From positions 1 through 49,194 of the forward strand of contig CAYVKW010000003.1 in NCBI GenBank assembly GCA_964452285.1: a stretch of 49,194 nt of DNA, read 5' to 3'. Origin of the DNA: an uncultured Pseudomonadales bacterium (lineage in GTDB: Bacteria; Patescibacteriota; Microgenomatia; UBA1400; PJMF01). Made by a program: the position numbers and the translations under genes. Of the stretch, positions 1 to 49,194 are shown in pieces. The notes beneath the pieces were generated by a model that saw nothing but the letters and a program-made list of their open reading frames with translations, was not told the DNA's origin and made no database searches. Numbering within the stretch: the stretch's first letter is position 1; each line of letters opens with the position of its first letter.

Positions 1-3000
1 AACTTGCTGTCTTTGCCGCTGTCGTCCCATCGCTCCAAGCATAATTAGCTTCAGGTGTAACAGTTGCTGTATATGAGCCAGCATCTGTTGCCGAAGCTGT
101 TCCGCCCACAGTATAGCCAGTTCCAGCAGCCAAACCCACTTGCGCCGATCCATTGTAAGTGCGATTAGTTGCCGTTGGAACTGAGATAGAGGCTCTGGTA
201 ATCGTTAATTTACCAGTTGCATTTGTCACTGTGTAGTTAGCAGTCACATCAGTTGTTCCCGATTTAATTATCGCTGTTGCAATTGTATTGTCTACCTCTC
301 CCACCTCGGTAATGGTCGAACCAGCTGTCATTGTACAAGTTACTGTTTGACCAGACACCAGATTGTTACCTGTACAAGCCGAATTAGTCAAAGCTGAACC
401 ATTGTAAGCTCTTGAAGAACTGCCTGCTGTCACAGTAATCGCTCTCTTGTTGACTGTCAGCGTTCCATTCACTTTAGTGATTGCATAGTTAGCCGATACA
501 TCATTGGCAGAAGCATCTTTAATCACTACCGTTGACAAGGTATTTGCTGCTGATCCAGCCGTTGTTTGTGATCCCGTATTAGTACAAGTTGCACTGTGTC
601 CCGAGACCAAAGTGCCCGTGGTTAAACTACAGGCAGACGCCAAACTCAAAGCTGAGCCATCATAGGTTTTGCTCGTTGAAGCGGCAGTATATGTCACCGG
701 TTTTTGAGCCACACTACATGACAATGTCTTTTCCGTCTCTCCATCAGAGAAAGCATAATTATCATTTGCCACTACCGTCACTGTTTGTGTTCCTGCCACT
801 GTTCGGCTGTTATTGGTATAGGTTACATTGGCTCCACCAGCTGCCAAAGTTTGCGCACTACCATTGTAAGTTAATGTATTACATGAACCCGTCGTGGCTG
901 TAGCTGCTCTTGTCACAGTTAAACTTCCCGTTACATTGACTACTGTATAATTACTACTCACATCATTACTGCTCCCATCTTTTATTACTGATGTACTTAT
1001 TGTATTTACCACGCTCCCCACATTTGTTATCGTACTTCCAGCTGTCATTGTACATGTTACACTATGACCAGACACCAAAGTCGCTCCTGTACAGCTGCCA
1101 TTTGTTAATGCATTTCCATTATATGCTCTGCTCGCACTTCCAGCTGTGACGGTCACCGATTTTTTAGCAATGGAACAAGAAAGAGTTTTAGAAGTAGCTG
1201 TGTCTGAGAAACGATAACCAGAAGTAGCATTTACCGTCACTGTTTGGGACCCAGCATTTGTCATCGTATTATTAGAATAAGTTACCCCAGTACCTCCAGA
1301 AGCTAGAGTTTGAGCACTGCCATTATAAGTTAAAGAAGCGCACGAACCAGTTGTAGCCACCTTGTAGCCAGTTACCGTATACGTAGCAGTCCTATTATTG
1401 TAATTAGTCGTATCCGTTGGCGTAAAAGTCACAGTAATAGTTGAAGTACCATTAGAAACACCTGTTATAGTCACAGTCTTTGCAGTATTAGCTGTAATCG
1501 AGGAATAGGAAGCGGGGGACACAGTTGCTACAGCAGTAGTGCCAGAGACATTTTCAAATCCTCCCGCTACATTAGCCGTTTCTGTAAAGGTAATCGTCGA
1601 TCCAGCATTTACTGTTCCCGAAGTCGCAGATAAAGTCAAAGTTGGAGTGGCTTTGGCAATACTACAAGTGAAAGTTTTAGTTGACGTAGCATTATCACTC
1701 CAACGATAGCCACTCGCCAAAGTTGCAGTAATGGTATACGAACCAGCATTAGTTTGTGAATAACCAGACAGAGTATAACCAGTGCCGGAAGTAACTGAGG
1801 TCAATTGTTGTGCCGAACCAGTATAAGTCCGAGCTACACATAAGGAATTAGTTGGAATAGTCGCGCTCGAAGCAATTGTTGCTGTATACGTAGCAGTCCT
1901 ATTGTTGTAATTAGTCGTATCCGTTGGTGTAAAAGTCACAGTGATAGTTGAAGCTCCTCCAGCTACACCAGTTACAGTTACAGTTTGAGCTGTATTAGCT
2001 GCAATCGAGGAATAGGAAGCGGGGGACACAGTTGCTACAGCAGTAGTGCCAGAGACATTGCTAAAGTTTCCAGCAATATTGGCCGTTTCCGTAAAAGTCA
2101 TTGTTTTACCTGCTACCACTGTCCCCGAAGTCGCAGACAAAGTTAAAGTCGGGGTGGCTTTTGAGATTGTATGAGCAGTACAAGCCGAAGTCGCGCTATT
2201 GTAATTGCTGGTAGCCGCCACTGTTGCTTTCACTGAATATGAGCCCGCATTAGTTGGGGCTGAAGATAAAGTTGTACCACAAGCAGTCCCTGAATAATAA
2301 GTATAGGTAATAGCTCCACCAGAGGCTGGAGAAACTGTAGCTGTATTCGCTGCAATCGCCGAACCAGTATATGTTTCTGATCTCGCTGTTAAAGAAACAG
2401 TTGGGTTAGCTTTATTAATCGTCAAAGTGTAATCCTTATAAACACTCACATAATTAGTTGTTGCTGCACTCGTCACTCTCACTGTCACCGTTGTTCCAGC
2501 CGCCAATCCAGCCAAAGAAGAAATTGTTACCGTTGTCCCACTGATCGTTGTCGCTGCTGACGTCGAAGTTGTTTCTGCCACCGACAATGTCCCCCCACTT
2601 GTATTAGCAGACACAGTAAAAGTAGTACTCGCTGTTCCGTATGTCGTAGTTCCAGAACTTGCCGACAAAGTTAAAGTCGGGGTAGCTTGGGCAATCGTAA
2701 AACTTGCCGATTTAGTATTGCCGGCCACATCTTTCACCCAAGCATAATAAGTTCCAGCATTACGAACTGTTGAATCAGTTACTGTCGTACTCGCCGTCGT
2801 CGCCGTAATAGTAGTCCAGCCACTCGTCGGCGCAGTTGAACTATTCGTCACTTGCCAACCATTAATACCAGAATTAGCATCCTGAAAAGTAATTGATGAT
2901 TTAGCACCATAAGTTACATTTGTTGCACTTACTGTCGGTAGCGTCGTATCCACTTGTACCGTACAGGTATTAGAATATCCAACGTTTCCCGCATAATCAA

Positions 3001-3853
3001 TCACTTTATAACGGTAAGTGTAACAACCCTGCGCCATTGGATTTTGAGTTAACGAAGTTACATAAGGATTACCTACATTAGCATAAGAACTCATACCGCT
3101 GCAAGCAAAAGCTGTTGAAGAAGACACTTGAAAATAAGAATTGCTCGTATCTACTCCAGATCCAGTCTCCACCAAATTAGCAAAATTTGCTGTTACTGTA
3201 AAACTGCTATCAGACACAGATGCCGAACAAGCAATTGTCATACCCGTCGGAGCAGTTTCATCACAACCATTAACAGTCAAATCATATGGTGCACTGGTTG
3301 TTCCAGTTCCATTATCAAAATCAGACAGACAAACTGCAGTTTGATCTAAATACAAAGCAGGCAGGCTAGCATAATCAGTAGTGGTTGTAATTGCTGTAGA
3401 AGCCAAAGCCCCACTAGTATTAATTGCGTAAGCTTGACCACTTGTAGCACTCGGAGTTCTCGTCCACACATAAGAAGCACCAGTTGGCAAATAATTTCCA
3501 GTCGCGCTGCCATTTAATGCCGTTCTGTATGTTTCTTTTACACTCGCCCATTCTGAGTAAGAAACTGTAGAAATTTTTGGTGAAGAACAAGACGTTCCAC
3601 TTTCATTTCCTTGCACTCCAGAACTCCAAGTGGTATTCAAAACATAAGTTGCATAATCACCCAGTAAACTCAAAAAACCCGTCGAGCTATTATTTAAAGA
3701 GGCAGACAAATCCGATGCGCACCAGACATTACTATCAGCATCATAAGTTATAGCTTTCACTTCTTGAGTTAAATTCGCGCCCAAAAACACCAACCCTGAC
3801 GTCAAGATCACAACACCTAGCTTTACCAGTATTTTCAACCAAATTTGTTTCAT
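1..3853 (-). CDS. Giant secreted repeat-rich surface protein (adhesin-like); N-terminus complete, C-terminus cut by the window edge
   Basis: Absent from the supplied ORF track because it has no stop inside the window. My reverse-complement translation from the ATG at 3853-3851 gives MKQIWLKILVKLGVVILTSGLVFLGANLTQEVKA, a signal peptide or anchor. The frame stays open to position 1. Frame check: codons 61-59 down to 4-2 read ...VTPEANYAWSDGTTAAKTAS in the same frame as the ATG, giving 1284 codons plus 1 nt. The distal half consists of ~85-aa modules of the form K(K/R)x(I/V)TVTAGSxSRAYNGSALT..LVSG(H/Q)xVTCT..AG....VG......I...S..DV(S/T)xNYxVxxxxGxLT(I/V)xR. These resemble MBG/YDG-type repeats of giant adhesins. 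The protein is Thr/Ala/Ser/Gly-rich. Confidence 0.8.
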   Translation of the reverse strand, partial: MKQIWLKILVKLGVVILTSGLVFLGANLTQEVKAITYDADSNVWCASDLSASLNNSSTGFLSLLGDYATYVLNTTWSSGVQGNESGTSCSSPKISTVSYSEWASVKETYRTALNGSATGNYLPTGASYVWTRTPSATSGQAYAINTSGALASTAITTTTDYASLPALYLDQTAVCLSDFDNGTGTTSAPYDLTVNGCDETAPTGMTIACSASVSDSSFTVTANFANLVETGSGVDTSNSYFQVSSSTAFACSGMSSYANVGNPYVTSLTQNPMAQGCYTYRYKVIDYAGNVGYSNTCTVQVDTTLPTVSATNVTYGAKSSITFQDANSGINGWQVTNSSTAPTSGWTTITATTASTTVTDSTVRNAGTYYAWVKDVAGNTKSASFTIAQATPTLTLSASSGTTTYGTASTTFTVSANTSGGTLSVAETTSTSAATTISGTTVTISSLAGLAAGTTVTVRVTSAATTNYVSVYKDYTLTINKANPTVSLTARSETYTGSAIAANTATVSPASGGAITYTYYSGTACGTTLSSAPTNAGSYSVKATVAATSNYNSATSACTAHTISKATPTLTLSATSGTVVAGKTMTFTETANIAGNFSNVSGTTAVATVSPASYSSIAANTAQTVTVTGVAGGASTITVTFTPTDTTNYNNRTATYTATIASSATIPTNSLCVARTYTGSAQQLTSVTSGTGYTLSGYSQTNAGSYTITATLASGYRWSDNATSTKTFTCSIAKATPTLTLSATSGTVNAGSTITFTETANVAGGFENVSGTTAVATVSPASYSSITANTAKTVTITGVSNGTSTITVTFTPTDTTNYNNRTATYTVTGYKVATTGSCASLTYNGSAQTLASGGTGVTYSNNTMTNAGSQTVTVNATSGYRFSDTATSKTLSCSIAKKSVTVTAGSASRAYNGNALTNGSCTGATLVSGHSVTCTMTAGSTITNVGSVVNTISTSVIKDGSSNDVSSNYTVVNVTGSLTVTRAATATTGSCNTLTYNGSAQTLAAGGANVTYTNNSRTVAGTQTVTVVANDNYAFSDGETEKTLSCSVAQKPVTYTAASTSKTYDGSALSLASACSLTTGTLVSGHSATCTNTGSQTTAGSAANTLSTVVIKDASANDVSANYAITKVNGTLTVNKRAITVTAGSSSRAYNGSALTNSACTGNNLVSGQTVTCTMTAGSTITEVGEVDNTIATAIIKSGTTDVTANYTVTNATGKLTITRASISVPTATNRTYNGSAQVGLAAGTGYTVGGTASATDAGSYTATVTPEANYAWSDGTTAAKTAS
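1377..2170 (-). repeat. Intragenic tandem duplication: two near-identical ~290-bp segments spaced 507 bp apart inside the adhesin gene
   Basis: Copy 1 starts at 1377 (gtatacgtagcagtcctattattgtaattagtcgtatccgttggcgtaaaagtcacagt...). Copy 2 starts at 1884 (gtatacgtagcagtcctattgttgtaattagtcgtatccgttggtgtaaaagtcacagt...). Both continue through ...aatcgaggaataggaagcgggggacacagttgctacagcagtagtgccagagacatt... with scattered substitutions. A weaker third echo of the module end lies near 2650-2700. Confidence 0.85.
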
Positions 3854-3876
3854 TCTATTCTTTATTTTGCTTATTC

Positions 3877-3885
3877 ATTTTAACA
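3877..3885 (-). promoter_or_regulatory. Extended -10 element (TGTTAAAAT) for the adhesin gene
   Basis: The + strand reads attttaaca, the reverse complement of TGTTAAAAT. It lies 23 nt upstream of the ATG at 3853. No Shine-Dalgarno-like tract lies in between. Confidence 0.45.
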
Positions 3886-4294
3886 TGAATGCTTCAAAGA
3901 ATGCAAGCATATCTCATACCTAAAAAAAGTTCATAATCGTTCAAATTTAATCTACATTATTTCTAGTAAATTTTATCCGATAAATAAGAATTTTTATTAA
4001 GAAATTAGTGATAATTTACTCAAAAAAAATATCTGATATTATAATTTGCGATTTGGTCGTCTTATTAATAATATTTTTTCTCTTATTCTTTCATCGAAAA
4101 ACTCCACCAAAATTTCTGCATCAAAAATCATCTAAGTCATTTTTTTCATCTTTTTATTTCAAATCAATTTTTTGTCTACATTGTTTCCCAAAATCTTATT
4201 TTAATCACCTAGATACCACCCAACTTCAATTTACTGCAAACAATTCTTATTTCTTTTAGTTCTTCTTGTTTTTCATGTCCGGCACGTACAAGTT

Positions 4295-6406
4295 TTACAC
4301 TTTTATCAGCCAGCCTGCATCATTCTCAAATACCACCATCAAATTCGACTTTAAACCATCAAGCAGTTCCTTTGACATCTTTTTCATATCATTCTGTTCC
4401 AGAATTAATATTTCTATACCCAAACTATTCAAACTCTTACCAAAATTGGCTGCGTCAGTTTCTTGGAAAATTTTTTTCATACTACTCTCCTTTTTTTTAA
4501 AATCAAAATTGTGAGTTTCTAAGATCATCTGATTACTTAGATAAGTCTTTCTGCCAATTAACCCTGGTATCACGCTTGCTCTTTTCATCCGCTCATTTGT
4601 CGGAGCCACACCGATTAGATTATCCGTTATGGTCAATTCTTGAGCTTTATTTAATAGCTCCAAAAGTTTCCTTTCGTAAAAACCAGCTTCTTCATTTCTA
4701 GTTATTGTTGCTTGCCAATAATGCCACATATTTCTACTCGTTCTTGGTATTAATAAAATTACAATCGCTATCACCAATATTCTTTTTAAGCCTATCCACA
4801 CTTTTTGAAACTGAGCGCTCCCTCTTTTCCCCTCACTTTTTTCCCACCAAGATGCTAAGTTTACACCCAATAAAACCGACAAAGCCGTTGCTCCTAAAAT
4901 TAAAAAGTTGAAAGTATTAAAACCTCCTTTTGCCTGCAAAAAGTTAAAACCAATTATCGTCCAGACTATAAAACTGGCACTAAAAAAACAGATATTTTCT
5001 CCTTTAAGCCAGCGCGCGGCTTTTTTCCCTATCAATAAACCAAAAAGCCGCGCGCCATATACAAATATTAATGCTACTCCCACTAATTTGAAATTTTCCC
5101 AAATAATTCTTTTTCCATTATTATTAGCTATAAATTGTTGCTCCCGCAGAAACCACTCTCGCCAATTCAATTGCATTTCAGCTGCTATTTCTCGCGGCCA
5201 AACTAAAGGTGCGTAAATCAAACCATCGCTCACTGAAGTAATACTTTTCAATAAAATTAATCCCGTTCCAGCCGCCAAAAGCATCATTATTCCTTCTTTA
5301 AGAAATTCTCTCTTTATCATCTTTATTATCGACTCTTCTTTCGTTTTACTTTTTTTCATCAGCGCTCGCCCAGTCCTAAAGACTAGGCTCGCGCCCCATC
5401 CTCCCAAGAAAAAAGCCCACCAATAAACTTTAAACAAGATCAGCGGCGCCAACAAAATTAACAGCCACCATAGAATTTTACTCTTTCTTTCCTGCCAATA
5501 ATAATTAAGCAGCAACCAACTCGAGAAAAATATTAACTTCGCCGCCATAAACGGCATATTCAAAAATTGATCTGCTCCATTATCAAAAGTTGCCATCTCC
5601 CAGCCTTTTCCTCCTGGAATAAACCAACTTAGAAAATAACCTCCGTCTCCCGCTATCAAACACACTAAAGTTACCCAAAAAGCCGCCGTTTTTTTCTTTG
5701 TCACCACTAATATCGCTTGATAAATTACAACCGTTATTAAAATTACCAATAAACAAGGAACAAATTGAAAAAACACGTTTACCGTCGGCAAGCCCAATCT
5801 TACCAATTGTGCCCACAGTAAATCAGAAAAATAATGATAATTTTCCAAAGGCGCATTTACTTCTGGCCTCATCGCCGGCCAGCTCTGAGCTAAACTATTA
5901 ACAAAACCAAGATGCATTAATCCATCCTGATTATTAGTAAAAAAGAATCTTACCCCATCATCCGTTCGCAATCCAGAACCAAAAATTGCCGGTAGTTGTA
6001 TCATTAATGCCAAAACCACCAAAATTAATAAAGCTCGCTGCTCTTTCCAAATTCTTCTCCATTTAATTAATTTCTCATTTTTCTTCAGCAGTTTCCTCTT
6101 TTCTTTTTGCTGCCGGCACCGCCATTGCCATCCTTCCCAAATCGCCATTAATATTAATCCACCCTCATAAACATAAACCAAGTTGTAACACCCCAAAATT
6201 CCACTGCCATAAGCCACAATCGTCAAAAACACCATTCCCAACACCACCGCCAGTGCCGCTTTTGTCATTTTACTCAATTTTATTTCTTTTTTTAACACTA
6301 ACCAGCCTGGAAACCACCATAAAATCATCACCACTGCCAAAAAATACAGCCCAAAAGCATAAAATTGCCAATCCGTCAAACCATAAAAAAGCATATTTCT
6401 CCTCAT
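4295..6406 (-). CDS. Large polytopic integral membrane protein, possibly a GT-C/ArnT-PMT-like or O-antigen-polymerase-like enzyme; function not established
   Basis: 703-aa ORF with many hydrophobic helices along the first ~570 aa and a soluble ~130-aa K/E-rich C-terminal domain. Stop is TAA. I recognised no diagnostic catalytic motif. Confidence 0.6.
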   Translation of the reverse strand: MRRNMLFYGLTDWQFYAFGLYFLAVVMILWWFPGWLVLKKEIKLSKMTKAALAVVLGMVFLTIVAYGSGILGCYNLVYVYEGGLILMAIWEGWQWRCRQQKEKRKLLKKNEKLIKWRRIWKEQRALLILVVLALMIQLPAIFGSGLRTDDGVRFFFTNNQDGLMHLGFVNSLAQSWPAMRPEVNAPLENYHYFSDLLWAQLVRLGLPTVNVFFQFVPCLLVILITVVIYQAILVVTKKKTAAFWVTLVCLIAGDGGYFLSWFIPGGKGWEMATFDNGADQFLNMPFMAAKLIFFSSWLLLNYYWQERKSKILWWLLILLAPLILFKVYWWAFFLGGWGASLVFRTGRALMKKSKTKEESIIKMIKREFLKEGIMMLLAAGTGLILLKSITSVSDGLIYAPLVWPREIAAEMQLNWREWFLREQQFIANNNGKRIIWENFKLVGVALIFVYGARLFGLLIGKKAARWLKGENICFFSASFIVWTIIGFNFLQAKGGFNTFNFLILGATALSVLLGVNLASWWEKSEGKRGSAQFQKVWIGLKRILVIAIVILLIPRTSRNMWHYWQATITRNEEAGFYERKLLELLNKAQELTITDNLIGVAPTNERMKRASVIPGLIGRKTYLSNQMILETHNFDFKKKESSMKKIFQETDAANFGKSLNSLGIEILILEQNDMKKMSKELLDGLKSNLMVVFENDAGWLIKV

Positions 6407-6466
6407 TATACAATAAATTTACTCATCTTTTTCTCTCAACCTTGGTCTATTGATCTCTAAAAACCC

Positions 6467-6494
6467 TTGACTTTTTTCTTTTTTCTGTTATAAT
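6467..6494 (+). promoter_or_regulatory. Sigma-70-type promoter of the rplJ-rplL operon
   Basis: TTGACT at 6467-6472, a 16-nt spacer, then TATAAT at 6489-6494. This lies about 125 nt upstream of the rplJ ATG. Confidence 0.6.
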
Positions 6495-6617
6495 CCTTCC
6501 ACATTAAGCCAAAGACAGCGCGCCATCATAAGTCACGCCGAGGTAAAAACAATGTTTTTCTCTTATCTTTGGTTTAACCAAAGATTTTTTATATTAAATT
6601 AGAATAGAAAGTAAAAC
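6495..6617 (+). promoter_or_regulatory. Candidate ribosomal protein L10 leader with an attenuator-like hairpin
   Basis: An unusually long (~120 nt) 5' leader for this genome. It contains a GC-rich segment (agacagcgcgccatcataagtcacgccgagg). A hairpin follows at 6565-6585 (atctttggt-tta-accaaagat), then a T-run at 6586-6590, just before the rplJ start. L10 leaders regulated by the L10(L12)n complex are established in other bacteria. Confidence 0.4.
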
Positions 6618-7124
6618 ATGCCTAGTCAAAAAAACACTCAAAGCCTTGAAGTCGTAAAGGACAAACTTAGTCAAGCCAAATCCATTCTTGTTGTTGATTA
6701 CTCAGGAACGACCGTCAATGAGCAAAGCGAATTCCGCCGTCAACTCAAAACCGCTGGTGGCGAATTTTTTGTCACTAAAAACACCCTCATTGGCCTCGGT
6801 TTTGACAATCAGCCCACCATCAAAGAGGCTCTCTCTGGCATGAACGCTCTTATCTTATCATACGATGACGAAGTTGGCGCCGTTAAAGTCACTTATGACT
6901 TTATGAAAGATAAAGAGAAGTTAACTGTGAAAGTCGGTTATTTAGACGGCAAATTTCTCACTGCCGACGAGACTAAAGTTCTTAGCCAAGTTCCAGGTAA
7001 GTCAGAACTTATGTCTATGTTGGTCCGTACGCTCAATGCTCCAGCTACCAACTTAGTTAGCGTTCTTAAGGCTAATATCCGCGATCTCACCTACGTTTTA
7101 CAGGCTATCGCAGATAAAAAATAA
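6618..7124 (+). CDS. rplJ: 50S ribosomal protein L10
   Basis: 168 aa. Typical L10 N-terminus (...VVDYSGTTVNEQSEFRRQLKTAGGEFFVTKNTL...). Sits immediately upstream of rplL. Confidence 0.93.
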   Translation: MPSQKNTQSLEVVKDKLSQAKSILVVDYSGTTVNEQSEFRRQLKTAGGEFFVTKNTLIGLGFDNQPTIKEALSGMNALILSYDDEVGAVKVTYDFMKDKEKLTVKVGYLDGKFLTADETKVLSQVPGKSELMSMLVRTLNAPATNLVSVLKANIRDLTYVLQAIADKK

Positions 7125-7175
7125 TTTGTTTTTATAAAGTAGTTAAAAAAGTAGTTAAAAGAAAGAAAGAAAACT

Positions 7176-7556
7176 ATGTCAGAAAAAGTGGAAAAAATTG
7201 TTACCGCTGTTAAAGAACTCTCCTTAATGGAAGTTTCTGAATTAGTCAAAGCTTTAGAAGAAGAATTTGGCGTTACCGCTGCTGCTCCTGTGATGATGGG
7301 TGCCGCTATGCCAGGTGCCGCCGCTGCTCCAGCTGAAGAAAAAACTGAATTCACCGTCATTTTGAAAGACGCTGGTAGCAATAAAATTGCCGCCATTAAA
7401 GCTGTTCGCACTCTCAAACCAGAATTAGGTCTCGGAGAAGCCAAAGCTTTTGTTGAAGGCGCTCCTAAAAATGTCTTAGAAGACGTCAAAAAAGAAGCTG
7501 CAGAAGCTGCCAAAAAAACCCTAGAAGAAGCAGGCTGCGTTGTTGAATTGAAGTAA
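7176..7556 (+). CDS. rplL: 50S ribosomal protein L7/L12
   Basis: 126 aa. N-terminal dimerisation helix, an Ala/Pro-rich hinge ([22 protein letters not shown]) and a C-terminal domain ([62 protein letters not shown]). Confidence 0.96.
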
Positions 7557-7583
7557 TTCTTTTCTTTAAGGAAAATAAAAAAA

Positions 7584-7608
7584 CTGGCTTCTTTAAGCCA
7601 GTTTTTTT
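7584..7608 (+). terminator. Intrinsic terminator after rplL
   Basis: Stem ctggctt (7584-7590), loop cttt, stem aagccag (7595-7601), then TTTTTTT (7602-7608). Confidence 0.8.
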
Positions 7609-7639
7609 ATTTTTCCCCCTCCTTTTTCTTTTTTCCTTA

Positions 7640-7648
7640 TGCTATAAT
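7640..7648 (+). promoter_or_regulatory. Extended -10 promoter (TGCTATAAT), 6 nt upstream of the ATG at 7655
   Basis: TGcTATAAT read directly at 7640-7648. Only gttttt separates it from the start codon. Confidence 0.55.
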
Positions 7649-7654
7649 GTTTTT

Positions 7655-9130
7655 ATGCCAAAAAAAACCGGCTTCTTTTGTGCTTTTTCTTGTCTTTTTC
7701 TTTTCAATCTTGGTTTTTCTTGTCTATTTTTCCCCTCTCGAACGCAAGCCAAAACTTATACCACTTCCTTGCTCAATCTCGATAACCAACCAATAGAAGC
7801 TCTTTCTTGGACTTTCACTCCTTATCAAGCTAGTGCTTCAGCCACTTTTCAAGTCAATATTAGCTATCCTCAAATTGAGTCTACCACTCCTTCTTGGACA
7901 TCACTTAATCAATTCGCCACTTGCCAAAAACAGCCAACAAAAATTCTTTGTCAATTACCTCTCTCGTCAATTTCAGCTTCTCCCTTTAAACTTCAATTTC
8001 AATATGAAGAAAATTTTGATTTTAATCTCAATTTTCAGCTCGTCCCAGACTTTTCTGAAAACCTTGATTCTACTCAGCAAACCGTCACTTATAGCCCTCT
8101 TAAAAACCTTACCCCCAATTTACTGCCAACTCAACTTTCTTGGCAAGAAAGTTCTCTAGATGAGTTTAATCAGATAGACACTTCTCATAAAAACTTACTC
8201 CTACAATACCGTTCTGCTACAGATGAAGCGCAGCCATGGTCTTCATGGCAAGGCAACTTCAATCTCATCGACCAGTCCTCTCCCTTATCAATTGATGGTA
8301 CCACCAGCGCTCTCCTCATACCCTCTCTCGCTCTTTCTCCCAATCAGCAAAATTTTCTTCATTTACGCTATCTCAATTTCCAACCACAAGCCGATTTTTT
8401 TCTCACTTATTCTGAGGCCAATCAAGAAGCCACTCAGATTGCTGTTTTAGCTGCCCCACTTCAGCTCAGTCAACCAGCTGCAATCGGAAATCAAGAAACA
8501 GACGCTTTTGCCAATACTTCTTTCTATTTAGTCAACAATAGTTCTCTTCATCTTGGCCAAGAAATTATTCTTCAAGAAAATATCAATGGCACTCTTCATC
8601 AGGTTCAAGGAACAATTACTGATTTGAAAGCTTCTACCGGTCTTGTTACTGTCAATGCTTGGACAGGTGTCATTCCTCTCCAAAATCATCAACAATGTCA
8701 AGGCCAAACCTTTTGTTTCTCTTCCGCTGCTCAAGTTTTAACTATTGACGACTTATTTTTACCCTTAACTCACCCTCAAGCATCTGCAATTAAAAACCCC
8801 ACCTTGACTAGCGAAAATCAAGCTCCTCTTAAAATAAAGGTTCTTTCTCTTTCCAGTAATGCCATTACTACTCCTATTTGTTTAGAATCGCAAAATGAAT
8901 TTTGCACTTTATCTGCTCTTAACCTCGATTTTGTCGTTCCTCCCAAATTAATGCAATATCGCTTAATTAATTTTTATCTTGATACTTTGAGTCTAGAAAA
9001 TATTTTTCTTCATCAAGAACCTTTTTCCGTTCCGCTTTCAAATTCTGATTCCACTTCTTCTCATATTAATTACCTCCGACACGGAAAATCCTCCGACGCC
9101 TCTGGTATCGCCAAACCATATTTCTGGTAA
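7655..9130 (+). CDS. Secreted or membrane-anchored hypothetical protein, Q/S/L/T/N-rich
   Basis: 491-aa ORF with an N-terminal hydrophobic signal-like segment (FFCAFSCLFLFNLGFSCLFFPSRTQA). No recognisable domain. Confidence 0.6.
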   Translation: MPKKTGFFCAFSCLFLFNLGFSCLFFPSRTQAKTYTTSLLNLDNQPIEALSWTFTPYQASASATFQVNISYPQIESTTPSWTSLNQFATCQKQPTKILCQLPLSSISASPFKLQFQYEENFDFNLNFQLVPDFSENLDSTQQTVTYSPLKNLTPNLLPTQLSWQESSLDEFNQIDTSHKNLLLQYRSATDEAQPWSSWQGNFNLIDQSSPLSIDGTTSALLIPSLALSPNQQNFLHLRYLNFQPQADFFLTYSEANQEATQIAVLAAPLQLSQPAAIGNQETDAFANTSFYLVNNSSLHLGQEIILQENINGTLHQVQGTITDLKASTGLVTVNAWTGVIPLQNHQQCQGQTFCFSSAAQVLTIDDLFLPLTHPQASAIKNPTLTSENQAPLKIKVLSLSSNAITTPICLESQNEFCTLSALNLDFVVPPKLMQYRLINFYLDTLSLENIFLHQEPFSVPLSNSDSTSSHINYLRHGKSSDASGIAKPYFW

Positions 9131-9279
9131 GCAATTTTCCCGCCCCTTCTTCGCCTTTTCTTCGCTTTTTGCCCAACCAAACCCTTGACATTCTCCTCAA
9201 ACCCTGCTATTTTGGTAAAAATAACAAACCATCTCAAAAGATTAACTTTTGTGATAAAAGAGCAAAAAGAAAGGCTAAA

Positions 9280-9558
9280 ATGAACAAAGTCATTAATATC
9301 GACGAGCAACCAGTGGTTAAGATTAAAAAATCTGGTACCGTTCAAGAGGCAGTTAAATTAGATATCACTAATTTACCAGACTTACTCACCGTCAAAGAAG
9401 TTGCCAGCCTTCTTCGTGTGTCTCCACTCACCGTCAAACGTTGGGGCGCGCGCGGCAAATTACCTGCTATCCGCATTAATTCTCGAGGCGATCGTCGCTA
9501 CAAAAAAGAAGCAGTCATGTGGCTTTTGGGTATGGATCTCAACGACGAAGACGAATAA
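9280..9558 (+). CDS. Small excisionase/MerR-type helix-turn-helix DNA-binding protein
   Basis: HTH_17-like segment LLTVKEVASLLRVSPLTVKRWGARGKLPAIRINSRGDRRYKKEAV. I trimmed the ORF-track start (9169) to the internal ATG at 9280 (MNKVINIDEQ...), which follows a purine-rich tract (aaagaaagg). Confidence 0.65.
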   Translation: MNKVINIDEQPVVKIKKSGTVQEAVKLDITNLPDLLTVKEVASLLRVSPLTVKRWGARGKLPAIRINSRGDRRYKKEAVMWLLGMDLNDEDE

Positions 9559-9559
9559 A

Positions 9560-10294
9560 TTATCTTATTTTTTTCGTTAAAACTAACCAAGCAAATTGCG
9601 GCAACACTAGTTGCCGCTTTGCTCTTTGCGGCTCCTGTAATAGGCGCCACAACCATTCTAAGCGCGCTTTTTGCCAGCTATATGGCGCGCGCTTCAGCTT
9701 CCCAGTCAAAAAGTCAAAACTACCTCCTACTACCATTGCCAAATGCGTTCCATTTTGTTTCAATAATTCTTTATGTTCGATTAACCATTTTTCCTGTTCT
9801 GGCGCACCAAAAGCCACTAAAACTACTTCTGGTTTCAATTTTTCAATCGTTTCCTTTAGTTTTTTTTCCTCTTCATTAGTTTTTTTTCTCACGTTTTTAT
9901 AAGCACTGGCATAGTTAATCGTCACTCTTTGTTTTTGCAATCGCAGTTTTAACTCATTGTTTTCATCTGCTTGATAACGACCACCGATTAAAAGGACTTT
10001 TTTCTTTTCTTCTTTTACCAAAGACAAAATTTCTTTCACTGTATCAGAGCCAGTCAGTCTTTCTTTCAATTTTGCCGCCCAAATTAGCCCTTCACCGTCT
10101 GGTATTAGCCAATCTGCTTTTTGCAGATTGGCCAAAAACATTTCATCTCTCCGCGCTCGCATAATTTGCTCAGGATTCGGAGTCATAATTATCGTCAATT
10201 GCTCGCGCCTCATCATTTCTTTCAATTCTTCTTGCCATTGTTGCCAGCTTTCATTCACTATCTTCAAACCAAAAAAAGTCTTCGTTTTTAGCAT
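9560..10294 (-). CDS. WecG/TagA/CpsF-family glycosyltransferase
   Basis: Family motifs LIPDGEGLIWAAKL, VLVAFGAPEQEKWL and VGGSFDFLTGKLKRAPYSWQKARLEWLWRLLQEPQRAKR. Confidence 0.85.
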   Translation of the reverse strand: MLKTKTFFGLKIVNESWQQWQEELKEMMRREQLTIIMTPNPEQIMRARRDEMFLANLQKADWLIPDGEGLIWAAKLKERLTGSDTVKEILSLVKEEKKKVLLIGGRYQADENNELKLRLQKQRVTINYASAYKNVRKKTNEEEKKLKETIEKLKPEVVLVAFGAPEQEKWLIEHKELLKQNGTHLAMVVGGSFDFLTGKLKRAPYSWQKARLEWLWRLLQEPQRAKRQLVLPQFAWLVLTKKIR

Positions 10295-10340
10295 CTTTCA
10301 TCAATAATATCATATTTTTCCGCTATAATAAGAGTGTTTT

Positions 10341-11735
10341 ATGAATTATCACGCCTTACAAAAAAAGCACCCTCTTTTTCACTACCAAAGTTTTTCCTTT
10401 TCTCTAGTTGAGACAGAAACAAATTTAACCGATTTGCTTTGTACTTTCACTTATCAATTGGAAAACGGCCCCACCTTTACTCATCGAGTACACTACCATC
10501 AAATTGATCCTGATATTTTCCGCCATCAAGACTCCACTCTCCTCAATCAGCTTGTTTTTCACCTTGGTTTAGTCGAAGCTCTTTCTTATTGGAAACTTGC
10601 CGCTTCCCCCACTTTTATCATTCATTGTGGCACTCTTAATCAAACTCAAATTTCTTGGTGGCAAGATTTGCTCGTCAATGGCATGGGGGAATATTTTTAC
10701 GTTAATCAAATCGACGATTTCCTTCAACATCCGCCCGCCTTTGAAATTGCTAAGCCAAATGATTTTTCTCAAACTCCAGCTTTTTCTGCTTATAAAAATC
10801 ATCAGCATTCTCTCACCGCTTTGGGTATTGGCGGCGGCAAAGATTCAGCCGTCATGCTCTCCTTTTTTCAAAAAAACCAACTTCCTTTTGTCAATCTTAT
10901 TTTGCAGCCCGCTTCTCCCGCCGCCACTAAAATGGCCCATCTCAACCAAAAGCCCACTCACTTTATTAGCCGTCAATTTGACCCTCAATTATTTGCTCTC
11001 AATTCACAAAATTATTTAAACGGACATGTGCCCTTCAGCGCTATTTTCGCTTTTATCAGTTTACTCGCTGGCGTTCTTTACGACTTCGATTTCATCGCCG
11101 TCGGCAACGAAAATAGCGCCAATCAACCCAGCCTTAATTGGCACGATTTTCATATTAATCATCAATTTTCTAAGAGCACAAAATTTGAACAATCATTTAG
11201 AGAGTACAGTTCACATTATTTAATCGACAATGTTGAATATTACTCGCTTATCCGTCCATTTAGTGAGATTAAAATTGCACAATTATTTTGTACAAACCCA
11301 CAATTTTTCTCAATTTTTAAATCTTGCAATCGTTTCCAACAGAAAGACGCTTGGTGTGAAAAATGTCCCAAATGCCTTTTTGTTTTTCTCATTCTTTCTC
11401 CGTTTTTAGACACGCATACTCTCACTTCTCAAATCTTTTCTCATCAACTTTTTGACGACTTAGAACTTCTACCTATTTTTAAGCAACTCTTAGGTTTTGC
11501 TCCCACCAAACCTTTGGAGTGTATTGGTACCATTGAAGAATCTCAATTAGCCGTTTATCTTACTATCAAAAAATATAAACAGCAGCAGCAAAGTTTACCT
11601 CCTCTTTTAGCCGCTATCGCGCCCGCTCTTGCCGATCTTAATGTCGATTGGCAAAAACGCGCCCAAGACCTCCTTCACACTCAAACTTCTAGCTTTTTGC
11701 CCCCATCAATTCAAACTCTTATTAGCAATAATTAG
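10341..11735 (+). CDS. PP-loop ATP-pyrophosphatase-superfamily protein; candidate MurL-type UDP-MurNAc-L-Ala-L-Glu epimerase (hypothesis)
   Basis: 464 aa. SGGKDS-type PP-loop (LGIGGGKDSAV) near aa 165. C-terminal cysteine motif WCEKCPKCLF. It ends 13 nt before murD on the same strand. The MurL assignment rests on gene context plus the ATP-dependent chemistry expected for that enzyme, not on a sequence match I can verify. Confidence 0.45.
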   Translation: MNYHALQKKHPLFHYQSFSFSLVETETNLTDLLCTFTYQLENGPTFTHRVHYHQIDPDIFRHQDSTLLNQLVFHLGLVEALSYWKLAASPTFIIHCGTLNQTQISWWQDLLVNGMGEYFYVNQIDDFLQHPPAFEIAKPNDFSQTPAFSAYKNHQHSLTALGIGGGKDSAVMLSFFQKNQLPFVNLILQPASPAATKMAHLNQKPTHFISRQFDPQLFALNSQNYLNGHVPFSAIFAFISLLAGVLYDFDFIAVGNENSANQPSLNWHDFHINHQFSKSTKFEQSFREYSSHYLIDNVEYYSLIRPFSEIKIAQLFCTNPQFFSIFKSCNRFQQKDAWCEKCPKCLFVFLILSPFLDTHTLTSQIFSHQLFDDLELLPIFKQLLGFAPTKPLECIGTIEESQLAVYLTIKKYKQQQQSLPPLLAAIAPALADLNVDWQKRAQDLLHTQTSSFLPPSIQTLISNN

Positions 11736-11748
11736 ATTAATACAATTT

Positions 11749-13179
11749 ATGTCTCTTACCAAAACTCAACAAAGACAATTAGATTCTCTTTCTCACCAAA
11801 AAATTCTTATTTTAGGCGCCGGTCGAGAAGGCCTTTCCACTTATCGTTTTCTCCGCCGTCATCTTCCTCAGCAACTTCTCACAATTGCTGACCATAATTA
11901 TCGGCATCAGCTTCAAACTGCTTGGCAAGATGCTTTTCGCTGTGATAATCAGCTCCGTTTTCTTTGCGGTCCCACCCAATATCTCAAGCATTTGTCAGAC
12001 TTTGATCTTATCTTTCGTACTCCAGGTATTCCTCTTACTCTTCCAGAGATTATTCACGCTCGCCAACTCGGCACCACTTTCACCTCCAATACCCAGCTCT
12101 TTTTTCAGTTGGCTCGCGGCACCACTATCGGCGTCACCGGCACCAAAGGCAAAAGCACCACTAGCAGTCTTATTGCTCATCTTCTCAAAACCGCCGGTCT
12201 CAAAACTCAGCTGGTCGGCAATATTGGTTTACCTCCTTTGGATTATTTAGAAGAGCTAGGCTCCCGTACTTATACCGTTCTTGAACTCTCCGCCCACCAA
12301 TTGCAAGATCTCCATTCCAGCCCGCATTACGCCGTTGTTCAAAACATTACTAGCGAGCATTTAGACTATTATAAAAACACTGCCACTTATATCGAAGCCA
12401 AAACCAATATTGTTCGTTGGCAAAAAAAATCAGACTTTATTATTTACAGCGATGATTTCTCCACCTCCAAAACTTTTGCTCAACTCACTCCGGCTCATCA
12501 GCTCATCTTTGGTCTCAAAGACGCTCCTTCTCATCTTGCTTTTGCCAAAAACCATGCCATTTTTTACCGTTCATCTCATTTACCTTTCCCAGAATCCGTT
12601 GTTGATCTCAAAAAAGTTAAACTGCTTGGCCAACACAATCTTTACAATCTCATGCCTGCCGTCATTATCGCTAAGCAATTAGGTATCAGCAATCAACAGT
12701 TAGCTACAGCTTTATACAGTTTTACCCCATTAAGACACCGTTTAGAATATGTTGCTACAATAAATGACGTTTCCTACTACAACGATTCACTTTCCACTAC
12801 GCCAGTGGCCGCCGCCGCCGCTCTCAAAACTTTTTCCTCTCAACCAATCATTCTTCTCGCCGGCGGCCACGAGCGTCACCAAGATTTCACTTACTTTGCC
12901 AAACAAATACTTAAGCAACCAGTCAAAGCCGTTCTTCTTTTTGCTCCCACCGGCAAACGCCTCAAACGTACCCTTATCGATTTAGCTATTCAAAAAAAAG
13001 CTCTCGTTCCTCAATTTTATGACGTCGAAGATATGACTACCGCCATTGCTTTAGCCGCCAGACTCTCTCAACCTCAAGACTTAGTTTTACTCAGTCCTGC
13101 CGCTGCTAGTTTTGGCATTTTCAAAGATTATGCCGACAGAGGCGATCAGTTTTGCCATGCGGTCAAAAATTTGTTATAA
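11749..13179 (+). CDS. murD: UDP-N-acetylmuramoyl-L-alanine--glutamate ligase (MurD family; D-Glu versus L-Glu specificity undetermined)
   Basis: Rossmann-type N-terminus (ILILGAGREGLS). Mur ligase P-loop GVTGTKGKSTTSSLIAHLL. NITSEHLDYY. C-terminal LLSPAAASFGIFKDYADRGDQF. Start trimmed from 11629 to the ATG at 11749 (MSLTKTQ...), just after the upstream stop at 11733-11735. Confidence 0.9.
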   Translation: MSLTKTQQRQLDSLSHQKILILGAGREGLSTYRFLRRHLPQQLLTIADHNYRHQLQTAWQDAFRCDNQLRFLCGPTQYLKHLSDFDLIFRTPGIPLTLPEIIHARQLGTTFTSNTQLFFQLARGTTIGVTGTKGKSTTSSLIAHLLKTAGLKTQLVGNIGLPPLDYLEELGSRTYTVLELSAHQLQDLHSSPHYAVVQNITSEHLDYYKNTATYIEAKTNIVRWQKKSDFIIYSDDFSTSKTFAQLTPAHQLIFGLKDAPSHLAFAKNHAIFYRSSHLPFPESVVDLKKVKLLGQHNLYNLMPAVIIAKQLGISNQQLATALYSFTPLRHRLEYVATINDVSYYNDSLSTTPVAAAAALKTFSSQPIILLAGGHERHQDFTYFAKQILKQPVKAVLLFAPTGKRLKRTLIDLAIQKKALVPQFYDVEDMTTAIALAARLSQPQDLVLLSPAAASFGIFKDYADRGDQFCHAVKNLL

Positions 13180-13180
13180 T
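13172..13180 (+). promoter_or_regulatory. Extended -10 promoter (TGTTATAAT) overlapping the murD stop, 10 nt upstream of the ATG at 13191
   Basis: ttgttataat read directly. TATAAT at 13175-13180 contains the murD TAA (13177-13179). Confidence 0.45.
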
Positions 13181-13190
13181 CATCTGACTT

Positions 13191-14621
13191 ATGAATAAAA
13201 AATCACTCAAACAAACCAAGAAGAATTCCCAAGCTCTCCCTTCTTCTGATAGCTCTACTAATCAAAAATCATCCATCGACCTTCCAGAACACTCTCGTAT
13301 TCAAAACTGGGCCGGTATCATTTATACCCTCGTTTCCGCTTGTATTATTATCGCTGGCTCTTATCTTGCTATTCGCTGGGCCAAAGGCGATTTTCGTATC
13401 GACGAAAGTAATCAGTCAGTATCCAAAGAAACTGGTCTACTTCACGCCACCTCCACTCCTCAGGGCGCCCAAGTTTACATTAATGGCAATCTCACTTCTG
13501 CTACCGATGATATTTTGTACCTTTCTCCTGGAGAATATGATGTCGTCATCAAAAAAGACGGCTATAGCCCTTGGCAAAAAACCGTTAAAATCGAACAGGC
13601 TCTTGTCACTCAAGCCAGTGCCACTCTTTACCCTTATTCTCCTAGCTTAACCAGCATCACTTATACTGGCGCTCAAAATCTTTCCATCTCACCAGACAAT
13701 CAAAAACTTCTTTATTTTGTTGACGCCAACAGCGCCGACAATAAAAACGGCCTTTATATTCTCGATCTCGCCAATACCAGTAAAAATCCTCAGCAAATTT
13801 CTGACAACGACAGCAATTATGATCTTTCTCAGGCTTACTTCATCTGGTCTTCAGACAGCAGCGAAGTTTTAGTTTTTACTCCTAGTCGTATTTTCCTTTT
13901 GAAAACAAATTCCTTTACCAATCTCCAAAGTTCTCCAGACGTCAGTTTGCAACTCACCACTATTCTCAATGCTTGGGAAGCAGATTTAGCCGTCAAAGAA
14001 AAACAATATCTTGATCAGTTACCCATTGCCGCTCTCCAAACCATTCTCCAAAACGGCAACAATTTTTATCTTTCTTCAGATCATCAGAAACTCATTTATA
14101 CTGCCACCAGTAGTGCCTCTTTAGCAGACAATTTCATTGCGCCCCTCCCTGCTTCCAATAATTATCCTGAACAACGTCAGCTCGCTCCTAATGGTATTTT
14201 TATTTACGATGGTTACGAAGATAAGAATTTCCTTATCAATCAAGAAGCTTCTGCTAGCAGCACTTATAAGCATCTTTTAGCCGATGTCAATGATTTTATC
14301 ATCAACGCTCCACCTTTGACTTTATCTTACTCTCTTCAAGGAGATACTCAAGAAGAGACGATTGCCAACTTTGGTCGTTATTACGGCGGTTACGCCGTTC
14401 AAGCTTGGCAATGGTTACCAGACTCTACCCATTTAGTTGGTATTCAAGATGATAAAATCGTCATCATTAACTATGACGGCACCAATCCCACTGTGGTTTA
14501 TTCTGGTCCTTTAGCTGAGAAATTCGTCGTTCCATCTCCAGACGGCAACCGTATTTTTATTCTCACTTCATTCAATCCAGATTCACCAGCCAATATTTAC
14601 GCCATTGAGTTAAGCAAATAA
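13191..14621 (+). CDS. Membrane-anchored PEGA-domain protein with a TolB-like beta-propeller region
   Basis: TM helix (WAGIIYTLVSACIIIAGSYLAI). PEGA-like segment (TPQGAQVYINGNLTS...LSPGEYDVVIKKDGYSPWQKTVKI). Repeated PD40-like strands (SISPDNQKLLYF, SSDHQKLIYTA, PSPDGNRIFILT). Confidence 0.7.
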   Translation: MNKKSLKQTKKNSQALPSSDSSTNQKSSIDLPEHSRIQNWAGIIYTLVSACIIIAGSYLAIRWAKGDFRIDESNQSVSKETGLLHATSTPQGAQVYINGNLTSATDDILYLSPGEYDVVIKKDGYSPWQKTVKIEQALVTQASATLYPYSPSLTSITYTGAQNLSISPDNQKLLYFVDANSADNKNGLYILDLANTSKNPQQISDNDSNYDLSQAYFIWSSDSSEVLVFTPSRIFLLKTNSFTNLQSSPDVSLQLTTILNAWEADLAVKEKQYLDQLPIAALQTILQNGNNFYLSSDHQKLIYTATSSASLADNFIAPLPASNNYPEQRQLAPNGIFIYDGYEDKNFLINQEASASSTYKHLLADVNDFIINAPPLTLSYSLQGDTQEETIANFGRYYGGYAVQAWQWLPDSTHLVGIQDDKIVIINYDGTNPTVVYSGPLAEKFVVPSPDGNRIFILTSFNPDSPANIYAIELSK

Positions 14622-14623
14622 AT

Positions 14624-15310
14624 TTAAACTTTTTTTGTACACAAAAACCAACTTTGACAAGTTAGATTCTCTGGATTTGCTTCTCTTCTCATTATTCCTT
14701 CACAAGTCGTCGGCGCACCTACTACGGCATCTTTCCCCGGCTCCCAGTTTGCCGGCGTTGACACTTGCTTTTCATCCGTCAATTGCAATGCTTCCACAAT
14801 TCTTTTTATTTCCATCATATTTCTTCCTGTTGTCAACGGATAATACAAAATTGCCCGAATTATTCCCTTGGGATCAATTATAAATACCGCTCTCACTGCT
14901 TTAGTTGAAGATTCCTTCTCTTGAATCATTCCATACTTTTTAGCGACTTCCATTGTTATATCTTCAATCAAAGGAAATTCAAAACACTCTCCGTCGTATC
15001 CATCAAAGCGCACTGTTTCCTTCAGTGTCTTTAACCATGCTAAATGAGAAAACAAACTATCAATTGATAAGCCCACAAGCTGGACATTCAGCTTCTCCCA
15101 CTCTGTTTGCATTTTGGCAAATGCCATAAATTCTGTCGAGCAGACAGGAGTAAAATCAGCAGGATGAGAAAAAAATACTATCCATTTTCCTTGAAAATCC
15201 ATAGGAAAATTAATTTCTCCATGAGTCGTAATCGCCTTAAATTCAGGCGCGTTCTCTCCAATCAGAGGTAAATGTTCACACTTACATATTAATGAATTTT
15301 GTTCTTCCAT
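14624..15310 (-). CDS. Peroxiredoxin (Prx6/1-Cys-like)
   Basis: Active-site motif FFSHPADFTPVCSTE and the overall thioredoxin-fold pattern. 228 aa. Confidence 0.88.
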   Translation of the reverse strand: MEEQNSLICKCEHLPLIGENAPEFKAITTHGEINFPMDFQGKWIVFFSHPADFTPVCSTEFMAFAKMQTEWEKLNVQLVGLSIDSLFSHLAWLKTLKETVRFDGYDGECFEFPLIEDITMEVAKKYGMIQEKESSTKAVRAVFIIDPKGIIRAILYYPLTTGRNMMEIKRIVEALQLTDEKQVSTPANWEPGKDAVVGAPTTCEGIMRREANPENLTCQSWFLCTKKV

Positions 15311-15381
15311 GTAGACCTTTCTTTACTCTTTCATTAGTCTAATGGAAATTTACACAATTCTTTGATCAAGAAAAACTCAAG

Positions 15382-15454
15382 TCGGAGTGACAGGGCTCGA
15401 ACCTGCGACCTCTGCGTTCCGAACACAGCGCGCTACCATCTGCGCCACACTCCG
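15382..15454 (-). tRNA. tRNA-Pro (anticodon CGG)
   Basis: Manual cloverleaf on the minus strand: CGGAGTG TG GCGC AGATGGTA GCGC G CTGTG TTCGGAA CGCAG AGGTC GCAGG TTCGAGC CCTGT CACTCCG A. The acceptor and D stems are perfect and the T-loop is canonical. Position 37 is A rather than the G usual for tRNA-Pro. No encoded CCA. Confidence 0.88.
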
Positions 15455-15488
15455 TTGCTCATATTATACCGCATTCCTTGTCATTTTG

Positions 15489-15560
15489 TGCTCCCACCAG
15501 GAGTCGGACCTGGATTTGCCGCTTAGGAGGCAGCCGTTCTATCCGTTTAACTACAGGAGC
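15489..15560 (-). tRNA. tRNA-Arg (anticodon CCT) with a non-canonical T-loop
   Basis: Minus strand: GCTCCTG TA GTTA AACGGATA GAAC G GCTGC CTCCTAA GCGGC AAAT CCAGG TCCGACT CCTGG TGGGAGC A. The cloverleaf folds, with two G-U pairs at the base of the acceptor stem. The T-loop reads TCCGACT, so C replaces the near-universal U55. Its 5' 14 nt overlap the NUDIX CDS. Confidence 0.72.
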
Positions 15561-16011
15561 TATAAAATTCTTGCCACAATTTTTTTACCGTCTTGAAATC
15601 TTTGTCAAAATAAGAATGTCTCTCTTTTGGTAAATTTGTAATTGAAAACCATTGTCCATCCGTAAATTTTTCTGGTTCATTTAATTTCACTTCTGCTGGA
15701 TCTACCAACACTAAATAGGTCAAAATCAGCCAATGGGTTTTTTTACCATTATTTACGCGAATTGCATTTACTATGCCGCCTTGGCGGCATTGCAGTAACT
15801 CACAGCCGTATTCCTCTCGCAATTCGCGTCGCACACATTCTTCTGGAGTTTCTCCAAATTTTATTGCCCCACCACAATTATCCCATTTCCCCCATTCGTC
15901 TCGACATTTTTCACTTCTACGATTCAAAAATACCTTCCCTTTTCCATCATGACAGATAGCGCAAGTCCCTACGCCCACAAAATCTACTCCTGGTTCGTTT
16001 ATCTCTTTCAT
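15547..16011 (-). CDS. NUDIX hydrolase
   Basis: Nudix box GGAIKFGETPEECVRRELREEYG (GX5EX7REUXEEXGU). 154 aa. Flanked directly by tRNA genes. Confidence 0.88.
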   Translation of the reverse strand: MKEINEPGVDFVGVGTCAICHDGKGKVFLNRRSEKCRDEWGKWDNCGGAIKFGETPEECVRRELREEYGCELLQCRQGGIVNAIRVNNGKKTHWLILTYLVLVDPAEVKLNEPEKFTDGQWFSITNLPKERHSYFDKDFKTVKKLWQEFYSSCS

Positions 16012-16015
16012 TAAG

Positions 16016-16087
16016 TGCTTTCGGCGGGAATCGAACCCGCATCAAAGGTTCCGGAAACCTCCGTGCTATCCATTGCACCACGAAAGC
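16016..16087 (-). tRNA. tRNA-Arg (anticodon CCG)
   Basis: Minus strand: GCTTTCG TG GTGC AATGGATA GCAC G GAGGT TTCCGGA ACCTT TGAT GCGGG TTCGATT CCCGC CGAAAGC A. Canonical T-loop. No encoded CCA. Confidence 0.92.
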
Positions 16088-16091
16088 TCAG

Positions 16092-16130
16092 CCAGGCGCG
16101 TGAGAAAATTGTTTTTTCTCACGCGCCTGG
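16092..16130 (-). other. Perfect 17-bp GC-rich hairpin between ndk and tRNA-Arg(CCG): a processing, stabiliser or U-tract-less terminator structure
   Basis: ccaggcgcgtgagaaaa (16092-16108), loop ttgtt, ttttctcacgcgcctgg (16114-16130), with perfect complementarity. On the transcribed (minus) strand it is followed by CTGA and then the tRNA 5' end, not by a U-run. Confidence 0.6.
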
Positions 16131-16150
16131 TCTTCATCCTAAACTCACGT

Positions 16151-16624
16151 TTACATCACCTCGTAATCGGCGTAGATTACACTATCAATCACACTGTGAT
16201 AAGAAAAAATTTCATTGCTATTGAAAACAATGGCTATTTCTCTTTCTGCATCATCCAAAGTTGCCGATGCATGAATCAAATTATATTGTTGACTCATACC
16301 AAAATCTCCTCGAATTGAGCCACCTTCTGCCTCGCGCCCCAAAGTCGTGCCAACCAATTTTCGCACCACTTTTACCGCATCAATTCCTTCCCACACCATT
16401 GCCACAATTGGCATTGTTTCCATAAAAGTTTTCAAATCATTAAAAAAGCTCTTGTCTTTATGTTCTGCGTACCAATCAGAAAGCATTTCATCACTCATAT
16501 TGAGCATTTTCATTCCTACTAATTTCAGACCTTTGCGCTCAAAACGAGAGATAATTTCTCCGATTAAGCCTCTTTGTAAACCATCTGGTTTTACCAAGAC
16601 CGCTGTTCTTTGTGGTTTCATCAT
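16151..16624 (-). CDS. ndk: Nucleoside diphosphate kinase
   Basis: RTAVLVKPDGLQRGLIGEIISRFERKGLKLVGMKM. The catalytic His lies in NLIHASAT, where the usual context is N-x-x-HGSDS. 157 aa. SD-like AAGGGA upstream. Confidence 0.9.
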   Translation of the reverse strand: MMKPQRTAVLVKPDGLQRGLIGEIISRFERKGLKLVGMKMLNMSDEMLSDWYAEHKDKSFFNDLKTFMETMPIVAMVWEGIDAVKVVRKLVGTTLGREAEGGSIRGDFGMSQQYNLIHASATLDDAEREIAIVFNSNEIFSYHSVIDSVIYADYEVM

Positions 16625-16653
16625 TTCCCTTTCTTTTTATACTTCTTTTCTTT

Positions 16654-16662
16654 ATTATATCA
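16654..16662 (-). promoter_or_regulatory. Extended -10 (TGATATAAT) for ndk, immediately downstream of the M16 peptidase stop codon
   Basis: The + strand reads attatatca at 16654-16662. A 29-nt leader with AAGGGA precedes the ndk ATG at 16624. Confidence 0.45.
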
Positions 16663-17967
16663 TCAATCTTGACCAACAATTTTTTCAATTACTGCTCGGT
16701 CTTTATCTTTAATATCGCCAATTAATGCCAATCTTAATTGATCCTTTTTAATTAGATCCTGCGCTAAAGTTCGCACCTCATCTAGAGACACTGCCGCCAG
16801 ACTTTTAAGTCTTTCATCTATCGTTACCACTTTACCCGTCAGAAGTTGTCTCATTCCATAACTAATAGCCAAATTATGAGTACTCTCTTGCGCCAAAGTT
16901 AAATTCCCAGACAAATAATTTTTTGCTTTCACTAGTTCTTTTTCCGTAATTGCCCCCTCGCCTCGATCCAAATTCTGAAACTGTTCCACCGTTACTTTTA
17001 CCGCTTCAGTTAATTTCTCAGGATTTACGCCGGCGCCGGCGCCAAAAAATCCAGCATCACTAAAAGTGTCCGTCTGGCTATTAATGTAATAACACAGGCC
17101 TCTTTGTTCTCTTACTTGTAGAAACAATCTTGAGCTCATATTTCCTCCCAAGATCGTTGACAAAAGCGCTAGTGCATCCTCTCTTTTATCAAAATGATTA
17201 ATCCCTGGCCAACCTAAAATAAAATGCACTTGCTCCGTTTTTCGATTTTCCACATGCAATTTTGGGCCATATTGGAAATCTTTTATCCAAGTTGCTTCTT
17301 GACTTGGATGTTCCGTCATTTTACCAGTAAAATCAAAACTTTCTTCAATTTTCTTCGTCACATCCGGCGCCAAAATTGCCTCCGCTTTCCCTGCCAGAAC
17401 CACCAATAAATTTCCCGCTCCATACCACTGGTTCATAAACTCGGCAAAATTATTCTTTTGCAATTTTGCTACCGTTGCCTTTTCCCCCAAAATATTATGC
17501 GCCACTCCATTGCCCGCATAAAACATCTCATTAAACAAAATCGAGTTGTAACTCGCCGGCTGATCTTCATACATATGCATTTCTTCGAAAATCACTCCTC
17601 GTTCCTTATCGATGTCTTCCTGCTTCAGCAGCGGCGCTGTCGTCAGCTGTCCCAATACTTGCAAACTCAAAAACAAATCTTTGCTCGCGCTTCTAATATA
17701 AAAAGCCGTTCCTTCCTCGCTAGTAAAAGCATTAAACTGGGCGCCCATGCTATCCACCGTTTCCGAAAGTACTCTCGTTGTCGGATACAATTTCGTTCCT
17801 TTAAAAACCATGTGTTCCAAAAAATGCGCTAGCCCATATTCCTCTGGTTTTTCATAACGAGAACCTGTTTTTGCAAAAACCACCACTGACGCTGATTCCA
17901 CTCCTTGCACAGGTATTCTCATTACTGTCAAACCACTTTGCAATTTTTCTACCGTATATTTTTTCAT
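16663..17967 (-). CDS. M16-family (pitrilysin/insulinase-like) zinc peptidase
   Basis: HxxEH zinc motif in LAHFLEHMVFKGT. 434 aa with the two-domain M16 layout. The only gene in the window that ends in TGA. Confidence 0.88.
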   Translation of the reverse strand: MKKYTVEKLQSGLTVMRIPVQGVESASVVVFAKTGSRYEKPEEYGLAHFLEHMVFKGTKLYPTTRVLSETVDSMGAQFNAFTSEEGTAFYIRSASKDLFLSLQVLGQLTTAPLLKQEDIDKERGVIFEEMHMYEDQPASYNSILFNEMFYAGNGVAHNILGEKATVAKLQKNNFAEFMNQWYGAGNLLVVLAGKAEAILAPDVTKKIEESFDFTGKMTEHPSQEATWIKDFQYGPKLHVENRKTEQVHFILGWPGINHFDKREDALALLSTILGGNMSSRLFLQVREQRGLCYYINSQTDTFSDAGFFGAGAGVNPEKLTEAVKVTVEQFQNLDRGEGAITEKELVKAKNYLSGNLTLAQESTHNLAISYGMRQLLTGKVVTIDERLKSLAAVSLDEVRTLAQDLIKKDQLRLALIGDIKDKDRAVIEKIVGQD

Positions 17968-18089
17968 CTTTCTTCCTTTTCTTTATTTTATTTTCCGTTT
18001 TATCTCAATTTTCTCGCTGCCTCACCCCTCTGACTTTGATATTTCTTTTATATCATTTTTATATAGAACTCACTAGTTTGATACAGCTT

Positions 18090-19883
18090 TTACATTTTAT
18101 CAGGTATTTGTATCCCTAATATATCCAAACCAGCAGTTAATATCATTTCTGTCACCCTCGCCAAACTCAACCGCCGCAAATTTCCTCCCACTTTTTCGCC
18201 ATTATAAAAATAATTAAACTTCTGTGCTAAGCTATATAAATAACCCGTCAGCACATGTGGCGCCAAATTAGTTGTTGCCATCTTCACTGCCATTTCAAAT
18301 TTCAATAATTCATTTAACAAACCTTTTTCATCCTCACTCCAATTTTCCATTTTCAACCCAATTTTATTCAGAAATTCCTCTTTCTTCTCTTTTCCCCACC
18401 ATTTCCAGAGGGCGACCTCATCAAATACCTCATTTTCGCTTTTTTTCTCCAAACTCCTCAATCTCACCACACTATATTGCATATAAGCTCCCGAATTCCC
18501 TTTCAAATTGAGCATCTCGTCCAAATTAAAATCAATATCATTAATCGCTTCACGCGACAAGTCATTCCATTTAATTGCCCCGATTGCAATAATTTCTGCA
18601 TTTTTTTCATTAATATCTTCATTTAACTCTTTCACTCTTTCTTCTGCCGTTTTTATCACGTCTTTCAACCAGATCACTTCACCTTTCCGTGTCGACATTT
18701 TTCTATCTTTAAATCTATATAGTCCATGCGCAATATGCACCCTCTGACCAGCTTGGAACCAATTTAACATCCTCTCAGTTTCAAAAAGTTGTTTGAAGTA
18801 CAAACTTTGTTCTTTACCCACCTCGTTAATGATTTTTATATCTGGTCCATATTGATCCAAACGAAATTTATCAATTGCCAAATCTCTAGTGGCATAGATA
18901 CTAGTTCCATCTTGTTTGATAATTATCAGCGGTGGTAGTTTTTTTTCTGGCGCAAATTCTACAATTTGCGCCCCTCGACTTTCCTTCAACAACCCCTTTG
19001 ATTTTAGTTCTTTCACCACTTCTTCACTCAAGTTCACTGCAAAACTTTCACCGTAACCTTTGCCATCGTTTTCAGTAAATTGAACACATAATTTCTTATA
19101 AATTGAGTCAAACTCTTTCATTGAAATATCAATGATATTTTGCCACATTGATAAATATTTTTCATCACCATTTTCTAACTCAAAAAAAACTCTTCTTGCT
19201 TCATCATTTAACGTCTCATCCTTTTCTGCCTCCTCATGAAACCGCACATACAAGTCCACTAGTTTTTTTATTGGATCAGCATCTTTCTTTATGTCTTCTA
19301 AGTCTCCCCATCTTTCCAAAGCCACCAATTGTTTACCAAACTGGGTGCCCCAATCGCCAATATGGTTATCTCTCTTCACTTCATAGCCGCTTATTGTCAA
19401 CAGATTGGCAATCGCCGCTCCAATAATAGTTGATCTTAGATGTCCAATAGTAAATGGTTTGGCAATATTTGGCGAAGAAAACTCCACTAGCACTTTTTTT
19501 CCTTCACCCAAATTTACTGTTTCCAATTCTTCCTTTTCCAAAATGTCCGCTAATTGCTGCACCTTTATTTCTGAATGCAAATAAAAATTCAAAAACCCCG
19601 CCCCAGCTATCTCCATTTTCTCTATTATCTTGATAAGAGCCTGATCTTCTTCCAATTTTTCTTTGACATATTGACCCCACTCTTGCAAAGTTTTCGCCAA
19701 ATTAGCCCGTTTGGCTTCTTTCCACGACACTAACACCACATTACTTGCAAAATCTCCAAATTGAGGCTCTGGTGACCTCTCCAGGCTAAAATTTAGATGG
19801 TCCGAAACCTTTATATCTAAATGCTCCAATACTTTCTCAATTGCTCCTGAAATTTCTCGTTCTGCTTCTTGCATTCTGCTCAT
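18090..19883 (-). CDS. argS: Arginine--tRNA ligase
   Basis: Class I signatures SSPNIAKPFTIGHLRSTIIG (HIGH region) and KMSTRKG (KMSK). C-terminal anticodon-binding DALR-like domain. 597 aa. Confidence 0.95.
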   Translation of the reverse strand: MSRMQEAEREISGAIEKVLEHLDIKVSDHLNFSLERSPEPQFGDFASNVVLVSWKEAKRANLAKTLQEWGQYVKEKLEEDQALIKIIEKMEIAGAGFLNFYLHSEIKVQQLADILEKEELETVNLGEGKKVLVEFSSPNIAKPFTIGHLRSTIIGAAIANLLTISGYEVKRDNHIGDWGTQFGKQLVALERWGDLEDIKKDADPIKKLVDLYVRFHEEAEKDETLNDEARRVFFELENGDEKYLSMWQNIIDISMKEFDSIYKKLCVQFTENDGKGYGESFAVNLSEEVVKELKSKGLLKESRGAQIVEFAPEKKLPPLIIIKQDGTSIYATRDLAIDKFRLDQYGPDIKIINEVGKEQSLYFKQLFETERMLNWFQAGQRVHIAHGLYRFKDRKMSTRKGEVIWLKDVIKTAEERVKELNEDINEKNAEIIAIGAIKWNDLSREAINDIDFNLDEMLNLKGNSGAYMQYSVVRLRSLEKKSENEVFDEVALWKWWGKEKKEEFLNKIGLKMENWSEDEKGLLNELLKFEMAVKMATTNLAPHVLTGYLYSLAQKFNYFYNGEKVGGNLRRLSLARVTEMILTAGLDILGIQIPDKM

Positions 19884-19891
19884 ATATTGAT

Positions 19892-19900
19892 ATTATATCA
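19892..19900 (-). promoter_or_regulatory. Extended -10 promoter (TGATATAAT), 8 nt upstream of the argS ATG
   Basis: The + strand reads attatatca at 19892-19900. On the minus strand this is TGATATAAT-atcaatat-ATG. It is embedded in a near-palindrome, attgatataatatcaat. Confidence 0.55.
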
Positions 19901-19984
19901 ATAGTTCAGACAACTGCCACCATCAATTTCCAACTACCAGACATTTTAAAAAACCTTCCGTTCTAGTTTCTTATTTTCGTTTGC

Positions 19985-20947
19985 TTAATTCTTTTCCCCT
20001 GGCATCTTTTTCTCAGTTTCGTAGATCAGTTCTCCATTTTTTACTATTAAAACTACTTTGCCAAGCAAATCCGTTCTTAATACTGTTGAATTTATCGCTT
20101 GGAGTCTTTCTAATGTCTCTGCGCCTGGATGCCCAAAATTATTGTCCTGTCCACAACTAATCAAAGAAATTTCGGGTTGAAGAATAGTTAAAAAATCAAG
20201 CGTAGATGACAATTTTGAGCCATGATGCGGCACTTTTAGACCATCAATTTTCTTTAGCAGACCACTACCAATCATTGCTAATTCGGTGTTCTTAGCAATG
20301 TCACCTGCTAATAGAAAGTTTTTGTCTTCAATTTGCATTTTTATCACGATAGAACCGTTATTATAATCAATATTTTTATGTTCAATTTTTTTCAACATAT
20401 CCGATAAGTCTTCAAAAGTATTTTTATAGGAAAAAATATTTCCAGGCAGAACTTGTTGACTATGCCACAATACTTGCCAACAGATAGATTTTGTCTCGCA
20501 ATTTGTTTGCGCCATCACCGGCGACGAAATTTTTAAACCTTCATTTTTCTGTTTCAGCTGCAATAAATTAAAAAAGTCTTCAAATTCCGCACTTTCTTTT
20601 CCTAAATTATCTAAAACAATTTCTTTCACTTGATAACGCTTTAAAACCTCAATTAACCCTCCAAAATGATCCAAGTCTGTATGAGTCAAAATTATTTTCT
20701 CTATTACTTTGTCATTATAAGGCATCTCTTCCTCTAGACAGTGTAGAACTAACGCATCTGGCCCTCCATCAATCAGCATTTGTTTATCATCTTGAGTAAC
20801 TAGTATTGCATCTCCTTGGCCTACGTCACACATCACTAGTCTGGGAAAATTTCTTTCTTCTGCTTTCCTCTGGCCATCCACTAATTCTAGAATTAAAGCA
20901 AAAAGCCAGAGCAATCCGAGCGCTTTCGTCTTCCATTTATTCCACAT
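19985..20947 (-). CDS. Membrane-anchored MBL-fold hydrolase matching the C-terminal beta-lactamase-like domain of ComEC, encoded as a separate ORF
   Basis: N-terminal TM (ALGLLWLFALILELV). MBL motifs VMCDVGQGDAILV, ILTHTDLDHFGG, FLLAGD and LKVPHHGS. Its ATG overlaps the end of the upstream comEC ORF by 11 nt (ATGTGGAATAA). Confidence 0.85.
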   Translation of the reverse strand: MWNKWKTKALGLLWLFALILELVDGQRKAEERNFPRLVMCDVGQGDAILVTQDDKQMLIDGGPDALVLHCLEEEMPYNDKVIEKIILTHTDLDHFGGLIEVLKRYQVKEIVLDNLGKESAEFEDFFNLLQLKQKNEGLKISSPVMAQTNCETKSICWQVLWHSQQVLPGNIFSYKNTFEDLSDMLKKIEHKNIDYNNGSIVIKMQIEDKNFLLAGDIAKNTELAMIGSGLLKKIDGLKVPHHGSKLSSTLDFLTILQPEISLISCGQDNNFGHPGAETLERLQAINSTVLRTDLLGKVVLIVKNGELIYETEKKMPGEKN

Positions 20948-22316
20948 ATACTCGCTTTTTCCTCCTTTTTAAATACAAATAAAACACGAATAATAACCAA
21001 AAGAAATAATAAACATAGTAGTAATAAACTGGTATTTTATCTTCCAATTCCCAAATATTTCCAAACCTAGCTAAATAAAGATTCAAGCCTTTGTAAAATA
21101 AATTTAAACTTAATTCTAGATAAAATTTTAAAGGATTAATCAATATTATTTTAAATAAAACAGACAAATTTGCTAAAGGAGAAAAAAGCACAAAACAAAT
21201 CCCTAGAGTAATAATTAACACTAAAATACCCGAAAAAAGCACTGTTGCTAGAATGCTCCACCAAGCATACTTTTGAAAAACCAATAGCGTAATCGGTAAA
21301 GTCAATACTTGAGCTGCCAAAGATACCCCAATTAAACCAGCAATTGTCTGAAAAAATTTTAAAATCGTCTTTTTAGACCATTTAAGCGGTTTGCCAGATA
21401 TTGATTCACCTCTATATTGGGATAAAATATCCATCATATTCGTCATTTCTCCTGCAAATAGCAAAATTCCCAATGTAGCTACAAAGCTCAAGAGAAAGCC
21501 CACATTAAATACATTTAAGATCATATAGTTGAACATTAAAATAAAAGATAAAAACAAAATCAAAACTCCTTTCGTTTGTTTATAAAAAAAATAGCGACCA
21601 ATAAAGGAAAAAGTCATCATCAAACCAGCTCGCACTATAGACAATGGACTGCCAACTAACAAAATATAAATTAGCATTCCAGGCAAAAATAAAAACTTTG
21701 CTTTTTTCTTACCCAAGCTCTTATTTAAAATCGTTGGCACAATTGTCATTACTACTCCCAGATGAAAACCAGAAACAGCTACCATATGAGACAGACCAGC
21801 TCGAGAGAACTCATCTTTTAAGGCAGGACTAAACTGGAAAATTCTCGTTCCTAAAGTTAAAGCAGTTAATAATTGCAGGTTTTCCCCGGAAAAGTAAATC
21901 TGTAATGAACCCAATAAGTTTTTACGTCCTTTAAGCAAAAAATCTTCTAAATTGGCGAAACTTTGACCAAGGTAAAAAGAAACCAAACTTCTCTTATTTG
22001 TATTTTGATAAAAATGCGATACTTCAAGGTTATCTTGCCACTTCAGTCTTTTATCAGTCACAGAGTTCACCCTGCCAACTATCGTATATTCTTCGCCTAT
22101 TTTTAGTGTTTCGCATTTTTGAATAACGAAGTCAAAACCTTCTTTAGTCTGGAAACGACAATTGGGGGGATAATAATGAACAAAAATTCCAATTTCTAGC
22201 ACTTGTCCATTGCATAGTGCTAAGTTTCGTTTTTTTGAAAAAAAATTAAAAATAGAACCAAAAATCATTATTGCAATCAATATCAAAGTATATTTTGCCG
22301 ATCGATTTTTTCTCAT
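20937..22316 (-). CDS. comEC: ComEC/Rec2 DNA-uptake channel (OB/DUF4131-like N-terminal region plus competence domain), lacking the MBL domain
   Basis: Competence-domain motif AGLSHMVAVSGFHLGVV and many TM helices. 459 aa. Confidence 0.85.
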   Translation of the reverse strand: MRKNRSAKYTLILIAIMIFGSIFNFFSKKRNLALCNGQVLEIGIFVHYYPPNCRFQTKEGFDFVIQKCETLKIGEEYTIVGRVNSVTDKRLKWQDNLEVSHFYQNTNKRSLVSFYLGQSFANLEDFLLKGRKNLLGSLQIYFSGENLQLLTALTLGTRIFQFSPALKDEFSRAGLSHMVAVSGFHLGVVMTIVPTILNKSLGKKKAKFLFLPGMLIYILLVGSPLSIVRAGLMMTFSFIGRYFFYKQTKGVLILFLSFILMFNYMILNVFNVGFLLSFVATLGILLFAGEMTNMMDILSQYRGESISGKPLKWSKKTILKFFQTIAGLIGVSLAAQVLTLPITLLVFQKYAWWSILATVLFSGILVLIITLGICFVLFSPLANLSVLFKIILINPLKFYLELSLNLFYKGLNLYLARFGNIWELEDKIPVYYYYVYYFFWLLFVFYLYLKRRKKRVYVE

Positions 22317-22351
22317 TTATTTTACTTCAATTTTTACACCGAAAATATCAG

Positions 22352-23032
22352 CTATAATGCAATTAAATTCTTAATTTCGTTAAAAATTTTTTCACTAATA
22401 ATTTTGTCATTTAATAGCTGATCTATTTTCGTATAAGGTCTACCATCTATAATAGCCTGTCCTTTGACCTCTCCTATACCAGACAATTGGGTTAATTCTT
22501 TTAAAGAAGCTTTATTAATTGAAATCAAGGTTGTAACAGTACTTTGACCAGATCTGGTATCATCGGACTCGAACACTATCTCTTCATTTAGAACCTCCTC
22601 TTTATAAGGCACGTAGTATTTATTACCGTCTATCACCAACCCAGCTAAATTCATATTTTTTTGCAACCACCAGATATCAACCATTTGAGTTTCAAATCCT
22701 CCCGCCACTTTAATCAAATCAGCTAGTCTTTTACCCTCCGGCAATACATAGACTCCCGGATTTTTGACTGCTCCACCGATATCTAGAATTACACTTTTTA
22801 TTTCCTCCACATCATCATTTATAGCTACAGCTGCTTCAGGTTTAATGTAAGAGACCGTCTGATCTGTCAAAATCGGCTCTTTTTCTTTTTTGCTAATCAT
22901 TAACCACAAAAGTATATATCCGCCTGAAATTAGTAGACATAAACCGACCGCCAACCATAACCAGTTTCGCCACTTTTTAATTTGCCATTTTTGTCCCAAG
23001 ATATTAATCATTTTCGTCTTTCTTTCGTTCAA
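22352..23032 (-). CDS. comEA: ComEA-type DNA receptor (SLBB domain plus tandem helix-hairpin-helix)
   Basis: TM anchor. SLBB-like IGGAVKNPGVYVLPEGKRLADLIKVAGG. HhH region INKASLKELTQLSGIGEVKGQAIIDGRPY. An alternative start exists at 23011 (MINILGQ...). Confidence 0.85.
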   Translation of the reverse strand: MNERKTKMINILGQKWQIKKWRNWLWLAVGLCLLISGGYILLWLMISKKEKEPILTDQTVSYIKPEAAVAINDDVEEIKSVILDIGGAVKNPGVYVLPEGKRLADLIKVAGGFETQMVDIWWLQKNMNLAGLVIDGNKYYVPYKEEVLNEEIVFESDDTRSGQSTVTTLISINKASLKELTQLSGIGEVKGQAIIDGRPYTKIDQLLNDKIISEKIFNEIKNLIAL

Positions 23033-24028
23033 TTATTCACACTATTATGACAAAAAAATGATAATTTTTTTGTTTCGGTCATATTTTTGGTTCATAATTT
23101 TAACTCATTTTTACTTTTTTTTATTTCCGCATTATTCCAATATTATTCCCGCAAACTCAAGAAAAATAATTAACGCAAAAAATTTAAAAAGATTATAAAT
23201 ATATCAAAAGTTACTTTTTCATTGATAAATTTTTTGCCAATTTTAAAAACCGAAATTTACTCAAGAAAACTTTTTACCAGATTGACTAAAACCATTGAAT
23301 TTGGTTCAGCCAGATATAAACCAGATTAAAATCAGTTATCTTCATCTTTCAAAGATTAATATGGAGCAGATTCTTTTCAGTTTCGGTTATCTTTCATTAC
23401 CAAAACTTAATCAGTTATAATTTCGTCTTTATCTCAATTAATTTAGATTAATTTGATATTACCTATCAATCATAATAAATTCAGCATTTTTTGCTTTAGC
23501 AAATGTTAGCTGACAGTGATAAAACCAGACTAACAAATATTTTTTTAGTTTTTCGCTCATTTTAAACAATTTCGGTTTTTTATGCTCTTGTTAGCTCTTT
23601 TTTTCTTCATTATTTTTTTCTCTTTTTCCGAATCTTTTATTTTAATTATTTCTCTATTTTACTTTTTTTAATCACGCTGAGTATTCTTTTTCAATTTGTT
23701 TTACCTTTTTTATTTTCTCACCTCGCTTTATTTACTTACACCCAAACTTTTCCCCTCCTACTATCATCTTCCTTTAGCCTTCTCTCTCAAAATTTAAACC
23801 ATTAAAAACTAAGTTCTTTCATAAAAAACACCATTATTAATTGTTCAATTTTTCAGCCAATTAATCTTTAGCTATTTCATTAACGCCTACTGAGCTTGCT
23901 TAGCCTTTCCAATTACTTGCTCTCTCAAATCTATTACATAGTTTAATGCTTTTTCTGCAACAATTTTTTTACGCATTTTTTACAAAGAAAACAATTGTTT
24001 TACTTTTTTCTTTACTTGACCTAAATTC

Positions 24029-24070
24029 ATGCAAAAATTGCGATAATAGTTATTATCGCAATTTTTGCAT
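24029..24070. repeat. Perfect 42-bp palindrome (20-bp arms, 2-nt centre): candidate operator or divergent promoter element
   Basis: atgcaaaaattgcgataata-gt-tattatcgcaatttttgcat. I checked base by base that the right arm is the exact reverse complement of the left. Each arm carries TGCGATAAT, an extended -10-like sequence. TTGACC lies at 24016-24021. Confidence 0.9.
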
Positions 24071-24264
24071 ATAAAAAATCAATTTCCGCACCCTTCATTT
24101 CTTTCTCTTTTATCACTTCACTATCACCAAAACTGCTTTTATAATGCAATAAATTCATCTCTTCGTTTTTCCTCTTCTTTTTTCTTTTCCCATTTTCCCA
24201 TTCTTTTATTTAAAAATGCAGCTCTTATGCCTCTTACAAACAGCTTGAAATTGCCCATCAAAGC

Positions 24265-24273
24265 TGCTAAAAT
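24265..24273 (+). promoter_or_regulatory. Extended -10 promoter (TGCTAAAAT), 9 nt upstream of the ATG at 24283
   Basis: Read directly: ctgctaaaat-aatcttatt-ATG. Confidence 0.45.
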
Positions 24274-24282
24274 AATCTTATT

Positions 24283-26127
24283 ATGTTTGCTCAAATCAGA
24301 AAGCCCTCATTCTCGGTTTCTCTCCGCCAGCTTCCTCTTATCACCTTAATTATTGGTCTCTTGACACTCTTTCTTTCCCCTTCGTTTTTTCATCAAACCT
24401 CAGCCAACTTGGCTTTCCTCATCTCTTTTTTTATCGGCATTCTTATTTGCTTGTATTTTTTATATTTCGCTTTCAAAAGCCAGTCTATCCCTTTTACTTC
24501 TTCCAAGCTTTTTTGGCCTCTCATTTTACTAGGAGCCAGTTTCTTTTTTGTTTCCTTGACCAAAACTTCTTCTCCTTCATTATTTTTACTCAATCTCGGC
24601 GGTCTTTTTATCAATTTTGCTCTTTTAAGTTTGCTCTCAGCCACTTTAGTCAAAAATCACAATGGGCTTTTCATTGTTAAACTTGCCCTCATTCTTGCTA
24701 GCTTATCTTCTCTTATTATGATTAGCTATGCTTTTTCTCTTTATTATAATTTTTCTTCTGCCTTCAGCCAATTTATCAATGTTGATCCTCTTTTACATTT
24801 CAGTTTTATTACCCTCGGTTTTGTCAGCCTCTTTTCTCTTTTTTTTAAAAAAGGCCGTTTCCAGCCAAAAAGATACTCTCTTTTGCCTTTGTTTGTTCTT
24901 GGTATCACTGCTATTACTTTCATTAGTGCCTCACCTAATTATTCCAGTTCCGTTATTTCTTTCTCATCTACTCTTGACGCTCTCTACCAAAGTCTATTCC
25001 AAAATCAGCATTTTCACCTTCAATCATTTCTTACTGGTCAACCGCATCTTTCTTTCGCCGACTTTTATTACAATTTTTCTTCCCATGCTTTAAATTCTTG
25101 GTCTGATCAATCTCTTTCCGCTTTCAATACTCCCTTAGCCATTTTCTCTCTCTTTGGTATTTTTCCTCTTCTTGCTTGGCTCGGCCTTTTTATCAGCACT
25201 TTCATCTGCACTTTTTCTCAACGTACCAAGGAGAATAATTATCTTTTTCTTATTCTTTTGGTTAGCTTTATTATTCAATGCTTTACTCCTCCTTATCCCA
25301 GCATTCTGTTTTTTCAGGCACTAATTATTGCTTTTGCCGTCAATAAAAAAGTCAGCCATCATTGCTCTTTCTCTTTTATTAAAAATTCATTTTCTCGACG
25401 ACTTTTCTTTAGTGCCTTTCTCTTTTTTTTAAGCTTACCTTTAATTTGGTGGAGTTGGCGCTACCTCAGTACTTCCATTAGTTATTTTACCCTAGAAAAA
25501 ACTCTTGCTCAGTCAAATTTAGATTTAGATCGCTTTTATTCCCAATCTTTACGTGCCCAAAAGCTCGCTCCCTTTAATGACGAATTTAATCGTTTCGCCG
25601 CTATCGCCAGCCTTGAAAAAATGGTGTCTCAAATCAATGATTACTCTCAAAATTCAGATTTATCTCAAGCTCGAATTCTTGCACAGCAAAGTCTTTCTTT
25701 TATTGATCAGGCTGTTTCTCTTAATCCCTATCGCGCCGTCAATTATAGTACTCAAGGCGACATTTACTCTGAATTAGTCCAGTACAACGCCGACAGCACT
25801 GTTCTTAACGATCGTGCTCTTGCTGCATACACTGCTGCCATTTTTTACCAACCCTACAATCCAAATTTATACCTTCAATTGGCTTCTTTTTATCAGTCCA
25901 ATCAACAAATTGACCTTGCCCTCAGCCTTACTCAACAAGCCCTTAAACTAGCATCAAATTATTTACCAACTTTATATCAATTGGCGCAAATTTATCAATC
26001 TAATGATCAAAAAGATTTTGCCATCGCTACTTATCAGCAGATTCTTCCTCTTCTAGACAGAAATAGTCCAAATTATCAAAATAATCTTACTCTTATTAAC
26101 TATCAACTCCAACAGCTAGACAATTAG
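24283..26127 (+). CDS. Polytopic membrane protein with C-terminal TPR repeats (O-antigen ligase/polymerase-like architecture)
   Basis: About 400 aa of F/L/S-rich TM helices. These are followed by TPR-like repeats (...AYTAAIFYQPYNPNLYLQLASFYQSNQQIDLALSLTQQALKLASNYLPTLYQLAQIYQSNDQKDFAIATYQQIL...). Confidence 0.6.
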   Translation: MFAQIRKPSFSVSLRQLPLITLIIGLLTLFLSPSFFHQTSANLAFLISFFIGILICLYFLYFAFKSQSIPFTSSKLFWPLILLGASFFFVSLTKTSSPSLFLLNLGGLFINFALLSLLSATLVKNHNGLFIVKLALILASLSSLIMISYAFSLYYNFSSAFSQFINVDPLLHFSFITLGFVSLFSLFFKKGRFQPKRYSLLPLFVLGITAITFISASPNYSSSVISFSSTLDALYQSLFQNQHFHLQSFLTGQPHLSFADFYYNFSSHALNSWSDQSLSAFNTPLAIFSLFGIFPLLAWLGLFISTFICTFSQRTKENNYLFLILLVSFIIQCFTPPYPSILFFQALIIAFAVNKKVSHHCSFSFIKNSFSRRLFFSAFLFFLSLPLIWWSWRYLSTSISYFTLEKTLAQSNLDLDRFYSQSLRAQKLAPFNDEFNRFAAIASLEKMVSQINDYSQNSDLSQARILAQQSLSFIDQAVSLNPYRAVNYSTQGDIYSELVQYNADSTVLNDRALAAYTAAIFYQPYNPNLYLQLASFYQSNQQIDLALSLTQQALKLASNYLPTLYQLAQIYQSNDQKDFAIATYQQILPLLDRNSPNYQNNLTLINYQLQQLDN

Positions 26128-26141
26128 CAGGCTAACCTTTT

Positions 26142-27386
26142 TTATTCTTTCAATAAAGACCACATCTGCTCCTGTAATGTCTCCAAGTTCTCTCCTGTCA
26201 CTGTACTAGTAAACAACATTTTCTCTCCTTCTTGAGTAAATTTATTCTCTATTGCTGCTCGCAGAACTTCTTCATACAAGTCTGCTTTATTTACCACTAT
26301 CAAAGCTTTCTTGTTTTTCAATTTTTCTTTATAATTTGACAATTCTTGCTTTACCTTTATGTATTGCTGCCACAATCGCTCTGCTTTTGTCATTTCACTC
26401 ACTTCGTTAGTAAAAATCTCTTCTTCAGATAAACTTAAAACAAACACTAAAACCGCTGAATTTTGGACGTGACGCAGAAACTGAAAACCTAAACCCTTAT
26501 TTTCACTAGCTCCTTCCACTAATCCAGGAATATCAGCAATTACCAAACTTCTGTCTGGACTTAACTTCATCACTCCCAAATTTGGCTCCAAAGTTGTAAA
26601 AGGGTAATTTGCTATTTTCGGTTGAGCTTTTGTTAATCTGGACAAAAGCGAACTTTTCCCTTTATTTGGTTCGCCCACTAAGCCCACATTTGCCAACAAT
26701 CGTAATTCAAAAAAAATCATTTTTTGCTCACCAAATGATCCTCTCTCTGCTTCCATTGGCGTCGTATTCGCCGGTCCCTTAAAAGCCGTATTTCCTCGAC
26801 CACCAAAACCTCCCTGCGCTAACAACACTTCCTCTCCATCGTCTTTTAATTCTGTCAACTTGAGCAAATGTCCTGTTTCTAGAGGCAAATATTCTCCATC
26901 TGGCATTTCTACTTGTTTTTGCAAATAATCCATGAAATTAGGTCTCCAAGTTGAGTCAATTTCGTCTGGATCAATTTCTATTGGGGCTTGAGTCTCTCTT
27001 TCCACATAATATTTTTGCAATTCCGCTTCTTCTCTTGTTAGAGCTCGCTCCAAACCGTGCCTTTCTCTGCGCCGCGCCGACACTTCATTCTCGCTCGCCA
27101 GCCACACTGCCGTTCCCAGCGGCACTTTTAAGACAATATTTTCGCCCTTTTTCCCCTCTTTATTATTTTTCCCTCCCAACTCTCCCTCTTCTGCTATAAA
27201 TTTTTTTACTCCAGAGTAATTTTGCAAAGTATTTAAACCAGCATCCGCTTTTACTACAATGCTGCCACCATCTCCACCTTTTCCCCCAAAAGGACCACCC
27301 TTTAAAACATGTTTATTACGGAAAAAAGCTACCCTGCCATTTCCACCGTCTCCAGCTTTTAAATATAATCTTACCAAATCTAACAT
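26142..27386 (-). CDS. obg: GTPase Obg/CgtA with a ~70-aa insertion in the Obg-fold domain
   Basis: Gly-rich Obg fold (KAGDGGNGRVAFFRNKHVLKGGPFGGKGGDGGSIVV ... QGGFGGRGN). G1 motif GEPNKGKSSLLS. G2 region YPFTTLEPNLG. G3 motif DIPGL. G4 motif NKAD. Confidence 0.92.
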   Translation of the reverse strand: MLDLVRLYLKAGDGGNGRVAFFRNKHVLKGGPFGGKGGDGGSIVVKADAGLNTLQNYSGVKKFIAEEGELGGKNNKEGKKGENIVLKVPLGTAVWLASENEVSARRRERHGLERALTREEAELQKYYVERETQAPIEIDPDEIDSTWRPNFMDYLQKQVEMPDGEYLPLETGHLLKLTELKDDGEEVLLAQGGFGGRGNTAFKGPANTTPMEAERGSFGEQKMIFFELRLLANVGLVGEPNKGKSSLLSRLTKAQPKIANYPFTTLEPNLGVMKLSPDRSLVIADIPGLVEGASENKGLGFQFLRHVQNSAVLVFVLSLSEEEIFTNEVSEMTKAERLWQQYIKVKQELSNYKEKLKNKKALIVVNKADLYEEVLRAAIENKFTQEGEKMLFTSTVTGENLETLQEQMWSLLKE

Positions 27387-27400
27387 AATTTTCCTTATCT

Positions 27401-28519
27401 TTATTTCAAATAATCAAAAGGATTAAGTAACACGCTGTCTTGACGAATCTCAAAGTGTAAATGTCTGCCTGTTGACCGTCCCGTGCTCCCCATTATCCCT
27501 AAAACATCTCCTTTATTTACCGTTTGACCAGCCACTACTTGCAACACTTCCATGTGTGCATATAGAGTCTTTGTTCCATTGCCGTGGTCCAACATTACCC
27601 TATTTCCGTAGCCAGAATTATCCCAGCCAGAAGCAATTACTGTACCACTATCTGCTGCCAAAATCGCTCCACTTCCAGCAATGTCGATTGCTTTATGATA
27701 AAAACTATAGCCTTGAGAAATTACACCTGAAGCTGGCCAGACAAAACCGCCTGTTGCGCTCACTGTTCCAGCGTTCGGCGTTAATTTGGACGCATAAGTT
27801 GCCGTTGGCGCCGCTTGCTTTTTCACTCCTCCAGGAATCATTAGGTATTGTCCCACTGCCAATTCAAAAGTTTCATTGTTCACAAAATCATTAAACGGAA
27901 AATCGACAATTGCCTGCACTTGAGCATCTTTCAAGCCATATTTACTACCAATGCTCGTTACTGTTTCTCCCTTAGCTACCTTATGACGAATTCCATCTAT
28001 CGGCAAAATTCTCAATTCTTGCCCCTCTTTTAATGTTGCTTTTGCCGTCAAGTTGTTTTCCCACATGATTGTTTCTTTTTGCAAACCATATTGCTCCGCC
28101 ACGCTTTCCAATGTTTCTCCTTCTTTTACAATATGAATGGTTACTTCTCCTCCACGCAATTGCCGCACTTCTTCTGCCTGCATAGTATAAAAGCTCACCT
28201 CTTCAGCACTTGCTACTCCTAAAACGTTTTTATTAGCGCCTCCGCTCTCATTTTGAGTTTGATTAAAGATCGTCGGCGCCACCGTCACCACCACAAAAAT
28301 CATTCCCACTGTTCCTAAATGCAAAATCGGTTTAGAATACTTGCCTCTCTGTCTATATAGACCGTTTACAATCACGTTTTTGCCTTTTTCAAAATAAGAA
28401 AAAGGCGCATAAATTCTATTTTTCAAGTAACGATACCAAAAATTAACATAACCATCAAAATCAACCAGTAATTCTGGCTTTTCCCACTTTTTCTTTCTTT
28501 TCCATTTATTTTGCATCAC
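27401..28519 (-). CDS. Membrane-anchored LysM-domain M23 (LytM-type) peptidoglycan endopeptidase
   Basis: Two LysM repeats (HIVKEGETLESVAEQYG..., HKVAKGETVTSIGSKYG...). M23 motifs HKAIDIAG, GYGNRVMLDHGNGTKTLYAHM and GSTGRSTGRHLHFEI. Confidence 0.9.
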   Translation of the reverse strand: MMQNKWKRKKKWEKPELLVDFDGYVNFWYRYLKNRIYAPFSYFEKGKNVIVNGLYRQRGKYSKPILHLGTVGMIFVVVTVAPTIFNQTQNESGGANKNVLGVASAEEVSFYTMQAEEVRQLRGGEVTIHIVKEGETLESVAEQYGLQKETIMWENNLTAKATLKEGQELRILPIDGIRHKVAKGETVTSIGSKYGLKDAQVQAIVDFPFNDFVNNETFELAVGQYLMIPGGVKKQAAPTATYASKLTPNAGTVSATGGFVWPASGVISQGYSFYHKAIDIAGSGAILAADSGTVIASGWDNSGYGNRVMLDHGNGTKTLYAHMEVLQVVAGQTVNKGDVLGIMGSTGRSTGRHLHFEIRQDSVLLNPFDYLK

Positions 28520-28551
28520 TTTTTTATTATAACAGTAAAATCAATTTTTAT

Positions 28552-30120
28552 TTATTTCCGCAAACATTGCAAGAATTCTTTATTATTTTTTGTTCTTTTC
28601 ATTTGCTCAATTAAAGTAGTTGTTCTCTCATCTTTATCAAAAGTATCCAACATTCTTTGTAAGGTCAGCACTGCTTGATAAGTCACCGGATCAATCAATA
28701 AATCATCCCTTCTCGTTCCAGACTTTTGCACTTCAATCGCCGGATAGATTCTTCTCTCCGCCAATCTTCTGTCCAAATGAATTTCTTGATTGCCAGTACC
28801 TTTAAATTCTTCATAAACCAAATCGTCCATTCTCGAACCAGTATCTACTAGAGCTGTCCCAATAATCGTCAGCGATCCTCCAATTTCAAAATTGCGTGCC
28901 GCCCCAAAAAATCTTTTTGGCGGGAATAAAGCCGCTGGATCAAATCCTCCAGACAAAGTTCTCCCAGAAGTTGGAATAGATAAATTGTAGGCTCGAGCCA
29001 ATCTTGTAATTGAGTCCAGCAAAATTACCACATCTGCTCCTCCTTCCACCAAACGCTTTGCCCTTTCCAAGGCCAATTCTGCCACCTTACATTGTACATC
29101 CGCCGCTTCATCAAAATTACTTGCTGCCACCTCTCCCTTACCTTGAGTAATTTTTTCCACATGACGCCGCATATCAGTCACTTCTTCTGGTCTTTCACCA
29201 ATTAAAACAGCCATTAAATGAATATCTGGATAATTTGCCGCTACTCCAGTGCTGATTTCCTTAAGAAATGTCGTCTTCCCAGCTTTTGGCGGCGACACAA
29301 TCAAACTTCTTTGCCCTCTCCCTATCGGAGCAATTAAGTCCACAATTCTTGTCGACAATGGTTCTTTACCCGTTTCCAATTTGATTTGCTCATCAGGATA
29401 TACTGGAGTTAAACTCTTAAATTTTATTCTTTCTTGAGTCATAAATTCCGTCGCCTCCACCCCGTTCACCTTCTCAATAGTCGCCAAAGCCCAATATCTA
29501 TCGCTCTCTTTTCCTTCCCGCGCCACACCCTCAATGATATCTCCTTCACGCAATTTATACTTTCGAATCAAATTTGCAGGCACAAATACATCGTTTTCGT
29601 CTTCTGCATAATGAATTCTTGCAATTCCCATATTTTCTCGCAAAAGCTCCAAAATTCCTCTCATCGGTCGTGTCTTTTTTTCTATAAGAGGTTTACTGTG
29701 CTCAAAATTTCTCTGTATTATCGACGGTCGATTAAACCTAGATATCGGTGCATTTACTACTCCACGAGTAATTTTTGTCACCACTGGCGGTGCAGAAATT
29801 TGACTTTGCACTAATTGAGGCGCGACTTTAGGTTCAGTCCTTGCTTTTAACTTATCTATTAGAGAATCATCTGGACGAGTCGTCTCTTTTGCTTGTTGAC
29901 CTTCTATGTCTTTCTCGCTCAGTTTCGTTTTTTCCGACACTTCAACAGGTTTTATTTCTATCTGGATATCGCTTTTATCAGTTTCTTTCTCTTTTAGAAT
30001 CTCAAGCTGAGTCACCGATTTAGGCTTTGGTTCATCAATCGCCTTTTCCTTTTCTGTGCTCTGCAGTATTTCTTCTTTTTGTACTTCTTCCACTTTTTCT
30101 TCCTGAACTTGATCAGTCAT
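28552..30120 (-). CDS. rho: Transcription termination factor Rho with a ~150-aa K/E-rich N-terminal extension
   Basis: Walker A LIVSPPKAGKTTFLKEI, Walker B VVILLDSITRLARAYN, and the RNA-binding OB region. SD-like GAAGGGA upstream. Confidence 0.94.
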   Translation of the reverse strand: MTDQVQEEKVEEVQKEEILQSTEKEKAIDEPKPKSVTQLEILKEKETDKSDIQIEIKPVEVSEKTKLSEKDIEGQQAKETTRPDDSLIDKLKARTEPKVAPQLVQSQISAPPVVTKITRGVVNAPISRFNRPSIIQRNFEHSKPLIEKKTRPMRGILELLRENMGIARIHYAEDENDVFVPANLIRKYKLREGDIIEGVAREGKESDRYWALATIEKVNGVEATEFMTQERIKFKSLTPVYPDEQIKLETGKEPLSTRIVDLIAPIGRGQRSLIVSPPKAGKTTFLKEISTGVAANYPDIHLMAVLIGERPEEVTDMRRHVEKITQGKGEVAASNFDEAADVQCKVAELALERAKRLVEGGADVVILLDSITRLARAYNLSIPTSGRTLSGGFDPAALFPPKRFFGAARNFEIGGSLTIIGTALVDTGSRMDDLVYEEFKGTGNQEIHLDRRLAERRIYPAIEVQKSGTRRDDLLIDPVTYQAVLTLQRMLDTFDKDERTTTLIEQMKRTKNNKEFLQCLRK

Positions 30121-30307
30121 AATTCATCCCTTCTTCAAATTAATCATCAATTTTTACAATTTTTGGCAAAATACTTTTTTAATACCAACTATCTACTTAC
30201 TTAAATTACATCAACTTTCGGAAATAAACTTGGTCAACCAGACCAATAATAACCTATTATAGCAATTTTGATCAAAATGTCAATACAGACCCATATTAAT
30301 TTTAGAC

Positions 30308-31144
30308 TTATTCTTCTACCAAATCAGCATAAACAAATAATCTCAGCTCGCTATCCCACCAAAAAACACAAGTGTACAAAACCAAATCAGCAGAATTATC
30401 TTGTATTCTTGTATTTTTACTTATAGCTTTTACTTTGTAAGTCCATTGTTTTTGGTTGTCAGTCACAGTAATTATATCTCCTATTTGCACTTCATCCAAT
30501 TTTTGAAAAGACTGTTCTTTTTGCTTTATCGAGGTCCACATATTATAGTGATGTCCTGCAATAATTGCCATTTTTTCTGGATTACCATATTCAGAAAAGC
30601 CTGGATAAACATAAACTCCTTTTTCGAGCAATTTATCTACCTCCTTTGTTTCTTCAATATTGGTATTCGTTAATATTTCTGTCTTAATTCCCACTGACTT
30701 AATTTCTAACCACTGTCCTGCCGGGAAATTTAAGTCATACTTTGGCTTCACTTCCATCGTTGATTCTATATTAATTCTCTCTGGCAATTGTTTTAATATT
30801 ATTTGCTCCATTTGCTCATTAGTTAGCTCTTGAGTTAATTCTTCTGCTTTAATAAATTGATTCTCTATCTGCGGAAACACTTTCATTATTCCCTCTGGTA
30901 AAAAGTAAAAAGCCAAAACTAAAACCGCCAACACAATACTACTATTCAAGCTTGTTCTCAGTAATTTTTCTTTCCACGATTTTTTAATCACTATCTCATC
31001 ATAATCAAACAAAGCAGCATTAAAAAACCGACTTCGCACCTTTACGAAGCTCTCACTTAATACCTGATTAGTAACTATTTTTTTCCAATTTTCTTCCATC
31101 ACACTTTTTATTTTTATTCTAGCACTCGCAATCAAGAAAGTCAA
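30308..31144 (-). CDS. Sortase-family transpeptidase
   Basis: TM anchor. Catalytic triad context MAIIAGHH ... DLVLYTCV ... LRLFVYA (His / TLxTC-like Cys / Arg). A possible alternative start lies at 31099 (MEENWKK). Confidence 0.75.
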   Translation of the reverse strand: MTFLIASARIKIKSVMEENWKKIVTNQVLSESFVKVRSRFFNAALFDYDEIVIKKSWKEKLLRTSLNSSIVLAVLVLAFYFLPEGIMKVFPQIENQFIKAEELTQELTNEQMEQIILKQLPERINIESTMEVKPKYDLNFPAGQWLEIKSVGIKTEILTNTNIEETKEVDKLLEKGVYVYPGFSEYGNPEKMAIIAGHHYNMWTSIKQKEQSFQKLDEVQIGDIITVTDNQKQWTYKVKAISKNTRIQDNSADLVLYTCVFWWDSELRLFVYADLVEE

Positions 31145-31344
31145 TTAATTATAGGCCTTAGGCAATTTATTTTTAGTTCCATTTTTGGTTTTGCTTTTCA
31201 AATTTGGTAAAAGTGAGTCTTTTAAGAGCGATTTGTGCCATTAAGCGAGGGTTTACAAATCAAAAAAAAGATTTATGATATGGACATCGTTGAACGTAGT
31301 TCCAATTTTTTGCTTGAACTCGCTCTCGAATAAGAAAAAGCATT

Positions 31345-31392
31345 ATTATACGTGGTCTGTCCAGCGATAATAATGCTTTTTTCATCAATTCC
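31345..31392 (+). terminator. Strong orphan (bidirectional-type) intrinsic terminator hairpin in a divergent intergenic region
   Basis: aaaaagcattattat (31345-31359), a 17-nt loop, ataataatgcttttt (31377-31391), then one more T. The 15-bp arms are perfectly complementary. The A-run before and T-run after give terminator geometry on both strands. No annotated gene reads into it from either side. Confidence 0.65.
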
Positions 31393-31740
31393 TTCAGAAT
31401 TATTTTAAATCAGTCGCCTTTATGGCGCTGTTTCTTTTGTTTCTGTTACACATTTTTCATATTTTCCTTTTTCGTTTTTTGTTAATCTCTTATTTTCAAC
31501 AACTTTTATTAGTTTTACACTTTCTGTTTTTCCCGCTTTATTTTTTCACTTTTCCAATTCATTAGTCAAGCGAAAGTGTTTAAAAGATTGTTATAGGATT
31601 GCCAATATTTATACTCGTATTAGTTATAGGACAAATTATTTTTAATTCAAACTTATAAGCGATACCTAGGCGTTTTTTTTCTTCTCTGCTCAATTTTAAA
31701 TAAAAATTGATTTATCCATATTAACTTTTTTATTTTTCTC

Positions 31741-31770
31741 TTGACATTCATCATTTATTTATAGTAAAAT
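31741..31770 (+). promoter_or_regulatory. Sigma-70-type promoter of the 31783-37457 module
   Basis: TTGACA at 31741-31746, an 18-nt spacer, then TAAAAT at 31765-31770, 12 nt before the ATG at 31783. Confidence 0.5.
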
Positions 31771-31782
31771 GACTATAAATTT

Positions 31783-34700
31783 ATGGCAAAAAGACTCTCC
31801 GAGCCAACGGTTTCGGATTTATTATTGAACAAAAAAAACGCCCCCTCTTGTCGTGCCAAAAAAGATCACTTTCTCCTCAATCAGATTCTCAACTCTGCCG
31901 CTAAAAAAGAATCTTTGCCTCTCACCACTCATCAATCAACTCGTTCTTCTGTCTTTTCTCCTCGTTCTTTAGGTGATTTATCGCACTTTTTTTCTTCTCA
32001 CAAAAAAAATCCTTCCACATCTTCGAATCCGGCCTTTTCTCCCCGTTCGCTCGGCAATTTAATCGACGTTTTAGATCCTCACCGTTCCTCCGTCCCATCT
32101 CCAAAACAATCAACTTTCCACCCTCGTTCTCTTGGAGATCTTTCTCACTTTACTTCTTCAAATCAAGAGCCTCTTTCTGATTCTTGTCAAAAGCAATCGC
32201 CTTCAGACTTTCATCAACAACTTTTCCAGTCTCATCCAAACTCAGCCTTAACAGATTCATCTTTCCCTTCGTCTTCATCTTCTAACGCTTCAAGCTCTAG
32301 CCAGCAATTGCCATTATTTAAAAATCTCTCCTTTATTGTTTTAGGCGTTTTCGGACTTGGTGCCATTATTTTTCTTGGCCAACAATTAATTGACCAAGCT
32401 CAATTCAACTTTGCTGCTCAAGATAGTCTAGATACAACAAATTCCAATTCTCCTCTCTCACCTCGTCATATTCTTACTTTTCAAGGTCGTTTAAGCGATC
32501 TTGACCAAGCCTCAGTTACTCAAACCCTTTCTATGAATTTCTCTTTTTATAATACTAGCGGCGGCAATACTCCACCACCAATCGGCGGCAATGAACTCTG
32601 GCAAAGTTCTACTTGTTCCATCACCCCCAATGAGCAAGGTGTTTTTTCAGTTAATCTTGGCGCGGGCAACGGTGATGGCAGTGACAATCAAGATTGCGGT
32701 CGCGATTTAGGTAATATTTTTGCCGAAAATAGCAGTGTTTGGCTTCAAATTACTGTAGAAGACGAAGTTCTTTTCCCCCGTCAATTAATTAAAAGCGTTC
32801 CCTACGCCCTTAATAGCGCCACCCTTCAAGGCTTTAGCGCCAGCCAAAGTGCTACTGCCAATACTGTCCCAGTAGTAGACAACTTCGGCAATCTCAATTT
32901 TAATACTAATAGTACTAATTTCACCAATTTTGGCTCACTCGGTTTGATTTCGCAAGCCGGCGACATTTTGCTCGCTCCTGGGTCTGGACACGTTTATATC
33001 GGCAATCAAAACCACGCTGCTTCTCTCTCTGTTAATGGCGACGCCACTATCTCCGGCTCTCTCGTCTTGAAAAACGATGATTATCAAGCACAACTAACTC
33101 TCGAAGACAATAATCAATTGGTTTTCAAAACCAAAGCTGGTCAGGGACTTTGGCAAAATCAACTTGTTTTTAGTCAACAAAACTCTAGCGGGACTGCTCA
33201 AACTCTCTCTCTCAACCAAGGTAGTTTCAATTTCAATCTCACCGATGGCCCCAGCGTCACCAATATGACTGTTTCCGAATATGGCACTGACAATCCCGGA
33301 CTTTCTAGAATTTCTGCTCCCAAAAAACCGCTCGTTATTAATGTCTTATCTCAAGAAGAAGGAAATTTAAACGCCGCTACTTATAAGTACGCTTATTCAT
33401 TTATTACCGCCAACGGCAAAGAGGGTCCATTAAGCACTTCTTCTTCCTTTACTAGTCAGCTCAGTCAAAAGCAATTTTTAATCACTGACATCGACATTTA
33501 TCCCCAGTCAAATATCGTCGCTCGGCGCATTTATCGTACCAAAGCCAATCAAGACACTTTTTATTTAATCCACACTCTCAATGATAATATCAGCACTAGT
33601 TTTGTTGACAACATTGACGATGACGATTTATATCTAGCCGCTTCTAATCAAAATAATTCCACTGGTACTTATCAATACAAAGTTTCTTTTATTCGCCAAA
33701 CCAGCGAAACCAATCCTTCTCTCGGTAGTAGCAATATTGTTTTATCAGGTGATAATCGTCGTCTTTTACTTGAACACATTCCTTTATCTTCAGCCAAAGA
33801 TGTTATGGCTCGCAAAATTTATCGCACCTTGGCGGGCGGACAAGACTTTTATTTGCTCGCCACTCTTTCAGATAATTCTACCACTTCTTACACTGACACT
33901 ACTCCAGACAGCGCTTTAGTACAAAATGACCCCATGCCTTTAAGTGGCGGCATTCTTGTCAACAACAACTTAGCTCTTCAGTTCAATCAAGATGGTTCCA
34001 TTATTAGTAACAATGATTTTGTTTCCAATGGCCGTTTAGAAACTTCTCATGGCGATTATCAAGGTTTACAGCTGCCTACCTCCCTTGGAACACCTTCTCC
34101 GGCACTTGGTCAAAAAATTGGCGACCTAGTCTACGATAGTCTCAATCAACTCCTTTACGTTTTTAATGGCTCAAAGTTTATTACTCTCAACCAAAATGCT
34201 TCATCTTCTAATACAGAAGATAACTATTGTCACAACAGTGTTTGTCGCTTTACCCTCGATCCAGAATATCCAAGCGCCGTTATTACCGGAGAAGGAGAGA
34301 ATAATCTTGGCACTATTTCCAGCGGTTACGACATTGTTAATAATCAATATCGCTTCAATTATTACCAATGGTATTCTAGCCAAACTACTAAACTAGACAA
34401 TTTATCTACCAACATTAATCTTACCCTTCCTTACAATTTTTCATCTTGGCAGGAACAAGCTATTACTCTTGACTTTCTTACCAGCTCAGCTTCTATTACT
34501 GACAATGCTCTTGATTTTTATATTTCCAAAAATGGTAGCGATAATATAATTAGCAAAATCGATCAAATTGGCAATCAAGTTAATCAGTGGTCAAGCGCCG
34601 CTCTCGGCACTCAGCCTCTGATTATTTCCGCTTCCGATCTTAGTAGTCTCAATGTTCAAGCTGGAGACACTCTCAATTTGCGCCTTGTCGCCAAAAGCAA

Positions 34701-35271
34701 AAATTCCTCTCAAGTTAAATTCGGTCAAATTAATCTTAATTACTATAGTCAATCCGCGTCGTCATCCTCTTCTTCTCTTATTTGGCAAAAAATTTCCGGC
34801 CTTATTTCCCCCACCTCTAATAATGATATCGTTCTTGGAGGAGATTCCACCGCTAGTGCCAAAATTGGTTTCTTCAATCTTAACGGCACTGGCATTCCCA
34901 CTCTTTATTTGAAAGGCAATCTTTTCCTTGATAGTCTTTTCAAACGCAACTTCTTTGACTTAGCTCGTGGTAACGATCTTAGTATTCGCACTCTCGATGA
35001 AAACAACGTTGCCACTGAAAGATTTACTCTTTCTTCAGAGGGTAAAGTTGGAATTGGCGAAAGCACTCCTGAAGCAACCCTTGATGTTGGCGGCGACATT
35101 AGTCTTGATGGCGGCTTGCATTTTCAAGCTATTTCTCAAACAGAAGCAGGCATTTGTGATGAACAAAACTCAGGAAAAATCTTTTATAATAGCGCAGACT
35201 GGCAATTCTATGTTTGCCAAGCAACTAATCAAAATGCCGACGTTTTTGCTTGGATCAAATTACAACAATAA
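31783..35271 (+). CDS. 1162-aa single-pass membrane protein: cytoplasmic motif-bearing tail plus a long fibre-like, beta-rich extracellular region
   Basis: No signal peptide. Three FxPRSLG(D/N)L motifs at aa 58-122. Ser-rich linker. TM helix FIVLGVFGLGAIIFLG near aa 190. N/S/T/G-rich exterior with two ~95-aa internal repeats. The C-terminal segment GKVGIGESTPEATLDVGGDISLDGG is reminiscent of phage tail-fibre or tip proteins. Confidence 0.7.
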   Translation: MAKRLSEPTVSDLLLNKKNAPSCRAKKDHFLLNQILNSAAKKESLPLTTHQSTRSSVFSPRSLGDLSHFFSSHKKNPSTSSNPAFSPRSLGNLIDVLDPHRSSVPSPKQSTFHPRSLGDLSHFTSSNQEPLSDSCQKQSPSDFHQQLFQSHPNSALTDSSFPSSSSSNASSSSQQLPLFKNLSFIVLGVFGLGAIIFLGQQLIDQAQFNFAAQDSLDTTNSNSPLSPRHILTFQGRLSDLDQASVTQTLSMNFSFYNTSGGNTPPPIGGNELWQSSTCSITPNEQGVFSVNLGAGNGDGSDNQDCGRDLGNIFAENSSVWLQITVEDEVLFPRQLIKSVPYALNSATLQGFSASQSATANTVPVVDNFGNLNFNTNSTNFTNFGSLGLISQAGDILLAPGSGHVYIGNQNHAASLSVNGDATISGSLVLKNDDYQAQLTLEDNNQLVFKTKAGQGLWQNQLVFSQQNSSGTAQTLSLNQGSFNFNLTDGPSVTNMTVSEYGTDNPGLSRISAPKKPLVINVLSQEEGNLNAATYKYAYSFITANGKEGPLSTSSSFTSQLSQKQFLITDIDIYPQSNIVARRIYRTKANQDTFYLIHTLNDNISTSFVDNIDDDDLYLAASNQNNSTGTYQYKVSFIRQTSETNPSLGSSNIVLSGDNRRLLLEHIPLSSAKDVMARKIYRTLAGGQDFYLLATLSDNSTTSYTDTTPDSALVQNDPMPLSGGILVNNNLALQFNQDGSIISNNDFVSNGRLETSHGDYQGLQLPTSLGTPSPALGQKIGDLVYDSLNQLLYVFNGSKFITLNQNASSSNTEDNYCHNSVCRFTLDPEYPSAVITGEGENNLGTISSGYDIVNNQYRFNYYQWYSSQTTKLDNLSTNINLTLPYNFSSWQEQAITLDFLTSSASITDNALDFYISKNGSDNIISKIDQIGNQVNQWSSAALGTQPLIISASDLSSLNVQAGDTLNLRLVAKSKNSSQVKFGQINLNYYSQSASSSSSSLIWQKISGLISPTSNNDIVLGGDSTASAKIGFFNLNGTGIPTLYLKGNLFLDSLFKRNFFDLARGNDLSIRTLDENNVATERFTLSSEGKVGIGESTPEATLDVGGDISLDGGLHFQAISQTEAGICDEQNSGKIFYNSADWQFYVCQATNQNADVFAWIKLQQ

Positions 35272-35273
35272 TT

Positions 35274-37457
35274 ATGACCACAAATCAACTTTTAGAAATT
35301 CGCACTGGCAGAGACAATAAAAAAGACGCCTCCGCCATGATGGAATTTTTTTCCACTCTTCCTTCTTTACACGACAATTTATTTTGGCAACTTTTAGGTC
35401 AGAGAGAGAGTTTGAGTTTTGAAATTGTTCTAGAAAATCAAAACATTTCTTTTTTTCTCAGCGCCCCAGAACGCCTTATTGGCTATCTCAAAAGTTTAAT
35501 TGGAGCTAATTATCCAGAAGCAACAATTAAACCAGCTATTGATGGCGATTTTTTGTCATACTTCGACAAAAAATCGCCCCAATCTTATTTCTCCGACCAT
35601 CTTTCCCTCTTAGCTGCGCCGCTCAAATTAGCCAATAATCAATGTTTTCCCCTCAAAGACTATCGCGAATTTAGCGATGCCGACGCCCTCTCTCCTCTTT
35701 TATCTCGACTTTCCAAAGGCAAAATCAATGAAAGAGCAGTTATTCAGTTTCTCGTTTCCGCCAGTAGTGAATTTTGGAAAAATAGCTGCCAAAACATTGG
35801 CTCTCAAGCAAATTCTTCAGTTTCTAGCGCTGTCAGTCTCCAAAAAACTTTAGCCGACAGCAAAGTTAGAGAAAAAAGTTTATTGGTCAATCTTAATTTA
35901 GCTGTTGTTTCTGACAGCGCCGAAGAAGCTCACCTTTTCCTTCATAGTTTAATAGACACTTTAAATACCACCAAAAAAGAAGATAGCAATCAATTAAAAA
36001 AACGCTTCCAACTTTCTCCTTCATTTATCATCGACCGTATGAAAAAAAGAGCGCAACAATCATCGACCGCTTTTCATTTGACTGTTTATGAGCTCGCCAC
36101 TCTTTATCATTTTCCTTATGAAAAGCTAGCCACTATTCCCAATCTTGCTTGGGGTAAAAATCTTCTTGGTGAACCACCGGCCAATTTGCCCATTGTTAAA
36201 AAAGATTCTCCGCCAGAAGTCAAAAAAAATATTAATGTTTTTGCCGAGACTCTCTTTAAAAATGAAATCCAACGCTATGGCATCGAAAAAGTCGATCGCC
36301 GACGTCATATGTATGTCATCGGAAAAACCGGCACTGGTAAATCCACCCTCTTGGCCAATATGGCTATTAATGACCTTCGCAATAATGAGGGACTTTGTTT
36401 TATTGACCCGCACGGTGACGCCATTGACATTCTATTAGACTACATCCCCGCCAATCGTATCAATGATGTTATTTATTTCAATCCTGCTGACGGTGAACGC
36501 ACTGTTAAAATCAATCTTTTCGAAGGTCGCAACATTGAGCATCGTGAATTAATCGCTTCTGGAATAGTCTCCATTTTCCACAAGCTTTACGAATATTCAT
36601 GGGGACCGCGTCTTGAACATTTCTTGCGCAACGCTCTCCTCACCTTACTTCAGATGGAAAATGCTAAACTATCAGATATCATTGAACTTTTTACTGATAA
36701 AAACTTTCGCAAAAAAGTTCTTTCTCAACTATCAGATCCAGTTCTGCGCAATTTTTGGGAAGGAGAGTTTGAACCTCTTCAAGATCGTCTTAAAAATGAA
36801 GCCGTTGCTCCAATTCTCAATAAAGTTGGTCAATTTGTTTCTTCTCCTCTTGTTCGCAATGTTGTTAATGCCGACAGAAGCTCTTTTTCTATCGAGCAGA
36901 TCATGGACGAAGGCAAAATTTTACTCGTCAATCTTTCTCAAGGCGCCCTCGGCGAAGACAACGCCACTCTTTTAGGAGCCATGCTTATTACCAAAATTCA
37001 ACTTGCCGCCATGGGCCGCGTCAATATTCCCGAAGAGGAACGCCGCGATTTTTATCTTTATGTCGACGAATTCCAAAATTTTGCCACTAGTTCATTTAAC
37101 AAAATCCTTTCCGAAGCTCGCAAATATCGTCTCGATTTAATTCTTGCCAATCAGTATATTGCTCAAATTCCAGAAGACGTTCAAAAAGCTATCTTTGGCA
37201 ATTGCGGTAGCATGGTTAGCTTTGTTATGGGTAGCGAAGACGCTCAAGTTTTTTCCAAAGAATATGGCGATAAATATTCTTTTGACGACCTTGTCTCTCT
37301 CAATCGCCACCAAATTATTAATCGTCTTTCTATTGAAAACATTCTTTCTTCCCCTTTTCCCGCCTACACTCTGCCTTTAGCTAGAAGTAGCAACCAAAAT
37401 CGAGACAAGGTTATTCGCGTTAGTCGAGAACGTTATGCCACCAAAAGAGACCTGTAA
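35274..37457 (+). CDS. Soluble ASCE P-loop ATPase of the HerA/FtsK/VirD4 (TraD-like coupling protein) type with a novel ~330-aa N-terminal region
   Basis: Walker A RRHMYVIGKTGTGKSTLLANMAI followed by CFIDPHGD. Walker B FYLYVDEFQNFAT. Then EARKYRLDLILANQYIAQIPEDVQKAIFGNCGSMVSF. No TM helix. Start trimmed from 35250 to the ATG at 35274, 2 nt after the upstream TAA at 35269-35271. Confidence 0.7.
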   Translation: MTTNQLLEIRTGRDNKKDASAMMEFFSTLPSLHDNLFWQLLGQRESLSFEIVLENQNISFFLSAPERLIGYLKSLIGANYPEATIKPAIDGDFLSYFDKKSPQSYFSDHLSLLAAPLKLANNQCFPLKDYREFSDADALSPLLSRLSKGKINERAVIQFLVSASSEFWKNSCQNIGSQANSSVSSAVSLQKTLADSKVREKSLLVNLNLAVVSDSAEEAHLFLHSLIDTLNTTKKEDSNQLKKRFQLSPSFIIDRMKKRAQQSSTAFHLTVYELATLYHFPYEKLATIPNLAWGKNLLGEPPANLPIVKKDSPPEVKKNINVFAETLFKNEIQRYGIEKVDRRRHMYVIGKTGTGKSTLLANMAINDLRNNEGLCFIDPHGDAIDILLDYIPANRINDVIYFNPADGERTVKINLFEGRNIEHRELIASGIVSIFHKLYEYSWGPRLEHFLRNALLTLLQMENAKLSDIIELFTDKNFRKKVLSQLSDPVLRNFWEGEFEPLQDRLKNEAVAPILNKVGQFVSSPLVRNVVNADRSSFSIEQIMDEGKILLVNLSQGALGEDNATLLGAMLITKIQLAAMGRVNIPEEERRDFYLYVDEFQNFATSSFNKILSEARKYRLDLILANQYIAQIPEDVQKAIFGNCGSMVSFVMGSEDAQVFSKEYGDKYSFDDLVSLNRHQIINRLSIENILSSPFPAYTLPLARSSNQNRDKVIRVSRERYATKRDL

Positions 37458-37458
37458 G

Positions 37459-37479
37459 TTGAAGTATTTATAACTTCAA
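37459..37479. terminator. Weak shared hairpin between the convergent ATPase and radA genes
   Basis: ttgaagt (37459-37465), loop atttata, acttcaa (37473-37479). The loop contains the radA stop codon. AT-rich, with no clear U-tract. Confidence 0.25.
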
Positions 37480-38964
37480 ATCTTTAATCAAATCCTTCAC
37501 TTTTTGATGGGTTTGATGAGAATAAATTTCTTGATAGCCCAATCTTTTTGCTTCTTTTATTCTCCTCTCGAAAGCTGCCACAGGTCTGATTTCTCCCATT
37601 AATCCCACTTCTCCTATAAATAAAGCCTTTTGCGGCAACGCTTTTTCTGCCAAAGAAGACGCTATTGCCATTGCCAAACCTAAATCAATACCAGATTCAC
37701 GTACTTTCATTCCTCCCACTATACTCAAGAAAATATCGCTTGTTCCCAGTGGTAAATTACTATGTTTTTGCAAAACTGCTGCCAAAACTTGCACTCTGGA
37801 AAGATCCACTCCTCTTCCCACTCTTCTTGGCATCGCTAATTGCGAAGGTAAAACCAAAGCTTGCACTTCTGTTAGAAAAGGTCTCGTTCCTTCCATTACA
37901 CAAACTACGCCGCTGCCAGGAATTTGCGTTTGCGTGCTTTGTAAAAAATAAGCACTTGGATTTTTTATTTCTCTCATTCCTACATCAGTTAATTGAAATA
38001 CTCCCACTTCATCATTGGCACCAAAGCGATTTTTGAGCGTTCTTAAAAATCTTAAATCTCCGCTTCTTTCGCCGCTCAGCTCAAAAATCGCATCCACCAT
38101 ATGCTCCAATACTTTTGGTCCCGCTAGCTCACCGTCTTTTGTTACATGTCCCACTAAGAAAGTTGGAATATTGTGTACTTTTGCCACTTTCGCAATTCTT
38201 TCGCTTGTTTCTTTTATTTGACCCAAACTTCCAGCTGGACCAGTTAAATCATCCGTTTTCAATGTTTGCACCGAATCTATAATCAAAAGTTTCGGATTTT
38301 TCTCCGCAACCAACGCAACAATTATGTCAACGTCAGTAGTTGTTACATAATACAATGGCAAGTCCTCAATCTGTTCACTTTTTGACAACAATCTTTGCAA
38401 TCTTAAGTTTATTTGTTGTGGACTCTCTTCTCCACAAACATACATTACCAGAGGTGAAAGCCCTTTTTCTCCTCTTTTTTTCTTTTCTCCCAACAAATTT
38501 TCATCAGATTTATCAGCATTATTATCAATGTTTGTACTCTTATAAGTTTTCACGCAATCCATACGTGAAAAATCACCTCTTTTTATTTTCTTACACCAAT
38601 TCAAAACTACTTGTGATAAAAGCGTTGATTTTCCAATACCCGGTTGTCCACCCAACAAAACTACACTTCCTTGCACCAAACCCATTTTCCCATCATCACT
38701 CACTCCCAAACAACGATCTAACTCTCCAATCTCAGTAGAAAAACGGCAAAATAAGCCATTTGAAGCCTTTGCCATCTGAGCAGACACCACAAATTCTTCC
38801 ATCAATTTTTTATCTCTAGTTTTTTGTCCTTTTTTTACTTCTTTATCTAACGAAATCTCTTCAGCCAAAGTGTTCCATTCTCCACACACATCACATTTCC
38901 CTTGCCACTTACTATAAGTCTGGCCACATTTTTGGCACACAAACACTATTTTTTCTCTTCTCAT
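37468..38964 (-). CDS. radA: DNA repair protein RadA/Sms with a ~45-aa insertion after the Walker A motif
   Basis: Zinc finger CQKCGQTYSKWQGKCDVCGEWNT. Walker A GGQPGIGKSTLLSQV. KNRFG motif. Lon-protease-like C-terminal domain. Start trimmed to the ATG at 38964 (MRREKIVFVC...), 1 nt after the upstream gene's stop. Confidence 0.92.
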   Translation of the reverse strand: MRREKIVFVCQKCGQTYSKWQGKCDVCGEWNTLAEEISLDKEVKKGQKTRDKKLMEEFVVSAQMAKASNGLFCRFSTEIGELDRCLGVSDDGKMGLVQGSVVLLGGQPGIGKSTLLSQVVLNWCKKIKRGDFSRMDCVKTYKSTNIDNNADKSDENLLGEKKKRGEKGLSPLVMYVCGEESPQQINLRLQRLLSKSEQIEDLPLYYVTTTDVDIIVALVAEKNPKLLIIDSVQTLKTDDLTGPAGSLGQIKETSERIAKVAKVHNIPTFLVGHVTKDGELAGPKVLEHMVDAIFELSGERSGDLRFLRTLKNRFGANDEVGVFQLTDVGMREIKNPSAYFLQSTQTQIPGSGVVCVMEGTRPFLTEVQALVLPSQLAMPRRVGRGVDLSRVQVLAAVLQKHSNLPLGTSDIFLSIVGGMKVRESGIDLGLAMAIASSLAEKALPQKALFIGEVGLMGEIRPVAAFERRIKEAKRLGYQEIYSHQTHQKVKDLIKDLKL

Positions 38965-38965
38965 C

Positions 38966-40531
38966 TTATGTTCCCTTTCCCCATTGCTTTTTATCAAATT
39001 CAAATATTAAATGTTTTGCCAGTTCCGGTTTTTTCAGAATTTTAGTCATTGACAAATCTTGATCTTGCTTTATCACCATTACTTCTTTTCCAATTCGTCT
39101 TACCTCTATTTCTTTTTCTTTTTTCAACTTGTCTTTATTATTTATTATTAGATAATCTATATGCATTTTTTTTATCAGTTCCTCTCTTATTTTTCTTTCC
39201 CCAAAATTCTCTGGCAAAATAAACACTTTCGTCTCAGGATGCAAATTTTGAACTCTTATCCTTCTTTCATCTTGAGAATAGAACGGTCTTTTTTCTCCCT
39301 TTACACTTTTCACTCTCTTATCACTTTCCAGTCCAATTAATAGTAAACCTTTTTCTTTTTTCATTAATACTTCCGCTTTTTTTAACAAACTTTCATGCCC
39401 ATCATGTATTAAATCGAAGACTCCCGTTACTAAACCTTTCTTTTTATTTGCATTTTTTTCTAAAAAATTTTCTATCTCTTCCGAAAAAATTAAATTCTTT
39501 TTTATTGTTTTATCTTCAAAATTTTTTTTCCACATTTCCACTAAATCTTGTCTAGTCGCAATTTTTCTCCGATAAGGATGGAAAAAAATTTGGTTTTCTT
39601 TCAATAATTCATTAGTGATTTTTCCTCTCATATACCTTATCTGACAATTTCTCATTAACTTTTCGGAAAAATCACCATTTTTTTCTTTCCCCCTTCTCAG
39701 CCATTTCTTCCATTTATATTCTTTTTGAACCCCGTCTTTCTTATCTTTTTTCAGATTAAAATCATTTTTTTTTCCTCGTTTTTCTTTGGTCTTAGCCCCA
39801 TCTCTTCGCTCTTCGCTTTCAACAAACGGTTCATTAAAAAAATCTTTCACCCATTTATTTTCTTCTCTTAATTTCCCAAAAATTTCCCCTTCGTCCCACA
39901 AAACTTTCATTGTTTGCAGCTGCAATGCTCCATACAAAGTTCTCTTTTCCTCAGGAATTAAGAGCTTGTCTTCAGCCAAAAACATATTGAAGCACCAAGA
40001 GTTTTTCTCTTTTTTATTACTTCTTTTTTTTCCTCTTTTTATTGCCAATAGATAACACCAAAATCGCGTCCAATATATTCTCTTCTTTTCCGTCACAATC
40101 AAAAAATCAAGGTCATCATCTGCTTTAGGATTTCCCAAAGCCACTGATCCTGTCAAAGCTACACCGCGCACTCCCTTCACCTTTTTTATTGCTTCGCTTG
40201 CTATCATCGCCAACTCCATTTTCTCTTCATTAAGTCTCAATTTATTCTTGCATATTTGCCGCTTTTTCCAAAAAATTTCTTCTTTCACTTCTAGCAGCAA
40301 GCCCTTTTCAATTAGACCTTGTAGCAATTTTTGCCATTTTCTTTTTTGAATCTTTTTTTTCCCGCACAATAACCGCTTCCAACTTTCATCTCTGGTTAAA
40401 ACCAGATTAAACAAGTCAGCATAAAAAGCAGTTAGTAAAATATTGCGCTCATCTTCATTTATCATTAATCTTATTGTAACGCCTAAATTAAACTTATCAC
40501 TTAGAAACTTTTCATTCCCCAACAAGAGCAC
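38966..40531 (-). CDS. Fusion protein: Pol-beta-type nucleotidyltransferase domain plus cytidylyl/adenylyltransferase (TagD/RfaE-II-like) domain
   Basis: The N-terminal half has GVALTGSVALGNPKADDDLDFLIVT, an NTase GS...D.D motif. The C-terminal domain has GLVTGVFDLIHDGHESLLKKA, the (T/H)xGH nucleotidyltransferase signature, followed by SDKRVKSVKGEKRPF. Confidence 0.65.
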   Translation of the reverse strand: MLLLGNEKFLSDKFNLGVTIRLMINEDERNILLTAFYADLFNLVLTRDESWKRLLCGKKKIQKRKWQKLLQGLIEKGLLLEVKEEIFWKKRQICKNKLRLNEEKMELAMIASEAIKKVKGVRGVALTGSVALGNPKADDDLDFLIVTEKKRIYWTRFWCYLLAIKRGKKRSNKKEKNSWCFNMFLAEDKLLIPEEKRTLYGALQLQTMKVLWDEGEIFGKLREENKWVKDFFNEPFVESEERRDGAKTKEKRGKKNDFNLKKDKKDGVQKEYKWKKWLRRGKEKNGDFSEKLMRNCQIRYMRGKITNELLKENQIFFHPYRRKIATRQDLVEMWKKNFEDKTIKKNLIFSEEIENFLEKNANKKKGLVTGVFDLIHDGHESLLKKAEVLMKKEKGLLLIGLESDKRVKSVKGEKRPFYSQDERRIRVQNLHPETKVFILPENFGERKIREELIKKMHIDYLIINNKDKLKKEKEIEVRRIGKEVMVIKQDQDLSMTKILKKPELAKHLIFEFDKKQWGKGT

Positions 40532-40620
40532 CTAAAAACTTTTACTCATGATTTCATCGATACTGGTATATTAATATCTTGACCACAACTTCACATCACT
40601 GAACACAACAATCTGTTCAA

Positions 40621-42333
40621 TTATTCCGTCACCTCTTCTTCTTCCGTCGCAAAATAACCCCATTCTGTTAGATTATCTATCAGACCATTAATGAAATCTT
40701 CTCCTGCACCCTCATAATCTTTGTCTGTTCCTTCAGTTTCTATTGTTAATTCATCTATGATTGCTTTTATCCAGTTTTTATTTTCATCATCCAAAGCTTC
40801 GTCAAAGGTTCTATCATTAATTGGAAAACTTCGAGCTTTATCGGCCTGCCATAAATATGGTTGCAAATAAGGATCGTCTGCCAGCAGATCAGCCATCGCT
40901 CTTCTTGGGTAAATTTCTCCAAATAATCTTAAATCAGCTTGTTCAGCATACAACTCTCGTAATACTTCTTCAGAGCTGAGATAACTCAGCAATTTCCAAG
41001 CTGCCTCTTTTCTCGGACTATTAGTATTGACTCCTTCCACCCAATAAGTCGCCCATTCCACTGGTTCGTCTTTATTTAATTGTGGTACACTTGCTACTCC
41101 AATATTTAAATTCGGATTAACCAACAAGACGTCATGAATTGCCCATGATGGTGCAAAAATCATCGCCGTTTCACCTCGAGCAAAAGCTAAAAGTGAATTA
41201 TCAAACGAACTATCCCATACTCTTTGCTGTTTGATATTGTAGAAATTAGTATAAAAAGCCAGCACGTCGCTGACTATTTTTTGATTTAAATTATTAAAAT
41301 CTCCACCGCTTTGTAAAATTAACATCCCAATGATATCGCTTGTAAAATCAATATTACTAGACAATCCCATTGCTGCTCCGGAGGTTTCAATATAATTATC
41401 CGCACCATATTTGGTCAACTTTAGCGCATTAGTTCTAAATTGAGCCCAAGATTGAGGCACCTCCAAACCCGCTTTCGCGTATAAGTCTTTATTATAAAGC
41501 AAAGCTAAGCTATCATACATCAACGGTATTCCCTTGATTTCCTCCTTTTCATTAGTTAATTGCTCAGCCACCACTGGATAAAACGTTTGTTTAAATTCAT
41601 CTGTTGTCATCACGCTTTGAGGTACAGCATCTAATTCCCCATCTAAATATGATCTCCACGATGCATGATAACGAAACACATCTGGACCATTACTTGTTTC
41701 AATCGCATTTTCCAAACGCGCTCTATACCCATTCACATCCTGTTTAATATAATTCACACTAATTCCAGGATTTTTCGTCTCAAAGTCACGCAGCACTTGA
41801 GTTAGAGTCGTTGAAGGTTCCCATAAACCCCAATAATCCAAAGTTATTACCTCTGGTTCTGGCTTAGGAGTTGCCACTGCCGTTGACAACTGCTCCACTC
41901 TTTTTTCGTAAAAATAAAAAATTAATCCTCCAATAATAGCCAATCCTAAAATACCAAATAGAATCGGCAAAAAAAGACTCTTCTTCTTCTTCTTTTGTAA
42001 ATCATTGCCCACTTTATAATTTAATACCGAAGCTGGCTTTTGTTGATTTTGTTCCGCTTGTCCCATGTTTTTTGTTTCAAAACGTCTATTCTCCACTGTC
42101 TGAGGTAAATCAACTTTTGTCGCCACTTCTTGACGAAAATCCGTTACTCCATTTTGCTCTACAAAATTATCTTTTCTGGCACTTTCTATTTTAATATTGT
42201 CCTCAAAACCACTTTGTCCAGGCTGCAAAGTTGCTACCACTCCGCCAGAAGGCGAAGCTTGGATTGTCGGCATTTTAAACGTCCCGGGCCCATTTTTTTG
42301 TTCATTAATATTCGTCTGAGTATTGTCAATCAT
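40621..42333 (-). CDS. Membrane-anchored extracellular solute-binding protein (ABC family-1 sugar-type SBP fold)
   Basis: About 120-aa N-terminal polar region, then a TM helix (LFLPILFGILGLAIIGGLIFYF). SBP-like body (ITLDYWGLWEP...VLRDFETKNPGISVNYIKQD...). No ABC permease or ATPase genes are adjacent. Confidence 0.65.
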   Translation of the reverse strand: MIDNTQTNINEQKNGPGTFKMPTIQASPSGGVVATLQPGQSGFEDNIKIESARKDNFVEQNGVTDFRQEVATKVDLPQTVENRRFETKNMGQAEQNQQKPASVLNYKVGNDLQKKKKKSLFLPILFGILGLAIIGGLIFYFYEKRVEQLSTAVATPKPEPEVITLDYWGLWEPSTTLTQVLRDFETKNPGISVNYIKQDVNGYRARLENAIETSNGPDVFRYHASWRSYLDGELDAVPQSVMTTDEFKQTFYPVVAEQLTNEKEEIKGIPLMYDSLALLYNKDLYAKAGLEVPQSWAQFRTNALKLTKYGADNYIETSGAAMGLSSNIDFTSDIIGMLILQSGGDFNNLNQKIVSDVLAFYTNFYNIKQQRVWDSSFDNSLLAFARGETAMIFAPSWAIHDVLLVNPNLNIGVASVPQLNKDEPVEWATYWVEGVNTNSPRKEAAWKLLSYLSSEEVLRELYAEQADLRLFGEIYPRRAMADLLADDPYLQPYLWQADKARSFPINDRTFDEALDDENKNWIKAIIDELTIETEGTDKDYEGAGEDFINGLIDNLTEWGYFATEEEEVTE

Positions 42334-42351
42334 AGCTTTCTATTTTATAAT
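42323..42351 (+). promoter_or_regulatory. Sigma-70-type promoter for the VanW-led cluster
   Basis: TTGTCA at 42323-42328, a 17-nt spacer, then TATAAT at 42346-42351, 23 nt before the ATG at 42375. It lies inside the 5' end of the divergent SBP gene. Confidence 0.5.
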
Positions 42352-42374
42352 ACTCTCACTTCTTTGTCAAAATT

Positions 42375-44144
42375 ATGCCACAAAAAAAGGATTTTCCCTC
42401 CACTCGCTTTCTCATTTACAAAAAGCTTCTTTTAGTGGGTCTTATTTTTATTTTAATTCTAGGTTTTATTTATCAACGTTTTATCTTTTATCAAAGTCAC
42501 TTTCTTCCTCGTACTTCGATTAACCAAATCGATATCAGCAATCTTGATTTTCTCCAAGCTCAAACCAAACTTTCTTCTTTTATTATTCATCCTCAAGATA
42601 AAATCATCTTTACCGCTCTTGACGAAAAAATTTCTTCCACCAGCGCTCAATTAGAGCTTAATGATCATATTGACACCACTCTTGCCGACATTTTAGTTCA
42701 ACAACAAAATTTAGCCTTCTTAAACTTTCTTTCCACTTTTGCTGTTTCTACCCCTCGTTCTTACAATCTTTCTCCTTCTTTTAACCCCACTGCTTTACGA
42801 CAAATGATTTCTGCTCTCGCCCAAAGACTCAATCAGCCAGGAAAAGCCGGCTACCTTTTATTACAAAAGACAGGCGATTTAAATTCTCTTATTATTGAGG
42901 CCGGACAAGACAAAATTACTCTCAATCAAGCAGAAGCTTTTCAGCTCGTTTCTTCCAATTTAGGCCATATTAGTAATTTTTCTCTTCCAGTTGAACAAGA
43001 ACCACTTAAATACACTTCTTCTCAAATTAAAACTCTCACTTCTCAAGCCAACTCCATTTTAAATCAAAAACTTACTTTTGACACCGATCAGGTGGACAAT
43101 TTTTCTTTCACTCTTTCCGATCTTGATTTAATTCCCTTACTTGGAGCTAGTAGTTCCACTCAACTTGCCATCAAAAATAATTTTGCTGACATTATTGATG
43201 CTTCAGTTAAAAGAGAGCCACAAGAACCAATTCTTGAACTTACCGACGGCGCCGTCACTAAATTCATTCCTCCTTTAGACGGATTGCAATTAGACCGCCA
43301 ACATTTTTTTTCTCTTATCAATCAAAGTCTCAATCAATTACTTGCTACCGACGAAGCTCAGATTCTTAATCTGGATTTGCCGCTTACCACCGCCTCACCC
43401 AAGAAATCTCTTTCTCAAACTAACGATCTCGGTATCAACGAGCTTCTTGGCTTCGGCGAAAGTTACTACGCTCATTCTTCTTCTGGAAGAATTCATAATG
43501 TCGTTCTCACTGCTTCTCGTATTAACAATACTTTGGTCGCACCAGGTGAAGAATTCTCTTTCAACCACGCTCTAGGCGATGTTAGCAGTAATTCTGGCTA
43601 TCAGGCTGGCTATGTTATTAAAGGAGGTCGTTCGGAATTATCAGCGGGCGGCGGCGTTTGTCAAGTTAGCACCACTCTTTTCCGAGCTTTGCTCGATTCT
43701 GGCCTTAAAATTACTCTCCGCCGCCCGCATAGTTATCGCGTCAGCTATTATGAATTAAACAATGACCCTGGTTTCGATGCCACCGTTTATTCAGGTAACG
43801 TCGATCTTAGATTTATTAATGACACCAACCGTTACCTTCTCATTTCCACTCAAACAGATGTTGACAATCTTTATATGACCGCCAAAATTTATGGCACTAG
43901 CGATGGCCGCTATACTACAATTACCAATTATAAAAAATTTAATGCTAAAAAAGCTCCTGCTCCAGAATACATTACCGATCCTTCTCTCCCTTCTGGTGCT
44001 GTCAAACAAATTGACTGGGCAGTCGGCGGTCTTCAAACCAACTTTACTCACACTATTTACAATGCTGACGGCTCCATTCGCAATCAAAAAGACTATCCTT
44101 CCACTTATCAAGCTTGGAGTTCAAAATATCTCGTTGGACCTTAG
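42375..44144 (+). CDS. VanW-family protein (membrane-anchored)
   Basis: TM anchor. C-terminal VanW signature: VAPGEEFSFNHALGDVSSNSGYQAGYVI...GGGVCQVSTTLFRALLDSGLKITLRRPHSYRVSYY. Confidence 0.85.
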   Translation: MPQKKDFPSTRFLIYKKLLLVGLIFILILGFIYQRFIFYQSHFLPRTSINQIDISNLDFLQAQTKLSSFIIHPQDKIIFTALDEKISSTSAQLELNDHIDTTLADILVQQQNLAFLNFLSTFAVSTPRSYNLSPSFNPTALRQMISALAQRLNQPGKAGYLLLQKTGDLNSLIIEAGQDKITLNQAEAFQLVSSNLGHISNFSLPVEQEPLKYTSSQIKTLTSQANSILNQKLTFDTDQVDNFSFTLSDLDLIPLLGASSSTQLAIKNNFADIIDASVKREPQEPILELTDGAVTKFIPPLDGLQLDRQHFFSLINQSLNQLLATDEAQILNLDLPLTTASPKKSLSQTNDLGINELLGFGESYYAHSSSGRIHNVVLTASRINNTLVAPGEEFSFNHALGDVSSNSGYQAGYVIKGGRSELSAGGGVCQVSTTLFRALLDSGLKITLRRPHSYRVSYYELNNDPGFDATVYSGNVDLRFINDTNRYLLISTQTDVDNLYMTAKIYGTSDGRYTTITNYKKFNAKKAPAPEYITDPSLPSGAVKQIDWAVGGLQTNFTHTIYNADGSIRNQKDYPSTYQAWSSKYLVGP

Positions 44145-44166
44145 AATCTCTATCTCTTAGGAAAAA

Positions 44167-44175
44167 TGATATAAT
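44167..44175 (+). promoter_or_regulatory. Extended -10 promoter (TGATATAAT), 6 nt upstream of the ATG at 44182
   Basis: Read directly: aaatgatataat-aacctt-ATG. Confidence 0.5.
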
Positions 44176-44181
44176 AACCTT

Positions 44182-47100
44182 ATGCCTCTTCGTCGTCCAT
44201 CGTTAACTACAAAAAAACCCTCGGCTGTTCAACGTCTAGAAAAAAGCATTCATGCTCAACAAAATAGTAACGTTTCAGCTCAATCTTCATCTCCTCTTTC
44301 AACAGATCATGTCACCATCCCTGCCGCTAAAGCCACTTCCTCATCTCCTATTTTAAATCTTCAACAACTCAATCGTCCCACTCTCACCGCTCTCAGCGCT
44401 ATCGCCAACGGTGTTCAGAAAGACTCTTTTTTAGACTTACTTCATGGCTCAGGGAAAAATCAAATTCTTCAGGCCGCTGGTATTTCTTTACAAGATTCTC
44501 AATCTATTGATTCATTTGAGCAGGCAATTAATCAGAACTATGACCAACTTTATCAACAAGCTTCTCTTCAATACAATCCCAAACTTCTCGATGAAAAGTT
44601 TCGTTCTTTATCGCAAAGCGAAATTTCAAGCAGCGCCGAAGAAAGCGAATTATTAGCAGATATTTCCACCACTAGCCGTCAAATTTACGAAAATAATTCG
44701 CCCCTTTCTTCTATAGAAAGCTATTTTAACCAAAAAAAACGTTCTCTTTTCCCAGACACGTCCATCTCTCCGTCTTCGGCGCCTTCTGTTACATCCGTTC
44801 AACCCGCCACAGCTGATACATCAACCGCCACCAGCACAACATCTTCATCTCTTCCTCCTTCCACTTCAACTCCCAAACTTTCTTCTTCCACAGTTCCCTC
44901 TCATTTTTCTTCTTCAGCTTCATCTGCGCCTACTACTGAAACGTCATCCACATCAGCTCCAGCTTCAGAAAAAAAAACACCGGGCTCTCACTTAACCAGT
45001 TCTTCTCGCTTTGCTACCAAAACCGCCGAAGCTGATAAACAAACAAGCCTCACTAACGAATCAGCCACTGTGCCAACGGTCGATAATCAAACCAACTCCG
45101 TAGCCACATCAGTTTCATCTCCAACGGAGATTTCCTCTTCTACCTCCTCTTCCGTTTCTTCTAATTCATCATCTACTACCGCAGATTTAACTCTTCCACT
45201 TTCTTCTGAGCCGTCATCTACTGGAAAAACCTCATCTTCTCATCTTGATTATCATTCTTCACCTTCCATTAATTCTCCTTCTCCTTTTTCCGCTGAAACT
45301 GACGCCAGACCTTCTCGTTCACGAAGTACAATTAACCCGGACACTTTTAATTCAGGCGAGCCAGCCTCCGCTGGCTCACCCACTCTTCCTTCTTCCGTTA
45401 GCAACACTTCAGCTTCATCTTCTTCTTCAGATTTCTCAAAATTTCCTCTTAATTCTGGCTCATTTACTCAAGACACCCTCAACCGTTTCAAACAATCAAA
45501 AAGTCCATCTCCATCTACTTTTTCTCGCTCAACTAAAACTTCTCGCCCCTTATTCAATTCTCGCTCCAATCGTCAACTTGCAAAATTAAGAGCTCAAGCA
45601 AAACAAAAAGCTAAACAACAAGCCGCCAAAGCTGCGGCCCAATTAACTAAAGCCGCTATTAAAGCCGCCGGTCTTTTGATAAAAGGACTAGTTAGTTTTG
45701 TCACTCTTATTCTTCCTATTCTTCCTTATATTGTAGTCGTCGCCAGCGCCGTTGGCATTTTCACTGCTGTTGTTTCTTGGTTCACTAGTAGTGATGGGCC
45801 AGCTGGCAATGTTACCATTCAGTCAGCTAATCAAGCTCCTTTAGCAGATTATTATTGTTATCCTTGTGTTTTAGTTTCTAAAACAGTTTCTCTTATTGGC
45901 GGCCAAGAAAATGTTTACGGTTTAGCCATTGACGCTACTAACGCCAAAAAAGCCAGATATACTTACACTGTTACTCCAGACGTCGAACATTGCAAAGATA
46001 TTAAACTTAATGGTGATTGTAGTGACATTCTGTCAATTGGCTGCGACACTAATAATCCCAATTGTCCAGAATTGTCAGAAACTATTACCTACAATGTGCC
46101 CGCTCTTCCAGCCGGCATCGTTCACAACGCCAATGCTACCGAAGCTGTCCCAGACAATTATCGCCTTTCTCCAGAAGTTGCTACCATTCAAGCAGACGGC
46201 TCAGACCTTAGCGTCGCTGCTTGTAACGAACTCATGCGCACCTTAAAAACAGACAATTTGCACAATTATCCTCTCACTCAAAAAGTTGCTTTCAATCTCG
46301 ATGCCTTTCTTCCCGAAGGTTACCCTCTTCCTTATGGCAACGATTATCGACTTGACAACACTTTCACTTTAGGCTACTCTGGACAACCCACGAATCCCAA
46401 AGGGACGTTCTCCACCATTAATGGACTTCTAGAAATTCACATGGTTAATGTGCTATGGGGAGACGCTATTCTTATCAGAACTCAAAATCAAAACATTGTT
46501 ATTGATGGAGGTAGCAAAGGCAACGATCGAGGCGGTAAATTTATTAAATATCTTCAAACTTTAGGCATTTCTCAAATCGACACTTACATTCTTAGTCACG
46601 GTTGTGAAGATCATGTAGGCAATACTGAAACTTTTTTCCAAACTTTTGAGGTTGGCGAACGTTATTCCACTGCCGTTAAAGCCAGTGGTTATCCCGGTAA
46701 TGGCACATCATATCCTTCTTTTATTCCTGGAAATAAGGCCTTAAAAGCGGGAGACGTCCTTCAATTAGAAGATGGGCTCATACTAGAAGTCCTTGGGCCA
46801 ATTACTATTAGTAGCTCATGCAGAAGTGGCGGCTATTGCGGCAACAACGATTCTCTTGTTTTTCGTTTGACCTTTGGTAACAAAAAATTTCTTTTCACTG
46901 GCGATTTTGACAACTGGATTAAATTAAGTAATGCAGTAAGCGATGATAAATTGCAAGCAGATTTCTTAAAATACCCCCATCACGGGCGTGCCATTATTAC
47001 TCTCAACTATGCTGTTCTCACTAAAATCCATCCTGAAGTAGCTTTTACCTATGAAATTAAAAACAACGCTATTGTTAATAATGAAGGACTTATGAATGGC

Positions 47101-47208
47101 TGGGGAGGCCAAATTTATTCCTCTGAAAACAATGGCAATTTAGTTTGCGTGTCAGACGGCAACACGCTTACTGTCACTACTAATGCCGAAGCAGCGGATT
47201 TTAAATAA
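44182..47208 (+). CDS. 1008-aa protein: ~480-aa Ser/Thr/Pro-rich low-complexity region, hydrophobic membrane segment, Cys-rich domain and a C-terminal ComEC-type MBL-fold hydrolase domain
   Basis: Low-complexity S/T tracts at aa ~190-480. A basic helix (KLRAQAKQKAKQQAAKAAAQ) followed by ~40 hydrophobic residues. MBL motifs LEIHMVNVLWGDAILI, YILSHGCEDHVGN, FLFTGDF and LKYPHHG. Confidence 0.75.
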   Translation: MPLRRPSLTTKKPSAVQRLEKSIHAQQNSNVSAQSSSPLSTDHVTIPAAKATSSSPILNLQQLNRPTLTALSAIANGVQKDSFLDLLHGSGKNQILQAAGISLQDSQSIDSFEQAINQNYDQLYQQASLQYNPKLLDEKFRSLSQSEISSSAEESELLADISTTSRQIYENNSPLSSIESYFNQKKRSLFPDTSISPSSAPSVTSVQPATADTSTATSTTSSSLPPSTSTPKLSSSTVPSHFSSSASSAPTTETSSTSAPASEKKTPGSHLTSSSRFATKTAEADKQTSLTNESATVPTVDNQTNSVATSVSSPTEISSSTSSSVSSNSSSTTADLTLPLSSEPSSTGKTSSSHLDYHSSPSINSPSPFSAETDARPSRSRSTINPDTFNSGEPASAGSPTLPSSVSNTSASSSSSDFSKFPLNSGSFTQDTLNRFKQSKSPSPSTFSRSTKTSRPLFNSRSNRQLAKLRAQAKQKAKQQAAKAAAQLTKAAIKAAGLLIKGLVSFVTLILPILPYIVVVASAVGIFTAVVSWFTSSDGPAGNVTIQSANQAPLADYYCYPCVLVSKTVSLIGGQENVYGLAIDATNAKKARYTYTVTPDVEHCKDIKLNGDCSDILSIGCDTNNPNCPELSETITYNVPALPAGIVHNANATEAVPDNYRLSPEVATIQADGSDLSVAACNELMRTLKTDNLHNYPLTQKVAFNLDAFLPEGYPLPYGNDYRLDNTFTLGYSGQPTNPKGTFSTINGLLEIHMVNVLWGDAILIRTQNQNIVIDGGSKGNDRGGKFIKYLQTLGISQIDTYILSHGCEDHVGNTETFFQTFEVGERYSTAVKASGYPGNGTSYPSFIPGNKALKAGDVLQLEDGLILEVLGPITISSSCRSGGYCGNNDSLVFRLTFGNKKFLFTGDFDNWIKLSNAVSDDKLQADFLKYPHHGRAIITLNYAVLTKIHPEVAFTYEIKNNAIVNNEGLMNGWGGQIYSSENNGNLVCVSDGNTLTVTTNAEAADFK

Positions 47209-47211
47209 CAT

Positions 47212-47979
47212 ATGAAAAAAAAGCCGTTTTTATTTTTAATCTTAATCATTTCTTTTCTTTTTATTTTGTTTATTTTATTAAGTATTAATAATATAAATCA
47301 AAAAAAATTAATTACTTCTATTCCTCAATTAGAAAAACAAGCTTCTTCAACTACTGTTCCAGAAATCATAAGCCAAACTCCTATCCCGGACAGTAGCAAT
47401 GTTGTTGCCACTCCTTCTCCAGATAGCAACCAGAATGAAACAACCTCTCCTAGCTACAACGACAACTTAAATATTTTTTATCAACCATTAAACTCAATTT
47501 TATTAACAAACATTCAGCTACAGCAATTAGAAGCAAATATTAATCAAGGAGATTTCTATTTTGATGTCAGCACTTTTCCTCCCTCTCAACAAGAAAACAT
47601 CGCCTCTCTTGCTAAAAGAATAATGGCCATTATTCTTAGCACTAACAACAATCTTGATTGGTGGAAAAAATTAGCTATGAGTCTTAAAAATGACGACAGT
47701 TTGTTCTCTCTAAATAATTATAACTGGAACGACATTAAAAGCATAGAAATAGCAAATGTTAACTTTATTGACACCAGCTTTTCCGAAGCTCCAACTGAAG
47801 CTGATTATTCCTACATTAGTAATCAGCATTTAATCTTTATCAGCCTTGTAAACTTCGTTAAAAATAATGCAGAAACCGACTTAATTGAAGCTGTCTGGGA
47901 ATTTACCGTTGACTGTTCCATCGACGCCGGCTGCAATATTAAAGAAATATTCCCTCCCACTATTGTCAAAAGTAATTAA
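47212..47979 (+). CDS. Membrane-anchored or secreted hypothetical protein
   Basis: 255 aa. N-terminal hydrophobic helix (FLFLILIISFLFILFILLSI). Starts 3 nt after the upstream stop, so it is operonic. No recognisable domain. Confidence 0.6.
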   Translation: MKKKPFLFLILIISFLFILFILLSINNINQKKLITSIPQLEKQASSTTVPEIISQTPIPDSSNVVATPSPDSNQNETTSPSYNDNLNIFYQPLNSILLTNIQLQQLEANINQGDFYFDVSTFPPSQQENIASLAKRIMAIILSTNNNLDWWKKLAMSLKNDDSLFSLNNYNWNDIKSIEIANVNFIDTSFSEAPTEADYSYISNQHLIFISLVNFVKNNAETDLIEAVWEFTVDCSIDAGCNIKEIFPPTIVKSN

Positions 47980-48136
47980 TGCTCATTAGAAATCTTTTTT
48001 TCTTATAAACAGGTAATTACTACTAAAACACAGCCAATCTGCTTCAAACGTTTTTATTTAAAAAAATAAATCACTATCAAACTCGCTTGTCTTGCTTTTT
48101 TTTCATTTTTTATATAGAATACATAACGTTTCACGA

Positions 48137-49132
48137 ATGAAAAAAACACTTATTATTATAATCGCCTTATTTTTATTAGTTGGTATTATCTATTTATTTA
48201 TCTATTCTTCGTCCACATCTGTTCCTTCATCTATCCCTTCCATTGCTTCCACAATACCAGAAGCTTCATCTCCAGCAGAACTTATTTTAACTAATCAAAT
48301 TTCAGTCTCTTATCCTTCTCCTCAATTTACCGGTTCATTTCCTCAATCACCAAAAAGTTTACCTATTTTAAATATCTCTCTCCTAGAAAATCAATTTCTT
48401 CTTTCTCAAGCCAATAAACTTTGTCAAACAAATTCTTTTAAAGAACCGTTTTTTACCGGCGCCAACTGCGATTACTATTTTTTTAACCAGAATCAAAATT
48501 TAGAAATTGTTAATAATTCCGTCATGGATTTTGACAATCAAAATATTATTACTCTCCAAGACGCTAAAAATAAAGCTCAGGATTTTCTCAATTTTTTCAT
48601 TCCACCTGAATATTCACCTTTATTTTTCCGCGCTTTTTATTATCAAGGTGATTATGAACTCTTTGATAGCTCTCCTGATCAAGCCACTTCTATTCAGCTA
48701 GAATACAATCATTTTTTTCAAAACATTCCCATTCTTAGTCAAGACGACAGTAATTCTAGCTTTGCTATTTTAATTAATCACCATGCTACTTTTCAAAAAG
48801 CCGAAATGCCTGTTCGCCTTATAAAAGTTGCTCCTCAAACTCAATTTTACTCTCTCATTAGCTTAAACCAAGCTCTTAACAATATCACCCTTGGACAAGT
48901 TTATCTTTTATCAGCTGGAAACACTGTCGACAGCACCAACGATACTCTTGATTTTAATTCTATAACTAATCTTACTTTGCAAGAAGTCATTATCGAATAT
49001 CGTTATAACCAAGCTAATTTATTAGCCATTCCTTATTATCATTTTTTAGGTAGTGCCACTGACGATAACCAAAACTCATTTAATTTAGAAATTCTTACTC
49101 CTGCCATCGATTTAACTTTAATTAATAACTAG
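48137..49132 (+). CDS. Membrane-anchored or secreted hypothetical protein
   Basis: Start trimmed from 48092 to the ATG at 48137 (MKKTLIIIIALFLLVGIIYLFIY...). 331 aa. No recognisable domain. Confidence 0.6.
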   Translation: MKKTLIIIIALFLLVGIIYLFIYSSSTSVPSSIPSIASTIPEASSPAELILTNQISVSYPSPQFTGSFPQSPKSLPILNISLLENQFLLSQANKLCQTNSFKEPFFTGANCDYYFFNQNQNLEIVNNSVMDFDNQNIITLQDAKNKAQDFLNFFIPPEYSPLFFRAFYYQGDYELFDSSPDQATSIQLEYNHFFQNIPILSQDDSNSSFAILINHHATFQKAEMPVRLIKVAPQTQFYSLISLNQALNNITLGQVYLLSAGNTVDSTNDTLDFNSITNLTLQEVIIEYRYNQANLLAIPYYHFLGSATDDNQNSFNLEILTPAIDLTLINN

Positions 49133-49194
49133 ATGCTGCCTTTACCAAAAATTTATTTATAAATTTAGAAAAAATCATCTATAATAACAATAAT

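Follow-up and report, generated by a model that had tools for sequence, protein, structure and literature searches.

A T4CP-like DUF8128 ATPase and a probable fibre-like surface protein encoded side by side in a Microgenomatia genome

Two adjacent genes, one for a giant fibre-like membrane protein (gene 1) and the other for a soluble translocase-type ATPase (gene 2), raise the question of whether their products form one machine or merely share an address. Here the window denotes the whole 49,194-nt stretch of DNA that was analyzed. The reading that we favour, with a probability of about 0.7, is that two separate things were made neighbours in one lineage and that they do not constitute a new two-part machine.

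Gene boundaries and transcription signals

A preliminary description of this DNA had placed the two genes 2 nt apart, convergent with radA and behind a promoter of their own, and this layout was borne out in the window (Table 1). The gene 1 stop codon TAA (35269–35271) is followed by 'tt' and then by the gene 2 ATG at 35274, where homolog alignments begin (MTTNQLLEIRTGRD); no Shine-Dalgarno-like motif was found at this spacer. The ATPase stop codon (37455–37457, plus strand) is separated by 10 nt from that of radA (37468–37470, minus strand), and a hairpin spanning the junction, which was not detected by the terminator scan, may act as a bidirectional terminator. The −10 box of the promoter-like site ends 12 nt 5′ of the gene 1 ATG, implying a very short leader. 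Gene 1 orthologs are preceded by the same conserved site: a TTGACA...TAGTAAnAT block is located 5′ of gene 1 also in loci L001, L003 and L015, and its −10 box was also seen in L004 and L005. Pfam annotation of the 49-kb window found comEA, a split comEC and radA, and among ORFs longer than ~150 aa no VirB4/AAA_10, relaxase, pilin or secretin, in agreement with the earlier statement that T4SS parts are missing nearby.

As a separate observation, an ultraconserved 53-nt hairpin is present in the spacer between the sortase gene and gene 1. It is not in Rfam and probably serves as the 3′ terminator of a ~100-nt small RNA; it is part of the conserved locus, not of the two-gene pair.

Table 1. Positions of genes, domains, motifs and signals in the window
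Feature	Coordinates	Strand	Details
Putative small-RNA promoter	31252–31279		predicted transcript ~31286–31388
Ultraconserved 53-nt hairpin	31332–31384	+	sortase–gene 1 spacer
Promoter-like site of gene 1, TTGACA-18-TAAAAT	31741–31770	+	11/12 match, best in region
Gene 1	31783–35271	+	ORF, 1162 aa
Disordered low-complexity cytoplasmic tail, aa 1–180	31783–32322	+	pLDDT <35
FxPRSLG(D/N)L tail motifs	31954–31980, 32035–32061, 32116–32142	+	
Single transmembrane helix, aa 181–205	32323–32397	+	Kyte-Doolittle peak 2.18; AF2 helix 180–205
Membrane-proximal 'anchor' beta domain, aa 206–340	32398–32802	+	65% mean ortholog identity
Two phage-virion-like beta repeats (YxYxxSF...ARxIYRT), aa 488–720	33244–33942	+	pLDDT ~90
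Jelly-roll lectin/CBM-like domain, aa 840–990	34300–34752	+	pLDDT 85–93
C-terminal tip (GKIFYN...FYVCQA...W motif), aa 1041–1162	34903–35268	+	motif kept in orthologs
Gene 2	35274–37457	+	727 aa; alternative in-frame ORF start 35250
Alpha/beta DUF8128 N-terminal domain, aa 1–310	35274–36203	+	PF26449 (precomputed annotation); pLDDT ~90
ATPase domain with inserted all-alpha region, aa 339–667	36288–37274	+	Pfam, Foldseek, motifs
Walker A	36321–36347	+	
Walker B (VDEFQNF)	37062–37082	+	
7-bp hairpin TTGAAGT-N7-ACTTCAA	37459–37479		spans ATPase/radA junction; read directly from sequence

Domain architecture of the two products

Profile and structure searches were run on both proteins, and returned a TrwB/VirD4-type ATPase with DUF8128 for gene 2 and phage fibre- and CBM-like folds for gene 1. 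Gene 2 thus encodes a TM-less protein consisting of DUF8128 and a T4CP (TrwB/VirD4)-like P-loop ATPase. The motifs GKTGTGKST, IDPHGD, VDEFQNF and ANQYIAQ, on which the proposal of a soluble VirD4/HerA-type enzyme had been based, are all present with nearly all their residues invariant in 86 homologs, and no hydrophobic segment was found (Kyte-Doolittle 19-mer maximum 1.24). Pfam matches were TrwB_AAD_bind (E 5e-10) and TraG-D_C, both above gathering scores, and DUF87; the top PDB match by sequence was TrwB, and Foldseek matches comprised TrwK/VirB4, TrwB (E 1e-12, target-normalised TM-score 0.6–0.65), DotL and Cag-beta. The N-terminal region of ~330 aa that the preliminary description had been unable to place does exist but can be placed, being Pfam DUF8128, and it aligned with the N-terminal part of an ATPase encoded on a Bacillus plasmid (hhalign probability 99.2%, E 1.9e-19).

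Gene 1 encodes a type-II (N-in/C-out) membrane-anchored fibre-like surface protein, a probable adhesin; its topology is judged from hydropathy, the AF2 model and the basic character of the tail. Its sole hydrophobic segment is aa 181–199 and none lies closer to the N-terminus, so that by hydropathy the proposed lack of a signal peptide holds; one such segment, 60–300 aa from the N-terminus, was present in 26/26 homologs. In the AF2 model, residues 1–182 are disordered, 180–205 form a helix and the remainder is beta, which agrees with the N-in giant protein with ~960 aa of beta domains described earlier. Three F-x-P-R-S-L-G-D/N-L motifs start at aa 58, 85 and 112 of the tail, and the tails of orthologs repeatedly show xLG(D/S)(L/I) and LLNxYL motifs; the tail is nevertheless the least conserved part of the protein (22% identity among orthologs). 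The anchor domain (aa 206–340) is the best-conserved part and defines an extensive Patescibacteria superfamily of giant proteins: a phmmer search with aa 195–400 returned 1269 cluster representatives (E≤1e-3), the majority of those listed being 1000–4800 aa long, with the domain usually 100–500 aa from the N-terminus. Regarding the outer domains, the repeats matched PHROG 511 'internal virion protein' (E 3e-18) and, weakly, the virion-associated phage protein PDB 8jov. Foldseek PDB matches were CBM61, CBM6, CBM30 and Cry-toxin domains II/III, which were placed at aa 840–990 by inference because Foldseek gave no query coordinates, and the whole model matched phage tail fibre, minor tail and host-specificity proteins (BFVD).

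Phage-like fibre domains beside an ATPase of T4CP type could mean that the pair was left behind by a mobile element (ICE, prophage tail module or defence island) and does not consist of core genes, and similarity to PADLOC mad8 and HerA and a match to PHROG 5156 (E 1.5e-59) point in the same direction. We consider this highly improbable, since no integrase, relaxase, VirB4, capsid, terminase, NurA or Sir2 partners were found in the 49 kb, base composition and GC skew of the locus run continuous with the flanks, the chromosomal position is identical over many genera, and the ATPase tree has a deep, vertical-looking structure.

Distribution of the ATPase and synteny of the pair

Searches with gene 2 gave 6516 homologs at E≤1e-5 (57–60% identity in groups that include Microgenomates and Parcubacteria), and 571 confirmed relatives were retrieved with two peptide patterns among GTDB species genomes. 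Judged from its sequence, gene 2 is the Microgenomatia ortholog of a near-universal, vertically inherited 'orphan' Patescibacteria ATPase that normally has no partner gene. To our knowledge, a function has been demonstrated for none of the Patescibacteria T4CP homologues. A recent survey reports 5713 of them in 2918 of 3035 Patescibacteria genomes, only 148 being near virB4 (Quinonero-Coronel et al. 2025, PMC12102498). Membership of gene 2 in such a class speaks against a self-contained pair. According to the same survey, the T4CP homologue of S. epibionticum is non-essential while its T4SS is essential, which argues against an obligatory T4SS role. Relatives in Saccharibacteria and Berkelbacteria carry a TM helix, whereas the Microgenomatia ATPase has none and must therefore have some tether.

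The earlier proposal suggested a dedicated machine, in which the ATPase docks on the tail motifs of the fibre and powers its export or extension, or transports DNA or protein at its base. The lack of a membrane anchor in the ATPase itself and the conservation of the xLG(D/S)L motifs are consistent with this, as is gene order within the carriers: gene 1 and the ATPase are adjacent and co-directional in 8/8 of them and likewise in L084 and L099, every close gene 1 ortholog with an inspectable downstream flank directly precedes the ATPase, and more orthologs are on the same contig as an ATPase homolog. Once acquired, the position of gene 1 upstream of the ATPase is stable. However, the pair turned out to be confined to one narrow clade. 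Gene 1 was found upstream of the ATPase in 6 of 69 informative GTDB species loci, besides the window and L001, the locus closest to it; gene 1 or its anchor domain lay ≤10 kb from the ATPase only in the window, L001, L003–L007 and L015, and these carriers form one monophyletic clade nested among non-carriers in the ATPase tree. The other 63 loci keep a syntenic ATPase without gene 1, and the order obg, LysM-M23, rho, sortase, ATPase, radA was found without it in L002, L008–L030 and others, which argues against a self-contained two-component system. The ATPases of these gene 1-less relatives are equally TM-less, and distant superfamily members sharing the anchor domain are located away from the ATPase (L085). 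The two genes also evolve at different rates: in genomes carrying both, the ATPase is 67–83% identical to that of the window and gene 1 35–55%.

Transcription signals tell against the machine as well. An extended −10 box, TGnTATAAT/TATACT, precedes the ATPase ATG by 6–21 nt both in loci lacking gene 1 and in 6/8 carriers, so that neither the shared promoter nor the 2-nt coupling is a conserved trait. The 2-nt junction, which speaks for the machine, occurs only in the window and L001, where no recognisable ATPase promoter was found at the junction; there the ATPase does depend on gene 1 transcription, and a functional link may have evolved in that sub-lineage. On balance, we judge the dedicated machine unlikely.

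The neighbours of the ATPase invite another interpretation, namely that it serves general cell-envelope protein export or surface assembly and not a T4SS, with gene 1 as one client among many. We know of no T4CP-family ATPase that drives Sec or sortase substrates. A divergent sortase gene adjoins the ATPase in ~24 Microgenomatia loci, genes for DUF11 surface proteins adjoin it in the sister group (L042, L044, L052, L061), secD–secF lie upstream in a Parcubacteria locus (L065), and tgt adjoins it in Saccharibacteria-type clusters; in addition, T4CP homologues are commoner than VirB4 (2918 vs 2417 of 3035 genomes; PMC12102498). On the other hand, rho, obg, radA and tgt are neighbours as well, so gene order in these reduced genomes may be plain inheritance; an LPXTG sorting signal is absent from gene 1, and the nearest homolog with a functional context belongs to a conjugation module. 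We therefore rate this interpretation as unlikely.

Returning to the favoured reading of two independent genes, the ATPase would by homology be a ring-shaped ATP-driven translocase or a substrate receptor at the membrane, working with partners encoded elsewhere, most likely a chromosomal monoderm-type T4SS, and DUF8128 would stand in for the usual transmembrane anchor as a docking module. Gene 1 would be a fast-evolving fibre composed of tail, TM helix, conserved base domain, stalk, two repeats, lectin-like jelly roll and tip, most likely an adhesin for host or substrate glycans. It would have been inserted once, promoter included, into the space separating the ATPase from the conserved sortase/small-RNA region, and the ATPase still has a promoter of its own in most carriers; in no carrier but the window and L001 would the spacer have shrunk to 2 nt, giving an incidental operon, and gene 1 would be dispensable for the ATPase.

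Comparison with known systems

The C-terminal 390 aa of gene 2 share with T4CPs (TrwB of R388, VirD4, TraD/TraG, DotL, Cag-beta) a P-loop nucleotide-binding domain with Walker A and B and an inserted all-alpha domain. Unlike them, gene 2 has the 310-aa soluble DUF8128 in place of an N-terminal transmembrane domain, lacks nearby relaxase or mating-pair genes, and is a core chromosomal gene with vertical inheritance. The 'orphan' T4CP homologues of Quinonero-Coronel et al. (2025, PMC12102498) belong to the same phylum, homologs being named T4CP-type in the sources, and from shared Pfam families and NCBI names we infer that gene 2 falls within that set. The accessible part of that report describes these homologues as usually far from virB4 and about twice per genome, and already raises their exaptation to another function; it mentions neither DUF8128 at the N-terminus nor the absence of a TM helix in Microgenomatia, and neither the synteny with sortase and radA nor the insertion of gene 1.

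The Bacillus plasmid ATPase WP_213380696.1 ('DUF87 domain-containing protein', 913 aa, B. subtilis plasmid NZ_OX419568.1) is collinear with gene 2 aa 47–716 (E 7e-34), including the N-domain matched above, and likewise has no hydrophobic segment, but identity is only 22% and it bears an acidic C-terminal extension. Its gene lies directly 5′ of genes for a replication-relaxation protein, TcpC, TcpE and an AAA_10 VirB4-like ATPase, a conjugation-type module. VirB4 (TrwK of R388) was the best full-length Foldseek match of gene 2 (E 8e-15, ~850 aligned columns) and has the same soluble two-domain NTD+CTD layout, the N-domain equivalence being only putative; the TM-score was just 0.38, and gene 2 had no sequence match to AAA_10, CagE_TrbE_VirB or VirB4 chains.

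Profile and fold matches both link the extracellular domains of gene 1 to phage tail fibre and virion proteins (PHROG 511, crAss001 tail proteins, PDB 8jov) and to CBMs; in contrast to the phage proteins, gene 1 is chromosomal without surrounding phage genes, and its product has a cytoplasmic tail and an internal TM helix that anchors it in the membrane of the cell. Its membrane-proximal domain, at the same N-terminal distance, is shared with the unnamed superfamily of giant N-terminally anchored Patescibacteria surface proteins, some of which are annotated 'site-specific integrase'. Unlike gene 1, these are mostly not adjacent to the ATPase, and many are 2000–4800 aa long with an N-terminal integrase SAM-like domain where gene 1 has its RSLGDL tail.

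Arrangement of gene 1 and the ATPase gene

The window covers an ordinary part of a Patescibacteria chromosome, in which ribosomal protein L10, a MurD-like ligase, NDK, ArgRS, comEA, a split comEC, obg, LysM-M23, rho, sortase and radA, among others, were annotated, and an origin of the gene 1–gene 2 pair in a mobile element is highly improbable. As the preliminary description had stated, no VirB4, relaxase, pilin or secretin was found in these 49 kb, and the two ORFs, encoding the fibre-like protein (gene 1) and the ATPase (gene 2), are present with the coordinates described. The longest gene 2 ORF opens at TTG 35250, and homolog alignments start at ATG 35274; read from there, the reported 2-nt separation was found in the sequence (stop TAA at 35269–35271, 'tt', then ATG), with no Shine-Dalgarno-like sequence at the junction. 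The end at a convergent junction with radA was likewise seen (stop codons 10 nt apart), and the promoter proposed for gene 1 is the best match in its region; its -10 box ends 12 nt before the ATG, so that the leader must presumably be very short.

Synteny was analyzed in the 80 best GTDB species loci, of which 69 extend far enough upstream to be informative. Only 6 of these 69 (L003–L007 and L015) have a gene 1 homolog, or the anchor domain of one, within 10 kb of the ATPase, so the proposal of a two-gene module did not hold. The order in other Microgenomatia is rho, sortase, a 450–1000-bp spacer, ATPase and radA, with no gene in the sortase–ATPase spacer. An NJ tree of 58 ATPases placed the carriers, i.e. 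the loci with gene 1 upstream of the ATPase (the window, L001, L003–L007 and L015), in one clade nested among non-carriers, which points to a single insertion of gene 1. Wherever the flank could be examined, close gene 1 orthologs occupied the pre-ATPase position, and a distant member of the gene 1 superfamily was located elsewhere than beside the ATPase. For the same genome pairs, identity was 35–55% for gene 1 and 67–83% for the ATPase, showing that gene 1 evolves much faster.

The promoter arrangement is the most telling evidence on whether the pair is a module. In loci lacking gene 1, an extended -10 box (TGnTATAAT or TATACT) lies 6–21 nt 5' of the ATPase ATG, and this box is kept in 6 of the 8 carriers, whose gene 1–ATPase spacer is 12–156 nt. 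The 2-nt junction without the box was seen only in the window and L001. Since the box is kept in most carriers and gene 1 has a conserved promoter separate from that of the ATPase, the shared transcript and possible translational coupling arose recently in one sub-lineage and are not a property of the pair. As gene 1 shows, what looks like an operon may have come about by a recent insertion in a single lineage.

Judging from the sequence just 5' of the ATPase start (window 35234–35273; L003–L009, L015, L017, L019), genes here seem to use extended -10 promoters (TGnTATAAT) 6–21 nt before the ATG with no Shine-Dalgarno sequence, which implies that leaderless or near-leaderless mRNAs are the rule in this group. 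Upstream ORFs of ~1100 aa in L023, L026 and L028, considered as analogous fibres, were rejected: they are polytopic (about 10 TM segments), unrelated to gene 1 and in a different context. Gene calls in the related loci were greedy ORF calls.

Elsewhere in the window, the 1.25-kb AT-rich stretch between comEA and a TPR membrane protein (GC about 0.30) holds no ORF longer than about 100 aa and gave no match in Rfam. Rho has a ~190-aa N-terminal extension, charged and of low complexity, and 60–120 aa precede the TM segment in the sortase, LysM-M23 and solute-binding proteins, indicating that long N-terminal regions are common in this genome.

Coordinates of features in the window (L numbers, related loci from other genomes; aa, residues of the gene 1 protein)
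Feature	Position	Strand	Remark
Gene 1 ORF	31783–35271	+	1162 aa
Gene 2 ORF (ATPase)	35274–37457	+	727 aa
Promoter-like site of gene 1	31741–31770		TTGACA-18-TAAAAT, 11/12, best match in region
Hairpin	31332–31384	+	53 nt, ultraconserved
Conserved promoter-like block before hairpin	31252–31279		
Whole candidate RNA region	31252–31388		
Hairpin over ATPase/radA junction	37459–37479		7 bp
Split comEC	19985–22316	-	two overlapping ORFs, 11-nt overlap
comEC, Competence domain	20937–22316	-	
comEC, Lactamase_B domain	19985–20947	-	
comEA	22352–23032		directly upstream of split comEC
AT-rich stretch	23033–24282		
Rho	28552–30120	-	
Other giant protein	2–3853	-	
Gene 1, disordered region	aa 1–182		AF2 model
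Gene 1, helix	aa 180–205		AF2 model
Gene 1, confident beta domains	aa 226–338, 488–720, 840–990		AF2 model
Second hairpin block, L002	9372–9435		
4322-aa giant, L002	1–901		SAM-like domain
Giant with separate SAM-like gene, L085	5506–10716		
tgt cluster, L064	5040–11314		
tgt cluster, L074	762–6873		
tgt cluster, L075	6378–12394		
tgt cluster, L078	7132–12961		
tgt cluster, L080	6424–12664		
DUF11 gene, L042	12230–12985		
DUF11 gene, L044	12473–13291		
DUF11 gene, L052	3871–4599		
DUF11 gene, L061	12389–13093		
Region with N-domain/ATPase gene pair, L065	5788–13093		
Region with N-domain/ATPase gene pair, L068	277–7474		
Region with N-domain/ATPase gene pair, L082	7328–13117		

A conserved hairpin in the sortase–ATPase spacer

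The spacer contains a hairpin, AAAAAGCAUUAUUAU-A-CGUGG-UCUGU-CCAGCG-AUAAUAAUGCUUUUUU, with an identity of 91% per column over 35 loci, whereas the flanking ATPases are only about 57% identical. Compensatory changes were observed in 5 of its 21 base pairs, and the window copy of the RNA folds with z = −4.4. The promoter-like block and a variable 5' hairpin lie ahead of the 53-nt hairpin, and this arrangement predicts an RNA of ~100 nt. Synteny with the sortase/ATPase spacer was seen in at least 35 loci; the element runs in the opposite orientation in some gene 1 carriers, which speaks for an independent gene and against a leader. A covariance model detected strong copies in 22 of 86 sources; seven further sources have weak copies at that position, and the Saccharibacteria and Parcubacteria loci have none. 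A pattern-only metagenome scan gave 22 loci, in which the hairpin lies between sortase or rho and the ATPase where context exists. L034 has two tandem copies.

The hairpin is absent from Rfam 15: the gathering scan of the window gave 3 tRNAs only, and for the spacers of the window, L002 and L029, scans by E-value yielded nothing beyond noise. A dif or terminus site was rejected in view of the monotonic cumulative GC skew of the window, and no site complementary to the loop was found within the window. A conserved small ORF matching the gene 1 tail was also rejected, as L002 has no plausible ORF in the gap and conservation sits at the DNA/RNA level. The element may thus be a ~100-nt Microgenomatia small RNA, perhaps a new one.

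A second conserved hairpin block, GTGGAAGCTCGGCTGCCTGCCCAACTGCCGAACCTCCAC, was seen in L002 about 170 nt 5' of the first, toward the sortase, and in L010, L012, L013, L016–L018, L021, L024, L025, L029, L030 and L036, all lacking gene 1; neither the window nor the other carriers have a recognisable counterpart. The ~785-aa hairpin-side proteins of L088, L094, L095 and L098, considered as divergent ATPases, are unrelated Cys-rich secreted proteins.

Gene 1 as an anchored fibre-like protein

Gene 1 matched no Pfam or NCBIfam family and has no similarity to the window's other giant protein. Hydropathy (sole hydrophobic segment at aa 181–199) and the AF2 model (mean pLDDT 62) agreed with the N-terminal tail, single TM helix and beta region previously proposed, suggesting an N-in/C-out fibre. 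The 488–720 domain contains two YxYxxSF...ARxIYRT repeats that match PHROG 511 'internal virion protein' (E 3e-18) and, weakly, PDB 8jov. In the PDB, the Foldseek matches included carbohydrate-binding modules, Cry-toxin domains II/III and tail proteins of crAss001; in BFVD there were many tail fibre, minor tail and host-specificity proteins of phages (E 1e-12 to 1e-6), in line with the fibre-like character claimed. The likeness to a phage tail fibre is at the domain level only, the window containing no phage genes. The distal lectin-like and tail-fibre-like domains may bind host or environmental glycans. The C-terminus, ...FYVCQATNQNADVFAWIKLQQ, does not show an LPXTG-type signal followed by a hydrophobic stretch and a basic tail, which rules gene 1 out as a substrate of the sortase next to it.

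The topology had been called unusual, but it is the hallmark of a large superfamily, which shares the FQGRL...PRQ...YALNS..LQG anchor domain following the hydrophobic segment. With residues 195–400 as query, 1269 cluster representatives matched at E<=1e-3, 360 of them at E<=1e-10. The listed ones are mostly 1000–4800 aa long, and the domain usually lies 100–500 aa from the N-terminus; all of the 26 homologs checked have a single hydrophobic segment, 60–300 aa from the N-terminus. Named examples are Patescibacteria hypothetical proteins, at least one of them annotated as 'site-specific integrase'. Gene 1 thereby joins a very large group of giant surface proteins with a membrane anchor, which are candidates for host attachment, and its role may be comparable to that of Saccharibacteria adhesins reported to be essential.

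Many giants of this superfamily have a phage-integrase SAM-like domain in the N-terminal, presumably cytoplasmic, region (homologs P0144–P0146 and P0158, and a protein of L002); in L085 it is a separate 164-aa gene directly 5' of the giant.

Conservation among 21 orthologs is highest in the anchor domain (65%) and lowest in the tail (22%), which keeps only short xLG(D/S)L and LLNxYL motifs. A lineage-specific interaction of these tail motifs with the anchor-less ATPase seems rather unlikely.

The ATPase and its relation to coupling proteins

Pfam, sequence and structure comparisons bore out the assignment of gene 2 as a VirD4/HerA-type P-loop ATPase. Residues 339–667 matched TrwB_AAD_bind (E 5e-10; 39.2 bits against a cut-off of 20.5; profile positions 11–325 of 387), TraG-D_C and DUF87, all above gathering scores, and TraD, a VirD4-like family and CedD of NCBIfam matched partially, far under cut-offs. 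Among solved structures, TrwB also gave the strongest sequence match, whether the query was the single protein or an 86-sequence profile; HerA and DotL followed weakly, and VirB4 was undetected in both searches. The predicted Walker motifs GKTGTGKST and VDEFQNF are present in the FtsK/HerA-type P-loop domain, with nearly all residues invariant in 86 homologs. Residues 421–546 are helical in the confident AF2 model (mean pLDDT 84, N-domain about 90), as in the inserted all-alpha domain of coupling proteins (T4CP), and the alignment to TrwB passes through this region. As claimed, there is no TM segment (top hydrophobic 19-mer 1.24) and hence no N-terminal anchor; no relaxase or VirB4-based T4SS is linked in the window or beside the ATPase in the annotated related loci.

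Two other memberships were considered. Foldseek ranked full-length TrwK/VirB4 first (E 8e-15, about 850 aligned columns, TM-score only 0.38), ahead of TrwB over the C-terminal half (E 1e-12, TM-score 0.6–0.65) and, further down, DotL, Cag-beta and HerA. The likeness to VirB4 is confined to this whole-chain fold: there was no Pfam or PDB sequence match to VirB4 (AAA_10, CagE_TrbE_VirB). HerA models cover only about 50–80 aa, far under cut-offs and short of a full profile match, and no partner nuclease or effector gene lies beside gene 2; a defence-system reading (PADLOC mad8, HerA matches) was rejected on account of the lack of partner genes and the vertical conservation.

The N-terminal region, which had been left unplaced, could be placed: its ~310 aa are Pfam PF26449 (DUF8128), itself uncharacterised, according to precomputed annotation of the window ATPase and almost all of 120 hits, among the matches listed. 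The local Pfam copy gave no match to this model, and a 35-sequence diverse profile of the N-domain gave nothing significant against PDB sequences and the local Pfam copy, so that equivalence to the VirB4 N-domain stays a fold-level hint. By tblastn of plasmids, a full-length collinear homolog was found on a 65-kb B. subtilis plasmid (913 aa, no TM segment; query aa 47–716, 22% identity, pairwise E 7e-34), and the N-domain homology stands alone (hhalign probability 99.2%, E 1.9e-19, 257 columns). The plasmid gene lies directly 5' of genes for a replication-relaxation family protein, TcpC, TcpE and an AAA_10 VirB4-like ATPase, occupying the coupling-protein position of a monoderm conjugation-type module. 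The N-half is thus a recognised domain already paired with this ATPase type in Firmicutes plasmids. By homology, gene 2 would form a hexameric ring coupling ATP to DNA or protein movement, as a coupling-protein-type translocase or substrate receptor that probably works with membrane partners encoded elsewhere, and DUF8128 may serve as a docking domain replacing the TM anchor.

In the relatives, other architectures were observed. In Parcubacteria (L065, L068, L082), the DUF8128 domain is its own gene (430–450 aa) immediately 5' of a 610–660-aa ATPase gene, and in L065 this pair follows secD, secF and a sigma70-r4/HARE-HTH protein. Saccharibacteria and Berkelbacteria relatives are two tandem paralogs (about 830 and 950–1000 aa), each with one N-terminal TM helix; in these and related loci, the order is tgt, a ~110-aa acidic protein, ATPase A (~830 aa), a conserved soluble ~180-aa protein and ATPase B (950–1000 aa), with no VirB4 adjacent. 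A sister group, whose ATPase is about 45% identical, has a gene for a DUF11 surface-repeat protein convergent with that of the ATPase, and rho and LysM-M23 just past it (L042, L044, L052, L061).

Since the ATPase neighbours include sortase, DUF11 proteins and secDF, a general envelope or export role was considered; this neighbour signal is inseparable from inherited gene order, and we regard such a role as quite unlikely. For gene 1 and gene 2 together, one further reading is that a tail-fibre-like adhesin was captured before a soluble coupling-type ATPase and then became its working partner in a probably gut-associated Microgenomatia lineage (homolog records are named Microgenomates, Pacebacteria and Woesebacteria, and the closest MAGs are partly from goat gut), to which we assign a probability of roughly one in eight. 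The RSLGDL repeats in the cytoplasmic tail of gene 1 would bring the ATPase ring, which lacks an anchor, to the membrane where the cell contacts its host, and adhesion would be coupled to ATP-driven DNA or protein transfer. If true, the pair would represent a minimal device made of an adhesin and a coupling ATPase, without further T4SS parts in the neighbourhood.

The gene 2 family is among the most widespread uncharacterised protein families of Patescibacteria: a word-indexed search gave 6516 proteins at E<=1e-5, full-length matches at 57–60% identity carry names such as Microgenomates, Parcubacteria and Patescibacteria, and a search with only two peptide patterns yielded 571 confirmed relatives in GTDB species genomes. 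According to a published survey (PMC12102498), 5713 VirD4-type T4CP homologues occur in 2918 of 3035 Patescibacteria genomes (96%), being commoner than VirB4, and only 148 of them lie near virB4; that of S. epibionticum is not essential, unlike other T4SS genes, and exaptation to other functions was raised. An essential Saccharibacteria T4SS without recognisable coupling protein has also been described (Wang et al. 2023, PMC10633639). Judging from shared Pfam families and NCBI names, gene 2 probably belongs to this class. Relative to the accessible part of PMC12102498, four points are new: the Microgenomatia form without membrane anchor; its DUF8128 N-half; the sharing of DUF8128 with the TM-less coupling-position ATPase of a Bacillus conjugation-type plasmid; and an ATPase gene normally having its own short-leader promoter in a stable sortase/radA context. 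They provide a handle for testing the role of orphan coupling ATPases, for which the Bacillus plasmid homolog is experimentally tractable.
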